From an uncultured Solirubrobacteraceae bacterium (GTDB lineage: Bacteria > Actinomycetota > Thermoleophilia > Solirubrobacterales > Solirubrobacteraceae): a DNA stretch of 64,000 bases. Shown here piece by piece: positions 1 through 64,000 of this stretch (within the stretch, counting starts at the first letter, position 1; every line of letters begins with the position of its first letter). The translations under genes and the position numbers were made by a program. The DNA lies in contig CAWFWA010000013.1 in assembly GCA_963819435.1 (NCBI GenBank), positions 146,392 to 210,391 on the forward strand, given 5' to 3'. The notes below the pieces were generated by a model. That model searched no databases. It was given only the letters and a program-made list of their open reading frames with translations, and had not been told where the DNA came from.

Positions 1-279
1 TCGACGGTCCGGCGCTTTGCGCTGCAGCTGGTCGAAGCCGAGCTGGTGCACAACGTGGCCTCCGACGCGCACGATCCCGAGCAGCGCAGCCCGGGCATGG
101 CCGACGAGCTGCGCGAAGCCGGCCTGGAGGCGATGACCGAGTACCTGACCGAAGGGGTTCCGGCGGCGATCCTCGGCGGCGAGGACACCCTGCCGCCCCG
201 TCCCCTGGTCGATTTCGCGCGGCTCGGCGGGGCGCGAAGCTCGTGGTGGCGGCGCGGTCCGCTCAGGCGAGCTTGGTGA
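1..279 (+). CDS. CpsB/CapC (YwqE-like) PHP-family tyrosine-protein phosphatase, 5'-partial
   Basis: Frame open from base 1: ...LVHNVASDAHDPEQRSP, the C-terminal ASDAH..R.P motif of CpsB/YwqE phosphatases; polysaccharide-locus context. Confidence 0.85.
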   Translation, partial: STVRRFALQLVEAELVHNVASDAHDPEQRSPGMADELREAGLEAMTEYLTEGVPAAILGGEDTLPPRPLVDFARLGGARSSWWRRGPLRRAW

Positions 280-349
280 TCGCGATGACCATGCCGATCA
301 GCACGAACACCACGATTGCGGCCTGCATCCAGATCCAGGTTGGCGACAC
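263..349 (-). CDS. Putative 28-aa single-TM small protein (MSPTWIWMQAAIVVFVLIGMVIAITKLA), leaderless
   Basis: GTG at 349, TGA at 263-265; almost entirely one hydrophobic helix; TACGCT -10 hexamer (357-362, minus strand) 7 nt upstream. Confidence 0.6.
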   Translation of the reverse strand: MSPTWIWMQAAIVVFVLIGMVIAITKLA

Positions 350-397
350 GCCAGCCAGCGTAGCCGCCAAAGCGGCCCGGCCTCCCGCAGCGCCGCG

Positions 398-403
398 TAA
401 GCT
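398..403 (+). promoter_or_regulatory. -10 element TAAGCT of leaderless glycoside hydrolase gene
   Basis: TANNNT hexamer 7 nt before ATG 411; no SD. Confidence 0.55.
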
Positions 404-410
404 CTCCGCT

Positions 411-1739
411 ATGCGCAGGCTCCTTGGCAACTCGACCGCAGCCGCGGTGCTCGCGCTGTGCGCGCTCGTCCTGCTCACCGCAACGCCGGCAGCGAGCGCG
501 CGGGCCGCTTCGGGCCCGCTCGCGCGAACGGCCTCTGCGCCGCCGCTCGGCGGGATCAACGCGGGCCTCGGCGCGACGATCGCAGAAGATGACCGAACGA
601 TCGAAGCAGCCGCGGCGCTGCATGCCAAGGTCGTGCGCGTGGAGGTCTCCTGGGCGGTGCTGCAGCCGCGGGCGGGCGGCGCTTTGACCCCGCAGATACT
701 CGCTTCGCTGGATCGCTTCACCGGCGACGCGGCCGCGCATGGCATCAGCGTCATCGTGATGGTCGACAGGACGCCGTGCTGGGCCTCCTCTGCTCCGCCC
801 CAGCTGCTCGGCAGTTGCACGCCCGGCTCGGGCAGCGAAGCCAACGACTGGCCTCCCACCGACCCTGCCGACTTCGCATCGCTGGTGCGGATGCTGACCG
901 AACGCTACCGCAACGCGATCGCGGCGATCGAAGTCTGGAACGAGCCCGATCAGGCAAACGAACACTATTTCGCAGGTCCGGAAAAGGCTCGCCGGTACGC
1001 CGAACTGGTAATCGCCGCCGACACGGCGATCAAGCAGGTCGACCCCTCGATGACGGTGCTGGCGGGCTCGCTGGTGGGCTCCAACGGGGCCTTCCTGAAT
1101 CTGCTCTACCAGCACGGCATGAAGGGCCACTACGACGGCCTGGCCGTCCACTTCTACACGCTCACGCTGGCCGGGCTGCGCACGATACGCGCGGTGCAGC
1201 TCGCCAACGGCGACACAACGCCGCTGTGGCTCGACGAGTTCGGCTGGGGTAATTGCTATCCGCGACTGAAGGTCCAGGAGGAACAGGGCTGCGTCACGTC
1301 TGGGACGCAGGCGCTGAACATCACCAACCTCTATCGCTCGCTGAGCAACACCTCCTACGTCGCCGCGGCGACGCTGTATGACATGCAGGATGGGGGCGGT
1401 GACTCTTTCGGCGTGCTGACGGCCAGCCGGGCACGCAAGCCGGCCTTCGCGGCGCTCGCCAAGGTGCTCGCGGTGCCGATCGGCCCCGTCAGTCCCGTGA
1501 AGCTCGCACTGCGTCGCACGCACGGCAGCGTGCTGGCCAGCGGCTCGGGACCGGTCGGCGACTTCATGCAGCTGGAAGCCTTCAAGGGCAAGCTGCTGCG
1601 CTTCCGCGCGACCTTCACGCTGGATCGCTTCAACCGCTATTCGATCCTGCTGCCCAAGGTGCTCGGGACGCGCGGGCTGCGCGTGCGCGTATTTCAGGCC
1701 TGGGCGGGTATCGGCCGCTCCGCCCAGAAGCGGGTCTGA
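411..1739 (+). CDS. Secreted clan GH-A glycoside hydrolase (GH5/GH39-like)
   Basis: Signal peptide MRRLLGNS...TPAASA; EVWNEPD acid/base motif, AVHFY, LWLDEFG nucleophile motif. Confidence 0.8.
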   Translation: MRRLLGNSTAAAVLALCALVLLTATPAASARAASGPLARTASAPPLGGINAGLGATIAEDDRTIEAAAALHAKVVRVEVSWAVLQPRAGGALTPQILASLDRFTGDAAAHGISVIVMVDRTPCWASSAPPQLLGSCTPGSGSEANDWPPTDPADFASLVRMLTERYRNAIAAIEVWNEPDQANEHYFAGPEKARRYAELVIAADTAIKQVDPSMTVLAGSLVGSNGAFLNLLYQHGMKGHYDGLAVHFYTLTLAGLRTIRAVQLANGDTTPLWLDEFGWGNCYPRLKVQEEQGCVTSGTQALNITNLYRSLSNTSYVAAATLYDMQDGGGDSFGVLTASRARKPAFAALAKVLAVPIGPVSPVKLALRRTHGSVLASGSGPVGDFMQLEAFKGKLLRFRATFTLDRFNRYSILLPKVLGTRGLRVRVFQAWAGIGRSAQKRV

Positions 1740-1742
1740 ACG

Positions 1743-3281
1743 CTACTCGGCGCTGCGCAGCAGCGCGATGAACGTCAGCGCGAGGATCTTCACATCGAGC
1801 CCGAGTGACCAGTTGGCGATGTAGTAATTGTCCCACTCCACCCGTTCGGCCAGCGACGTCTGCCCGCGCAGACCGTGCACCTGGGCCCAGCCGGTGATGC
1901 CGGACTTGACACGGTGGCGGTCGCCGTAACGGACGATGTCCTGTTTGAACAGCTCGACGAACTCGGGACGCTCCGGGCGGGGGCCGATCAGGCTCATCTC
2001 GCCCTTGAGCACGTTGAACAGCTGGGGCAACTCGTCGAAGGACGTGCGCCGCAGAAAGCGCCCGACGGTCGTGCGACGGTCGTCGCCCTCGACGCCGCCC
2101 GGCGCGGTGTCGCCGCCGAGCAGGAACTCCAGCGGGCCCGAGTCGTCGTCGTCGGGGTCGACGTGACCGCCATGCAGGCGCATCGAGCGGAACTTGTACA
2201 GATCGAAGGCCTTGCCGTCACGCCCGACGCGGCGCTGGCTGAACAGCACGGGGCCACTCGAGCTGAGACGCACGGCGAGCGCCGAGAGCAGGATCACGGG
2301 CGACAGCAGCACCAGGAAGAACAGCGCGAGCGCGCGGTCGAGGCCGTGCTTGATCGCGAACTGGACGCCGCGCGGGTCGACCGTGGTGAAGGACATCAGC
2401 GGCAGCCCGCCGACCGTGTCGTAGCCGACGCGGTTGTTGATCGTGTCGAACATGCGCGGAACGACCGATACCTCGACGCTGAGTTCCTGGCAGCGCTGGA
2501 TCAGCCGGCTCACGCGCTCGTCGGCGACCGAGGAGAAGGCGACGATCAGGTTGCGCACGCCCGTGCGCATGACGGTCTCGTCGAGATCCTCGACGGTGCC
2601 GAGCACCGGCAGGTCGCGGCCGCCGACCTCGGCGATCGAACGGGGGTCCTCGTCGAGGAAGCCGATCGGGGCCAGCCCGTACTCAGGGTGACTCTCCAGG
2701 CGCCGCGCAACCTGTGCGCCGACGACGCCGGCGCCCATGATCAGGACGGGCTTGCCGACCAGCCGCCGGGCGCGCGCCCAGCGCTGTGCAAAGGACAGCA
2801 CGATGCGCCCGATGCCCACGCCGAGCATCGCGAACAGCCATCCGCGCACGACGACCGACTGCGGCGGGGCCTGCCCGTTGGCGAACAGGCCGAGCACGGC
2901 GGCGGCCATCGCGCCGATCGAGACGGCGCTGATCACGGGGACGACCCCGTCGAGCACCAGCGCACGCAGGCGCGTGCGGTAGAGCCCGCGCAGGTAGAAC
3001 AGCAGCACGACGAACACCGGGAATGCGAGCAGCGGCTCACGCAGGGTGCTCGGATGCAGCGCGCGATCGATGCCGCCCTCGGCGATCACGACCGCCAGGC
3101 AGACGAAGAAGAAGTCGACAGCCGGTCGCAGCGCCCTCCAGCCGGCGCCCTCCAGCAGCCACTGCAGGCGCCCGCCGAACGTACCGCCGGGGAGGGCCTT
3201 CGGCCGTGGCGCCGAGCGCGACAGCTCGCCCTGCAGCGGCAGGGTCGTGGAAGTCTGCTGAGTGATTGGTGGGCGCGCCAT
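1743..3281 (-). CDS. Polyprenyl-phosphate glycosylphosphotransferase (WcaJ/WbaP-like priming transferase) #1
   Basis: N-terminal TMs, CoA-binding-like region (MGAGVVG), KFRSM, DELPQLFNVLKGEMSLIGPRPERP, GITGWAQV. Confidence 0.93.
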   Translation of the reverse strand: MARPPITQQTSTTLPLQGELSRSAPRPKALPGGTFGGRLQWLLEGAGWRALRPAVDFFFVCLAVVIAEGGIDRALHPSTLREPLLAFPVFVVLLFYLRGLYRTRLRALVLDGVVPVISAVSIGAMAAAVLGLFANGQAPPQSVVVRGWLFAMLGVGIGRIVLSFAQRWARARRLVGKPVLIMGAGVVGAQVARRLESHPEYGLAPIGFLDEDPRSIAEVGGRDLPVLGTVEDLDETVMRTGVRNLIVAFSSVADERVSRLIQRCQELSVEVSVVPRMFDTINNRVGYDTVGGLPLMSFTTVDPRGVQFAIKHGLDRALALFFLVLLSPVILLSALAVRLSSSGPVLFSQRRVGRDGKAFDLYKFRSMRLHGGHVDPDDDDSGPLEFLLGGDTAPGGVEGDDRRTTVGRFLRRTSFDELPQLFNVLKGEMSLIGPRPERPEFVELFKQDIVRYGDRHRVKSGITGWAQVHGLRGQTSLAERVEWDNYYIANWSLGLDVKILALTFIALLRSAE

Positions 3282-3337
3282 TGCGTGTGGAGGCTCCTTG
3301 CCTCTACTCCGTTACTCGGATCGTTTGGGCCATCCCT

Positions 3338-3919
3338 TTAGCGACTCGCGCTTTCGCGCCGGCCGTCCGCGCCGGCACGCCGCGTGAGCAGTCCGAGCGA
3401 CACGAGAATCGCCGCCCCGAGGACGATGTAGAGGATGTCGCTACCGGGAATCGTCGAGCCCTGGGTGCTCGCGGGGATTCGTTCCGCGGCCGGATAGAAG
3501 CTCGCGTGGCTGACGGCTGAGCTCTGGCTCGCGGCGTGCCGGCTCTTGCCCGAAGCGGGCGCCGTCGCGTTGCCCTTGCTCGAGCCGCCCTGACCGCCGG
3601 CGGAGCCTTTGCCGGCGGGCGCCGAAGTGGTCTGTTCGGTGGTCGACGTCGACGTCGCACCCTGAGACGTGGAGGTGGTTTCGCTGGACGCGCTCGTCTG
3701 CCCGGCCGAGCCAGACGGCGCAGACCCCGAGCCACCCGAGCCGCCCGAGCCGCCACGACCTTTGGGGCCGTTGAGCAGTGCCGAGCCGAGCACCGCCTGG
3801 TTGCCCTGGCCCGGGCCGCCGTAGCCGCTGAGCAGCGAGCTCGCCAGCGCAGGGACGGGCAGGGCGGCCGTGGCCGCCAGAAAGACCAATGTCTGGATTA
3901 CGATGCGATGCGATTTCAT
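3338..3919 (-). CDS. Secreted Gly/Ser/Thr-rich protein with C-terminal TM anchor and Arg tail (candidate glycoprotein acceptor #1)
   Basis: SD-like AAGGAAG before ATG 3919; signal peptide ending PALA; low-complexity GSG/STT tract; IPGSD-ILYIVLGAAILVSLGLLT-RR. Confidence 0.8.
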   Translation of the reverse strand: MKSHRIVIQTLVFLAATAALPVPALASSLLSGYGGPGQGNQAVLGSALLNGPKGRGGSGGSGGSGSAPSGSAGQTSASSETTSTSQGATSTSTTEQTTSAPAGKGSAGGQGGSSKGNATAPASGKSRHAASQSSAVSHASFYPAAERIPASTQGSTIPGSDILYIVLGAAILVSLGLLTRRAGADGRRESASR

Positions 3920-4133
3920 GCTTCCTTGCCTTGGGCATTCGCCCGGCTCGAGCAAACCCGCGTCAACTCTCCTTGCCGTATTCCCGTCCTCGCTGCGCGG
4001 GCCGGTGCCTCGATCCTTCGAGCGGCCGGTTCTCCACCGGTCAAAGTCCCAGAGAGACCCGCGCATACGCTAGCGAAGGTACCGGGCGCTGTCGAGTGAA
4101 AATGTTCCAATTTGACGAAGTGCCTAGTGGGTT

Positions 4134-6242
4134 TCATGCAAGTTGTTGGGCTTTGTCGAGGATCAGGCGGTTCAGTTCGTCGATGTCGACCCGGTGCCCT
4201 TCACGTACGCGCTGCAGCGTTTCGCGGATCAGCCCGTCGTGCGGGCTCAGGCGCCGCGTCCGTTCCAACAGGTGCAGCGCAGCAGCGCGATCGCCGCGTT
4301 CTGAGGCGATCGCGGCGCGCTCGAGCGTCGCATATGCGTCGCTGCCGTCACGCGACAGCGCCCGCGCAAACTCGCGGTCCGCGTAGGCGAGATCGCCGAA
4401 GCGCAGAGCGATGCTTCCCGCCAGCAGGTAGGGCTGATCGCTCAGGGGGTTCAGTTCGGCGGCGCCGTTGAGTGCCGCGTAGGCCTGGCGCGGGGCCGTC
4501 GGCCAGATGCGCGTGGCCCGCTGAACCTTCAATTCGCCCAGCCACGGCGCGATCAGCGACGCCGCGCCGGCCAGCGCCAGCACGGCGAAACCGGCGAGCG
4601 CGATGCGTCGCGTCGCAGGTGGCAGGCCGCGGGCCCCCGCAGAGGTCTCGGCAGAGGTGTCGGCACGGGCGTCGGCAGGTGCGTCGGCGCCGCCCGGCCC
4701 GGCCGATTGCAGTGGTCGCCTGTACGCGAGCGCGCAGGCCAGGCCGAGCAGCGCGAAGGCGGGCCCGCCCAGTCCCGCAAACTCCCAGAACCAGTCGAAG
4801 CTGCCGTGCACCAGCCAATAGGCGAAGCCGGCCAATGCGGCCGAGGCGACGGCCACGGCGAGGGGATCGGTGCGGCGGCGAGCCGCCGAGAACAGCACGC
4901 CGCCGGCGGCGAACAGCGCGGCGCCCAGGCCGCCTATCGCGAGCAGCGCACCGACGATGCCGGTCTGGGAGAGCGTGCGCATCTCGATGCTGTGGGGGTA
5001 GTGCGGCGTCTCTTCTTCGTGACCCTTGGCGAGGTACTGCTGGGCGAAGTTGTCGGCGCCGATGCCGACGAGCGGGTGCGCCTTGAATTCGTCGAGCGCC
5101 ACACGGTAGAAGTCGTAGCGCCCGCTGCCGAGGCCGCTGACCAGGCGGTTCACCTGAGCGTTGTCCGCGCCGTAGCCGCCCTTGAACGTCTGCCAGCCGT
5201 GTTCGGCGCGTGCGATCGGATTGCCGGCCGCCACCCACCCCCCGGCGAGCACCACGACGAGCGCCAGCACGGCGATCGCGGCGACGGCGCGCTTGAGGCT
5301 CGCGCGTGAGCCCTCGGGGATCGCGCCGCGGCTCTCTGCGGCCGCGGCGAGTGCGGCAATCGCGCCGACCGCCACCGCGGCGATGAGGATCGCCACGGTC
5401 GCACTGTGCAGCGCCGCGTGCACGTTGCCGCCGTGCACGCTGTCGCCGACGTGCAGCACCGTTTTGACGGTCGCGCCAACGCCGGCGGCCACGGGTATGA
5501 GCACGAGAAACGTGCGCACGCGGCCCGGTAGGAGTGCGAAGACGAGGACCAGGATGACGACCGTGGCATACAGCGAGCCGCGGCTCTGGCTGAGTAGGGC
5601 GACGTCGGCCAGCAACACCGCACCGCCGGCCAGCGCACCCCGCAGCGCCCAGTGCAGACGCTCGCTGCGGCTGAGCAGCAGCGCCGGCCACAGGGCCATG
5701 CACCAGACCGCCGCGCAGGCGTTTTCGTAGTCGGCCGGGTATTTCAGGCGCCCGTCGTTGAACAGGGCCAGCGGGTGCGCGACGCCGTCGAGGTGCAGCA
5801 GCACGCCCACGGCGAGCCCGATCATCGCGAGCACCCACGCGCACAGCAGCAGCGCGGCGCTGCGCCCGGTCTGCGGCCACAGCGCGAACAGCGAGAACAC
5901 GAGCAGGTAGACGAACGTGCGGTTGGCGCCTTCCCACGCGTCGCCGGGCACCTGCGCCCAGAGGATCGACATGTAGCTGAGCGCCGTGTACAGCGCCAGG
6001 CAGGCGACCGCCACACGCACAGCCGTGGGAACGCGCGCCAGGCGTAGCGGCACCGCGGCCACGGCAATGACCAGCAGGACGAGCAGGATCACGCCGCCGG
6101 GCGCCCAGTGGGTGAGCGGATAGCCCGCATCGCTGCCCGCCCAGATCACGAACAGCGCGAGCGCGCCGAGCGCCGGGACCACGACGGGCGTCTCGCGCAC
6201 CGTCTGCATCAGCCTGGCCGTCGATCGCGCGTAGCTTGACAT
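4134..6242 (-). CDS. O-antigen ligase (Wzy_C) family polytopic membrane protein with C-terminal TPR-like region (candidate oligosaccharyltransferase #1)
   Basis: Many TMs; YENA, SQSRGS, GRYDFY...HPLVGIG, HYPHSIEMRTLSQTGIVG, VHGSFDWFW; helical tail with LNPLS/LSPHD TPR-like ends. Confidence 0.85.
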   Translation of the reverse strand: MSSYARSTARLMQTVRETPVVVPALGALALFVIWAGSDAGYPLTHWAPGGVILLVLLVIAVAAVPLRLARVPTAVRVAVACLALYTALSYMSILWAQVPGDAWEGANRTFVYLLVFSLFALWPQTGRSAALLLCAWVLAMIGLAVGVLLHLDGVAHPLALFNDGRLKYPADYENACAAVWCMALWPALLLSRSERLHWALRGALAGGAVLLADVALLSQSRGSLYATVVILVLVFALLPGRVRTFLVLIPVAAGVGATVKTVLHVGDSVHGGNVHAALHSATVAILIAAVAVGAIAALAAAAESRGAIPEGSRASLKRAVAAIAVLALVVVLAGGWVAAGNPIARAEHGWQTFKGGYGADNAQVNRLVSGLGSGRYDFYRVALDEFKAHPLVGIGADNFAQQYLAKGHEEETPHYPHSIEMRTLSQTGIVGALLAIGGLGAALFAAGGVLFSAARRRTDPLAVAVASAALAGFAYWLVHGSFDWFWEFAGLGGPAFALLGLACALAYRRPLQSAGPGGADAPADARADTSAETSAGARGLPPATRRIALAGFAVLALAGAASLIAPWLGELKVQRATRIWPTAPRQAYAALNGAAELNPLSDQPYLLAGSIALRFGDLAYADREFARALSRDGSDAYATLERAAIASERGDRAAALHLLERTRRLSPHDGLIRETLQRVREGHRVDIDELNRLILDKAQQLA

Positions 6243-6326
6243 CTCAGCTGAGCCTATCGGCGCGTTCGCCCGGCAATATGAGGCGTGCACGCTGCCGCGC
6301 CGAGCGGCGACGCATAGGCTAGGGCG

Positions 6327-7505
6327 ATGCCTGGCGAACGCTGGATCACGCTCTCGGAGCTGGAGGACCGCCGCGGCGAGTGGCGCGCCCTGGCCGTCGG
6401 CAGCGACTTCCCGAGCGCGTTCGCAGACCCGGCGTGGGTGCTCTCATGGTGGAAGCACTTCGGACAGGACCACGAGCCGTGGTCGTTCGCGCTCGAGGAC
6501 GAGGCGGGGGCGCTCGTGGGCCTCGCGCCGCTCGCGTTGCAGCGCTCGCGCATCGCGCGCACGCTGAGCTTTGCCGGAGGCACGTGGAACGGGCTGGAGA
6601 CGGCGATCAGCCGGCGCGGGTCCGAGGCCGAGTTCTCCGATCTGCTGCTCGGCGCGCTCGCCGCCCGGCGCGGCGAGTGGGACACGTGGCGCATCCAGCG
6701 CCTGTGCGTGGACTCGCTGCTCGCGAGCAGGCTGCTCGAGGGCACCGGTCCGCTGCGCGCGGCGGCTCACGACGTGCGCCTGCAGCCGTATCTGAAGCTG
6801 CCCGACGAGATGGACGCCTTCGAGGCGCAATTCGGCTCAAAGCAGCGCAGCACGCAGCGGCGCAAGTGGCGCAAACTGACAGAGTTGGGCGCGCAGGCGC
6901 GCGTTGTGCAGGACCCGGCGGAGGTCGCGGCGACGCTGAGCCGGCTGCTGGAGCTGCGGCGCGGGCGCGCGATCGCGATGGGTCAGCGCTACAAGCACAT
7001 GGACGCGCACTATGAGGCGTTCTTGCAGGAGGCGGTCGCCGGGGCGCTGCCCGAGGGCGCACGCCTGTGGCGCCTGGACCTCGAGGGGGAGATGATCGCC
7101 AGCCGCCTGAACCTCGTGCAGGGGCCGCGCGAGCACAGCTACCTGCTCGGCCTCGGCGAAGGCCACGCCAACCTCAGCCCCGGCAACATGCTCGAGCTGC
7201 AGGCGATCGCCGACGCGATCGCGCAAGGCCGCAGCGAGTTCGAGCTCGGGCCCGGCCGCGATGTCTACAAGTACCGCCTCGGGGGAGTCGATCGCGAGGT
7301 GGCCCGGCTGGTTGTGGCCAGCGGCTCGGCACGCGGGCGCGCCGTGACGAGCCTGGCGGCAGCCGATCTGCGCCTGCGCGACAGCGCAGCCGCCGAGGCG
7401 CTTCGCCGGCGCAAAGGGATCACCTCAGAACGCGCGCACGCCGGTGCGCCGGCCGAGCAGGCCCAGCCCGCGGACTCGCCCCCGGCCGAGCGCCGGGAGA
7501 AGTAG
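6327..7505 (+). CDS. GNAT-family (CelD/BcsL-like, Acetyltransf_6) acyltransferase
   Basis: WVLSWWKHF, LVGLAPL, LSPGNML, FELGPG..YKYRLG pattern; leaderless start after TAGGCT. Confidence 0.85.
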   Translation: MPGERWITLSELEDRRGEWRALAVGSDFPSAFADPAWVLSWWKHFGQDHEPWSFALEDEAGALVGLAPLALQRSRIARTLSFAGGTWNGLETAISRRGSEAEFSDLLLGALAARRGEWDTWRIQRLCVDSLLASRLLEGTGPLRAAAHDVRLQPYLKLPDEMDAFEAQFGSKQRSTQRRKWRKLTELGAQARVVQDPAEVAATLSRLLELRRGRAIAMGQRYKHMDAHYEAFLQEAVAGALPEGARLWRLDLEGEMIASRLNLVQGPREHSYLLGLGEGHANLSPGNMLELQAIADAIAQGRSEFELGPGRDVYKYRLGGVDREVARLVVASGSARGRAVTSLAAADLRLRDSAAAEALRRRKGITSERAHAGAPAEQAQPADSPPAERREK

Positions 7506-7534
7506 CCGCGCCGCGCGAAGGTCTGCGCCCGCGC

Positions 7535-8689
7535 CTACGGCGCGCGCAGGAAGCCCGCCAGGCGCGCGGACGCGTCCTCGAGCGTGCCTTCGCGGGCGCG
7601 CGCGAAGCCCGCCTCGATCAGCTCGCTGCGCAGCCGCGCATCGCCGGCGATGCGCGCGAGCGCGGCGGCGGCGGCGTCGGCGTCGTCGGGCTCGACCAGC
7701 AGCGCGGCGTCGCCGGCTGCCGCGGGAACGCCGCCGACGGCCGTGGCGACGCTCGGCAGGCCCGAGGCGAAGGCCTCAACGAGCACCTGCGGGAAGCCCT
7801 CGGTCCAGGACACGTGCAGGAAGGCGTGGCTTGTGCGATAGAGGTCCAGCAGGCCGCCATCGATCGGCACGTAGCCCAGCAGCTCGACGCGGTCGAGCAG
7901 CTTCAGCTCGGCCAGGCGTTCGCGCAGCGGCTCGCTGAGCGGGCCCTCGCCGACGACGAGCAGCCGCCACGAGCGCTCGGTATCGCGCAGCCGCGCGGCG
8001 ATCTCGGCCAGCAGCAGCGGGTTCTTCTCGGTGTCGATGCGCCCGACGGTCAACACGGTCAGCTCGCCGCCGTAGTCGCGCGAGGCGACGGACGTCTGCG
8101 CGGTGTCGAGGTCGCTTTTGGAGACCAGCGACACGGTCGTCGCAAAGACGCTCGCGGCGCCCGCCTCGCTGTACTTGCGCGCCAGCTCGGGACCGACTAC
8201 GACGACCGGATAGCGCCGCGCCAGCAGCTTCCAGATCCCCTCCAGGATGTCGGCGCTCCAGTGCATCCAGCGCTGGTCCGGACGCCGGCTGCGCACGTAC
8301 AGCGGCGTGTCCTGGCGCACGCCGAGGATCAGCCGCCTGCGGCGCAGCACGGTCAGCAGCGCGAGCAGCACGGCGTGCGGGTAGGGCCCGAGCACCCACA
8401 CCGTGTCGACCTCGTCAAGCAGCCTCCAGAAGCGCGCGACCGATACCGCGAGCGAGCGCACGACCGACCACGGGTGCGCGAGGCTCTCGTAGTGGGGCAG
8501 CCCGACGAGCTCTGTGTCGTCGTGCAGCGGATAGTGCGAGCTGGCCGGCTGCGGGTTCAGGCGCCCGACGAGCACGAGGCGGTCGACGTGCTCGCGCAGC
8601 GCCTCGAGGAACACGACGAATGCCCTCTGCCCGTAGCGTCGCCGGCCATCGGACAGGTACTCGTAATCGGTGTATACGGCGAGGCGCAC
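7535..8689 (-). CDS. Glycosyltransferase family 4
   Basis: VGRIDTEKN, VGEGPL, SWTEGFPQVLVEAFASGLP; GTG start next to upstream gene stop. Confidence 0.9.
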   Translation of the reverse strand: MRLAVYTDYEYLSDGRRRYGQRAFVVFLEALREHVDRLVLVGRLNPQPASSHYPLHDDTELVGLPHYESLAHPWSVVRSLAVSVARFWRLLDEVDTVWVLGPYPHAVLLALLTVLRRRRLILGVRQDTPLYVRSRRPDQRWMHWSADILEGIWKLLARRYPVVVVGPELARKYSEAGAASVFATTVSLVSKSDLDTAQTSVASRDYGGELTVLTVGRIDTEKNPLLLAEIAARLRDTERSWRLLVVGEGPLSEPLRERLAELKLLDRVELLGYVPIDGGLLDLYRTSHAFLHVSWTEGFPQVLVEAFASGLPSVATAVGGVPAAAGDAALLVEPDDADAAAAALARIAGDARLRSELIEAGFARAREGTLEDASARLAGFLRAP

Positions 8690-8691
8690 CG

Positions 8692-9831
8692 TCAGGAGTC
8701 GCCGTGCAGCGCAGGCGCGTACACCGGCTCGTCGTCGCGCGCCGGCTCGCGCGTGCCCTGCACGATGCTCGCCAGCGCCGAAACGGGCGGACCGAAGCGC
8801 ACCATCCCGGCGAGCGAGCCAAAGCCCCAGCCGAGATGCATCGTCGGCAGCACGGCGAGCAGCAGCGCGCCCTCCGTGCGCTGGCCGGGACGGGCCGCCG
8901 TGGCGGCGGCCGTGGCGGCGACGGCGGTCATGTAGGCGAGCACCGCCGCGCGGGCGGCCAGGCGCATCCGCCGCGGCGCCAGCACCGTCGCGAGCAGCGC
9001 GAGCGCGAGCGCCGGGGGGATGAGATGCGACCGGCGCATGCTCTGCGGGTGGCGGCGGAAGGTGCGCGCGCGGTAGAGGCCGTAGCGGTAGTACTGACGC
9101 GCGAGGCCCTTCAGCGAGTCGCGCGGCACGTAGTAGCCGGCCATCTCGGGCAGACACACCAGGCGCGCGCCGCGGCGCAGAAAGCGCGACGCCATCTCGG
9201 AGTCCTGGTTGATCGGCCAGCGCTCGTCCCAGCCGCCGATCTCCAGCACGCTCTCGCGCCGCCACACGCCGCAGAAGACGCCCGTGTCGAGCTCGCGCTC
9301 CTGGGCGCTGTCGAGATCGTCGTCCCACTTGCGCGATCCGCCGCGTCCCAGACGCGAGGCGAGCGCCAGCCTAACCGCGCCGGAGACCGGCCCGACGGCT
9401 CGCGGCACCTGCGGGCCGCTCACCCACTCCGTATCCCCGCGAGCGAGGCGCTGGACGCCGGCGGCGAGGTAGCGATCGGCGTAGTAGGTGTGCGCGTCCA
9501 TGCGCGCGACGTAATCGCCGCGCGCGGCGCGCAGGCAGACGTTCAGCCCGCTTGCGGTCTGGCGCCCGGGGTTGGAGAGAACGCGAATGCGCGGGTCCTC
9601 GACTGCGAGCTCTTCGAGGATCGCACGCGTGTCGTCCTCGGATTCGCCGTCGGCGAACAAAAACTCCACGCGGCCGTCGAACTGCTGGGCCTGCATCGCG
9701 GCAACGCTGTCGCGGATGTCGCGCGCCTCGTTGAGCACGGGCACGAGCACGCTCATGTCCACGTGTTCCTCAGACGGCGTCGGCGCGGCGTGCAGGCTGT
9801 GGTTCGGAAGAGCGGTCACGCCTGTGTTCAT
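8692..9831 (-). CDS. Glycosyltransferase family 2 (ExoA-like); start uncertain
   Basis: VPVLNE, DGESEDDT, RMDAH, GGWDE..INQDSE, C-terminal TMs with MHLGWGFG. Confidence 0.9.
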   Translation of the reverse strand: MNTGVTALPNHSLHAAPTPSEEHVDMSVLVPVLNEARDIRDSVAAMQAQQFDGRVEFLFADGESEDDTRAILEELAVEDPRIRVLSNPGRQTASGLNVCLRAARGDYVARMDAHTYYADRYLAAGVQRLARGDTEWVSGPQVPRAVGPVSGAVRLALASRLGRGGSRKWDDDLDSAQERELDTGVFCGVWRRESVLEIGGWDERWPINQDSEMASRFLRRGARLVCLPEMAGYYVPRDSLKGLARQYYRYGLYRARTFRRHPQSMRRSHLIPPALALALLATVLAPRRMRLAARAAVLAYMTAVAATAAATAARPGQRTEGALLLAVLPTMHLGWGFGSLAGMVRFGPPVSALASIVQGTREPARDDEPVYAPALHGDS

Positions 9832-9893
9832 TATGCTGCCTGCCCCGCCGGAAACCGGCGTGCGAAGCCCGCCAGGCAGATCGCAATGCGACC

Positions 9894-10667
9894 GTGACCG
9901 ACGCAATCGTCCTTTGCTACCACGCCCTCAGCCCGACGTGGCAGGCGGCACTCTCGACGACTGCCGAGCGCTTCGACGAGCAGCTCGCGCTGCTCGTGTC
10001 GCGCGGCTATCGCGGGGTTACGTTCTCCGAGCTGGTGGATTCGCCCGATGCGGGCAGGACGTTCGCGGTGACGTTCGACGACGCCTACCTTTCGGTACTC
10101 CAGGTCGCGCGGCCGATCCTCGATCGCTACGGGCTGGCGGCGACCGTGTTTGCGCCGACCGACGGGGTCGACGCCGAACGACCGCTGAAGTGGCCGGGCA
10201 TCGACCAGTGGCACGGCGGTCCGCATGAGCGCGACCTCGTGCCGATGACGTGGGAGCAGCTGCGCTCGCTCGCCGCGGCGGGCTGGGAGGTGGGCTCGCA
10301 CACGGCGACCCACCCGCACCTCACGCAGGTCGAGGACGCGGCGCTGCGCGAGGAGCTCGTTCGCTCCAAAGCCAGATGCGAGGAGCAGATGCAGTCGCCG
10401 TGTCCCACGCTGGCCTATCCGTACGGCGATGTCGACGCACGCGTTGTCGGCGCGGCCGCGCGAGCGGGCTATTGACGGCGGCGGCTCTGCCCGCCGTAGC
10501 TCGGCGGGCGCGATCGCACTGCAGTGGCCGCGTATCGGCGTGTACTGCATCGACGACGAGCGCCGTTTTGCCTGAAGGTCTCCCCGGCGTCTCGCTGGCT
10601 GCGAGGGTCGCCGCTCGGCCTCCTACTGGACGCTCGGCGCCGAGCGAAGAAGAAGCGGCAACCCTGA
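9894..10667 (+). CDS. Polysaccharide deacetylase (CE4/NodB); frameshifted near 10470, end approximate
   Basis: LCYH, TFDDAY, GSHTATHPHL, AYPYG; WPRIGVY continuation in another frame. Confidence 0.85.
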
Positions 10668-10689
10668 TGCATAGACTGTTGCCCGTCCG

Positions 10690-11478
10690 ATGACCGACAA
10701 GGCACAAGCAACGGAGTCCAGGGACCTCGACGGCGCCGTCCAGGCGCTCGCCGAGATGGAGGTATGGCTGCCGAAGCTGCTGCATCGCCTGCAGCCCTTC
10801 GCCGACCTGAAGCCGGGTGCCGACGTGCTCGACGTCGGCGCTGCGCAGGGCGTGACCATGGTGGCCTTCAAGCGCGCGGGCTACAACGCCAAGGGAGTCG
10901 AGCCATGGGATCAGGCTGGCAGGTCGGGGAGCAGCTCGCTGAAGCGGAGCGAGACCGGCTATGACATCGTCGAGGTTGTGCTGAGGCCGTGCCGTTCCCG
11001 GACGACAGCTTTGACTACGTGCACGCCTACTCGGTGCTCGAGCACGTGGATGATCCGCTTTTGTCGATGCGCGAGGCGTACCGCTTGCTGCGCCCGGGCG
11101 GCGCCTACCTGTTCTCTACGACGAGCGCGATCTCGCCGAGACAGGTGGAGATTGCGCGCTTTCCGCTATTCCCCTGGTATCCGCCCCGTATACAGCGGGC
11201 GATCATGAAGTGGGCCGCAGAGAATCGGCCGTGGTTGGTTGGTCACACCTCTCGCCCGGCGATCCATTGGTTTCGCCACCGTGAGGTACGCACGGCAGCT
11301 TCAGGCGATCGGATTTCGCGAGGTTGCCGACCGGTGGACCGTGCGTGCCAGAGCCAAAGGCGATCAGTCGGGCTGGCGCCGAGCAGATGGTCGAGCAACT
11401 CGCCAGCCGCAACCGGCGCGGTACGGCCTGCCGGGGATAGCGCCGCTCCCGGCCTCGAGTGACTTCGCCGTCAAGTAG
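10690..11478 (+). CDS. Class I SAM-dependent methyltransferase; frameshifted
   Basis: VLDVGAAQG; PFPDDSFDYV, VLEHVDDP, LLRPGG in the following frame. Confidence 0.85.
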
Positions 11479-11500
11479 GCTCCGAAGGACGCTTAGGAGG

Positions 11501-12833
11501 CTAACCGCGACGGGGCTTGGTCGCGCGGCGGCCGTGGCGGTGCTTGGTGGCGTGGCGGTGGCGCCTAGCGGCGTGATGGCGCTTGGTGGCGTAAGCCTGC
11601 GTTGCGCCGTCCACCTGATGGGCCGTCGCGGCTACCTGAGCCGGTCGGGTGTGGCGTGCTTTTCGCGGGCGGCGTGGGGGTGCCGGGGACCCTCCGCCTT
11701 TTGCGAAGGGCGCGCTTTCGGGAACCTGCAGGACGGCACCCGAACCGAGGCCCGCAACTACGGTGGAGCATTTGGATCCGGGCGGGACGCGGTACCCGCT
11801 TTCGGCGCTCGGATCAGTTCCGCCTGCGATGCGGTCACGTTGGCGTCGGCGGAGAAACCGCCGGCGAAGGTGTTGATGCCGCGCGCCGAGACGCAGTTGT
11901 TCTGTACGACGTTTCCGAGACCCGACTGCGTTGCCGGAGGGTAATACGATTCGATGTCGCTGCGAATGTGCGAGTTGATGATCAGGTTGTGTTCGACGAT
12001 GTTGTTGCTCGAGGACTGTGACCCTTCGCCACCGCCGATGACTCCCTCGCCGTTTTCGACGATCACATTTTCGCTCACGACGGTGCCCTTAGAGTTCGGG
12101 TAGAACTGGATGCCGCGGTCGATGTTGTGGTCGATCAGGTTGCCGACGATGTGGGTGTTCGTCGCGTCCTCGACGTAGATGCCATGGTCCTGGTTTCGCG
12201 AGGGCAGCAGGCCACAGTCGTGGACGCGGTTGTGGGCGATCGCCGTCCAGTCGGCGGCGCCCCAGGCACCGCTGCCGATCGTGAAGCAGATTTCGGTGTG
12301 ATCGTCGGTCACATCATCGGATTCGAAGTGGTGTGGTCCGCGCCAACATTGGGGCTCGGCAGCGGCCGACCGCTCTGGCCGTTACCATCGAGACTGAGGT
12401 CGGCAATCGTAATGTAGTCAGAGCCTTCGGGCACGTCGATGCGTCCGGTGATCTGTGCACGTTCGCCGGGCGCCGAGCGCAGCACCAGCGGCGCCGTCGC
12501 GGTTCCGCCGCGGCCGGCCCGCAGCCCGCCGGCGTAGGAGCCGCCGCGCAGGCAGCCGACCTGTCCGGGCGAGAGGGATTCCACGAGGGCCTGGGCGGTG
12601 CGCAGCGGCGCAGCCTGCCGTCCCCGCCGCTGCGTCCGAACCGCAGGGAGCTGCGTACTTCGTGCAGTTCGTGGGCACTTCGGCGCGGGCGCAGCCGGGC
12701 AGTGCGCAGGCCAGCGCAGCCAGGGTGATCGCTGCGCCGAGAAGCCGGCGAGGCAGTGCGAGCTGATGCGGCGGTACTGGACTGCTGGGGCCTGCGGTGA
12801 AACTCGTGTTGCGCGGGTAATCATGTCTGGCAT
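11501..12833 (-). CDS. Secreted right-handed parallel beta-helix protein (pectate-lyase-like fold) with basic His/Arg/Lys tail; frameshifted
   Basis: APLRTAQALVESLSPGQVGCLRGGSY; HNRVHDCG..DHGIYVE..NLIDHN.DRGIQFYP; tail ATKRHHAARRHRHATKHRHGRRATKPRRG. Confidence 0.8.
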
Positions 12834-13043
12834 GGTCTCCGTTAAGGGTGCGATGCCTGCATCGACTCCCTCCCCCCTCCCGTGACCAAGCGCTCGCCCA
12901 CATCGGACAAATGTCCAGCGCGCGTCCACGCCGGTGCGCGTCCACGGCCCGTGACCCGATCGCTCGTCCATACCTCCCTCACTCCGCTCGCATAGGCGCT
13001 ACCGTTCTGGGGATGCGCAGCCGATCGCTGCCACGCCAGAGCC

Positions 13044-14623
13044 GTGGAACGACCTAACGATCCGGCAGAGCGGCCGATGGCTGGCGCCGCAGGGCCCGCG
13101 CGAAGGCTCTCGGCCACTACGTCGAGATAATCCGGGAGCGGCGCAAACTGATCATCCTGTGCGTGGTGGTCGTGACGTTGGTCGCCGGCGCCTACGCGAA
13201 GCTCGCGTCGCCTGAATACAAGGCCGAAGCGCATCTGCTCGTCACACCGGTCAACTCGGAAACGAGCCTGATCGGCCTGGGCCTGATCAGCTCGACCGGC
13301 AATCCGACCGGGGACGTCTCCACCGCCGCAAGCCTGGTGACCACCTCCGAAGTCGCGGCGCTCGTCGCAGCGAAAATCGGCGGCACGACCGGCCGCGCCG
13401 TGCTCGGCGAAGTAAGCGCCGTGCCGGTCGCTCAGAGCAACGTCGTGGCGGTCACCGGCACAGCGTCCACCGCCCACGGGGCCCGAGCGGTCGCCAACGG
13501 ATTTGCGATCGCGACCGTCCAGAACCGGACGCGGACCCTGCATCGCCAGCTCGAAGCAATCATCCCGACACTCAAGTCACAGGTGGAAACCCTGCCGCGA
13601 CCCAGCGAAACGGGCAGGGATCGCTGGGCGAACGACTTGCCTCGCTGCAGACCCTGCTCGCGGGACCCGACCCCACGATCTCGGTGGAGTCGCTCGCCCA
13701 GCGTCCGGATGCGCCGTCTGGCCGCGCACAAAACTGAGTGTCATCACCGGAGCACTGGTCGGGCTGATCATCGGCCTTGGGGCGGCTTTTGCGTTGGAGA
13801 GCCTCGACCCGAGAGTACGTCGCGAGGAGACGCTGCGCCGTATGTTCCGTCTGCCTGTGCTCGCACGCGTTCCGCGCGAGCGCCGACCGGCCTCTCGCAA
13901 CCTTCCCGTGCGTCCCGGTGAACTCTCGCCCGCTGCCCAGGAGAGTTACCGAATGCTCCGCGTCGCACTCGGCGCGCGCGCGCGCGTCAAGGGCAGTCGC
14001 TCGATCATGGTCACAGGATCGACCCGCTCGGAGGGCAAGTCGACCGTGTCCCTGAACCTCGCGGCGACGCTGGCCTTTTCCGGCCACAAGGTCGTCCTCG
14101 TCGAGGCCGACCTGCGCCGGCCCTCGCTCGCCGGCGCGCTGGACCTGCTCGCCAAGCGCGGCAGGCGAGGGACGGCCGGTGTGCTGATGGGTGAGATCAC
14201 GCTCGAGGACGCGCTGATGCCCGTCACACAGCTGAGCGACAACCTCAGCGCCCTGCTCGTAGAGCAATCCGCGCCGTACATGGCGGACGGCCTTCTCGCC
14301 GCGAGCGACGAAATCGTACGCCAAGCAGAGGGGATCGCCGACTACGTCATCTTCGACTCGCCGCCTGTCACGGAGGTCAGCGACGCCGTCCCGTTGAGCC
14401 GCCACGTCGATGACGTGCTGATCGTCGCGCGGCTGGGCCACAGCCGCGTCGACCAGCTGGTGAACCTCGGCGAAGTTCTCTCGCGCCAAGGCGTTCGCCC
14501 TCGGGTTTGGTGATCGTCAGCGACGACGACAGCCACGGCACCGGCTACTACGCGCCCAACCCCTCTTCGGCCAACCGGCCCGGGGGCAAGCTGCGCGATC
14601 AGATTCCCGCGATCGGGGCGTAG
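13044..14623 (+). CDS. Wzz/Wzc-type polysaccharide co-polymerase fused to BY-kinase domain; frameshifted, ends approximate
   Basis: N-terminal TM then PEYKAEAHLLV; ESYRMLR, Walker A EGKSTV, EADLRRP, IFDSPP; GYY near C-terminus. Confidence 0.85.
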
Positions 14624-14630
14624 CACCGCC

Positions 14631-16046
14631 ATGAACACGCGGCCGCGCGCGCTCGAGCTGGTCTCGTCGACGATCCTCGCGGGGGCCGCGATCGTCGGTG
14701 TGCTCGCAGCCATCCAGCCGCTGATCGCGGTCGGCGTAGTCGGCGCGATCGTGCTCGCGTATGTCGTCTTCAACGACCTTGCGATGGGCTTCGCCGTGCT
14801 CGCGTTTGTCAGCTTTCTCGACACGCTGCCCACCTCGGGTGCACTCAGCCTGGCCAAGGGAGCCGGCGTACTCATCGCGCTGGCGTGGCTGGCGAGCTTC
14901 GCCATGGACCGAAGCGGCGAGGGCGACTTCTTCTCCGAGCACTCGCTGCTGACGTGGATTTTGATCGCATTCTTCGGCTTGGCCACGCTGTCGCTGCTGT
15001 GGTCCCCCAACTTCGGCGTCGCAGCGGAATCGCTCACCCGCTACGCCCCGAACATCTTGCTGCTCCCGATCGCCTACACGGCGATCCGCACGCGGCGTGA
15101 CATCAAGCTGGTGATCGGCGCGATCATCTTCGGCGCGCTTCTGGCCGCGGCGTTCGGCATCCTGCAGCCGCCGAACCCCAACCTGATCGCGGAAAGCTCG
15201 CGTGCCAGCAGCACCGTCGGCGACCCGAACGAACTCGCGGCCTTTATGCTCGTCGGCCTCGCGCTCGGCGCTGCGATTGCCGTCGGGCAGGACGGCCACC
15301 GTGGATGCGCTTCGCTGGCGCTCTCGCGGTCCCGATGTGCGCCGCCACCGTGTTCCTCAGCCTGTCGCGCGGCGGCCTCGTAGCGCTCGGCGCGAAATGA
15401 TTGCCGGCACGCTCTTCGCCGGGCGCTTTCGCGTGGTCTCACGGGAATGCTGCTGCTGGTCGCGCTGGGCGGCGTCGTCTACTTCACCGCAATCGCCCCG
15501 CTCCCGGCGCGCGAACGGGTCACCTAGTCAAACGGCGGGACGGGACGTTCGGACATCTGGAAACTCGGCCTGAGGATGGTTCGGGCGCATCCCCTGGAAG
15601 GCGTCGGCGTTGGCCAGTTCCCGGAGGTGTCAGCGGACTACGCGCTACAGCCCGGCACGCTGGAACGTGCGGATCTCGTGTTCTCCAGCGCGCCGAAGGT
15701 AACGCACAACACCTATCTGGAGATCATGTCCGAGGATGGCATCCCCGGCTTCCTGCTGTTCCTCGCGCTGCTCGGCTCGTGCCTGGCCGCTGCGCTGAAG
15801 GCGGCGCGTGTGTGGGCCGCGCGCGGGGATCCGGCGATGGAGGCTCTGGCTCGTGCGGTCTTCCTCGGCCTGCTCGGCATGCTCGTCGCCGACTTCTTCA
15901 TCTCCGAGATGTACAGCAAGCTCCTGTGGGTCATGCTCGCGCTTGGCCCGGCGCTGCTGGCGGTCGCGCGTGCGGAGGCCGCGGCAGCGGAGACCGAGCA
16001 GACAACGCCCGCCAACGCCTCGCGAGCACTCACGCGCGTCTACTGA
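14631..16046 (+). CDS. O-antigen ligase/Wzy-type polymerase (no TPR tail); frameshifted
   Basis: Polytopic; GDPNELA, SLSRGG, GRSDIW, HPLEGVGVGQF, THNTYLEIMSEDGIPG; directly follows Wzc. Confidence 0.85.
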
Positions 16047-16100
16047 GCCAACGGCCCGCCCGGTCGCGCGCGGCGGGCACTACGGCAGGGCGCCGCGCCT

Positions 16101-17213
16101 TCAGAGCAACGAGCCGTAGATCGCGCAGATGCGCGCGCACCACGCGTCTACTCCCGCGTGCTCATGCACCCACTCGCGGTTCTCCCGGCCCTCTACCGCG
16201 CGCTGCTGGGGCGGCAGGTCGAGCAGCGATCCAAGCTGCCCGGCCAGAGCGCCGGCGTCTTCGCGCGCGAAGGTCGAGACGTAGGGCGCAGCGGCCCAGC
16301 TCGAGGTGCCCTCGATGTCGGACATGACAACCGGTAGCCCGCACGCAGCCGCCTCGCCGATCGCGGCGGCGTGCCCCTCGTGACGCGACGCGCTCACGAA
16401 CACATCGGCTGCCGCGAACAGCCAGGCGGCGTCACTGACGAATCCCTCCGGATGCAGCCAGCTCGGCGGCTGAGGATGATGCTGTGCGAGAAACGAGCGC
16501 ATCCGCTCCTCGCCGACCAGCAGCAGAACGGCGGCTCGCGTTGCTCGGCCAGCCGGCCCACGGCGTCGATCAGCACGTCGATGCCCTTCGCCTCGGGCCA
16601 CCAGCCGAACGCGAGGACCACCTGAGCATCGGGGTCGAGCCCGAAGCGCTCACGCGCGGACGCGCGGTCGGGAAGCTGCTCGAAGCGTTCGGAGGCGATC
16701 GCGTTGGGGATCACCTCCACCATCTCGCGTGGCGCACCGCGGCGCACGGCGAAGTCGGCGAGCCACTGCGACACGGCGACGATCCGCGCCACCCGCCTGC
16801 GCGCGACGAGGCGCATCTTGATCAGGTCCGTCAAGCACCAGTTCAGCGGATAACCGTCAAAGCCCGTGTGAAAGTGCCACACACGGGGATGCCGGCGGCC
16901 TTCGCCGCAGCCGCGCCCGACAGGTCAGCCGCGGTGAAGTGGGTGTGCACCAACAGCACCGAATGCTCGGCGATCACGCGGTCGAGGTGCGAACGCCACT
17001 CGCGACGGCTCGCTGGAAGCGTGGACCACGTCACGCCCGCGCGCTCGAGCTCGCTCAGCCACGCGGGCCGCTCGTCGCCGGCGCCAAGTACGAAGTGCGA
17101 CGAGAGGCCGAACTGGTTGCGCACGGCGCGCGCGAGGGCGATCTCGCTCGACATGAAATTGCCCAGATGGGGCTGTGCCAGAGCGTCACCTGCACGATCG
17201 AACGGTCGCTCAT
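16101..17213 (-). CDS. Glycosyltransferase family 4; frameshifted
   Basis: VHTHF, IVAVSQ, VIPNAI, KGIDVL, ADVFVSASRHEG...EAAACGLPVV; ATGA overlap with upstream gene. Confidence 0.85.
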
Positions 17214-18754
17214 GGCCGGCTCTGAGCGGTCCACGGGCGGGCGTCGCGCCGCCTGCGCAGCGCGGCGCTCAGCGAGCGCAGCGCAGCGGGAAGGCGCGCT
17301 TGGCGGCGACGCAGGTCGATCGCCTCGAAACGCCCGTCGGCGCTGTAGGTGTGGGTGGCCCGTGCGAGCGCGACGTAGGCAGGGTCCAGGCGCGCGATCT
17401 CGTGCTCGGCGTAGCGCTCGGTGGTGATGACATCGATCTCACAGAACACAATCAATACACCGTAGCGACGGCTGCCGTCCTGCCCGGGACGCACGAGCCG
17501 CCCGTCCCAGCTCTGGATCGCGCCGGCCGGGCGAGCGCAGCGCGCGTCGGAGACGGACCGGGTTCAGCGAGGATTGGGGATGCCACGGGCCCCGCGCCGC
17601 GTCGGCCCAGAACAGATGCAGCTCGTCGAGCGAGCTGGCGTCCTGCGCCGCGACCGCAGCGAACAGCCAAAGCCGACCATCGTGCGATAGCACCATAGCC
17701 ATCGGCTGCGTCGATCGAGTCCAGCAGCACGGCCTGGCGCTCCCAGGAGCCGGGAAAGTCAACGGCTCGATAGAGCTCCACGCATTCGCCGCGGAGGTCT
17801 CCGGGATCATCAGCAGCTCGCCGTCGTGCGCGAACACGAAGGGGTAGGACAAGTGATACGGACGTGCGAGCACCGTTGCCGGAGCCGGTGCCGCCCGCCA
17901 TAAGGGCGCCAGCTCGGTATGCAGATCACTGCGTTTGCGGCGCCGGGCTGGATCTCCTCGCAGAAGAGGTGGTGGCGCCCTTCATGCTCGAACAGGAAAG
18001 GGTCTGCGACCCGTGCCCGGGCTCCAGCACACGAGCTGGCCGGGTCGGACATCCGGCGGTCGCGACCGTTGGCGCGGGCGCACGCGAACGACTACGGCCG
18101 ACCAAGGACCCCATGGACTGCGACCATCGGCCATGCGACGAGCGAGCGAGCGATCACGCGGCTGAACGCGACGGACGTCTGCGCGGTGATGCCGCCAGGG
18201 AGGGCAAGCCCGGGCAGGCGCTCGGCCGCGCGCGGCAGGAGCCTTGCGAGCTTCCACAGGACCAGGTCGCGGCTGAGCGTGATCGAGAAGGCGCGCAGCT
18301 CTTAGACGGTCCGCTCGACGAGCGTCAAGACGCCTGCGTGTTAGGACGACCTCTGACTCGATGCTGGACGCCCCAGCGATCACGGCACGGCACACCGCGC
18401 TCTCGGCCGGCTCGATAGCCCTGCGTGGCGGAGATAGAGCAGGTCGCGCTGCTCATCGTCTGGCGGCTTCCGTTCCGACAGCCAGACCACGAGAGCCTCG
18501 GGCGCGTCCTCGCGACCGGCCCGGCGCTCCTCAGCGACTGTGGCCGGCGCCAGGGCATCGGCGCCGATGTGCAGCAGCCGTCGCTCGGCCGCCCCGTGAG
18601 CACGGCGCAGCGAGCCACGCGGGGCGACGGGCCGCAGGCGCACCTCGATCAGCCTGAGATCGCTCGCTTGCCGCAGGTGCTCCAGCGCCCGCTCCTGCCA
18701 GGCGGGGTCGGCGGGCCACGAGGACGATGAGGTCGCCCGCTGCTGCGCGTTCAT
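17210..18754 (-). CDS. GINT1 N-terminal-like (GH43-type beta-propeller) domain protein; heavily frameshifted
   Basis: Fragments ADPFLFEHEGRHHLFCEE, YHLSYPFVFAHDGELLMIPET, DELHLFWAD...GPWHP, RPGQDGSRRYG, THTY. Confidence 0.7.
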
Positions 18755-19947
18755 GCGCTGGGAACGGTGCGCCCCGTCCGCTGCAGGAGCTCGGTGTAGA
18801 GCTCTTCCACGTGGCCGACGACCGCGTCCAGGTCGAACTCCGAGCGCCGTCGCGCGCGTCCTCGCTGCCCCATTTCCGCGGCCCTGTCCGGGTCGCGCAG
18901 CATCTCGTCCAGGGCAGTGGCGAGCGCCTGCGGATCCGCCGCGGCACGAGCAGGCCGGTCACGCCATCAACGATCATGTCCGGCAGGCCGCCGACACGCG
19001 TGCCGACAACGGGCAGGCCCGCGTCCATGTACTCGAGCACCGAGAGCGGGCTGCCCTCGAAATCCGAGCAGCAGACCGCGATGTCAAAGGACGCCAGCAC
19101 GTCCGGAATGTCCGTCCGCAGGCCGGCAAAGATCACATTCTCGCTGATCGCTAGATCGTCGGCGAGTCTGCCGAGGCGCTCGCGTTCGGGACCATTGCCG
19201 ATGAGCAGCACACGCACGTCCGGCCGCGCGCGCGCGATCTCCACCACAGCGTGGAAGAGCACATCGTGCGCCTTCTGCGGCCGCAGCAGGCCGACCACAC
19301 CGATCACGGGCGCGCTCGGCGCGATTCCGAGCTCGGCGCGAACGTCGCGCCCGGTCGCCGGCGGGAACGGCGGCACGCCGTTGGGGATGAAGATCGTGCG
19401 GTCCCGATCGATCCGCTCGATATCGGACATCCGCCGCTGATCCTCACGCGAGACAGCGATGAAGCGGTCTGCGCTTCGCGCGATCAGCTCGCGGTCGAGC
19501 ACGCGTCGCCACGGCTTGCCTTCGTAGGACCAGGTGTGCTCGTGCGCGAGCATCACTGGGACGCGAGCGATGCTGCCGACGATCGACCCCCAGACGTTGG
19601 AGCCGAACTTGTGGGTGTGCAACACGTCGACATGTTCGCGCCTGAGGAAGCGCTCCAGCCCAGTCCATGCCGGCACATCGAGCTTGTGGCGGCGCCGAAG
19701 CGGCAGGAAGCGCAGCCCGGCTCGTTCGAGCGGTTCGAGGGCTTCGGGCCCGGTGGCGTCCTTCTGCTCATAGTCCGCAGGCGTGGGCCAACGGCTCACG
19801 CAGAGGACCGACTCGAAACGTTCGGGATTTAGGTGTGTGGCTATGCCGTTCGCCAGCCGCTCGGCGCCGCCATGAGCGCTGAGCAGGTCGACGAGGGTGA
19901 CCACACGTGGCCGGCCGTCGCGGGGGGCGTGAGGGTGCGTCGGCCAT
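18751..19947 (-). CDS. Glycosyltransferase family 4; frameshifts near both ends
   Basis: GGAER, LHTH, HEH, IPNGV, LRPQKAH, EGSPLSVLEYMDAGLPVVGTRVGG. Confidence 0.9.
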
Positions 19948-20177
19948 CGGTGGGGCCATCGTATGGCGCGTCACCAACGCGCCCGGTCGATGCTCCAGGC
20001 GTACAGCGGGTGGGTGTGCGCGTGTCGGCATGCTCTAAATAGGGCGTGCAGCGCCGCGCGCGCCCCGGCGGGGCGGCGTCGAGATGCCCGTCCGCTGCCC
20101 TCTCCATTGTCATCGGCGCAACGGCCGTGGAACTTGAGATGCGCGCAGCCCAGTGCCCAACGGCTAGCGTTGTGCGC

Positions 20178-20956
20178 GTGACTGGCCAGCTCACTCCGAC
20201 CCGGCCGCGGACGAGCTGGCGGACTTTTACGAAGCCGCGTATTCGACGGACTCGCGGCAAGCCTCCCTCTACTCGCGACTGGCGCGCGCTCGGCGCGGTC
20301 GGCAAGGCCGACCACGTGATCGCGCTGTGCGCGCGCGCGCGGCCTCGCGCCCGGCGAGCACGCTGGAGGTCGGCTGCGGCGACGGCGCGCTGCTGTGCGA
20401 GCTGCACGCGCCGCGGCTTCGGCGGGCGGCTGGCGGGCGTGGAGATCACCGAGGCGGCCGTCGCAGATCGCCCGCGCGCGCGCGCAGATCGACTCCGTGG
20501 CGCTGCTATGACGGCGCGCACCTGCCGGATCGCCGACGGCGCGTACGAGCTCGGCATCCTCTCGCACGTGCTCGAGCACGTGCCCGACCCGCCGGCGCTG
20601 CTGGCCGAGGTCGCGCGCGTGTGCGCGGCGGTCGTCGTCGAGGTGCCGCTCGAGGCGAACATGTCGGCGCGGCGCGCCGGCAAGCGCGAGCACGCGGCCG
20701 AGGTCGGCCACCTGCAGCGCCTCGACCGCGCAGGCGGCGGGCGATCGTGGCCGAGCCGGGCTGCGGATCGCCGCCGAGCTCGAGGACCCGCTGCCGCTGG
20801 CGGTCCACCGCTTCTTCGCCGACGGCCGCGCGCGCGCGCGGGCCGCGCGCGAAGTGGGCGCTGCGAGCGGGCGCTCCACCGCGCTCGCGCCGTCGCTCGC
20901 GCGGCGGCTGTTCACCGTCCACTACGCGTGTCTGTGCCGTGCCGCCGGGCGCGTAG
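20178..20956 (+). CDS. Class I SAM-dependent methyltransferase; frameshifted
   Basis: TLEVGCGDG, LSHVLEHVPDP, VEVPLE in alternating frames; TAGCGT 7 nt before GTG. Confidence 0.75.
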
Positions 20957-21543
20957 CGGCCGAGAACAGCAGCGCCAGCACCCGTGCCCATCAGCTCGTC
21001 GGGAACCGCCTCGGGGTCGGCGAGCTTCTGGCGCGCGATGCCGTCGGCGAGCGCGTCGATCGCGACCGCGAGCTGCTCCGCCGGGAGCGCCAGCTCGAGG
21101 TCGAACTCGCGCACGCCGTCGGCGATCAGCTGCGTCAGCAGCCTGGCGCACCTGCGCGAAGCGCGCGGCGACCTTCGGGCGCACCTCGGCGTCGCGCACG
21201 CCGTAGGCCCAGAACTCCATGAACAGCAGCAGCAGTTCGGGCTCGCGGTCGATCATCGTCATCCACTGCTGCGCGCCGCCCGTCGGCGCGCTCGGCGACC
21301 GACTCGCGCACGTTGACCGCCTCGGCGATCTCGCGCGCGTGCTCCTCGATCTCGCGCTCCATCAGCACCAGGAACAGGTCCTCCTTGCCGTCGAAGTTCG
21401 AGTACAGCGCGCCCGTCGAGAAGCCTGCGCGCGAAGCGATCTCCTCGACCGACGCGCCGTGGAAGCCGCTGCGACGCAAACGCGCTGCGCGCCGCCGCGA
21501 GCAGGCGCTCGCGCGTGTTCGCCTTGCTCTGCTCGCGCGTCAT
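20922..21543 (-). CDS. TetR/AcrR family regulator; frameshifted, 3' end approximate
   Basis: MTREQSKANTRERLLAAAR..F...GFHGASVEEIASRAGFSTGALYSNFDGKEDLF HTH. Confidence 0.9.
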
Positions 21544-21603
21544 CCGTGCCGGCGTCGGCTGCGAGACGTCAGCGACTCGACTGCTCTCATCCCGACATCC
21601 TAC

Positions 21604-21640
21604 TTGACAGAGCGATCGCTATTGCGATAGCGTTCGTTAT
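21604..21640 (+). promoter_or_regulatory. SigA-type promoter (TTGACA-18-TAGCGT) overlapped by two imperfect 14-bp palindromes, candidate TetR operators
   Basis: TTGACA 21604-21609, TAGCGT 21628-21633; AGAGCGATCGCTAT 21609-21622 and ATAGCGTTCGTTAT 21627-21640. Confidence 0.65.
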
Positions 21641-21735
21641 CGGCGATGTCGGTGGCCGACCGGCTGTCGGGCCACCCCGCGACCAGACAGAGCAAAACTT
21701 CAAAGCGTCGCGACGCGATTCGATAGGAGCAGCTG

Positions 21736-23057
21736 ATGGCGAGCACTACGACGGCTTCGACCGAGCGAAGCGAACCTGGCGAGCCTGCCCGACCGACGCG
21801 ATCTCCTACGAGGACCTGTACGCGCGCTGGGAGCGCGGCAACTGGAAGGCGACCGAGCTCGACTTCACCGAGGACGCGCGCCAGTGGCGCGAGGACTTCA
21901 CCGAGTTCGAGCGCCAGGCGGCGATGTGGAACTACTGCCTGTTCTTCTGGGGCGAGGACGCCGTCGCGGACAACCTCTCGCCCTACATCGACGCCGCGCC
22001 GCTCGAGGAGCAGAAGTACTTCCTCACGACCCAGCAGGTCGACGAGGCGCGCCACGCGGTCTTCTTCAAGCGCTTCATGCAGGAGGTCTGCGGAGTCGGC
22101 GACGGCTCGATGGCCAGCGGCCTGGCGGCGATCAAGCCGCAGCTGACCGTCCGGCTTTCGCAAGATCTTCGACCGCCTCGACCGATGGCCGACGAACTGC
22201 GCGCCGACCACTCGCCCGCGAAGCTCGCGGCCGCGATCACGCTCTACCACGTCGTCATCGAGGCGTCGCTCGCGCAGCCCGGCCAGCACTTCATCTGCAG
22301 CTACCTCGAGGAACGCGACCAGCTGCCGGCGTTCCGCGAGGGCATGGAGAACATCGCCGCCGACGAGCAGCGCCACATCGGCTTCGGCGTGAAGATGCTC
22401 TCCGACCTCAACCGCGAAGACCCCGTGCGCGTGCCCAAGGCGGTCGCGAAGATCCTGCGCGAGGTCACGCGCTACACCCAGCAGGTGCTGATGCCGCCGA
22501 ACTGGGACGAAAGCTACGTGACGGTCTTCAACTCGACCTTCGACAGCGTCGGCGTCGAGGGCCTGATGTCGATGACGACAAAGCTGCGCTCGGCCGGGCA
22601 TGCCGATCGACACCCTCCCGGGCCGCCGATCCTGCCCGCCGGGCTGACGCCGCTGGAGATCTCCGAACGCGGCCGCGCACTCGCGAAGGCCGGCGTGATC
22701 GGCGTGCGCGAAGGCCCCTCGCCGCGCGACCCGCAGACGCTCGAGCTGCTGTTCGACACGATCCGCCGCCAGGTCAACCCGGCGCACGGCCTGACGCCGG
22801 CCGACGACGTTCCAGTGGGAGTTCACCGACCCCGACGTGCCGACCTGGCACCTGACTGTCAACAACGGCTCGAGCACGGTCGCACGAGGGCGAGGCAGCC
22901 AAGCCCGACCTGCGCCTGCGGCTCTCCTACCAGGACTGGGTGGACGTCGTCGGCGAGCGCCTGGACCCGCTGCGCGCTGATCGCCACCGGCAGGCTGCGC
23001 CCGCGTGGCAACCCGCTGGCGCTCAAACACCTGACGAAGGTGTTCCCGCGTGGCTGA
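21736..23057 (+). CDS. R2-like ligand-binding oxidase (R2lox-type dimetal ferritin fold) with C-terminal SCP2 lipid-binding domain; frameshifted
   Basis: SD AGGAG; ligands GEDAV, DEARH, YHVVIE, DEQRH; C-terminal TFQWEFTD..WHLTV..PDLRLRLSYQDW...TGRLRPRGNPLAL. Confidence 0.8.
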
Positions 23058-23123
23058 GGAAGGCGCCGGGCGTCTCACGGCTTCGCCCGCTGACGTGGCC
23101 ACGGCTACGGTTCTTCAGCTTGA

Positions 23124-24674
23124 TCAGCTGAGCGCGGCCGGCCTTGACCAGTTCGCGCGCCGACCCGGGGGCGACGACGAACAGGACCGCCAGATACACG
23201 AGCCGAGCAGCGTCTGCGCGGCCAGCAGCACGAGCCCGACGAGCGTCCCGCGGTGGTCGGCCTGGATCGCGAAGTGCTCCAGGCAGAACAGTGCGCCGGC
23301 CATCAGGGTGGCGGCCAGCGCGGGCGGCCAGATCTCACGCGTCAGGTCACGAAGATCGATGCCCAGCGCGCGCGACATTCCGCGCACCGCATATGCGGCC
23401 ACGCCGACGGCGGCCGCCGACATGCCGACAGCGACCCCGACGACGCCGAAGGGCACGCCAGCGCCGACGCAGACAAGCGTGAGCAGCAGGGAGAGCCCGT
23501 GCATGCGCGGGAGCATGTCGGTGCGCGCGTTCGCCTTCCATGCCTCGCTGGCAATCGAGTCCAGCGAGAGCGCAGCGCAGTAGACGCCGAGGGCCATCGC
23601 CGCGTGACCAGCGTCGCGCCACTGCCCGCCGAAGACCAGGACAACGGCCGGCGTTCCGAACGGCACGAGCAGCATGCCCGCCGGAAACGACAGCACGCAC
23701 AGCCAGCGCAGCGCCCGGAGCACGGCGCTGCGAAAGCGGGCGTCGTGCGCGGAAAGCCGCGAGAACGCGGGCAGCAGCACGTAGCCGCCCACGCTGATCA
23801 CGGCACCTAGCGATTGGGTCCCGACACGCGAGGCGTACGTGAACTGCCCGATCGCGCCGGCGCCGCTGAAGCGACCAAGCGCGAGGATTGGTATCTCCTG
23901 CACGAAGCGGCGAATCAGGTTGCCCGCCACCACCGGGCGTCCGTAGCGCGCGAGTTCACGCCAGGTGTCGCGTTTCGCCAGTCGCGGCCTCGGGCGCCAG
24001 CGTGCGAAGACCCATGCGGCGACCACGTTCAGCAGGGCCGACGCGTAGGTCCCGATTACCAGCGCCCAGACGCCGAGTCCGGCGGCGGCTGCCGGGATTG
24101 CCCCAGCCGCGAAGAAGATCGTCGCCAGCGGGTCGATGAACACGCGCCGCGAAAACGAGAACCGCCGCATCAGCAGCGCGTCGGGCACGATCGCCAGGAG
24201 GCGCAGAAGCATCCAGCCGGACAGCACCGCCGCGACGACGCCCGTTTCGTGGCTGTGGAAGAACAGCCCGATCAGCGGTGCTGCGGCTAGAGCGATCAGC
24301 GTCAGGCCAACGCCGGACACGATCGTCGCGAGGAAGGCCGAGTTGATCGCCTCCTCGAGCTGCTGACGACGATGAACGAGCGCTGCTTCGATGCCTGACT
24401 CACCGACGACGGCCCCCGCGTTCACCACCACGGCGCCCGCCGCAAAGCGCCCGAAGTCGGCCGGCGTCGCGAGCCTCGCGAGCACGAGATACGCGACGAA
24501 CGTGAGCAGCTGGCTGAGGATGTAGCCGGCGCCGGCGAGGCCCGCCCCGCGCGTGACCACGCCACTGAGACCATCGGGGGCCGGATCAACGCCCTCGCTG
24601 ATCACCGCATCGGAGAGCGCGGCGATGTCGCCTTCGACGATCTCGGCGTCACCGCCGGGCATCTGCGTATCCAT
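23124..24674 (-). CDS. wzx: Wzx-type (PST/MOP) oligosaccharide flippase
   Basis: VLARLATPADFG, APLIGLFF, LGVWALV, LPAFSRL, VFGGQW; about 12 TMs. Confidence 0.88.
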   Translation of the reverse strand: MDTQMPGGDAEIVEGDIAALSDAVISEGVDPAPDGLSGVVTRGAGLAGAGYILSQLLTFVAYLVLARLATPADFGRFAAGAVVVNAGAVVGESGIEAALVHRRQQLEEAINSAFLATIVSGVGLTLIALAAAPLIGLFFHSHETGVVAAVLSGWMLLRLLAIVPDALLMRRFSFSRRVFIDPLATIFFAAGAIPAAAAGLGVWALVIGTYASALLNVVAAWVFARWRPRPRLAKRDTWRELARYGRPVVAGNLIRRFVQEIPILALGRFSGAGAIGQFTYASRVGTQSLGAVISVGGYVLLPAFSRLSAHDARFRSAVLRALRWLCVLSFPAGMLLVPFGTPAVVLVFGGQWRDAGHAAMALGVYCAALSLDSIASEAWKANARTDMLPRMHGLSLLLTLVCVGAGVPFGVVGVAVGMSAAAVGVAAYAVRGMSRALGIDLRDLTREIWPPALAATLMAGALFCLEHFAIQADHRGTLVGLVLLAAQTLLGSCIWRSCSSSPPGRRANWSRPAALS

Positions 24675-24678
24675 CTGC

Positions 24679-25631
24679 TCAGCGCGTTCGATCGCGCGGG
24701 GCGCCGTCGCCCAGACCCAGCCCCGGGAACGCCTGCGCTATGCCGGGCGGTGGCTCAGATCGCTGCTGCCAGCGCCGCCGCGGCGCGCGCGTCGCGGCGG
24801 CAACCGCACTGCGCGCACCGGCCAGCAGCCGCGCGCTGGTCCGCGAGCTTCGTCCCTCGGCCGCGTGGAGCTCGTCCAACCTCGCCATCGCGAGCGTCTT
24901 CACGCGCGTCGAGAGATCGTCGCGCTCGAGCAGCTTGCGGTAGGCCTGCGCACGCCGGCGGTCATCGCGTCCGTTTCGTAGGTCAGCGAGTGCGGCGAGT
25001 CTCGCTTGATCGCCAGCGGGCCGGGCACGCGTGCCGCGTTGAATCCCGATGCGGCGATGCGCAGCCATAGCTCGTAGTCCTCGCTGTGGCGCATGCCCGG
25101 GTCATAGCCGCCCACCTGCTCGAGCACCGACCGGCGGACGGTCACCGCGTTGTAGACGAAATTGCGCTGCATCAGCTCGGCAACGAACCGCTCCTGGGGC
25201 AGCGTCTGCGTGGGCGGGTTCTGGCGGGCCATCGTCGTCGGCTTGAGAAAGCGTCCGCTGGCGTCGTTCAGCTCCCACGCTTCGGTGTACGCGAAGCCGG
25301 CGTCCGAGTCGAGATCGAGGGCACGACCCATCTCCGCGAGATAGCCGGGCAGCCAGAGGTCGTCGCTGTCGAGCATGCTCACGTACTTTCCGCCTGTCGC
25401 CGAGATCCCGCGGTTCCGCGCGGCGGATGGGCCTGCGTTCGCTTGGCTGTGCACGCTTATCCGAGGGTCGCCCGCCGCTGCCGCTTCGGCGACGCGCGCG
25501 GTGTCGTCGCTGGAGCCGTCGTCCACCACCGCGACCTCGAAGTCCTCGCGCGTCTGGGCGAGCACCGATTCGATCGCCCCGCCGACGGTGCTCGCGGCTT
25601 CATAGGCTGCGATCACCACGCTGAATGTCAT
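24679..25631 (-). CDS. Glycosyltransferase family 2; frameshift near 24950
   Basis: FSVVIAAYE, VDDGSSD, NAGPSAARN, LDSDDLW, EDYELWLR. Confidence 0.9.
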
Positions 25632-25730
25632 CATCCGAACGGTATCGGCCGGCGCGGAGCCGAAATCGAGCCCCAATCGCTTCGGCAGCGGTTTCTGCTC
25701 ATCCTCAGCGGTCGACGGGCGTCTTCAGCC

Positions 25731-25752
25731 CTGCGGAGGCCAACCTCCGCAG
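25731..25752 (-). terminator. 9-bp hairpin just downstream of ECF sigma gene
   Basis: CTGCGGAGG-CCAA-CCTCCGCAG perfect inverted repeat; no U-tract. Confidence 0.5.
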
Positions 25753-25764
25753 CGTCAGCGCGGG

Positions 25765-27223
25765 CTAGCCGGGCGCGAACTCGCGCTGAGCGGCCGGCTG
25801 GCCGCCGGCGCTCGTCGTCGCGCTCGCGCCCGCCTGCGTCACCGAACCGGCACCGCCCCGCGCGAGCGCGGCTTCGCCGTGCACTCGCCCGGCGGCGGCG
25901 GCCGTGGCCGTCGCGCCGCCCTTGCCCGAGTCGGCTGCGCTCGGCGCCCCGCCGCCCGCGGACTGCTCGGGCCCGAACTCGCGGCTGGCCTGCGCGGCAG
26001 CGGTCACGCGGCCGCCCGGCGGCGATGCTGCTGCGCGCGCTCCGGCGCTGAAACTCCCGCCCGCCGCCGCCGCGGTGACGACGCCCGGCTCGTGAGCACG
26101 CACCCGATCCACACGCGTCACGCCCGCCTGGCGGTGTCGGTGCGCGCGGACAGCGGCCGGCCCGGAGCCGCCGAGCGCCGCGCAGCCCGCCCCCACGCCG
26201 AGCGCCAGCAGGCAGCTCGACGGCGAGCTTTGCGCCGAGCGGTCCGCCGGCCAGCCACCAGCCACCGCCCGCGGCACCGCGCCGACGCCGACGGCGCCGG
26301 GCGCGGACAGCGAGCACGCCCGCGCCGCTGCGCGCCGGGTCGCCCCGGCAGCCGGCCCGCCCGTCGCCGGCGGCTGCCGATGCCGGCGCGGCGCCCCGCC
26401 CGCGCCGGCGGTGCTCCCGGCGCCGAGTGCCAAGTGCAGCAGCGCGGGCGACGGGCGGGAGCACCGCGGCGAGACCGCGGAGCGAGCGCACGTATGCGCG
26501 GCAGGCCGGACAGGCGTGGCGGTGCAGCAGCGCCAGCCGGTAGCGCTCGCCATCGGGGTCGAGGATGCCGTAGGCCAACCGCGCATCAGCGAGGCCTGCT
26601 CCTCGCACCAGCCGCCGGCGCCGATCGTCTCCACGAGCGCGCCGACCTTCGCCGCGACGCCCGGAGCGCCCGGCTCGTGCCCCTCCATCAACTTGCGCAT
26701 GCGGGACTCGCTGACGCCCTATGCGCGCGGCCTCGGCGCGCGAGAGGCCCTGCAGGTAGCACAGCGTCGCCGCCTGCTGCTCGCGGGCGCTGAGCTGCGC
26801 GCGCAGCGCCTCGAACAGCGCACGCAGGCGGGCGCGGTCGTCGAGCTCGGCTGCGACGTCGCGCTCGCCTGCACGTCCGCCGGCGCAGGCCACCGCCGCG
26901 TCGAGCTCGACCGGCTCCGCCGCCTGTCGGCGGCTTCGGCCGTGACGCCTGTCGCGGGGCGCGATCGGTGCTCGTCGATCGCTCGCCGGTAGGTCACCAG
27001 CGCCAGCCAGGCGCCCGGGCTGTCGATCCGCTCGCCGTCTAGCACCGCCGCATAGAGGCCCTGCCAGGCCTGCGAGTAGCACGCTTCGAGGTCGCGGCAT
27101 CGAGGTGCACGCCGACCGTCCGCAGCCGTGCGCGCGCGCCGCCGATCGCCCCGTCGCGCAGCCGTCGAACTCGCCCGCAGCAGGCGTTCGGCACGGTAGC
27201 GACGAACGAGAAATGGGACTCAT
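25765..27223 (-). CDS. ECF-type sigma-70 factor fused to HxxxCxxC zinc anti-sigma motif, hydrophobic segment and Ala-rich tail; frameshifted
   Basis: DLEACYSQAWQGLY..SPGAWLALVTYRRAIDEHR (region 2); LSAREQQAATLCYLQGLSRAEAA (region 4); HRHACPACRAY. Confidence 0.75.
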
Positions 27224-27328
27224 CCGTGCAGGTTACGGGAATCTCGCGAGCCAGACGAATTCTATCTGATCGATTCCTTATCATCGCCTGCCACTGACCA
27301 GACGAAGACCGACTGGAGGGGAACGTCC

Positions 27329-28180
27329 ATGCACACGCTCCACCGCTGGCTCCTACTCGCGCTGGTCTCGTTCGGGCCCTCGCCGGCTGGGCGCCGGCGC
27401 AGGCTGCGACAATCCTCGACCGACAGCCTCCCTGCGGCTCGTTCTCGCTGACGCCAGAAGCGAACGCGCCGCCCGAATATGGAAGGTGCATCAAAACGAC
27501 AGGCGGCGCCTACACAGACGCGGCCTGCACCCAAACGGCCGGCAAAGCGAAAAAATCTACGAATGGTATGCCGCGTTCGGCAGCGCCCATCCGCTCGAAA
27601 AAGCCGGCTTCTCCAACGTCGCTCAAAGAAGGCTACTGTCGGCAAGCTGGAAACCGTCGGCGAGAACCGTGGTGCACTGCGAAGGTGAGACCAGCACGGG
27701 GGAAATACACGGGCAACAAAACGGTCGGCAAAGTGAACATGACGTTCACCGGATGCAGCCGCGTTCGGCTCGCCTGCCACAGCGCCGGCTCGGCCGAAGG
27801 AAACGATCGTCGATGAACACGATGGAAGGAGTGCTCGGCGTCGAAGAACTCGCCGCCGAACCGGTCAACTACAAAATCGGCCAGAAGCTGTACCCCGTCG
27901 GCCACACGGGCCCGATCGCAAAATTCTGCTGCGGCAGCCTCGCGGACGTCGTCACCGGCGCGATGATCTCGCCGGTGTCCTCCAACGCGATGAAACTCGA
28001 CGGGACGAACAAAACCAAACAGCTCAAAGGCAAACAGAAACCGGAAAACTTCGTCGGCGAATACGCCGGAAGTGCTGATGAGCGCAGATCGGCGAAGGCT
28101 TCCCCTCCGAACAGGCCGGCGAGACGATCACGACCAGCCAGACCAACGCGGAAAAGGTCGAGATCAACTCGGTCGTCTAG
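27329..28180 (+). CDS. Secreted Cys-containing Lys/Thr/Gly-rich hypothetical protein; frameshifted
   Basis: GGAGG SD at 27315; hydrophobic N-terminus; fragments APEYGRCIK, YTDAACT, HCEGETS, MTFTGC, KVEINSVV-stop; visibly A-richer than its flanks. Confidence 0.7.
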
Positions 28181-28213
28181 CGGCCGAGGCCGATCCGGCG
28201 AATCGCGCTCGCA

Positions 28214-29128
28214 ATGAGCGCGCCCGTGGTGGCGGCGAGCGGCCGTCGCCATGGGCGCGATCGGCGGTCGCGCGCAGCGGCGACGGTATCTTCACGCGAT
28301 CGCCGCGCCCCACGCGTAGCCCCGCCGCCCACGCCGCCGACCGCGGAGATCCTCGGCATCCCGCTGGCGATCTCCGACTACGAGCAGGTGATCGACTGGA
28401 TGGACGCGATGATCGCGACGGGCACGCGCGGGTATGTCACCGCGGCGGCGGTGAACCTCGTGATGTCCGCGCAGGAGCAGCCCGCGACGCTGGCGGCGAT
28501 GCTCGGCGCGACGCTGGCGGTGCCCGACGGCCAGCCGCTCGTGTGGGCGCTGCACGCGCTCGGCCACCCTCAGGCGACGCGCGTCTACGGGCCCGACCTG
28601 ATGGCGAAGTTCTGCGCGCGCGCCGCACGCAACGGGACGCCGATCTACCTCTACGGAGGGCGCCACGACGACGCGCGCGCGAGCTGTTGCAGCGCCGCCT
28701 GCGCAAGCGCTTCCCGGGGCTGCGCATCGCCGGCGCCTCCTCGCCGCCGTTTCGCGAGCTGACCGCCGCCGAGGACGAGCACGAGATCGAGCTGATCAAC
28801 ACCTCCGGCGCGGCGGTCGTGTGGGTGGGCACCGGGCAGCCCAAGCAGGAGCAGTGGATGCACGAGATGCGCTCGCGCCTGACGCCGCCGCTGCTGATCG
28901 GCGTCGGCGCGGCGTTCGACTTCCACGCCGGGCCTCGTGTCGCAGGCGCCGGCCTGGATGCAGCGCAACGGGCTGGAGTGGGCCTACCGCCTGTCGCGCG
29001 AGCCGCGCCGGCTGTGGCGTCGCTACGCGCGCTACAACCCGCTCTTCGTGGCCGGCTTCGCGCGCCAGTACGCGCGCCATCGGCGCGACCTCGCGCGCAG
29101 TCCGCCCGCCGCGACGGTCCGCGCGCAG

Positions 29129-29132
<4 letters not shown>
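28214..29132 (+). CDS. WecB/TagA/CpsF family glycosyltransferase (GT26); frameshifted
   Basis: VPDGQPLVW, RVYGPDL, WVGTGQPKQEQW, GVGAAFDFHAG, QAPAWMQRNGLEWAYRL. Confidence 0.9.
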
Positions 29133-31105
<1,973 letters not shown>

Positions 31106-31110
31106 GCGCG

Positions 31111-32194
31111 ATGGCCGTCCCGCTGTTCGACACCGCGTCGACGCTGGCGCCGCTGCGCGACGAGCTGCGCGCGGCGATCGACCGGGTGCTCGACTCCGAA
31201 CGCTTCATCCTCGGTCCCGAGGTGACGGCGTTCGAGCAGGAGCTGGCCGCCTACACGGGCGCGGCGCACGGCATCGGCGTGGCCAACGGCACGGACGCGA
31301 TCACGATCGCTCTGCGCGCGATGGGCGTAGGGCCGGGCGACGAGGTGGTCGTGCCCTCGTTCACGTTCTACGCCTCCGCCGAGGCGATTCCGCCGACGGG
31401 CGCCACGCCGGTCTTCTGCGACATCGACCCGGGCACATACTGCGTGACCGCGGACACCGTGCGCGCGGCGCTGACGCCGCGCACGAAGGCGGTGATCGCC
31501 GTGCACCTGTTCGGCAACGTCGCGCCGGTTGCAGAGATCGAGGCGCTGGGCGTGCCGGTGCTCGAGGACGCCGCGCAGGCGCGTCGGCTCGGACTCGCCA
31601 GACGGCCGCGCGGGGGCGCTGGGGAGCGCCGCGACGCTGTCGTTCTACCCGTCGAAGAACCTCGGCTGCTTCGGCGACGGCGGGATGATCCTCACCTCCG
31701 ACGAGCGCATCGCCGAACAGGCGCGCATCCTGCGCTTTCACGGCTCGCGCGACAAGGTCGACTACGAGCAGCTCGGTTACAACTCGCGCCTGGACGAGCT
31801 GCAGGCGGCGATCATGCGCGTGCAGCTGCCCCATCTCGACGACTGGGCAGCCGGACGCCGTGCGGCGGGATGCCACTACGAAGAGGCCGGCCTCGGCGAG
31901 CTGGTCTCACTGCCCCAACCGGTGGCCGGATCGTCACCGGCGTGGCACCTGTACGTCGTCGCACACCCGCAGGTCGAGCGCCTGCAGCAGGCGCTCGCGG
32001 ATGCAGGCGTCGGCGTCAAGGCCTACTACCGCACGCCGGTGCACCGCCAGCCGCCGATGCGCCAATGGGCCGGCGAGCTGCAGCTGCCCGGCGACCGAGG
32101 AGGCCGCCGCGCGCCATCTGGCGATCGCGATGAGCCCCGTGCTCACACGCGCGCAGGCCGACGAGGTCGTGGCCGCGGCCGCACGGCCGTGTGA
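31111..32194 (+). CDS. DegT/DnrJ/EryC1/StrS PLP aminotransferase (WbpE-like); frameshifted, end approximate
   Basis: VANGTDA, VPSFTF, VHLFG, EDAAQA, SFYPSKNLGCFGDGG, NSRLDELQAA. Confidence 0.9.
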
Positions 32195-32238
32195 CCGGCA
32201 TCCAGCCTCTCAGTCGAGCCGGCCAGCCTGGCCGGCGC

Positions 32239-32947
32239 TTAGCGCCAGCGCTCCAGCAGGTCCTCGTCGCCGACGTCGCGCACGACACGCGCAGGGGCGC
32301 CCATGACGACAGCGCGCGCGGGCACGTCGCTGGTGACGAGCGCTCCGGCGGCGACGAAGGCCTCCTCGCCGATCTCCACGCCGGGCGTGAGCACGGCGCC
32401 GCCGCCGACGCGGCAGGCGCGCCGCAGGATGGCGCCGCGCAGGGGCGCGCCGGGCGGGTGGCGGGCCATCGTGTCGTCGTTTGTGGTGACGACGCCCGGT
32501 CCGACGAACACGTCGTCCTCGACGATCGAGAAGGCGGTCAGGTAGACGTTCGTCTGCACGCGCACGCGCGCGCCGACTGACACGTCGTTGTCGACGACGC
32601 TGCCCCGGCCGATGACCGAGCCGGCGCCGACGGACGAGCGCTCGCGCACGAAGGCCTGGTCACCGACGATCGCGCCCTCGCCGAGCGTGGCGCCGGCGAA
32701 CACGACGGCGCCGGAGCAGACGGTCGCGCCCGGCGCGAGCTGCAGGCGCCCGACGTCGCCGTGCGGCGGCAGACGTCTTGGCCAGGCGCGGGCGCTTGCC
32801 GAGCATGGCGCGATCCTCGATCGTGCAGCCGGCGCCGACGACGGTGCCGTCGTGCACGATCACGCCCGCGCCGATCGCGACATCCTCGGCCAGCTGTACG
32901 TCCTCGCCGAGCAGCAGTCCGGGTGCGCGCGCGTCGGCCGTCAGCAT
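32239..32947 (-). CDS. Hexapeptide-repeat sugar N-acetyltransferase (WbpD-like); frameshifted
   Basis: Left-handed beta-helix repeats; VEDDVFVGPGVVTTND, VVMGAPARVVR. Confidence 0.85.
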
Positions 32948-32983
32948 GGACGCCGCTCCAGCCGCGGGCTCATCGCGCGCAGC

Positions 32984-34235
32984 TCACAGAAGGATGACAT
33001 CGGCGGCGCCCGAGGAGCGCGTGACGCCGCGCAGGTCTACGACCAGCCGCGCGCGCCGGGCGACGTCATCGTGGTCGACGCTCGGATGAGCGGTCACGAT
33101 CAGCGTCAGGTCGGCTTCGTCGACCGCCTCGTCGAGCGGGCGGCTGTGCAGCGCGAACTCCGGCAGGCTGGGCACGTGCGGGTCGTGGTAGCCGACGTCG
33201 GCTCCCATCTCTGAGAGCAGTTGGATGATCTTCAGTGCCGGCGACTCGCGCGTGTCGCCGACGCCCGGCTTGTAGCTGACTCCGAGCACGGTCACGCGAG
33301 CTCCTTTGACTGCAAGGCCCGCCTGGTTGAGCGCCCGCTGGGCCTTCTCGACGCAGTGGTAGGGCATCTGCTGGTTGACCTTGCCGGCGAGCTCGATGAA
33401 CTCGGTGGACATGTCGAACTCGCGTGCACGCCAGCTGAGGTAGAAGGGGTCGACGGGCAGGCAGTGCCCGCCCATGCCGGGCCCGGGCGAGAACGGCATG
33501 AAGCCGTAGGGCTTGGTCGACGCCGCGTCGAGCACCTCCCAGATGTCGATGCCCATGCGGTCGGTGAGCATCGCCAGCTCGTTGACGAGCGCGATGTTGA
33601 CCGAGCGAAAGATGTTCTCCAGCAGCTTGGTCAGCTCGGCCGCCTCTGGACTGGAGACGCGCACGAGCTCGTCACACACGAGGCCGTAGAGCTGCGCGGC
33701 GCGCTCGACGCACGCCTCGGTCAGACCACCGAGCACCTTCGGCGTGTTGCGCAGCGTGAAGTCGGTGCGTCCGGGATCGACCCGCTCGGGCGAGTAGGCC
33801 AGGTGGAAGTCACGCCCGGCCTTCAGCCCGGACTCCTCCAGCAGCGGAGCGACGCGCTCGCGCGTGGTCCCCGGGATAGCTCGTGGACTCGAGCACGACC
33901 AGCTGCTCGCGCTGCAGCACCTCGCCGAGCGCGCGCGCAGCGCCGATCAGCGGGCCGAGGTCGGGCTCGCGGTTGCGGGTGAGCGGCGTGGGGACGCAGA
34001 TGAGCACGGCGTCGGCCTCGCTGAGGCTCGCGTAACGCGTGGTCGCCTGGATGCGGTCCTTGACCTGCGCGAGCAGCTGTGAGCTGACGTCCTCGATGTA
34101 TGAGTCGCCGGCGGCGATCGCCTCCACCTTGCGCGCGTCGACGTCAACCGCGATGACGTCACAGCCCTCCTGCGCGAACGCCACGGCGAGCGGCAGCCCG
34201 ACATAACCGAGCCCGATGATCCCGACAGTGGTCAT
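32984..34235 (-). CDS. UDP-HexNAc 6-dehydrogenase (WbpA/WecC-like); one frameshift near 33870
   Basis: GLGYVGLP, ICVPTP, ESTSYPG, KLLENIFRSVNIA, GGHCLPVDP, DTRESP. Confidence 0.92.
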
Positions 34236-34246
34236 TCGGGGGCAGT

Positions 34247-35227
34247 TTAGGGCGCGAGCGCCGCCTGCAACGCGCGCATGTCCGCGTCCACCATCCGCTG
34301 CACGAGCTGCTCGAAGGACAGCTCCGCACGCCAGCCGAGCCGTTCGCGCGCCCTGGTGGGATCGCCCACGCTCGGCGTGCTCTCGGGTGCGCGCACCAGC
34401 GAGGAGTCCACTCGTAGGTACTGCTCGGCGTCGAGGCCGACGCACGCGAAGGCGGTTTGCGCGAGCTCGGCGACCGTGTGCGCGACGCCGCTGGCCAGCA
34501 CGTAGTCGCCGGGCTGCTCCTGCTGGAGCATCAACCACGCGCCGTGCATGACGTCGCCTGCGAAGGACCAGTCGCGCACCGCGTCGAGCGCTCCGAGTGT
34601 GAGTGTGTCCTGCTGTCCGAGCGCGATCGCGGCAGCCGCGCGTGTGACCCGTCGCGTGACGAACTGCTCGGGCCTGCGCTCGGACTCGTGGTTAAAGGCG
34701 ATGGCAGAGCTCGCGTGCAGGTCGTCGTGATCGCGCAGTGCGCCGACGAGGTCATGCGCGGCCAGCTTGGCGATCGCATACGGCGTGTGCGGGCGGCACG
34801 GCGTCTCCTCGTTCTGCGGGCTCTCGCGCGCGTCGCCGAAGATCGCGCCGGATGCAGCGACGAGCACGCGTGCCTCGGCGCCGAGATCGCGCACGCACTC
34901 GAGGATCGCCGCCGCGGACCCGGCGATCGCGCGCATCGTCTCCCCCGGGCGCTCCCACGAGGCGGGGACGAACGAGGGCGCGGCGAGGTGGTAGATCTCG
35001 CCGGCGCCGGCGCGCTCGATGGCCCCGCGCAGCGTGGCCGGCTCCAGCAGCTCCCCGCCGATCAGCTGCACCTCTCCGCGCAGGTGCTCGCTGGCGCCCA
35101 GCGACGGCGAGTGCTCGTCGCGCACGAGACCGAACACGCGGTAGCCCTTGGCGAGCAGCAGCTCGGCCAGGAACGAGCCGTCCTGACCGGACAGCCCGGT
35201 GATCAGCGCGGTGGGCTCGCTGGACAC
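34247..35227 (-). CDS. Gmd-like SDR paralogue lacking the dehydratase Glu
   Basis: TGLSGQDGSFLAELLL, PYAIAK, FNHESERR, RDWSFAGD; AASGAIFG replaces ASSSEMFG. Confidence 0.85.
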   Translation of the reverse strand: MSSEPTALITGLSGQDGSFLAELLLAKGYRVFGLVRDEHSPSLGASEHLRGEVQLIGGELLEPATLRGAIERAGAGEIYHLAAPSFVPASWERPGETMRAIAGSAAAILECVRDLGAEARVLVAASGAIFGDARESPQNEETPCRPHTPYAIAKLAAHDLVGALRDHDDLHASSAIAFNHESERRPEQFVTRRVTRAAAAIALGQQDTLTLGALDAVRDWSFAGDVMHGAWLMLQQEQPGDYVLASGVAHTVAELAQTAFACVGLDAEQYLRVDSSLVRAPESTPSVGDPTRARERLGWRAELSFEQLVQRMVDADMRALQAALAP

Positions 35228-35236
35228 GGCGCCAGC

Positions 35237-36370
35237 TTATGCCCCGTCGTACACGCGCGCGAGCGCGCCGGCGACGACCGACGGCGCGCACACGGCGCGA
35301 ACGCGCTGCAGGTTGCGCGTCCCCTCGCTGCGATCCGCGGCCAGCCGGCCGATCGCCTCGGCCAGTGCGCCGGCATCGCCGGGTGCCACGAGCGCGTGAT
35401 CGCCGAGGAGCTCGTCGAGCGCGCCGGCGCGACTGGCGGCGATGGGTAGCGCCGCGGCCATCGCCTCGGCGGCGGCCAGGCCGAACGTCTCGCCAGAGCG
35501 CGACGGCACGAGCGCGATCGACGCATGCGCGCGCAGCCGCGCGAGCTCGCCATCGTCGACGCGACCGGCGAAGCGCACGCCGCCACCCGCCGCGCGCGCT
35601 TCAAGCTGTGCGCGCTGCGGACCATCGCCGGCGATCACCAGCTGCACGCCGGCGAGACGGCACGCGTCGATTGCGACGTCGATGCCCTTCTCCGGCGCCA
35701 GGCGCGAAGTGACGAGCGCGTAGGAGCCCTCGCGCGCACTCTCGCCGACGGGGATCGAGCGCTGCTGCGCGTCGAGCGCACGCACGGGCGGCGCGATGAC
35801 GTGCACGCGCTCCCACGGCAGCGGCGCGCCGAGCGCGCGCAGGCGCTCGAGGGCGAAGCGGCTGGGAACCACGAAGGCGTCGGCCTGCTCGACGGTGCGC
35901 CGCTGCCACAGCGCCAGCGAGGCGGCGTAGGCGGCGGCCTCGGGCACGCTGCCGCGGCAGTTCAGCCGCACGCCGGGGAGCGTGTCGCGGCCATGGCAGC
36001 GCGTGCACTCGGCGCCGTGCGTGAAGCACACGCCGACCGCGCACACGAGCCGGTACTGGTGCAGGTGCAGCACGACCCGCGCTCCGGCCTCGCGCGCGGC
36101 GGCGAGCGCGCGCCAGCCGAGCGCCGGCAGCAGGTTGTGCGCGTGCACGAGGCGAGCGCCGCTGGCGCGCACGGCGGCGGCAACCTCCTGCGGCTGTCGC
36201 CCGCCGCGCAGCAGCCCGAGGCCGGCGCCGCGTGCGCCGATCTGCGCGGAGGAGCGCTCGAGCAGCTCGGCGGGCTCACCCAACCGCTCGCGGACGAGCC
36301 ACATGAGGTCCTCGACGGCGCGCTCCTCGCCGCCGGTCGTGCGGTAGCGGTTGTGCAGAAACAGGACCAT
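35237..36370 (-). CDS. Glycosyltransferase family 4 with Cys cluster
   Basis: HNRY..GGEE, HAHN, HQYRLVC...CTRC, RLAPEKG, ETFGLAAAEAMA. Confidence 0.9.
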   Translation of the reverse strand: MVLFLHNRYRTTGGEERAVEDLMWLVRERLGEPAELLERSSAQIGARGAGLGLLRGGRQPQEVAAAVRASGARLVHAHNLLPALGWRALAAAREAGARVVLHLHQYRLVCAVGVCFTHGAECTRCHGRDTLPGVRLNCRGSVPEAAAYAASLALWQRRTVEQADAFVVPSRFALERLRALGAPLPWERVHVIAPPVRALDAQQRSIPVGESAREGSYALVTSRLAPEKGIDVAIDACRLAGVQLVIAGDGPQRAQLEARAAGGGVRFAGRVDDGELARLRAHASIALVPSRSGETFGLAAAEAMAAALPIAASRAGALDELLGDHALVAPGDAGALAEAIGRLAADRSEGTRNLQRVRAVCAPSVVAGALARVYDGA

Positions 36371-36446
36371 CGTGCGCAGGAGCCTATTGGCTGACCGCGC
36401 GGGCGAAACGGCGCAAACCGGCTGCAAACCTAGACTGTCTCGACCG

Positions 36447-38150
36447 ATGACCCTCGCCTCGATCGTGATCCCGACGCGCGCACGCCCCGACTACCTGGAG
36501 GTGGCGCTGCGATCGATCGCCGATCAGGCCTTTCACGCGGGCGCCGAGGTGCTGGTGATCGACGACGCCGGGGCCTCCGAGCAGACGCGCGCCCTGGTCG
36601 AGCGCTTCGGCGCGCGCTACGAGGCCCACGAGCAGCCACTCGGACTGAACGTCGCGCGCAACACGGGCGTGCAGCGCTCCAGTGGCGAGCTGGTGGCGTT
36701 CGTCGACGACGACGTGCGCGCGAGCCCGCAGTGGCTGGGGGCGCTGCTGACCGCGGCGCGCGAGCACCCCGATGTGGAGGTCTTTGCGGGGCCGATCCAA
36801 CCGAGCTTCGAGGGTGCGCGCTGGCGCTCGTGCGGACGCGAGAGCGCACCGATCACGTCACTCGATCTCGGCGCGCAGGACACCGACGCACGCTACGCAT
36901 GGGGCGCGAACATGGCGATCCGCAGGACGGCGCTCGATCGCGTGGGGCCTTTCGAGGAGACGTTGCACGATGGCGGCGACGAGCAGGAGTGGCAGGATCG
37001 TTTTATGGCCGCCTACGGCGGGTCGGGTCGCGTGCTGTATGTCGCCGGCGCGTCCGTGGAGCATCGCCGGGCCGGTCGCGACGCGCACCTGCGGGCGCTG
37101 TGCCGTGCTGCGGCCGTGCGCGGCCGTGCGGCGCGGCGCTTCGACGCCCGTCAGGGGCGAGCGCCTTCGCTGGCGCGCGAGACGCTCACGCTCGCCGGGT
37201 GCGTGGGTCATGTGCTACGCCACGCATGCGCCGGCGGGCTGACGATGGTCGCCCACAGCATCGGCCGCCTGCGCGAGGCGCTGCGCGAACAGGCCGGTGA
37301 GCCTGCGCCGCCTCTGCCGCGCCCCGGTGAGTCGGCAAACGGCGCGGGCGCCGAGGATTTCCTGTCCGGAGCGAGCGGAACCGTCGGCGGCTTTGACGCG
37401 CTGGCGCGCGCTGCGCGCGACACGCTCGCCGACGCCGGCGAGGTGTTGAGCGGGCGCCGTGCGCGCCTGGCGCTGGCTGCGCGGCGGCGGCCGCCCACGC
37501 GGCGCGTGCTCGTGCTCGGCATCGAGCGCCCCGAGCACTACGCCCTGGCGGCGCGCGCGCAGGCCGAGCTGCAGCGCTCGCGCCACGAGGTCGAGCTGCA
37601 CGTCGCAGCCCCGCACGGGCTGGGCAAGTTCGAAAACCTCAACCGCCTGCTCGCGGCCCACCCGGCGGGCGGCCACGACTGGCTGATCTTGCTCGACGAC
37701 GACATCGAGCTTCCGCGCGGCTTTCTCGATCGCTTTGTGTTCCTGTGCGAGCGCTTCGAGCTGTCGCTCGCCCAGCCGGCGCACCGCCTGAACTCGCATG
37801 CGGCCTGGCCGCAGACGCGCCGGCAGCCGGGCAGTGTCGTGCGCGAGACGCGATTTGTCGAGATCGGCCCGCTGACGGCGTTCGCGAGCGACACGTTCGC
37901 GACGCTGCTGCCGTTTCCCGAGCTGCGTATGGGCTGGGGCCTGGACGCGCACTGGGGAGCGGTCGCCCGCGAGCACGGCTGGCGCTGCGGCGTGACCGAT
38001 GCGGTGGCGATCCGCCACCGCGTGGCGCCTGCCGCCGAGACCTACTCGCGCGAGGCGGCTATCGCCGAGGCGCGCGCCTTCCTCGCCGAGCGCCCGTACG
38101 TCAGCGCGCAGGACGCGCGACGCACCGTGACGACGCACCGCCGCTGGTGA
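36447..38150 (+). CDS. Two-domain glycosyltransferase: GT2 plus DUF707-like GT-A domain
   Basis: IVIPT, ARNTG, FVDDD, GANMA, GDEQEW; second domain LLDDD, LAQPA, FVEIGP, GWGLD, GVTDA..IRH. Confidence 0.8.
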   Translation: MTLASIVIPTRARPDYLEVALRSIADQAFHAGAEVLVIDDAGASEQTRALVERFGARYEAHEQPLGLNVARNTGVQRSSGELVAFVDDDVRASPQWLGALLTAAREHPDVEVFAGPIQPSFEGARWRSCGRESAPITSLDLGAQDTDARYAWGANMAIRRTALDRVGPFEETLHDGGDEQEWQDRFMAAYGGSGRVLYVAGASVEHRRAGRDAHLRALCRAAAVRGRAARRFDARQGRAPSLARETLTLAGCVGHVLRHACAGGLTMVAHSIGRLREALREQAGEPAPPLPRPGESANGAGAEDFLSGASGTVGGFDALARAARDTLADAGEVLSGRRARLALAARRRPPTRRVLVLGIERPEHYALAARAQAELQRSRHEVELHVAAPHGLGKFENLNRLLAAHPAGGHDWLILLDDDIELPRGFLDRFVFLCERFELSLAQPAHRLNSHAAWPQTRRQPGSVVRETRFVEIGPLTAFASDTFATLLPFPELRMGWGLDAHWGAVAREHGWRCGVTDAVAIRHRVAPAAETYSREAAIAEARAFLAERPYVSAQDARRTVTTHRRW

Positions 38151-39343
38151 AGGTCCTCGTCGTAGCGGAGTTCTACCCGAGCAGCCGCGATCCTGTGATG
38201 GGCGTGTGGGCGCACCGCCAGGCGCTCGCCGCGCGCGACGCCGGCGCGGAGGTGCGCGTGCTCGTGCTCAACCGCCTGGTCCCGCCGCGGTCCGCGCTGG
38301 CGGGGGGACCGGCGGCGATCGCGGGCGCGCTTGCCGAGCGCGTGCGCGAGCCGCGCGAGCAGACGCGCGACGGCCTGACGATCGGCTACGTGCCCTACGT
38401 GTCGCCCGAACGGGAGCGCTCGTATGCCTCGTGGGGAGCGTGGGCGGCGACACCGCTCGCGCTGGCGATGACGCGCATGCGGCGCAAGTTCGCGTTCGAT
38501 GTCGTGCACGCACACAACGCCGTCCCGGCCGGAGATGCCGTTCGTCGCGCGCGCACGCTGCGCACGCACACCGCGCCGCTGGTGGTCTCGGTGCACGGCG
38601 GCGACGTGCTGTACACGGCGGCGCGGGTTCGCGGCGGCGGCGAGGCCGTACGCCACACATTCGCGCGGGCGCGCCTGGTGCTCGCCAACAGCGCCGGCAT
38701 CGGCGAGCTGGCGCGCGCGCACGGTGCAAGCGAGGTGCGCGTCGTGCATCTCGGCACAGACGTCCCAAAGGCGGCACGGCCGCCCGAGCGCGGCGTCGCG
38801 CCGACGCTCGTGACGGTCGCTCATCTGGTCGCACGCAAGCGCCACGCCGACGTCCTGCGCGCGCTCGCCGTGCTGACGCCTCGCCATCCCACATTGCGCT
38901 ACGCGATCGTCGGCGACGGACCCGAGCGCGGTGCGCTGGAACGGCTGGCGGCACGCCTGGAGATCGCCGATCGCGTCGACTTCCACGGACAGCTGGCCCC
39001 CGCGGAGGCGATCGAGCGGGCGCGGGAGTGCACGCTGTTCGTGATGCCCTCGACCGAGGAGGCATTCGGCGTGGCCTACGTTGAGGCGATGGCCGGCGGA
39101 GTCCCGGCGATCGGCTGCCGTGGCGAGGCCGGGCCAGAGGAGATCGCCGCGGCGGGCGACGGCATGGTGCTCGTACCGCCCGGTGACATCGAGCGCCTTT
39201 CCCAGCGCGTCGATGAGCTGCTTTCCGATCCGCACAGGCTGCGCGAGGCGCGCCAGCGGGCGCGAGCGACGGTGCTGGCGTACTTCACGTGGGATCGCTG
39301 CGGGCAGCAGACGCTCGCCGCCTACGAGCAGGCGCTGCGATGA
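38147..39343 (+). CDS. Glycosyltransferase family 4 (TuaC-like)
   Basis: VHAH, SVHGGDV, HLVARKRH, EAFGVAYVEAMAGG; GTGA overlap with upstream gene. Confidence 0.9.
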   Translation: MKVLVVAEFYPSSRDPVMGVWAHRQALAARDAGAEVRVLVLNRLVPPRSALAGGPAAIAGALAERVREPREQTRDGLTIGYVPYVSPERERSYASWGAWAATPLALAMTRMRRKFAFDVVHAHNAVPAGDAVRRARTLRTHTAPLVVSVHGGDVLYTAARVRGGGEAVRHTFARARLVLANSAGIGELARAHGASEVRVVHLGTDVPKAARPPERGVAPTLVTVAHLVARKRHADVLRALAVLTPRHPTLRYAIVGDGPERGALERLAARLEIADRVDFHGQLAPAEAIERARECTLFVMPSTEEAFGVAYVEAMAGGVPAIGCRGEAGPEEIAAAGDGMVLVPPGDIERLSQRVDELLSDPHRLREARQRARATVLAYFTWDRCGQQTLAAYEQALR

Positions 39344-40443
39344 AGCCGCTGCTGTTCGTCACCGGCCACGCGCCCGCCTACCGCGTGGGGGCGCTCGAGC
39401 GCCTGCACGAGCGCGAGGGGGTCGAGTTGGCTCTGTTCGGGGGCCGCTACAAGCACGGCGGCCCGGGGTTTGAGCAGGCAATGACCTTTCCGCACAGACG
39501 CGTACGCCCGCGCGAGCTCTACGCACTCGCGTCGAGCGGGCGCTATCGCGCGGTCGTCTGCCCGACGGGCGGGCGCCTGGCGCTGCTGGCGGCGTGGGCG
39601 GGCGCGCGGCGCGCGCGCGTGCCGCTGATCCTGTGGGCGTCGCTGTGGGCGCACCCGCGCAGCCTGGCGCACGCCTTCAGCTTCCTGCCGCTGCGCAGGC
39701 TGTACCGCACGGCCGATGCGGTCGTGACATACGGCCCGCACATCAGCGCCTATGTACAGAAGCGCGGCGCGGACAACGTGTTCGTGGCGGCACAGTCGGT
39801 CGACAACGACTTCTGGCGCGCGCCGCAGACGGCGCCCCCGACCCTGCGCGCCTGGCCGCAGGACGCCGAGCTGCGCTTCCTGTTCGTCGGGCGCGACGCA
39901 CGCGAGAAGGGCGTGCCGGTGCTCGTCGATGCGTGGCGCCAGGCGGAGCTGCCGGCGCCGGCGAACGCGCTCGTGCTCGTGGGCACCGGCGCGGGCCGCG
40001 CGAGCTTTGCGCCCGCCGGCCTACGGCGCGAGGGCGACGCGGGAATCGTCTCGCTGGATCCCGTCGAACCGCACGAGCTGCGCGCGATCTACGAGGCGTG
40101 CGACGTGCTCGTCGTGCCCTCGATCCCGACTCCCACGTTTCGCGAGCCATGGGGGCTGGTGGTCAACGAGGCGATGGATCGCGGACTGGCGGTGATCGCA
40201 TCGGACGCCGTCGGCGCGGCCGCCGGCGGGCTGGTGCGCGACGACGTCAACGGCGTGATCGTCCCGGCCGGCAACAGCTCGGCGCTGGCGGTGGCGATCC
40301 GCCGGCTGGCCGGCGACGGCGCGCTGCGCGCGCGGCTGGGGCGCCAGGCGGCGCAGGACGTTCGCGCGTACACCTACGATGCCTGGGCGCAGGGCTTCTG
40401 CGAAGCGCTGGCAAGCCTCGGCATCGCCCGCGGGCGTTGGTAG
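39340..40443 (+). CDS. Glycosyltransferase family 4
   Basis: FVGR..EKG, VVPS, EPWGLVVNEAM; ATGA overlap with upstream gene. Confidence 0.9.
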   Translation: MKPLLFVTGHAPAYRVGALERLHEREGVELALFGGRYKHGGPGFEQAMTFPHRRVRPRELYALASSGRYRAVVCPTGGRLALLAAWAGARRARVPLILWASLWAHPRSLAHAFSFLPLRRLYRTADAVVTYGPHISAYVQKRGADNVFVAAQSVDNDFWRAPQTAPPTLRAWPQDAELRFLFVGRDAREKGVPVLVDAWRQAELPAPANALVLVGTGAGRASFAPAGLRREGDAGIVSLDPVEPHELRAIYEACDVLVVPSIPTPTFREPWGLVVNEAMDRGLAVIASDAVGAAAGGLVRDDVNGVIVPAGNSSALAVAIRRLAGDGALRARLGRQAAQDVRAYTYDAWAQGFCEALASLGIARGRW

Positions 40444-40460
40444 CGTTGCGTCGCTCACCT

Positions 40461-40991
40461 ATGAGAACCGCCCTCTCTCAGAGCCGCGGCGCAGGCCTGG
40501 CGCTGATCGGCGCGCTGGTGCTGCTCGCGAGCCTCGCGGCCGTCGCGAACGCCGACATCGGCACGACGATCATCGAACGCTGCACGCACGGCAAGAGCAT
40601 CAGCGGCTACAGCCAGCAGGCCTACAAGCGTGCGCTGCAGGAGCTGCCGACGGAAGTCGAAGAGTATTCCGACTGCGCCAACCTGATCCGCCGGGCGCAG
40701 CTGAGCGCGACGGGACGCGGGGGGACTGGCACGCCCGGCCCGGCGATCACCGCGACGCCATTGTCGCCGGGAGAGCAGGCCAAACTCAGCAAGGTGCCGA
40801 AGACCGGCGCCGGGGCGCTGCACGTCGGCGGACAGCTGGTGCATCCCGGCGTCGTGCACGCAAACATCTCCTCGGCGTTGAGCGCGCTGCCCGGCCCGCT
40901 GCTGGCGGTGCTCGCGTTCCTGCTGGCGTGCGCAGTCGCACTCGGCGGGCGAAGCGTGGGGAAGGTGATACGTGACCGCCGCTCCGGCTGA
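40461..40991 (+). CDS. Secreted protein with 2-Cys helical domain, Gly/Thr/Pro linker and C-terminal TM anchor plus basic tail (candidate glycoprotein acceptor #2)
   Basis: Signal peptide ending VANA; IIERC...YSDC; TGRGGTGTPGP; LPGP-LLAVLAFLLACAVALGG-RSVGKVIRDRR. Confidence 0.82.
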   Translation: MRTALSQSRGAGLALIGALVLLASLAAVANADIGTTIIERCTHGKSISGYSQQAYKRALQELPTEVEEYSDCANLIRRAQLSATGRGGTGTPGPAITATPLSPGEQAKLSKVPKTGAGALHVGGQLVHPGVVHANISSALSALPGPLLAVLAFLLACAVALGGRSVGKVIRDRRSG

Positions 40992-43437
40992 GCCGTCCGC
41001 CCCCGCGGCGCCCGGCTCTGCGCCGCCCAGCGGGGACATCGGCGCCGGCGCGCTTGCGCGGCACGGTCGGCTGCATGGCCGCCGCAACGGTGCGCGCCAC
41101 CGACGCGTGCCACCCCGTGACCGCTGGCTGGCGCACGCCGAGGCGTGCCTGCCGATGTTGGCGATCGCGGGTGTGCTGTGTTTCGTCGCGTTCGTCGCAG
41201 GCGGCGGGCTGAACCTCAGCGACATGACGACGGTGGAGATCGCGCTGACGCTCGGAGCGGGTGCGATCGCGACGACGGTCGTGCTGCTGGGGCCAGGCGG
41301 CCTGCGCGCGTATGGCGCTTGGCCGCTGGCGCTGCTGCTCGCCTTCACGGCGCTGACCGCGGTCTCGGTCGTCTGGTCGGTGCAGCCGGACGACAGCTTC
41401 AAGGACGCCGGGCGCATGCTCGCCTACTGTGCCGTGTTCGGGGCGTGCATCGTGCTCGCGCGCACGCTGCCCGCGCGCTGGCCGGCGGTGCTCGGCGGCA
41501 TCGCGCTCGCGGCCGTCGTCGTGTGCGGGTACGCGCTGCTGACGAAGGTCTTCCCCGCACGGCTGGACGCGGGTGACATCTACTCGCGACTGCGCGCGCC
41601 GTACAGCTACTGGAACGCGATCGGCCTGACGGCGGCGATGGGCGCGATCGCGTGCATGTGGCTCGGTGCGCGACGCGCCGGGCACGCGCTGCTGACCGCG
41701 CTGGCCTACCCGGCGATGGGCCTGATGCTGCTGACGCTGATGCTCGCCTACTCGCGCGGCGCGCTCGTCGCGCTCCTGCTCGGCCTCGCCCTGTGGTTCT
41801 GCATCGTGCCGCTGCGCCTGCGCGGCGCGGCGGTGCTGATCAGCGGAGCGGTGCTCGCCGGCGCGGTGACGGCATGGGATTTCTCCACGCACGCGCTGAA
41901 CACCGACAGCGTCGAACTCACGGCGCGCAACAACGCCGGGCATCAACTCGGCGCGCTGATCCTCGTGATGCTCGCGCTGCTGACGCTCGCCGGGCTGGCG
42001 TTCGGGTTCTGGACGGGACGCAACGCGCCGTCGATCATCAGCCGCCGGCGCGCAGGCGCGCTGCTGCTGAGCCTGCTGGCCGTCGTCGTGCTCGCGGGCT
42101 GCGGCGCGCTGGCGGTAAGCCACCGCGGCTTCACGGGCAGCATCTCGCACGCCGTGCACGCGCTGACCGACCCGCACGCCGCGGTGCCGCCGAACACGCC
42201 GGGGCGCCTGACGGCAGTCGGCAGCGTGCGCGCGCGCTACTGGAACGAGGCGCTGAAGGTGTTCAAGGCGCATCCGGCGCTGGGCGCCGGCGCGGAAGGC
42301 TATGCGACGGCGCGACTGCGGTATCGCACCGAGACGCTCGACGTCCGCCATGCGCACGGCTACATCGTGCAGACGCTCGCCGACCTGGGCATCGTCGGCC
42401 TGGCGCTGACGCTCGCGCTGCTGGTGGTGTGGATGGTCGCGGCGGGGCGCGCAACGCATCCGTTCAATCGCCGCTGGACGAGCTGGTCGACGCTGCGCGG
42501 CTGGCTTGACCGCGCCGGCAGCGGGGGCTACCCGGCCTGGCGGCGTCTGACCGTGGAGGGCCGCCCGGCGCCGTATTCGGCCGAGCGCGTCGGCCTGCTG
42601 AGCATGCTCTGCCTGGTCGTCGTGTTCGGCATCCACTCGCTCGCCGACTGGACGTGGTACGTGCCCGGCAACGCCCTTGTCGCTTTGCTGTGTGCCGGTT
42701 GGCTGGCAGGCCGTGGGCCGCTGATGGTCGCCGACTCGGGCCCGGCAGCGGCCCGTGCGGGCACCTCCGGCGAAACCACGTTGATCGTCCATCCGCGCCG
42801 CGAAGCACGCGCGCCGGGAGACCTGCGCACTCGCCTGAGCCCGAGCGCGCTGGGCCCGCTGCGCATCGCCGTCGCCGTCGCGATCGTCGTCGGCGCGCTG
42901 ATCGCCGCGTGGGCGCAATGGGAGCCGCAGCGCTCGGCCGACGCCTCCCAGCAGGCGCTGTCGCAGCTCGGGCGCGACCCGCGGGGCGCGCTGGCCTCAG
43001 CGCAGACGGCGGTCTCGCGCGATCCGCTGTCGGCGCAAGCGCTGTTCACGCTGGCGGCCGTACAGCGAGCCGAGGGCAAACCGCTGCTCGCACGCGCGAC
43101 GCTGCAGCGCGCGGTGCGCCTACAGCCCTCCAACCCGCAGACATGGCTGACGCTCGGTGAGTTCGACCTCGCGACAGACAGGCCGCGCGCGGCGGTGCAC
43201 GAGCTGGAAGCGTCGATCTACCTGAACCCGGAGTCGGTATCGCCCGAAGCGATCGCGCAGGGCAACCCGGAAGCGATCGCTACACAAAACGACTACGTGC
43301 AGGCCGTGCGGGCTGTCGTGACACAGGAAGCCGCCGCGAAAGCCGCGCAGCGGCGCGTCAAGCGCGCGCAGCAGCGCCGCAGCGCCCGAAAAGCTCGCCG
43401 CCGGGCGACGACAAGACGCGCGGCCGGCAAACCGTGA
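40972..43437 (+). CDS. O-antigen ligase (Wzy_C) family polytopic protein with C-terminal TPR-like region (candidate oligosaccharyltransferase #2)
   Basis: RLRAPYSYWNA, YSRGA, RARYW..HPALGAG, HAHGYIVQTLADLGIVG, IHSLADWTW; RDPLS, LQPSNPQTW, LNPES TPR-like ends. Confidence 0.87.
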   Translation: MTAAPAEPSAPAAPGSAPPSGDIGAGALARHGRLHGRRNGARHRRVPPRDRWLAHAEACLPMLAIAGVLCFVAFVAGGGLNLSDMTTVEIALTLGAGAIATTVVLLGPGGLRAYGAWPLALLLAFTALTAVSVVWSVQPDDSFKDAGRMLAYCAVFGACIVLARTLPARWPAVLGGIALAAVVVCGYALLTKVFPARLDAGDIYSRLRAPYSYWNAIGLTAAMGAIACMWLGARRAGHALLTALAYPAMGLMLLTLMLAYSRGALVALLLGLALWFCIVPLRLRGAAVLISGAVLAGAVTAWDFSTHALNTDSVELTARNNAGHQLGALILVMLALLTLAGLAFGFWTGRNAPSIISRRRAGALLLSLLAVVVLAGCGALAVSHRGFTGSISHAVHALTDPHAAVPPNTPGRLTAVGSVRARYWNEALKVFKAHPALGAGAEGYATARLRYRTETLDVRHAHGYIVQTLADLGIVGLALTLALLVVWMVAAGRATHPFNRRWTSWSTLRGWLDRAGSGGYPAWRRLTVEGRPAPYSAERVGLLSMLCLVVVFGIHSLADWTWYVPGNALVALLCAGWLAGRGPLMVADSGPAAARAGTSGETTLIVHPRREARAPGDLRTRLSPSALGPLRIAVAVAIVVGALIAAWAQWEPQRSADASQQALSQLGRDPRGALASAQTAVSRDPLSAQALFTLAAVQRAEGKPLLARATLQRAVRLQPSNPQTWLTLGEFDLATDRPRAAVHELEASIYLNPESVSPEAIAQGNPEAIATQNDYVQAVRAVVTQEAAAKAAQRRVKRAQQRRSARKARRRATTRRAAGKP

Positions 43438-43475
43438 GGCGCACGGGCACCCGCAGTGCCTGCACGCGCCTGCGT

Positions 43476-44128
43476 TCAGAAGCGCGAGCGCCGCGCCGAG
43501 GCGAGCAGCTGGCGGCGCGCACCGGGCAGGCCGCCTGCTTCGCGCACGTCGATCTGCTCGAAGCCGAACTCCTCGAGTAGCCGCGCGAGCGTGCGCCGCG
43601 TGTAGAAGCGCAGGTGATCTGAGCGCGGATCGAAGTGCGCGTCCAGGCGGCGTGGCGACAGCGCGAGTGCGAGAATCGTCAGGCGGCCGTGCGCGGGGGT
43701 GCTCAGCAGCAGATTGCCGCCGGAGTGCAGAACGCGGCGCACCTGCGAGAGCCACGCGGTCGTGTCGGCGACGTGCTCGATCGTCTCGCCGGCCCACACG
43801 ACGTCGAAGCTCGCGTCGCGCAGCGGCCACTCGCCGTCGACGTCGACCAGGCGCACGTCGAGCTGGGGGTCACGCTTGCGCGCACGCCGCAGCGGCTCCT
43901 CGGCGACGTCCACGCCGACCGCGGCATAGCCGGCATGCGCGGCGGCGGCGGTCAGTTGACCTTCTCCGCAGCCGACGTCGAGCACGCGCAGCGGCTGTAG
44001 CGCCCCATCGCGCGCCGCGGCCGCGGCGAGGCCGTCGAGCATGAACGCTCGGCGCAGCGCCAGGCCGGCGGCTGCGCGCCCTCGGGCACGCTCTGCCACA
44101 CGGCTTCGTAGTAGCTGCGCGAGGACAT
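43476..44128 (-). CDS. Class I SAM-dependent methyltransferase; one frameshift near 44070
   Basis: ATG 44128 after TAACTT (MSSRSYYEAVW); VLDVGCGEG, ETIEHV, LLSTP, HLRFYT. Confidence 0.85.
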
Positions 44129-44197
44129 GCGCGCAAGTTAACCGTCATTCCTGCACAAAGCTGCGCGAAGCGAATATCTTGACGGCGTGCTTGGGGA

Positions 44198-45214
44198 GTG
44201 GGAGATCGACGAGTCGTGAACGTAGCTTTTGACAGCCGTCCGATCAGCGATCCCCAGGGTGTCGGGCGCTACTCGCGCTGCATGTTGCAGGCGCTGCGCG
44301 AGACCGCCGACTCGGGAGCCCACATCGTTGAGACACCGCGACCGCGCCGCGCCGACGTGTTCCACGCGCCGTGGATGAGCGGCGCGCTGCTGCACAGCCC
44401 ATGTCCGATGGTCGTCACGCTGCACGACCTCACGGCACTGAAGCGACGTAGCGAGCTGCTGCGCACGGGGACGCGCCTGCGCCTGCGCCAGCTCGCGGTA
44501 CAGCGCGCCGTGCGCGTGATCGTGCCGACCGAGGCGCTGGCCAACGACGCGCTGGAGCACCTCGACCTCGAACCGCAGCAGATCGACGTGATCGCCGAGG
44601 CGCCGGCCGCGTGCATGTATCCGCGCAGCGGATACGAGATAGCCGAGACGCGCGCACGCTTCGAGTTGCCCGAGCGCTACCTGCTGTGGGTCGGCGGCCT
44701 GCGCCACCCCGATCCGGACAAGCACGTCGCCAAGCTCGCCGCGACGTCGCGCAAGCTGCCGCTCGTGCTCGTCGGGCAGACCAGTGCGTGGGCGCACGAG
44801 CTGCCCGGTGTGATCCTCACCGGGCACGTCTCCGACGACCACCTCGCCGCCCTGTACAGCGGTGCGCACGCGCTCGTGGTCGCCTCCCAGGACGAGGGCT
44901 TCGGCCTGCCGGCCGTTGAGGCGCTCGCGTGCGGCACACCGGTCGTCGCGTGCGAGGTTCCTGCGCTGCGCGAGGTGCTTGGCGCACGCGCGACATTCGT
45001 CGCGCCCGGCGACCTGCGCGCGCTGATCGCCGCCGCCGAGGCCGTCGAGCGCCCTGCCCCGCCGGCGCCGTCCTGGTCCTGGCAGGACGCGGCGCGCGCG
45101 ACGTGGCGCGTCTATGAGCGCGCGCTCGCCCAGGCCGACAGGCCGCGCATTACCGGCCGCCGGCTGCGCCGGCGCTCAACCGCCGGGCCCGAGCAGGCGT
45201 TCAGCGAGTCCTGA
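44198..45214 (+). CDS. Glycosyltransferase family 4 (mannosyl/rhamnosyltransferase-like)
   Basis: GVGRY, VVTLHDL, EGFGLPAVEALACGTPVV, WQDAARATWRVY. Confidence 0.88.
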   Translation: MGDRRVVNVAFDSRPISDPQGVGRYSRCMLQALRETADSGAHIVETPRPRRADVFHAPWMSGALLHSPCPMVVTLHDLTALKRRSELLRTGTRLRLRQLAVQRAVRVIVPTEALANDALEHLDLEPQQIDVIAEAPAACMYPRSGYEIAETRARFELPERYLLWVGGLRHPDPDKHVAKLAATSRKLPLVLVGQTSAWAHELPGVILTGHVSDDHLAALYSGAHALVVASQDEGFGLPAVEALACGTPVVACEVPALREVLGARATFVAPGDLRALIAAAEAVERPAPPAPSWSWQDAARATWRVYERALAQADRPRITGRRLRRRSTAGPEQAFSES

Positions 45215-45250
45215 GCGCCCCCACGCGTAGCGACCGCGCCGAGGGGCCGG

Positions 45251-46861
45251 TCAGTAGGCGCCGCGTCGCGAGAACACGGCGGGGATCGTCTTCAGCAGGA
45301 TCGTCAGGTCGAGCGCGAGCGACCAGTGCTCCAGGTAGATGAAGTCGAGGTGCACGAGGTCATCGAAGTCCAGCTCCGAACGCCCGGAGACCTGCCACAG
45401 GCCGGTGATGCCCGGTAGCACGAGGTAGCGCTTGCGGTGCCAGTCTTCGAGCATGTCGTAGTCGCGCTGGGGCAGTGGCCGCGGCCCGACGAGCGACATC
45501 TCGCCACGCAGCACGTTGATCAGCTGCGGCAGCTCGTCCAGCGAGAAGCGGCGCAGGAACGTGCCCACGCGCGTCAGTCGCGGATCGTCGCGGATCTTGA
45601 ACAGCGCGCCGGTGGCCTCGTTGAGCTCTTCCAGGTCTGCCTGCTGCTCCTCTGCGTCGGTGTGCATCGTGCGGAACTTCAGGCATGGGAAGGGGCGCTG
45701 GCCGATGCCGCGGCGTGTGGAGCGAAACAGCACGGGACCGCGCGAGGTGAAGCGCACCGCGACGACGATCGCCAGCAGCAGCGGGCTGAGCAGCACCAAC
45801 AGGATCGTCGCGCCGATCAGGTCGAACACGCGCTTGAGCGCGAAGTCGACGCCCTCGAACACAGGCGAGCTGAGCTCGAACAGCGGCACCGACTGGCCCG
45901 GGACGAACTCGGCGCGGTGGATCAGGATCTCCATCGTCGACGGCGCCAGGCGAACGCGTACACCGCGCTGGTGGCACTGGTCGACCAGCTCGACGGCATC
46001 CACCTGCGGGAAGTCGGGGTCGGCGATGATCACCTCGTCGATGTGTTCGGAGCCGAGCACAGCGTCGAGCTCATCCAGTGCGCCCAGGGCGCGCAGCCCG
46101 TTGCCGGGCAGTGCGTTGGGCGAGAGGAAGCCGACGACCTCGATCGGCGAGTGCGGCGCGTCTGAGAGCGCGTGCGCTACGTCTGCGATGTGCTTGCCCG
46201 TGCCGACGAGCACCGCACGGCGACGGTAGCCGGCGGCACGCAGCATCGCTCCGGTCAGCCACTCATAGCCGGCGCGAAACGACGACACGTAAAGCAGCGC
46301 GAATGCCAGCGAGCCGTAGAACAGGTAGTAGCTGGTGAAGTGTTCGCCGCTGACGACGGCGAACAGCAGCGCCACGAACGCCACCTGGAACAGCGAGCCG
46401 ACGATCCGCGACAGCCCGGGGCGCATCGAGCGCGCGGCATACAGGCCCGAGCGTGCGAACAGCAGCGCCGTGAGCAGGTATGCGAACGGCAGGATGCGTT
46501 CGGTTTCGTGGAGCGCCGGGTGAAACTGCACGCGATCGAACACCACGGCCTTGAGAATCAGCGCCGTGAAGATCGCCAGCGCGACCGCCACGAAGTCCAT
46601 CGCGAGCAGCGACACGACACGCGCGAGGCGGCGCGCGGTGGACATGCGCAGCAAAAACGAGAGCACAGGCGGGCGCTTTCGCCGCATGTCGCGATCGCCG
46701 GTCTGCTTGCGCGCCGTCACCTCCGAGAGCACCGCCTCCGGCGTCGCCGGGCGCCCAAGGATCGACGTCGCGCGCCCGAGCCTCGGCGGGGCGCCGGAGG
46801 TCGTGCGCGGCTTGGGCGGAGCGGGCGTGTGCGTGGAACGGGGTCCCATCTCACTGCTCAC
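45251..46861 (-). CDS. Polyprenyl-phosphate glycosylphosphotransferase #2
   Basis: KFRTM, FKIRDDPRLT, DELPQLINVLRGEMSLVGPRP, PGITGLWQVSGRS. Confidence 0.93.
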   Translation of the reverse strand: MSSEMGPRSTHTPAPPKPRTTSGAPPRLGRATSILGRPATPEAVLSEVTARKQTGDRDMRRKRPPVLSFLLRMSTARRLARVVSLLAMDFVAVALAIFTALILKAVVFDRVQFHPALHETERILPFAYLLTALLFARSGLYAARSMRPGLSRIVGSLFQVAFVALLFAVVSGEHFTSYYLFYGSLAFALLYVSSFRAGYEWLTGAMLRAAGYRRRAVLVGTGKHIADVAHALSDAPHSPIEVVGFLSPNALPGNGLRALGALDELDAVLGSEHIDEVIIADPDFPQVDAVELVDQCHQRGVRVRLAPSTMEILIHRAEFVPGQSVPLFELSSPVFEGVDFALKRVFDLIGATILLVLLSPLLLAIVVAVRFTSRGPVLFRSTRRGIGQRPFPCLKFRTMHTDAEEQQADLEELNEATGALFKIRDDPRLTRVGTFLRRFSLDELPQLINVLRGEMSLVGPRPLPQRDYDMLEDWHRKRYLVLPGITGLWQVSGRSELDFDDLVHLDFIYLEHWSLALDLTILLKTIPAVFSRRGAY

Positions 46862-46955
46862 AACGCTTCAGCCTGCCAGATGGAGCGGTCGCGTGACTGG
46901 CCGTCGGGGTCGCGTGACAGGCCTTCGGTGCCCGTCCGCCGGCGCGAGGCGCGAC

Positions 46956-47909
46956 TCAGTTGGAGCCGCCGCCGATCAGCAGCTCGACGCCCGACTGCTC
47001 GATCGTGCGTGCCAGGCCGTCGCGCAGCGACACCTCCGGTGACCAGCCGAGCAGCTCCTGCGCCAGCGAGATGTTCGGCTTGCGCTGCTTGGGATCGTCC
47101 TCGGGCAGCGCCTCGTAGATCAGCTCCGAGGTCGATGCGGTGAGCTCTTTGACGATCTCCGCCAGTTCCAGCAGCGTGAACTCATCGGGGTTGCCGACGT
47201 TCACCGGGTCGTGGTAGCCGGACTCGGCGAGCGCAATGATCCCGCGGATCAGATCGTCGACGTAGGTGAACGAGCGCGTCTGGCTGCCGTCGCCGAACAC
47301 CGTGATCGGCCGGTTTGCGAGTGCCTGGCGCAGGAACGTCGGTATCGCGCGGCCGTCGTGCGGACGCATGCGGCTGCCGTAGGTGTTGAAGATGCGCACG
47401 ATCGCCGTGTCCACGCCCTGCTGGCGGTGATAGGCCATCGTCAGCGCCTCGGCGTAGCGCTTGGCCTCGTCGTACACGCCGCGCGGACCGATCGGATTGA
47501 CGTGCCCCCAGTAGCTCTCCGACTGCGGGTGCTCCTTCGGATCGCCGTACACCTCGCTCGTCGACGCGATCAAGAAGCGAGCGCGCTTGGCCTTGGCCAG
47601 CCCGAGCGTGTGGTGGGTGCCGTAGGAGCCCACCTTGAGCGTGTGCAGCGGCAGGCGCAGATAGTCGATCGGCGACGCCGGCGAGGCCAGGTGATAGACG
47701 AAGTCGATCGGCTCGTCGATGAAGTACGGCTCGATGATGTCGATGCCCACGTGCAGGAACTTCTGCTCGTCGCGGATGTGCGCAATGTTCGCCAGCGAGC
47801 CGGTCTCGAAGTTGTCCACGCAGATCACCCTGTTGCCACGCGCGATCAGCTCGTCGCAAAGATGCGATCCGAGAAAGCCGGCGCCGCCGGTGACGAGACA
47901 GGTGGTCAT
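46956..47909 (-). CDS. UDP-glucuronate decarboxylase (UDP-xylose synthase) family SDR
   Basis: [48 protein letters not shown]. Confidence 0.9.
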
Positions 47910-48008
47910 CGCGCGGAGGATACTCAGGTCAACCCCGCCGGGTGAAACGCGGCTGTCGCGGCGCGGGCGCTCACCGGCCAGGCTCTGCGTGTCCTTATGA
48001 TCCGTGTG

Positions 48009-49641
48009 ATGGCCACGGCACCCGCACCGGATGAGGACCCCGACCACCTGACCGTCGCGCCGATCGTCGGCCCCGACGACCCGCGGCGCTTCACCGACTC
48101 GGGCATCGAGATCTCAGAGCTCTACACCGAGGACGACGTGCCCGCCGAGCTGGACCTCGGCGAGTCCCGGAGAGTTCCCGTACGCACGCGGCGTGCACCG
48201 CGAGATGTACCGCAAGCAGACGTGGACGATGCGCCAGTACGCCGGGTACGCCTCGGCAAAGGAGTCCAACGAGCGCTACCGCTACCTGCTCTCCAAGGGC
48301 TCGACGGGGCTGTCGATGGCCTTCGACCTGCCCACGCAGCTCGGCCTGGACTCCGACAACCCGCGCTGCCTGGGCGAGGTCGGCCGGACGGGCGTGGCGA
48401 TCGACACGATCGACGACATGCGCACGGCCTTCGACGGCATCCCGCTCGACCAGGTCTCCACGTCGATGACGATCAATGCGCCGGCCGCGTGCCTGCTGCT
48501 GCTGTACGAGCTGGTCGGCGAGGAGCAGGGCGTGCCGTCAGAGCAGCTGCGCGGGACGACCCAGAACGACGTGCTCAAGGAGTACATCGCGCGCGGCAAC
48601 TACATCTACCCGCCGCAGCCGACGATGCGCCTGACGACCGACCTGTTCCAGTACTGCCACGAGAACGTGCCCAAGTGGAACACGATCTCGATCTCCGGCT
48701 ATCACTTCCGCGAGAAGGGCTGCTCGGCGGTGCAGGAGGTCGCGTTCACGCTGTCTTCGGGGATCGCCTATGTCGAAGCGGCGATCGAGTCCGGGCTGTC
48801 GGTCGACGAGTTCGCGCCGCGGCTGGCGTTCTTCTTCAACGGCCACAACAACGTCTTTCAGGAGGTCGCCAAGTTCCGCGCCGCCCGGCGCATGTGGGCG
48901 CACATCATGAAAGACCGCTTCGGCGCGACCAATCCGAAGGCGACGATGCTGCGCTTCCACACGCAGACCGGCGGCGTCACGCTGACCGCCCAGCAGCCCG
49001 AGAACAACATCGTGCGAGTGGCCCTGCAGGGCTTCGCCGCGGTGTGCGGCGGCACGCAATCGCTGCACACCAACGGCTTTGACGAGGCGCTCGCACTGCC
49101 CACCGAGCGAGCCGCAAAAATCGCGCTGCGCACCCAGCAGGTGCTCGCGCACGAGTCGGGTGCCGCCGACACGGTCGACCCGTTCGCCGGCTCCTACTTC
49201 GTCGAGTCGCTGACCGACGAGATCGAACAGCGCGCCAACGAGCTGATCGCCAAGGTCGACACGCTCGGCGGCTCGGTCAACGCGATCCAGTTCATCACCG
49301 GCGAGATCGACGAGTCGGCGTGGGGATATCAGGAGCGCTACCGCATCGGCCAGGACATCGTGGTCGGCGTCAACAAGTACGAGGAAGAGGGCGTCGAGGT
49401 TCCCGACCTGCTGCGCGTCGACCCGCAGTCCGAGCGCGAACAGCTCGACCGGCTGGCCAAGTTCAAGGCCGAGCGCGACCTCGCGCTTGCCGAGCAGCGC
49501 CTGGAGCAGCTGCGCGAGGTCGCCCGCGGCAGCGACAACCTGCTGCCGGCCATCCGCCAGGCGCTGAAGGACCGTTGCTCGGTAGGCGAGGTGTGCGGCG
49601 CGATGCAGGACGTGTTCGGCAAGTACGCGCCGACGTTCTGA
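48009..49641 (+). CDS. Methylmalonyl-CoA mutase, stand-alone substrate-binding large subunit; one frameshift near 48170
   Basis: [57 protein letters not shown]; no DxHxxG B12 domain. Confidence 0.92.
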
Positions 49642-49691
49642 GCGCCCGCGCGATCTGCGCGTCCGCCCGCTCGTGCGGCTAGGGTGCGCGC

Positions 49692-50201
49692 ATGCTCATC
49701 CCCGCCGTCACCTTCTACACGTTCGCACTGGCCGTGCACATCGCTGCGATTGTGATCGCCTTCGGCGTGACGTTCGCCTACCCGGTGATGTACGCCGTGG
49801 GCATCCGTTCCGAGCCGCGCTCGATGCCCGGGCTGCACCGCATTCAGGACGCGGTCGGCAAGTTCGTCATCTCGCCGTTTCTTGGTCTCGCCCTGCTCGC
49901 CGGCATCTATCTGGCAAGCAAACTGCACAGCTGGAGCGACTTCTACGTGCAGTGGGGGCTCGCGGTGATCATCCTGCTGGGTGGACTGGGCGGCGCGTTC
50001 TTCGCGCCACGCGAGCGCCGCCTGGCGGAGCTGGCCGAGCGCGACCTGAGCGCCGCGGGCGATGCCACGACGGCCGACAGCGGCTTCGCGTTCGGGGCTG
50101 AGTACAAAGCGCTGCGCCAGCTGGTGTTCCGAGTGAACGTGGGCGCCAACGTGCTCGTGCTGCTGACGATCTACTTCATGACGGCGCAGACCGGCGCCTG
50201 A
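49692..50201 (+). CDS. 4-TM membrane protein (DUF2269-like)
   Basis: AVHIAAIVIAFG first helix, GIYL, IYFMT final helix. Confidence 0.7.
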   Translation: MLIPAVTFYTFALAVHIAAIVIAFGVTFAYPVMYAVGIRSEPRSMPGLHRIQDAVGKFVISPFLGLALLAGIYLASKLHSWSDFYVQWGLAVIILLGGLGGAFFAPRERRLAELAERDLSAAGDATTADSGFAFGAEYKALRQLVFRVNVGANVLVLLTIYFMTAQTGA

Positions 50202-50321
50202 GCAGCTCGGCGCTGCGCCGCAATCGATCGCTCGATCAGCTCGACGTGCTGCTCAGACATCGCCGCTTCAGTATCGCGCGCGTTGTTTTTTTGCGCGTCC
50301 GCTCGATACGCTGAGCAAACT

Positions 50322-51377
50322 ATGAGCGAGGGCTATCGAGTCGCTGTCGTCGGCGCCACCGGGCAGGTCGGCACGCTGCTGCTGAAACTGCTGCGCGAGC
50401 GCGCATTTCCGGCGACGGAGATCGTGCCGTTCGCGTCAGAGCGATCGGTCGGTCGCGAGCTGGACGGCGGCCTGGTCGTACAGAGCCTCAGCGAGACCTC
50501 GATACAGGGCTTCGATCTGGCGATCTTTTCTGCCGGCGGCGCGACATCGGGCGAGTGGGCCCCGCGCTTTGCCGAGGCAGGGGCGGTCGTCGTCGACAAC
50601 TCCTCGCGTTGGCGGATGAGCGAGGACGTGCCGCTGGTCGTCGCCGAGGTCAACCCGCAGGCGCTCGACGGCCATGCCGGAATCGTCGCCAACCCGAACT
50701 GCTCGACCATGCAGATGGTCGTGGCGCTGAAGCCGCTGCACGACGAGGCGGGAATCGAGCGATTGGTGATCAGCACCTACCAGGCCGTGTCTGGCACGGG
50801 CAAGGCCGCAGTGGACGAGTTGCTCGACCAGTCGCACGCGCTACTGCACGAGCAGGCGATCGGGACGCCCTCGTCCTACGCCCACCAGATCGCCTTCAAT
50901 GCGTTGCCGCATGCCGGCAACTTCGCGCCAGGAGACGATCACACCGACGAGGAGCGCAAGCTGATCAACGAGACGCGCAAGATCCTCGGCGACGAGCAGA
51001 TCGCCATCTCTGCGACGTGCGTGCGCGTGCCGGTGGTCAACGGACACTCCGAGGCGGTCAATGTGCAGACGCGCGGAGAGCTTTCGCCCGAGCGCGCGCG
51101 GGAGCTGCTTGGCGCCGCGCCCGGCGTGACGGTGCTCGACGACCCTGACGCGGCGCTGTACCCACTGGCGATCGACGCGACCGGACACGACGAAGTGTTC
51201 GTCGGGCGCATCCGCCGCGACGCCGGTCACGAGCGCGCGCTGGACCTGTGGATCGTCGCCGACAACCTGCGTAAGGGCGCCGCGACAAATGCCGTGCAGC
51301 TCGCCGAGCTGCTGCACGCACGTGGCCTGCTCAACACCCGCTCGGGTGCTGTCGGCGCCGCCACGTCCGCCTCCTAG
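50322..51377 (+). CDS. asd: Aspartate-semialdehyde dehydrogenase
   Basis: VGATGQVG, DNSSRWRM, ANPNCST, STYQAVSG, CVRVPV..GHSE, DNLRKGAA. Confidence 0.97.
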   Translation: MSEGYRVAVVGATGQVGTLLLKLLRERAFPATEIVPFASERSVGRELDGGLVVQSLSETSIQGFDLAIFSAGGATSGEWAPRFAEAGAVVVDNSSRWRMSEDVPLVVAEVNPQALDGHAGIVANPNCSTMQMVVALKPLHDEAGIERLVISTYQAVSGTGKAAVDELLDQSHALLHEQAIGTPSSYAHQIAFNALPHAGNFAPGDDHTDEERKLINETRKILGDEQIAISATCVRVPVVNGHSEAVNVQTRGELSPERARELLGAAPGVTVLDDPDAALYPLAIDATGHDEVFVGRIRRDAGHERALDLWIVADNLRKGAATNAVQLAELLHARGLLNTRSGAVGAATSAS

Positions 51378-51392
51378 CTGCTCGCTCTGGAC

Positions 51393-51411
51393 CCGGCCGG
51401 CTTTCGGCCGG
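51393..51411. terminator. Hairpin between convergent asd and HD-GYP genes
   Basis: CCGGCCG-GCTTT-CGGCCGG inverted repeat. Confidence 0.5.
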
Positions 51412-51433
51412 CACGGATGAGCGCTGCCGGTGC

Positions 51434-52942
51434 CTAGACGACGCGCCCGATGCGCCGGCCCAGCCGGCCGGCGTCGGCACGCGGGGCGTGCCGATCGACG
51501 TGGTCGAGCACCTCACCGCGCCGGCGCGAGAGCGTCGGCGAGGGGCGCATGCTGAAGATCGCCAGCCCGTCGTCGGCGGGCGGGGCGTCGATGTCGTCGC
51601 AAAGGGTCTCCAGTTCGGGGCGCAGCGCGAGGAAGGCTGCAACGACACGCGGGTCGAAGTGGCCGCCCGCGGAGCGCTCGATCTCTGCGCAGGCGCGCTC
51701 GATCGGCCACGCCTGCTTGTACGGACGGTCGTGGGTGAGCGCGTCGAAGACGTCGGCGACGGCGACGATGCGCCCGGCGAGCGGGATCGAATCCCCCGAC
51801 ATGCCCGTCGGATAGCCCGTGCCATCCCAGCGCTCGTGGTGGGTCGCGGCGATCACCGCCGCGGTCTGCAGCACGCGCGAGCTGCCGCTGGAGAGTAGCC
51901 GCGCGCCCAGCTCGGCATGCGTCTTCATCACCGCGAACTCATCCTCGGTGAGCTTGCCTGGCTTGAGCAGGATGCAGTCGGGAATCGCCAGCTTGCCGAC
52001 GTCGTGCAGCGGCGCGGCCTGGCGCACCAGCGTGACCTGTCCGGCCGGGAGCTCCAGCGCTAGCGCCAGCCGCGCGGCGATGTGGCCGACGCGCTCGGTG
52101 TGCTGATAGGTCTCGTCGTCGCGATACTCGGCTGCGATCGCCAGCTGGCGCAGGGTCTCCGCGCGCGTGTGGTCGAGCTCGCGCGTGCGCTCCTCGACGA
52201 GCTTTTCCAGGGCCTTGGCGCTGTCGGCGAGCTGCTCTTCGGCGTCGTGCTGGGCGGTCACGTCACGGGCGATCGCGTGAATCACGCCCTCTGACAGCGA
52301 CGCCGAGGCGCTCCATTCCAGCCATCGATAGCTGCCGTCGGCTGCGCGGTAGCGGTTGCGAAAGCCGATCGTGTCACGCGCGTTCGCCAGACCGGCGGTC
52401 TCGGCGATCGTCATCTCGCGATCGTCGGGGTGCACGAACTCGATGAACGGCCTGGCGCACAGCTGCTCGGCGGTGTAGCCGAACAGACGCTCCCACGCGG
52501 GGTTGACACGCGTGAAGTAACCGTCCATGTCGGCCGTCGTCAGCAGGTCGAGCGAGGCGTCGTAGTAGCGGCTGACCTCCGCCTCCAGCTTGCGGCGGCG
52601 GTCTACGAAGTCGCCCAGCAGCATCGCCAGCGCGACGATCGTCAGAGCGCGCGTGGCATACCCGAGCGTCGTGACGTGCACATCGTCGATCAGCCCCCAG
52701 GCGCCTGTCAGTGCCAGCGCCACCAGCGCACCCGACACGCCGCCGCGCAACCCGAACCGCAACGCCAGCATGCCGACCGGGATCACAAACAGCGCTCCCT
52801 CTGCGTTGCCCGCGTTGGTGTCGATCACGCGCGCAACGAAGATCAGGGCAAAGGCGATCGACGCCACGGCCAACGTCGACCGGGTGGTGGACGGCCATCG
52901 ACGCAGCTCGCGCAACTGCGTCAGGTGCGGGGGAGACAGCAT
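51434..52942 (-). CDS. Membrane-anchored PAS + HD-GYP phosphodiesterase (probable c-di-GMP hydrolase)
   Basis: N-terminal TMs; PAS (VNPAW, FVHPDD); HTERV, LHDVGK, HHERWDGTGYP, DVFDALT..RPYK. Confidence 0.9.
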   Translation of the reverse strand: MLSPPHLTQLRELRRWPSTTRSTLAVASIAFALIFVARVIDTNAGNAEGALFVIPVGMLALRFGLRGGVSGALVALALTGAWGLIDDVHVTTLGYATRALTIVALAMLLGDFVDRRRKLEAEVSRYYDASLDLLTTADMDGYFTRVNPAWERLFGYTAEQLCARPFIEFVHPDDREMTIAETAGLANARDTIGFRNRYRAADGSYRWLEWSASASLSEGVIHAIARDVTAQHDAEEQLADSAKALEKLVEERTRELDHTRAETLRQLAIAAEYRDDETYQHTERVGHIAARLALALELPAGQVTLVRQAAPLHDVGKLAIPDCILLKPGKLTEDEFAVMKTHAELGARLLSSGSSRVLQTAAVIAATHHERWDGTGYPTGMSGDSIPLAGRIVAVADVFDALTHDRPYKQAWPIERACAEIERSAGGHFDPRVVAAFLALRPELETLCDDIDAPPADDGLAIFSMRPSPTLSRRRGEVLDHVDRHAPRADAGRLGRRIGRVV

Positions 52943-53200
52943 GCATCCGTATCGTCGGTTGCGCCAGAAAACACAACCACCGGAATTGCAATTTGACGCT
53001 GGACACCGAGCATCCGCCGCGTTCGGGGGCCGTTTTCGCGGTGTTTTCCGGTTGTTCAGCGAGCGACTCGCCCGCGACGGCCTGCTCGGCTGCGCCGTCG
53101 AGGCGGCAAAGCGCACTGGACGTCTGTACGAGCGACCGCCGGACCGCAGCGCGCCGCCCAGGCAGGAGGACTAGCGCGCTGTCGCGCGAAGTGAGCAGCG

Positions 53201-54292
53201 ATGATCTCCTCGGAGGTGCAGCGCACGCTCGTCAAGTCTCCGCCGGAGCTGTGGGCGGAGATCAGCGATCCAACCTCGCTCGCTCGCCATCTGGGCGAGT
53301 TCGGCGAGATCCACATCACGCGCGTGGAGCCAGAGCAGCGCGTCGAGTGGGAGGCCGACGATGCGAGTGGCAGCGTCGTCATCAAGCCCTCCGGCTGGGG
53401 CACCAAGGTCAAGCTGACGGTCACTCGCGAGCTGCCGGACGGCGTCGTCCAGGTCCTCGATGACGCCGGTTCCGGCTCGCTGGAGGATGCCGGCGCGGAC
53501 GAAGACGAGGCCGCCGGCGAGGCGATCGTCGAAATGCTGGAGGCCGCGCCGCGCGAGGCTGAGCGCCCGCCGGAGCTCCCCAGCGCACAGCTGCGACAAG
53601 ACTTCGCGCCCGGCACACGCATCGCGCCGGAGCAGCTGCCGCAGGACGACGAGCACGACTACGACGGGGACCAGGACGAGTCAGACGGGCGCGCGGCGGG
53701 CGAGTCCCCGCTCTCGCTCGAGGACGAGTTGTTGGAGGGCCTCGACGCACGCGAGCCGGACGAGGAGCCCGACGCCGAGCCCGCACCGCAACCACGCCGC
53801 GGGTTCTTGGCGCGTTGGTTTGCCCGCCGGCGCCCGCAGGCCGCCGTCGCAGTCGCACCACCCGACCAGCCCATGCCCGCCCGGCCGACCACCGACGATC
53901 AGGCGCACGCCCCCGCGCCGCGCTACAACGCGCTCGCGGCTTGGGCCTCGCAGGCCGCAGACGAGGACGAGCGGGGTGCCGCCGCGTCCCTCGCAGGGGC
54001 CGATCTGACGCCCTGCGGCGCGCCCTCCGAGGAGCTCGGCGAGGATCCGTCGGATGCCCTGGAGCGCGAGCCCACCGCAGGAGCCGACGCGGCCGCGGGG
54101 ACGAGCGCCCCGCCGGACACATCCGGCGCACCGGAGAACGACGGCGCACGACCCGAAGTCGCCGCGGCGGACGACCTGTCGGCCGAGCTGCAGGCCGCCG
54201 AAGAGGTCGCCGTCGAGCAGGTCACGGCCGTGCTGAGCGGCGTGCTCGACCGCCTCGGCGCAGCGCATCACCGGCCGTTCTCACGGGCCTGA
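53201..54292 (+). CDS. Hypothetical protein: SRPBCC/START-like N-terminus, long acidic low-complexity region, C-terminal helix
   Basis: RTLVKSPPELWAEISDP..W..GTKVKLT; D/E/P/A-rich middle; VLSGVLDRLGAAHHRPFSRA. Confidence 0.7.
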   Translation: MISSEVQRTLVKSPPELWAEISDPTSLARHLGEFGEIHITRVEPEQRVEWEADDASGSVVIKPSGWGTKVKLTVTRELPDGVVQVLDDAGSGSLEDAGADEDEAAGEAIVEMLEAAPREAERPPELPSAQLRQDFAPGTRIAPEQLPQDDEHDYDGDQDESDGRAAGESPLSLEDELLEGLDAREPDEEPDAEPAPQPRRGFLARWFARRRPQAAVAVAPPDQPMPARPTTDDQAHAPAPRYNALAAWASQAADEDERGAAASLAGADLTPCGAPSEELGEDPSDALEREPTAGADAAAGTSAPPDTSGAPENDGARPEVAAADDLSAELQAAEEVAVEQVTAVLSGVLDRLGAAHHRPFSRA

Positions 54293-54344
54293 TCCGGCGC
54301 ACAGGCGGCCTTCACCTGCGGTGCGCGGATAACATCCGCGCCCG

Positions 54345-55985
54345 ATGTCAAGCAGCGCACACGACCGACAGACAGACGCAGCCCTGCTCGCGGCGTCGCG
54401 CAGCGGCCACCGCAAGGAGCCGCGCCAGAAGGCGCCGGAGACCTACGAGGAGAAGCTGGCACAGCTGCACGAGCTGCGCGAAGCGGCGCTGCACTCGGCG
54501 CCGGAGGCCGAGGAGAAGCAGCACGCGCGCGGCAAGTACACCGCGCGCGAGCGCGTGGAGAAGCTGCTGGACCCAGGCTCCTTTCAGGAGCTGGACACGT
54601 TCGTGCGCCATCGCACGTACGACTTCGACATGCAGAAGAACCGGCCGTGGGGCGACGCGGTGGTGACCGGCCACGGCACGATCGACGGGCGCACGGTGTG
54701 CGTGTTCAGCCAGGACTTCACGGTGTTCGGCGGCTCGCTGGGCGAGGTGATGGGCGAGAAGATGGTCAAGCTGATGGACCTGGCGGCGAAGATCGGCTGC
54801 CCGGTGATCGGCATCAACGACTCGGGCGGCGCGCGCATCCAGGAGGGCGTCGTGTCGCTGGGTGCCTACGGCGACGTGTTCGTGCGCAACGTCAAGTGCT
54901 CGGGCGTGATCCCTCAGATCAGCCTGATCATGGGTCCGTGCGCCGGCGGCGCGGTGTACTCGCCGGCGATCACCGACTTCATCTTCATGGTCAAGGAGAC
55001 CTCGCACATGTTCATCACGGGCCCCGACGTGATCAAGACGGTCACCGGCGAGGAGGTCGGCTTCGAGGAGCTCGGCGGGGCGATGTCGCACAACACCAAG
55101 TCGGGCGTCGCGCACTTCGCCTCAGAGGATGAGGACGCCTGCCTGGAGGACTGCCGCTACCTGATCAGCTTCCTGCCGCAGAACAACCTGCAGACCGCGC
55201 CGCGCGTAGAGCCGACCGATGATCCGCAGCGCATGAGCCTGGAGCTCGACGACGTGGTCCCGGACAACCCGAACAAGCCCTATGACATGCGCGACGTGGT
55301 CAAGCTGATCGTCGACGACGAGGAGTTCTTCGAGGTGCACGAACACCACGCCAAGAACATCATCTGCGGCTTCTCGCGGCTGGACGGCTTCGCAATCGGC
55401 ATCGTCGGCAACCAGCCGGCGCAGCTGGCCGGCGTGCTCGACATCGACGCATCGGCGAAGGCGGCGCGATTCGTGCGCACGTGCGATGCGTTCAACATCC
55501 CGATCCTCACGTTCGTCGACGTTCCGGGCTTCCTGCCGGGTACCAGCCAGGAGTGGGGCGGCATCATCCGCCACGGCGCAAAGCTGTTGTACGCGTTTAC
55601 CGAGGCGACCGTGCCGAAGCTGACGGTGATCACGCGCAAGGCCTACGGCGGCGCGTATGACGTGATGGCCTCCAAGCACATGCTCGCCGACTTCAACTTC
55701 GCGTGGCCGACCTCGGAGGTCGCAGTGATGGGCCCGGAGGGCGCCGTCAACATCATCTACCGGCGTGACATCGCCGGTAGCCCGACGCCGCAGGAGCGGC
55801 GCGAAAAGCTGATGGCGGACTACAAGGCGCGCTTCGCCAACCCCTACACGGCGGCCGAGCGCGGCTACATCGACGACGTGATCGTGCCGCACGAGACGCG
55901 GCCGAAGCTGATCGTCGCGCTGCACACGCTGCAGAGCAAGCGCGAACCGGGTCCGAAACGCAAGCACGGAAACATTCCGCTCTGA
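54345..55985 (+). CDS. pccB: Acyl-CoA (propionyl-CoA) carboxylase carboxyltransferase beta subunit
   Basis: [56 protein letters not shown]. Confidence 0.93.
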
Positions 55986-56012
55986 TCAGCCAGGGGCTGC
56001 GGGTGGGTACCG

Positions 56013-56261
56013 ATGCAGACGCATAACGGAAATCACCAGGGCAACCCCTCCACCGACCGACTGCTGATCTCTTCGCCGGCGGCCGCCTCGCCCGAGGAGG
56101 CCGCCGCGGTGGTGGCCGCTGTGGAGCGCTTCATGCGGGCCACCGCGCCCGCTCCAGCGCCGGTCACGCAGCACTCCGACCCGTGGCAGCGCGCGGCTAT
56201 CCTCGAAGGCGTCGAGCGAGAGTCCCAGGGCGACGTCCGCGATCCCTGGATAAATACCTGA
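56013..56261 (+). CDS. Acyl-CoA carboxylase epsilon subunit (AccE/PccE-like)
   Basis: ASPEEAAAVVAAV...DPWQRAA pattern; immediately after the beta subunit. Confidence 0.7.
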   Translation: MQTHNGNHQGNPSTDRLLISSPAAASPEEAAAVVAAVERFMRATAPAPAPVTQHSDPWQRAAILEGVERESQGDVRDPWINT

Positions 56262-56277
56262 AAGCCGCTAGGCTTTA
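56251..56277 (+). promoter_or_regulatory. AT-rich imperfect palindrome upstream of cys operon (candidate Rrf2/CymR-type operator or terminator hairpin)
   Basis: TAAATACCTGAAAGCCGCTAGGCTTTA; inner AAAGCC-GCTA-GGCTTT. Confidence 0.4.
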
Positions 56278-56351
56278 GCCTCAATCCTCGTCTCGCCGGT
56301 CGAACAACGTCTAACGCAGCCCGGGCAGCGCCCGGGTCAGGAGGTTTGTTG

Positions 56352-58178
56352 ATGGAGCCAGTGTCAGTTCCCTCTCAGCGCGGAACGCTGAAGGACCCAG
56401 AGGTGCTCCAGAACGTCCCGGGGCACCTGATCCCGATCCTTCAGCGCGAGTTCGATGACTTCCAGACCGAGGCGAAGAAATTCCTCGACGGCCAGACCGA
56501 AGAAGACGAGTTCATCAAGTTCCGGCTCAAGCAGGGCGTATACGGCCAGCGCCAGCCGGACGTGCAGATGATTCGCGTAAAGCTTCCGTTCGGCGGCATC
56601 ACGCCGGATCAGATGGATGCCTTCGCCGACGTCGTCGAGAAGTACGTACCGCTGAACAAGGGCCACATCACGACGCGCCAGAACATCCAGGTGCACCACA
56701 TCCCGCTGCTCGAAGCCGAGAAGGCGATTCGCGAGCTCGGCAACAGCGGCCTGTCCAGCCGCGAGGGCTGCGGCAACACCGTGCGCAACGTGACCGGCGA
56801 CCCGTGGGCGGGCGTGGCCGAGGACGAGCTGTTTGACATGACGCCGTACGCGGGCGCGTACGTGCGCTACTTCGTGCGCCACCCGACGACGCAGGCGATG
56901 CCGCGCAAGATCAAGACGTCCTTCGACGGCTCGCCGCGCGACCGCGCGATCAGCGGCATCCACGACATCGCCTTCCGCGCGCGCGTCAAGCACATCGAGG
57001 GCCGCGGTGAGGTGCGCGGTGCCGAGATGCTGGTCGGCGGTGGCACTTCGATCATGCCTCGCGTGGCGCCTGCGCTCTACGAGTTCGTGGAGCTGGAAAA
57101 CGGCGACTACCTGAAGATCGCCGAGGCGGTCTTTCGTATCTTCGACCGCCAGGAGTGGCTGCGCGTCAACCGCGCACGCGCGCGCATCAAGGTGTTCGTG
57201 GACAAGTTCGGCATCGACGAGCTGCGCAACCAGGTCGAGGAGGAGCTGAAGGGAGACTGGGTCTCCGAACGCGACTTCTCGATCGAGCAGCGTCTGTTCG
57301 TCGACGATGAGCGCGAGAGCGCGCCGGCGCCGCCGCAGAGCTACGGCAGCCCCAACGGAGACCTGTCGGAGTTCGAGCGCTTCCGTGCGGCCAACGTGCG
57401 TGAGCAGAAGCAAGAGGGCTTCGTGACGGTCGAGGCGAAAGTCACGCGCGGCGATTTGGCCCCCGAGCAGTTCCGCGGGCTGGCGCAGATCATGCGCGAC
57501 TACTCGGGCGGCTACGCGCGCACGACGGTTCAGCAGAACTTCGTGCTGCGCTGGGTGCGCGAGGAGTGCGTCTACGACGTGTGGAAGGCACTGTCGGAGC
57601 TTGGCCTGGGCGAGCACGGCTCGCGCGAGATCGACGACGTCGTGTCGTGCCCGGGCACGGACTCGTGCAAGCTCGGCATCACCAGCTCGATGGGGCTCAA
57701 CCAGGCGGTGCAGGAGCGCATCGAGTCGCTACAGATCACCGACGAGCTGACGCGCAGGCTGAACGTCAAGATCAGCGGCTGCCCCAACGGCTGCGGCCAG
57801 CACCACGTCGCCAGCATCGGCTTCACGGGCGCGTCGATCAAAGTCGGCGAGCACACGATCCCGGCCTACATCCCGCACGTAGGCGGAGTGTTCGAAGGCG
57901 GCGAGGTGCAGTTCGGCACGCGCCTGAAGTTGCGTCTGCCGTCAAAGCGGGTGCCCGACGCGATCGAGCGCTGGATCGCGCAGTACGAGGCCAACCGCAA
58001 CGACGGCGAGGAGTGGAACGCCTACCTGGAGCGCGTCGGCGCGGCTGCGCTGGAGGCGGAGGTCAAGGATCTGTCGATGCCGGTCGACTTCGGGTTGGAG
58101 ACGATGAACACCTTCATCGACTGGAATCGTGATGTTCCCTTCGAAGTCATTCGCGGCGAGGGCGAGTGCGCGGTATAG
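56352..58178 (+). CDS. sir: Ferredoxin-dependent sulfite (nitrite/sulfite) reductase hemoprotein
   Basis: AGGAGG SD; GVYGQRQ, TTRQNIQ, CGNTVRN, CPGTDSC, ISGCPNGCGQH; next to cysH/D/N. Confidence 0.88.
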   Translation: MEPVSVPSQRGTLKDPEVLQNVPGHLIPILQREFDDFQTEAKKFLDGQTEEDEFIKFRLKQGVYGQRQPDVQMIRVKLPFGGITPDQMDAFADVVEKYVPLNKGHITTRQNIQVHHIPLLEAEKAIRELGNSGLSSREGCGNTVRNVTGDPWAGVAEDELFDMTPYAGAYVRYFVRHPTTQAMPRKIKTSFDGSPRDRAISGIHDIAFRARVKHIEGRGEVRGAEMLVGGGTSIMPRVAPALYEFVELENGDYLKIAEAVFRIFDRQEWLRVNRARARIKVFVDKFGIDELRNQVEEELKGDWVSERDFSIEQRLFVDDERESAPAPPQSYGSPNGDLSEFERFRAANVREQKQEGFVTVEAKVTRGDLAPEQFRGLAQIMRDYSGGYARTTVQQNFVLRWVREECVYDVWKALSELGLGEHGSREIDDVVSCPGTDSCKLGITSSMGLNQAVQERIESLQITDELTRRLNVKISGCPNGCGQHHVASIGFTGASIKVGEHTIPAYIPHVGGVFEGGEVQFGTRLKLRLPSKRVPDAIERWIAQYEANRNDGEEWNAYLERVGAAALEAEVKDLSMPVDFGLETMNTFIDWNRDVPFEVIRGEGECAV

Positions 58179-58210
58179 ATCAATGAGACACTCACAAGAG
58201 GACCGAACAG

Positions 58211-58888
58211 ATGACCCCAGTACATAGCCCGATGTCACCGACCAGCACGCACTTTGACCCCGCGCCCGGCCTGACGCACACGCTGCGTGAGGCGGCGCGT
58301 CACGGCGAGCGTGCGGTGCTGCTGTGCTCCTTTCAGAAGGAGGAGTCGGTGCTGCTGGACGAGCTGCTGCGGCTCGATCAGGGAACCGGGCGCGCCGTGC
58401 GCATCCTGACGATCGACACGGGCGTGCTGTTCGAGGAGACGATGAAGACGTGGCGCGCCTTTGAGGAGCGTTTCGGCGTGCAGATCGAGGTGTTCGACGC
58501 GAGCAGCTCAGGCGAGCCGTGGAACGGTCCCGAGCACTGCTGCTCGGTCGCCAAGGTCGCGGCGCTGGAGCGCGCACTGGACGGCGCCGAGGGCTGGATC
58601 ACAGGTATCCGCCGCGAGCAGGGTCCGACACGCGCCAGCTCGGAGCTGATCGAACGCGACGACGTGCGCGGACTGTGGAAGTACAACCCGCTGGCGCACT
58701 GGAGCGACAAGGACCTGTGGCGGCGCATCCATGAGCGCGACCTGCCGTACAACCCGCTGCACGACCAGGGCTACGAGTCGATCGGCTGCGCGCCGTGCAC
58801 CCAGCCCGGCAGCGGACGCGAAGGCCGCTGGGCCGGCACGGACAAGACCGAGTGTGGCATCCACGTAGACGTGATCGAGCCCTCCTGA
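58211..58888 (+). CDS. cysH: APS/PAPS reductase, [4Fe-4S] type
   Basis: IDTG, CC..KV, WITGIRREQ, GYESIGCAPCT, REGRW, ECGIH. Confidence 0.92.
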   Translation: MTPVHSPMSPTSTHFDPAPGLTHTLREAARHGERAVLLCSFQKEESVLLDELLRLDQGTGRAVRILTIDTGVLFEETMKTWRAFEERFGVQIEVFDASSSGEPWNGPEHCCSVAKVAALERALDGAEGWITGIRREQGPTRASSELIERDDVRGLWKYNPLAHWSDKDLWRRIHERDLPYNPLHDQGYESIGCAPCTQPGSGREGRWAGTDKTECGIHVDVIEPS

Positions 58889-58894
58889 CCTCGG

Positions 58895-59812
58895 ATGGCC
58901 GCCGCAGCACGCCCTCAGCTGAGCCACCTGCGGGCGCTTGAGTCCGAGGCGATTCACGTGATGCGTGAGGTCGCGGCGGAATTCGAGAAACCGGTGCTGC
59001 TGTTCAGCGGTGGCAAGGACTCGATAGTGCTGCTGCGCCTCGCCGAGAAGGCATTTCGCCCGGCGCCGTTCCCGTTTCCGCTGATGCACGTGGACACGGG
59101 GCACAACTTTCCCGAGGTGATCGAGTTTCGCGACCGCCGCGTGGTCGAGCTCGGCGAGCGGCTGATCGTGGCCAGCGTGCAGGAGTCGATCGACAATGGC
59201 CGCGCGGTCGAGGAGACAGGCCCGCGCGCTTCGCGCAACCAGCTGCAGACGGTGACGCTGCTCGATGCGCTCGCCGAGCACGGCTTCGACGCGGCGTTCG
59301 GCGGCGCGCGCCGCGACGAGGAGCGCGCGCGGGCGAAGGAGCGCGTGTTCTCCTTCCGCGACGACTTTGGCCAGTGGGACCCGAAGAACCAGCGCCCGGA
59401 GCTGTGGAACCTGTACAACGGGCGCATCTCCAAGGGCGAGAACGTTCGCGTCTTTCCGATCTCCAACTGGACCGAGCTCGACGTGTGGGAGTACATCGAC
59501 TCCGAGGGGCTGGAGGTACCGTCGATCTACTTCTCACACGAGCGCGACGTGTTCCGCCGCGACGGCATGCTGTACGCCTGGCGCGAGGGCACCGAGCTGA
59601 TCGAGGGCGAGGAGATCTTCTCCGAGACCGTGCGATATCGCACGGTCGGCGACATGAGCTGCACCGGCGGCGTGCTGTCGCAGGCGAGCACGCTGGAGGA
59701 GGTCGTCGTGGAGATCGCCGCCACGCGCATCACCGAGCGCGGCGAGACGCGTGCCGACGACCGCGTCTCCGAGGCTGCGATGGAGGACCGCAAGAAGGCC
59801 GGCTACTTCTAG
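58895..59812 (+). CDS. cysD: Sulfate adenylyltransferase subunit 2
   Basis: [47 protein letters not shown]. Confidence 0.97.
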
Positions 59813-61225
59813 TGACGCTGGACCTGCTGCGCTTTACGACCGCCGGCGCGGTCGACGACGGTAAGAGCACGCTGATCGGTCGTTTGCTGTTCGACTCCAA
59901 GCAGGTCTTCGAGGACCAGCTCGAGCACGTCGCCGAGGCCTCTGAGCGCCGTGGCGGCGCGGGCACGATGGACCTGGCACTGCTCACCGACGGCCTGAAG
60001 GCCGAGCGCGAGCAGGGCATCACGATCGACGTCGCCTATCGCTACTTCGCCACCCCGGCACGCCGCTTCATCATCGCCGACTGCCCCGGCCATCGCCAGT
60101 ACACGCGCAACATGGTCACCGGGGCGTCGACGGCGGACCTGGCCGTGGTGCTCGTGGACGCACGCCGCGGCGTGACCGAGCAGTCCAGGCGCCACGCGTT
60201 CATCAGCGCGCTACTGGGCATCCCGCACATGGTCGTGGCGATCAACAAGATGGACCTGGTCGAGCACTCTCAGGCCCGGTTCGACGAGCTGGTCGCCGAG
60301 TTCGCCGAGTTCGCGGCCGGCCTCGGCGCGATCACCGGACGTGATCCCTCCGGCGCCACGAAGCCAGGTGCCGGCGCGCGCGCCGCGGAGATCTCCTACA
60401 TCCCGATCTCGGCGCTCAACGGCGACAACGTGGTCGAGCGCTCGCCGGCTATGCCGTGGTACGACGGACCGGCGCTGCTGGAGCTGCTCGAGCAGGTGGA
60501 GGTCGCCTACGACCACCCGTTTGACCGCCCGGCACGCTTTCCCGTGCAATGGGTGATCCGTCCCGGCGCGCGGAATCGCCGCCGCGCGCCCGGCCGTATC
60601 GGCCGCGGTCGACTCCGGTGACGGCGCGGGCGCCCCGGGCAGCGGCGGCGCGCTCGCCGTTGCGTCCGGCGATTCCGACTACCGCGGCTACGCCGGACAG
60701 CTGGCAAGCGGCGCGTTGCGCCGCGGCGACGAGGTCGCCGTGCTGCCGGGCGGCGGGCGCACGCGCATCGCGGCGATCGACACCTACGACGGCGAGCTGG
60801 AGGAGGCGATGGCGCCGATGTCGCTGACGCTGCGCCTGGAGGACGAGCTGGACATCTCGCGCGGCGAGCTGATCTGCCGCCCCGACGAGGCGGCGACCGT
60901 CGCGCGCGAGCTGCAGGCGGACGTGTGCTGGATGACCGACAAGCCGCTGCGCGCGGGCGGGCGCTACGTGCTCAAGCACACCTCGCGAAACGCGACGGCG
61001 ATCGTCGACCGCATCGAGGACATCGTCGACGTCGACACGCTGCAGCGCTCGCAGCCGGCCGAGCAGCTGGCACTCAACGACATCGGGCGCGTGCACCTGC
61101 GCACGAGCATCCCGCTGGCCTTCGACGCGTACACGAGCAACCGCCGCACGGGTAGCTTCATCCTGATCGACGAGGCCAGCAATGAGACCGTCGGCGCGGG
61201 CCTGATCGCCGCCGAGTCCGCCTGA
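59812..61225 (+). CDS. cysN: Sulfate adenylyltransferase subunit 1 (GTPase), no CysC domain; frameshift at about 60570-60610
   Basis: [58 protein letters not shown]. Confidence 0.93.
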
Positions 61226-61290
61226 ACGCAGCCCTCGGCCCGGGCTCTGCCGCCGATCGCAGCCGGGCGGACGCTAAGCTTCCGCGGCCG

Positions 61291-63111
61291 ATGTTCAGCA
61301 AGGTACTGGTAGCCAATCGCGGGGAGATCGCGGTACGCATCGTGCGTGCCCTGGAGGAGCTCGGCGTCGCGAGCGTCGCCGTCTACTCCGAGCTCGACCG
61401 CGACACGCCGCACGTCAAGCGCGCCGACGAGGCCTACAACCTTGGCGACGGCCCAGCGGCCGACAACTACCTGAGCATCGAGAAGATCATCGACGTGGCC
61501 AAGCGCTCGGGCGCCGAGGCCGTGCACCCCGGCTACGGATTTCTCGCCGAGAACGCGCCATTTGCGCAGGCCTGCGAGGACGCTCAGATCGTGTTCATCG
61601 GACCGCCGGCCAGCGCGATCGAGGCGATGGGGTCCAAGACGCGCGCGCGTGAGCTGATGCAGGCGGCCGGTGTGCCGATCGTGCCCGGTACGACCGAGCC
61701 GGTGGAGACGGTCGCCGACGCACTGCGTATCGCCAAGGCCGACATCGGCTTTCCGGTCGCCGTCAAGGCGGCGGGCGGCGGCGGCGGCAAGGGCTTTCGC
61801 GTCGCGCTCACCGAGGATGAGCTGGAGGGCGCGTTCGAGGGCTCCAGCCGCGAAGGCGAGAAGTTCTTCTCCGACGGCACGGTGTATCTCGAGCGCTACC
61901 TGCACGACCCGCGCCACGTCGAGGTGCAGGTGCTGGCCGACCGCCATGGCCACGTGATCCACCTGGGCGAGCGCGACTGCTCGATCCAGCGCCGCCACCA
62001 GAAGGTGATCGAGGAGTCGCCGGCGCCGGAGTGGGTCGTCGACCCGCAGATGCGCGAGCGCATCGGCAAGATCGGCGTCGACGCGGCGAAGGCCGTCGAC
62101 TACGTCGGGGCGGGCACGATCGAGGGTCTCTTCTCGGCGGCCGAGGGCGCCGAGCCCGAGTACTTCTTCTTGGAGATGAACACGCGCGTGCAGGTCGAGC
62201 ACTGCGTGACTGAGATGACGACAGGCGTCGACATCGTCAAGGAGGGCATCCGCGCAGCGGCCGGCGAGGAGCTGTCCTACGAGCAGGCCGACATCGAGCT
62301 TCGCGGCCACGCGATCGAGTGCCGCATCAATGCCGAGGACGCCTCGAAGAACTTCGCGCCGGCGCCCGGCAAGATCGGCGCCTATCGCGAGCCGACCGGC
62401 CCGGGCGTGCGCGTGGACTCAGGAGTGCAGGCGGGCGGCGAAGTCTCGCCGATGTATGACCCGATGGTCGCCAAGCTGATCGTCTGGGACGCCGACCGCG
62501 AGCAGGCAACCAGGCGCATGCTGCGCGCGCTGGGCGAATACGAGATCGAGGGACTGAAGACGCTGATCCCCTTCCACCAGGCGCTGCTGGCGACCGAGCA
62601 GTGGGCCATGGGCGAGACCTGCAGGGACCTGCTGGAGGACAAGAAGTGGCTGAAGACGCTCGCATTCGACGCGCCCCCCGCGCCGCTCGAGGGCGAGCAG
62701 GAGGCTGAGAAGGTCGAGCAGACCTACGCCGTGGAGGTCTCGGGCAAGCGCTTTGACGTGCGCGTCGTCGGACCGCCCTTCGCCGGCGGCGGTGCCGCCT
62801 CGAGCAATGGCGCGGGCCCCGCTGTGGCGAAGGCGCCGAAGCGCACGCAGCGTAAGTCCTCGGGGAGCGGCGGCGGCGCCGACGTGCTCCCCTCGCCGCT
62901 TCAGGGCAACATGTGGAAGGTGCTGGTCAAACAGGGCGACACCGTCGAGGAAGGCCAGCTGCTGTGCATCATCGAGGCGATGAAGATGGAGAACGAGATC
63001 ACCGCACACAAGGCGGGTACGATCGCCGAGCTGCCGATCGCCGAGGGCGAGCCGATTCAGGCGGGCGCGCCGATCGCGACGATCACCAGCGCTGCCGAGA
63101 GCGAGGGCTGA
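61291..63111 (+). CDS. Biotin carboxylase / biotin carboxyl carrier fusion (acyl-CoA carboxylase alpha subunit)
   Basis: ANRGEIA, HPGYGFLAEN, GGGGKG, RDCSIQRRHQK, EMNTRVQVEH, EAMKME. Confidence 0.95.
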   Translation: MFSKVLVANRGEIAVRIVRALEELGVASVAVYSELDRDTPHVKRADEAYNLGDGPAADNYLSIEKIIDVAKRSGAEAVHPGYGFLAENAPFAQACEDAQIVFIGPPASAIEAMGSKTRARELMQAAGVPIVPGTTEPVETVADALRIAKADIGFPVAVKAAGGGGGKGFRVALTEDELEGAFEGSSREGEKFFSDGTVYLERYLHDPRHVEVQVLADRHGHVIHLGERDCSIQRRHQKVIEESPAPEWVVDPQMRERIGKIGVDAAKAVDYVGAGTIEGLFSAAEGAEPEYFFLEMNTRVQVEHCVTEMTTGVDIVKEGIRAAAGEELSYEQADIELRGHAIECRINAEDASKNFAPAPGKIGAYREPTGPGVRVDSGVQAGGEVSPMYDPMVAKLIVWDADREQATRRMLRALGEYEIEGLKTLIPFHQALLATEQWAMGETCRDLLEDKKWLKTLAFDAPPAPLEGEQEAEKVEQTYAVEVSGKRFDVRVVGPPFAGGGAASSNGAGPAVAKAPKRTQRKSSGSGGGADVLPSPLQGNMWKVLVKQGDTVEEGQLLCIIEAMKMENEITAHKAGTIAELPIAEGEPIQAGAPIATITSAAESEG

Positions 63112-63121
63112 GACCGGCTGT

Positions 63122-63931
63122 CTAGACGCGTGCGGCGTTCTGCGCGTGCAGCTCGCGCTGTACCTGCGAGCGCCGGCGCTCGGGCAGCTCAGCGTCGGCG
63201 CCCAGCGCGCGAAGATCGCGCAGGTAGGCAGCGTCCTCCTCGAGCACGCCCAGCGCGGTCGCGCGGTCGATGACGGGCCCGTGGCCGGGGACGACGTGCT
63301 CGGCCGCCTCGACCAGCGGGCGTAGGCGCTCGAGCGTCGCCTCGTAAGCGTCGAGCATCGTCTCCCCGCCGGCCGCCTTCTGCTCGCCGAGAACGGGCAA
63401 CTCGATCGCCGACAGGTAGTCGCCGGCCACGAGCACGCCCGCCCACGCGATCCACACGGCCATGCCGTCGACGGTGTGGCCGGTGGCGGGATGCAGCTCG
63501 AGCTCGGCGTCGCCGATGTCACAGCGCCCGGGCACCGCGAGCGCCTGCAGCGAGCCGAGCGATAGCGGGCGCGGGCGCTCGATGTGCAGTTCTTCGTCAA
63601 AGCGCCGCAGCAGACGCTGTGCAGCGCCGGGCTCGGCGCTCAGGCGCGCTGCGCTGCTCTGCGAGCAGCCAAGCGGCGCCTCGGGAAAGGCCAGCGGCCC
63701 GAGCACGTGATCGAAGTCGGCGTGCGTGGCAAGCAGACCGTTCGGCTGGGGGAATCGCGCCTGCTCGACCAGCGAGGGCAGCAGTTCGAGCTCTTCGGGC
63801 AGCACCGGCGAATCGATCGCGAAGACCTCCGCCTCGGCGGCCTCGGCCGGCCCGCGAACGATCGTGCAGTGTGCCTGGAACAACTGGCTTGTGACGACGA
63901 TGACGTCGCGGTGCAGCGAGACGGCTCGCAC
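63122..63931 (-). CDS. MBL-fold metallo-hydrolase
   Basis: THADFDH, GHT, AGD, PGHG. Confidence 0.85.
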   Translation of the reverse strand: MRAVSLHRDVIVVTSQLFQAHCTIVRGPAEAAEAEVFAIDSPVLPEELELLPSLVEQARFPQPNGLLATHADFDHVLGPLAFPEAPLGCSQSSAARLSAEPGAAQRLLRRFDEELHIERPRPLSLGSLQALAVPGRCDIGDAELELHPATGHTVDGMAVWIAWAGVLVAGDYLSAIELPVLGEQKAAGGETMLDAYEATLERLRPLVEAAEHVVPGHGPVIDRATALGVLEEDAAYLRDLRALGADAELPERRRSQVQRELHAQNAARV

Positions 63932-63942
63932 CGGCGAGACGC

Positions 63943-64000
63943 CTAGGAGACGCCGAGCAGCTTGGCGGCCTCTTTGAGGTTGGCCACTTCGGCTGTGGGC
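63943..64000 (-). CDS. 3' end of an unidentified CDS (partial)
   Basis: ...PTAEVANLKEAAKLLGVS-stop, high GC3, ends 11 nt before the MBL gene start. Confidence 0.55.
   Translation of the reverse strand, partial: PTAEVANLKEAAKLLGVS

Follow-up and report, generated by a model that had tools for sequence, protein, structure and literature searches.

A predicted tyrosine O-glycosylation module in Thermoleophilia: WaaL-like membrane enzymes paired with small anchored proteins

Across the class Thermoleophilia, genes for a membrane enzyme with Wzy_C and TPR domains (T) stand beside genes for a small secreted protein (S) that carries a near-invariant tyrosine. In the pair at the centre of this study, from an uncultured Solirubrobacteraceae bacterium, the sequences make it probable that the enzyme, T2, is a dedicated tyrosine O-oligosaccharyltransferase acting on its partner S2 as a minimal carrier, at Tyr69. 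The gene pairing, the fold, the conserved polar residues and the conservation of the tyrosine are established directly; from these, we infer that T glycosylates S. The enzyme-carrier module is real, widespread and apparently undescribed: no description of such a T/S system was found in the literature covered, which included few subscription journals.

Results

The window, that is, the whole 64-kb stretch of DNA analysed, encodes two priming transferases and many glycosyltransferases (GTs) as parts of a large glycan locus, which also contains a Wzx-type flippase (23124..24674, minus strand; domain search), a Wzc-like gene and three Wzy_C genes. As an earlier note on this DNA had described, three GT genes on the plus strand (36351..40443), encoding a GT2 (ORF 36351-38150) and two GT4 enzymes (38147-39343 and, directly before S2, 39340-40443), lead up to the gene for the predicted carrier S2 (40461..40991, plus strand; 176 aa). 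This gene overlaps that of T2 (40972..43437, plus strand), a membrane enzyme of 821 aa characterised by domain search, alignment and a structure model. PGT2, a priming polyprenyl glycosylphosphotransferase identified by domain search, is encoded at 45251..46861 on the minus strand. Also on the minus strand are T1 (4134..6242), a Wzy_C+TPR-type paralogue of T2 placed in the other main clade by domain search, profile and tree, its 193-aa partner S1 (3338..3919) and, directly after S1, the priming transferase PGT1 (1743..3281; domain search). The two priming transferases, which the note had also recognised, are 33% identical. The Wzc-like P-loop gene and, after it, the third Wzy_C gene occupy 13503..16046 on the plus strand; the latter has no TPR, is frameshifted in the assembly and is likely a polymerase. 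Frameshifted genes are numerous between 9300 and 34500 (this Wzy candidate at 14510-16046, GTs, a UDP-sugar dehydrogenase), probably through long-read errors; unlike these, S2, T2, S1 and T1 are all intact.

By their titles, related records belong to Solirubrobacteraceae or Solirubrobacterales, in the class Thermoleophilia; other families are given here as codes, f1 being the window's own. A ferritin-like match (ribonucleotide reductase small chain family) with TetR-like fragments (21207-23054, plus strand) interrupts the glycan locus midway, and a secreted GH5-like glycoside hydrolase (243-1739, plus strand) adjoins PGT1 at its edge; similar GH5-like genes also come after T2 in two related loci (L081, L088). 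Two LCP enzymes are encoded in the same genome, so that a T/S route would not be its sole means of glycan attachment.

The stop of S2 overlaps the inferred GTG start of T2 (at 40972) by 20 nt (40972..40991, plus strand), in agreement with the earlier note. A candidate start was present at 68 related loci; in 63 of them T has its first in-frame start 11-56 nt inside S, at -20 or -26 in 46 of these, and the offset frame is always the same; in the remaining five the candidate start is downstream, mostly in frameshifted assemblies. The overlap exceeds chance and likely serves translational coupling.

The Wzy_C domain of T2 (PF04932) scores 49.1 bits against a cut-off of 31.7, TPRs are also present, and 27 of 27 T members match PF04932 at E<=0.01. 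The structure model (residues 55-790, from an 88-row alignment; pLDDT 93.6) has WaaL as its best PDB match (Foldseek E 6e-6), with Z 21.6 and rmsd 4.5 over 384 aligned residues in VIA-align; by domain score and fold, T2 thus belongs to the O-antigen ligase/WaaL-like superfamily. In a sequence search of the PDB with the T profile, the best 60 of 223 matches were all TPR proteins. Neither PglL_A nor Wzy_C_2 is among the 16 families that the 27 T members match at E<=0.01, and T therefore does not group with the PglL/PglS O-oligosaccharyltransferases (O-OTases). According to PMC12645811 (section 1.2), Wzy_C-type domains cannot by themselves tell O-OTases from ligases.

T2 has 15 predicted transmembrane (TM) helices, with 24 Lys/Arg near inner and 8 near outer loops. 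Residues R206, N215, R262, R420, H462 and D559 are invariant in 88/88 rows of the T alignment, and S261 is also among the invariant residues; by this predicted topology, these seven positions and the TPR would lie on the same outer face. The Arg/Arg/His set presumably corresponds to the catalytic residues of WaaL. All five motifs that the earlier note had listed as common to the two transferases (YxNA, SRG, HPxxGxG, HxxHxxxxxTLxxxGIVG and HxxxDWxW) occur in both T1 and T2. Some T-like matches (G071:C1:537319, G023:C7:127861, G349:C39:64951 and similar ones) end near profile position 533, apparently without a TPR.

S2 contains every element ascribed to it in the note: a signal peptide, the pair Cys41/Cys72, a TGRGGTGTPGP linker, LPGP, a TM helix and a basic tail. 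Its domain is small and helical, with Tyr69 in a D/E-x-x-x-Y motif, and is followed by the Gly/Pro linker and a TM helix with an xPxP cap. No Pfam or NCBIfam family was matched, the model had no fold match in the PDB at E<=0.001, and in the Atlas it met unnamed clusters only; the domain comprises 2761 clusters at 50% identity.

The earlier note passed over the near-invariant tyrosine. Tyr69 is kept in 155 of 156 S2 domains, the sole exception being a lone copy, and Phe replaces it in none of the 155 aligned domains. The residue that follows varies among Ser, Gly, Thr and Ala, so no fixed Ser/Thr exists there. In a representative set (176 domains, 150 independent representatives) the position is Tyr in 167 and Phe in two, and a second column is Tyr in 164, for which reason this set separates Tyr69 poorly from a structural aromatic; 65 of 71 close loci have Phe at that second position. 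The virtual absence of Phe at Tyr69 implicates the hydroxyl group. The linkers of the S2 family contain 6 Tyr in 6039 residues; Ser/Thr make up 17%, and such Ser/Thr-rich linkers could be the true glycosylation sites.

The C-x(30)-C domain proposed in the note describes part of the family: the spacing is found in 68/70 close and 14/18 mid adjacent S2 domains, but in 3/49 distant ones, and being lineage-limited the Cys pair was rejected as a family signature. Nor is LPGP conserved across the class: Asp stands at that Gly in 76%, and a sortase motif was rejected. LPxTG occurs in 3/128 S2-family proteins having a TM helix, S2 itself being without it, and a sortase was found in genome G000. A PEP-CTERM/exosortase route was likewise rejected, PF09721 being found in none of the five genomes searched (88-99% complete) and a TIGR03097 match falling far below cut-off. 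S2 matched no pilin family that would mark it as a type IV pilin and has instead a cleavable-type signal and a C-terminal TM helix. Some secreted proteins (P0126, P0127, P0128, P0129, P0139) carry two to three S2-domain repeats and no C-terminal anchor, and are possibly soluble multi-site carriers. Two tandem S2-domain genes lie beside a single T gene at four loci of family f8 (L104, L111, L119, L156), and at L132 (f6) two S2 domains are joined within one protein.

The S2 domain profile matched 114 of 251 class genomes. As to the co-occurrence that the note proposed to test, T lies within 1.2 kb of the S2 domain in 133/151 loci across the class, comprising 70 of 71 close loci (T after S, the single miss being at a contig end), 18/20 mid loci (drawn from 23 matches) and 45/60 distant loci (hand-chosen among 150 matches listed, mostly at E<1e-5). 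In close kin the entire ten-gene block is syntenic, so that pairing among the close loci proves little. Among the 15 distant misses, nine represent a second copy whose genome also has an adjacent pair; of the others, one is 1.35 kb away, one at a contig end, one in the same genome as the 1.35-kb pair, and three are lone. Altogether, 18/151 S2 loci are without an adjacent T.

Of the 133 pairs, 46 are oriented head-to-head. The stretches analysed around these 46 contain no priming transferase and one similar GT, and next to the pairs lie, among others, holB/tmk, signal peptidase, nrdR or LCP genes; through a switch of orientation and the loss of all other neighbours, S and T thus stay together while the rest changes. 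Linkage of the GT trio to S2-T2 is seen within the order only. A PGT2-like gene is found near 63/70 close pairs, 7/17 tandem pairs at order level and 0/46 head-to-head pairs, and 12/30 T1-like loci have a priming transferase in their 1.5-kb flanks. The parallel pathways envisaged in the earlier note therefore stand in part: the pairs are independent, each enzyme clade having its own partner family, but a priming enzyme proper to each pair is a feature of T2's close kin that is not conserved for T2 beyond them.

Genomes of genus g2 carry both genes at separate sites; at L094, L099, L123, L124, L201-L203, L243 and L245 S and T are unlinked and S is shortened, and the T gene of L243 has one internal TAG. 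A third type of pair within the order (L204-L209, L194, L152) has the S2-domain gene head-to-head with a T paralogue and, in L204-L208, a long conserved cytoplasmic tail. In other families, the S2 domain was found in 1/22 (f2), 2/44 (f9) and 0/21 (f10) genomes, and the f2 locus L194 holds one. Outside the class, it appeared in 1 of about 275 genomes of the phylum, as a weak match (E 9e-5).

The paralogy of T1 and T2, which the note had read from their motifs, escapes pairwise BLASTP (best E 0.066), and a profile was needed: one made solely of T2-clade sequences detects T1 at E 3e-82. S1 and S2, between which the note had seen little shared sequence, have no detectable sequence in common (best E 16). 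S1 has no Cys; it carries a Tyr in SGYG just past signal peptide cleavage, a Ser/Thr/Gly linker, a TM helix and a basic tail, and many relatives have LPFTG. The T family is multi-copy, with 87 of 121 genomes of the order matching T1 at E<=1e-20. At 70 further T loci (the 30 best, including T1 of the window, and 40 hand-chosen among 150 matches listed), an adjacent small protein with signal, linker and TM helix was found in 55, the filters returning none in 15. Seven of the 55 partners have the S2 domain. The other 48 (83-214 aa) belong to unrelated motif types (GY-G/S, DQY, KEY), and all of them have a Tyr within 30 aa of the signal peptide, which in 38 is the sole ectodomain Tyr; the rest of the ectodomain holds 8 Tyr per 2087 residues. 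LPxTG is present in 30 of the 48, their linkers are 23% Ser/Thr, and some ectodomains span only 32-33 aa. A blind filter returned 19/20 near T against 8/15 far from T (Fisher p 0.011), a far set that includes two Tyr/LPFTG-type members and some doubtful ORFs; the loci being kin and the distant ones hand-picked, such p-values overstate the difference. No small partner of this kind was found beside the TPR-less Wzy_C genes of the genome. Far from any T gene, a lone 134-aa protein (G000:C19:229941-230342, plus strand) has a signal peptide with a single Tyr immediately downstream, a Thr-rich linker and an LPFTG anchor, and it is possible that it is a second substrate of T1, acting in trans.

T also occurs in 23/24 genomes of family f23, from another actinobacterial class. 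A partner was found at 9 of 10 T loci there, with Tyr in 8/9 (Asn replaces it in L254) and LPxTG in 8/9, and sortases in 3/3 genomes tested. Three T loci of f10 gave no partner by the filters used. At L251, L255, L256, L258 and L261 (f23), the gene between T and its Tyr/LPxTG partner resembles by its sequence a chain-length determinant, which suggests a capsule-type polymer as donor. In a tree of 53 rows, all 20 S2-partnered enzymes and four partner-less rows fall on one side of a branch with 98% SH-aLRT support, and T1 and the LPxTG, DQY and f23 types on the other; a 118-row FastTree agrees. As read from these sequences, T1 and T2 are old paralogues whose enzyme clades track partner families, and since kin share partner labels, the tree speaks for clustering rather than co-evolution.

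Discussion

The conservation of one tyrosine, the WaaL fold, the pairing, the unrelated partners that also bear a tyrosine and the precedent of WsfB together favour the reading in which T2 acts on Tyr69. A priming transferase and the GTs would build a glycan on undecaprenyl-PP, Wzx would flip it and Wzy may extend it, while S2 would be exported, lose its signal peptide and be held in the membrane by its C-terminal helix. The TPR of T2, which faces outward, would then select the S2 domain, and the Arg/Arg/His site would release the lipid-linked glycan in one step onto the hydroxyl of Tyr69. T1 would act on S1 in like manner; the relatives of S1, most of which have LPxTG, would afterwards be linked to peptidoglycan by sortase.

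One may ask whether the tyrosine motif is merely a docking signal for the TPR, T2 glycosylating S2 on linker Ser/Thr in the manner of PglL. The linkers are disordered and rich in these residues in both partner groups, and PglL prefers disordered Ala-rich regions (PMC12645811). However, no Ser/Thr is conserved, some partner ectodomains are very short, and Phe hardly ever substitutes for Tyr69, which makes this account unlikely. We give as little credence to S2 being a non-catalytic subunit or activator of a T2 that ligates glycan to another acceptor, be it lipid, wall or other proteins. A folded, conserved domain and a conserved overlap suggestive of 1:1 coupled translation would suit such a role; yet the head-to-head pairs are uncoupled, the unrelated partner families have only a tyrosine and an anchor in common, the partners with LPxTG would leave the membrane, and lone copies as well as two- to threefold domain repeats exist.

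It is very improbable, finally, that T2 is a Wzy polymerase or an ordinary polysaccharide ligase, with S2 travelling in a conserved glycan cluster as a passenger or as an anchor for chains. Wzy_C is common to polymerases and the ten-gene block of close kin is syntenic, but the S2-T pair outlasts the loss of that block, a separate TPR-less Wzy candidate is present in the window next to the Wzc-like gene, and searches beside the TPR-less Wzy_C genes of the genome found no such small partner.

For the tyrosine O-oligosaccharyltransferase proposed here, the nearest parallel is WsfB of Paenibacillus alvei, a Wzy_C protein with C-terminal TPR in a Tyr-glycosylating system, as described in an S-layer review (PMC2943079). 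T2 has this domain order too. WsfB and WsaB (Geobacillus stearothermophilus) share with T2 the monoderm host and Wzy_C, and P. alvei has the Tyr O-linkage that is predicted here; their acceptor is a large S-layer protein, whereas here we find small tethers with one key Tyr and several paralogous pairs. Export in G. stearothermophilus, by the same account, is by an ABC transporter, and the T/S pairs of the window stand beside Wzx/Wzy genes. With TfpO/PilO, TfpM and PglS, T2 shares a WaaL-like enzyme gene adjoining a single candidate substrate gene (PMC12645811), as holds for most S2 loci, where the neighbour would be the substrate; the substrates of these other enzymes are Gram-negative type IV pilins, modified on Ser/Thr, whereas S2 is a non-pilin anchored at its C-terminus. 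In Actinomyces oris, an actinobacterial enzyme gene, lcpA, lies beside that of the sortase-anchored glycoprotein GspA, which LcpA glycosylates (PMC7831098); LcpA is an LCP phosphotransferase with a fold unrelated to that of T2, and S2 itself has no LPxTG. The resemblance to WaaL lies in the membrane-domain fold and, presumably, in the conserved Arg/Arg/His set; T2 differs in its extra TM helices and TPR, and its monoderm lineage is not known to have LPS.

More tentatively, and at somewhat less than even chances, Thermoleophilia and one family of another class may possess a paralogous family of tyrosine O-OTases with their own minimal carriers, which would fix surface polysaccharides to the membrane or, via sortase, to peptidoglycan; proteins would then serve as tethers in place of LCP attachment, and the Tyr sequon would be short and could be transplanted. 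The S-layer review (PMC2943079) treats Tyr O-glycosylation as a question still open; the known acceptors of this modification are large S-layer proteins. With partners of 83-120 aa whose ectodomain has just one Tyr, the enzyme, its site and its specificity can all be tested directly, and a genome with paralogous pairs lends itself to clean cross-pairing. If the proposal is true, glycoengineering would gain new O-OTases and a short tag to go with them, an envelope module found throughout a class of common soil bacteria would be explained, and the module would be a little-known way of tethering a sugar coat to the cell.
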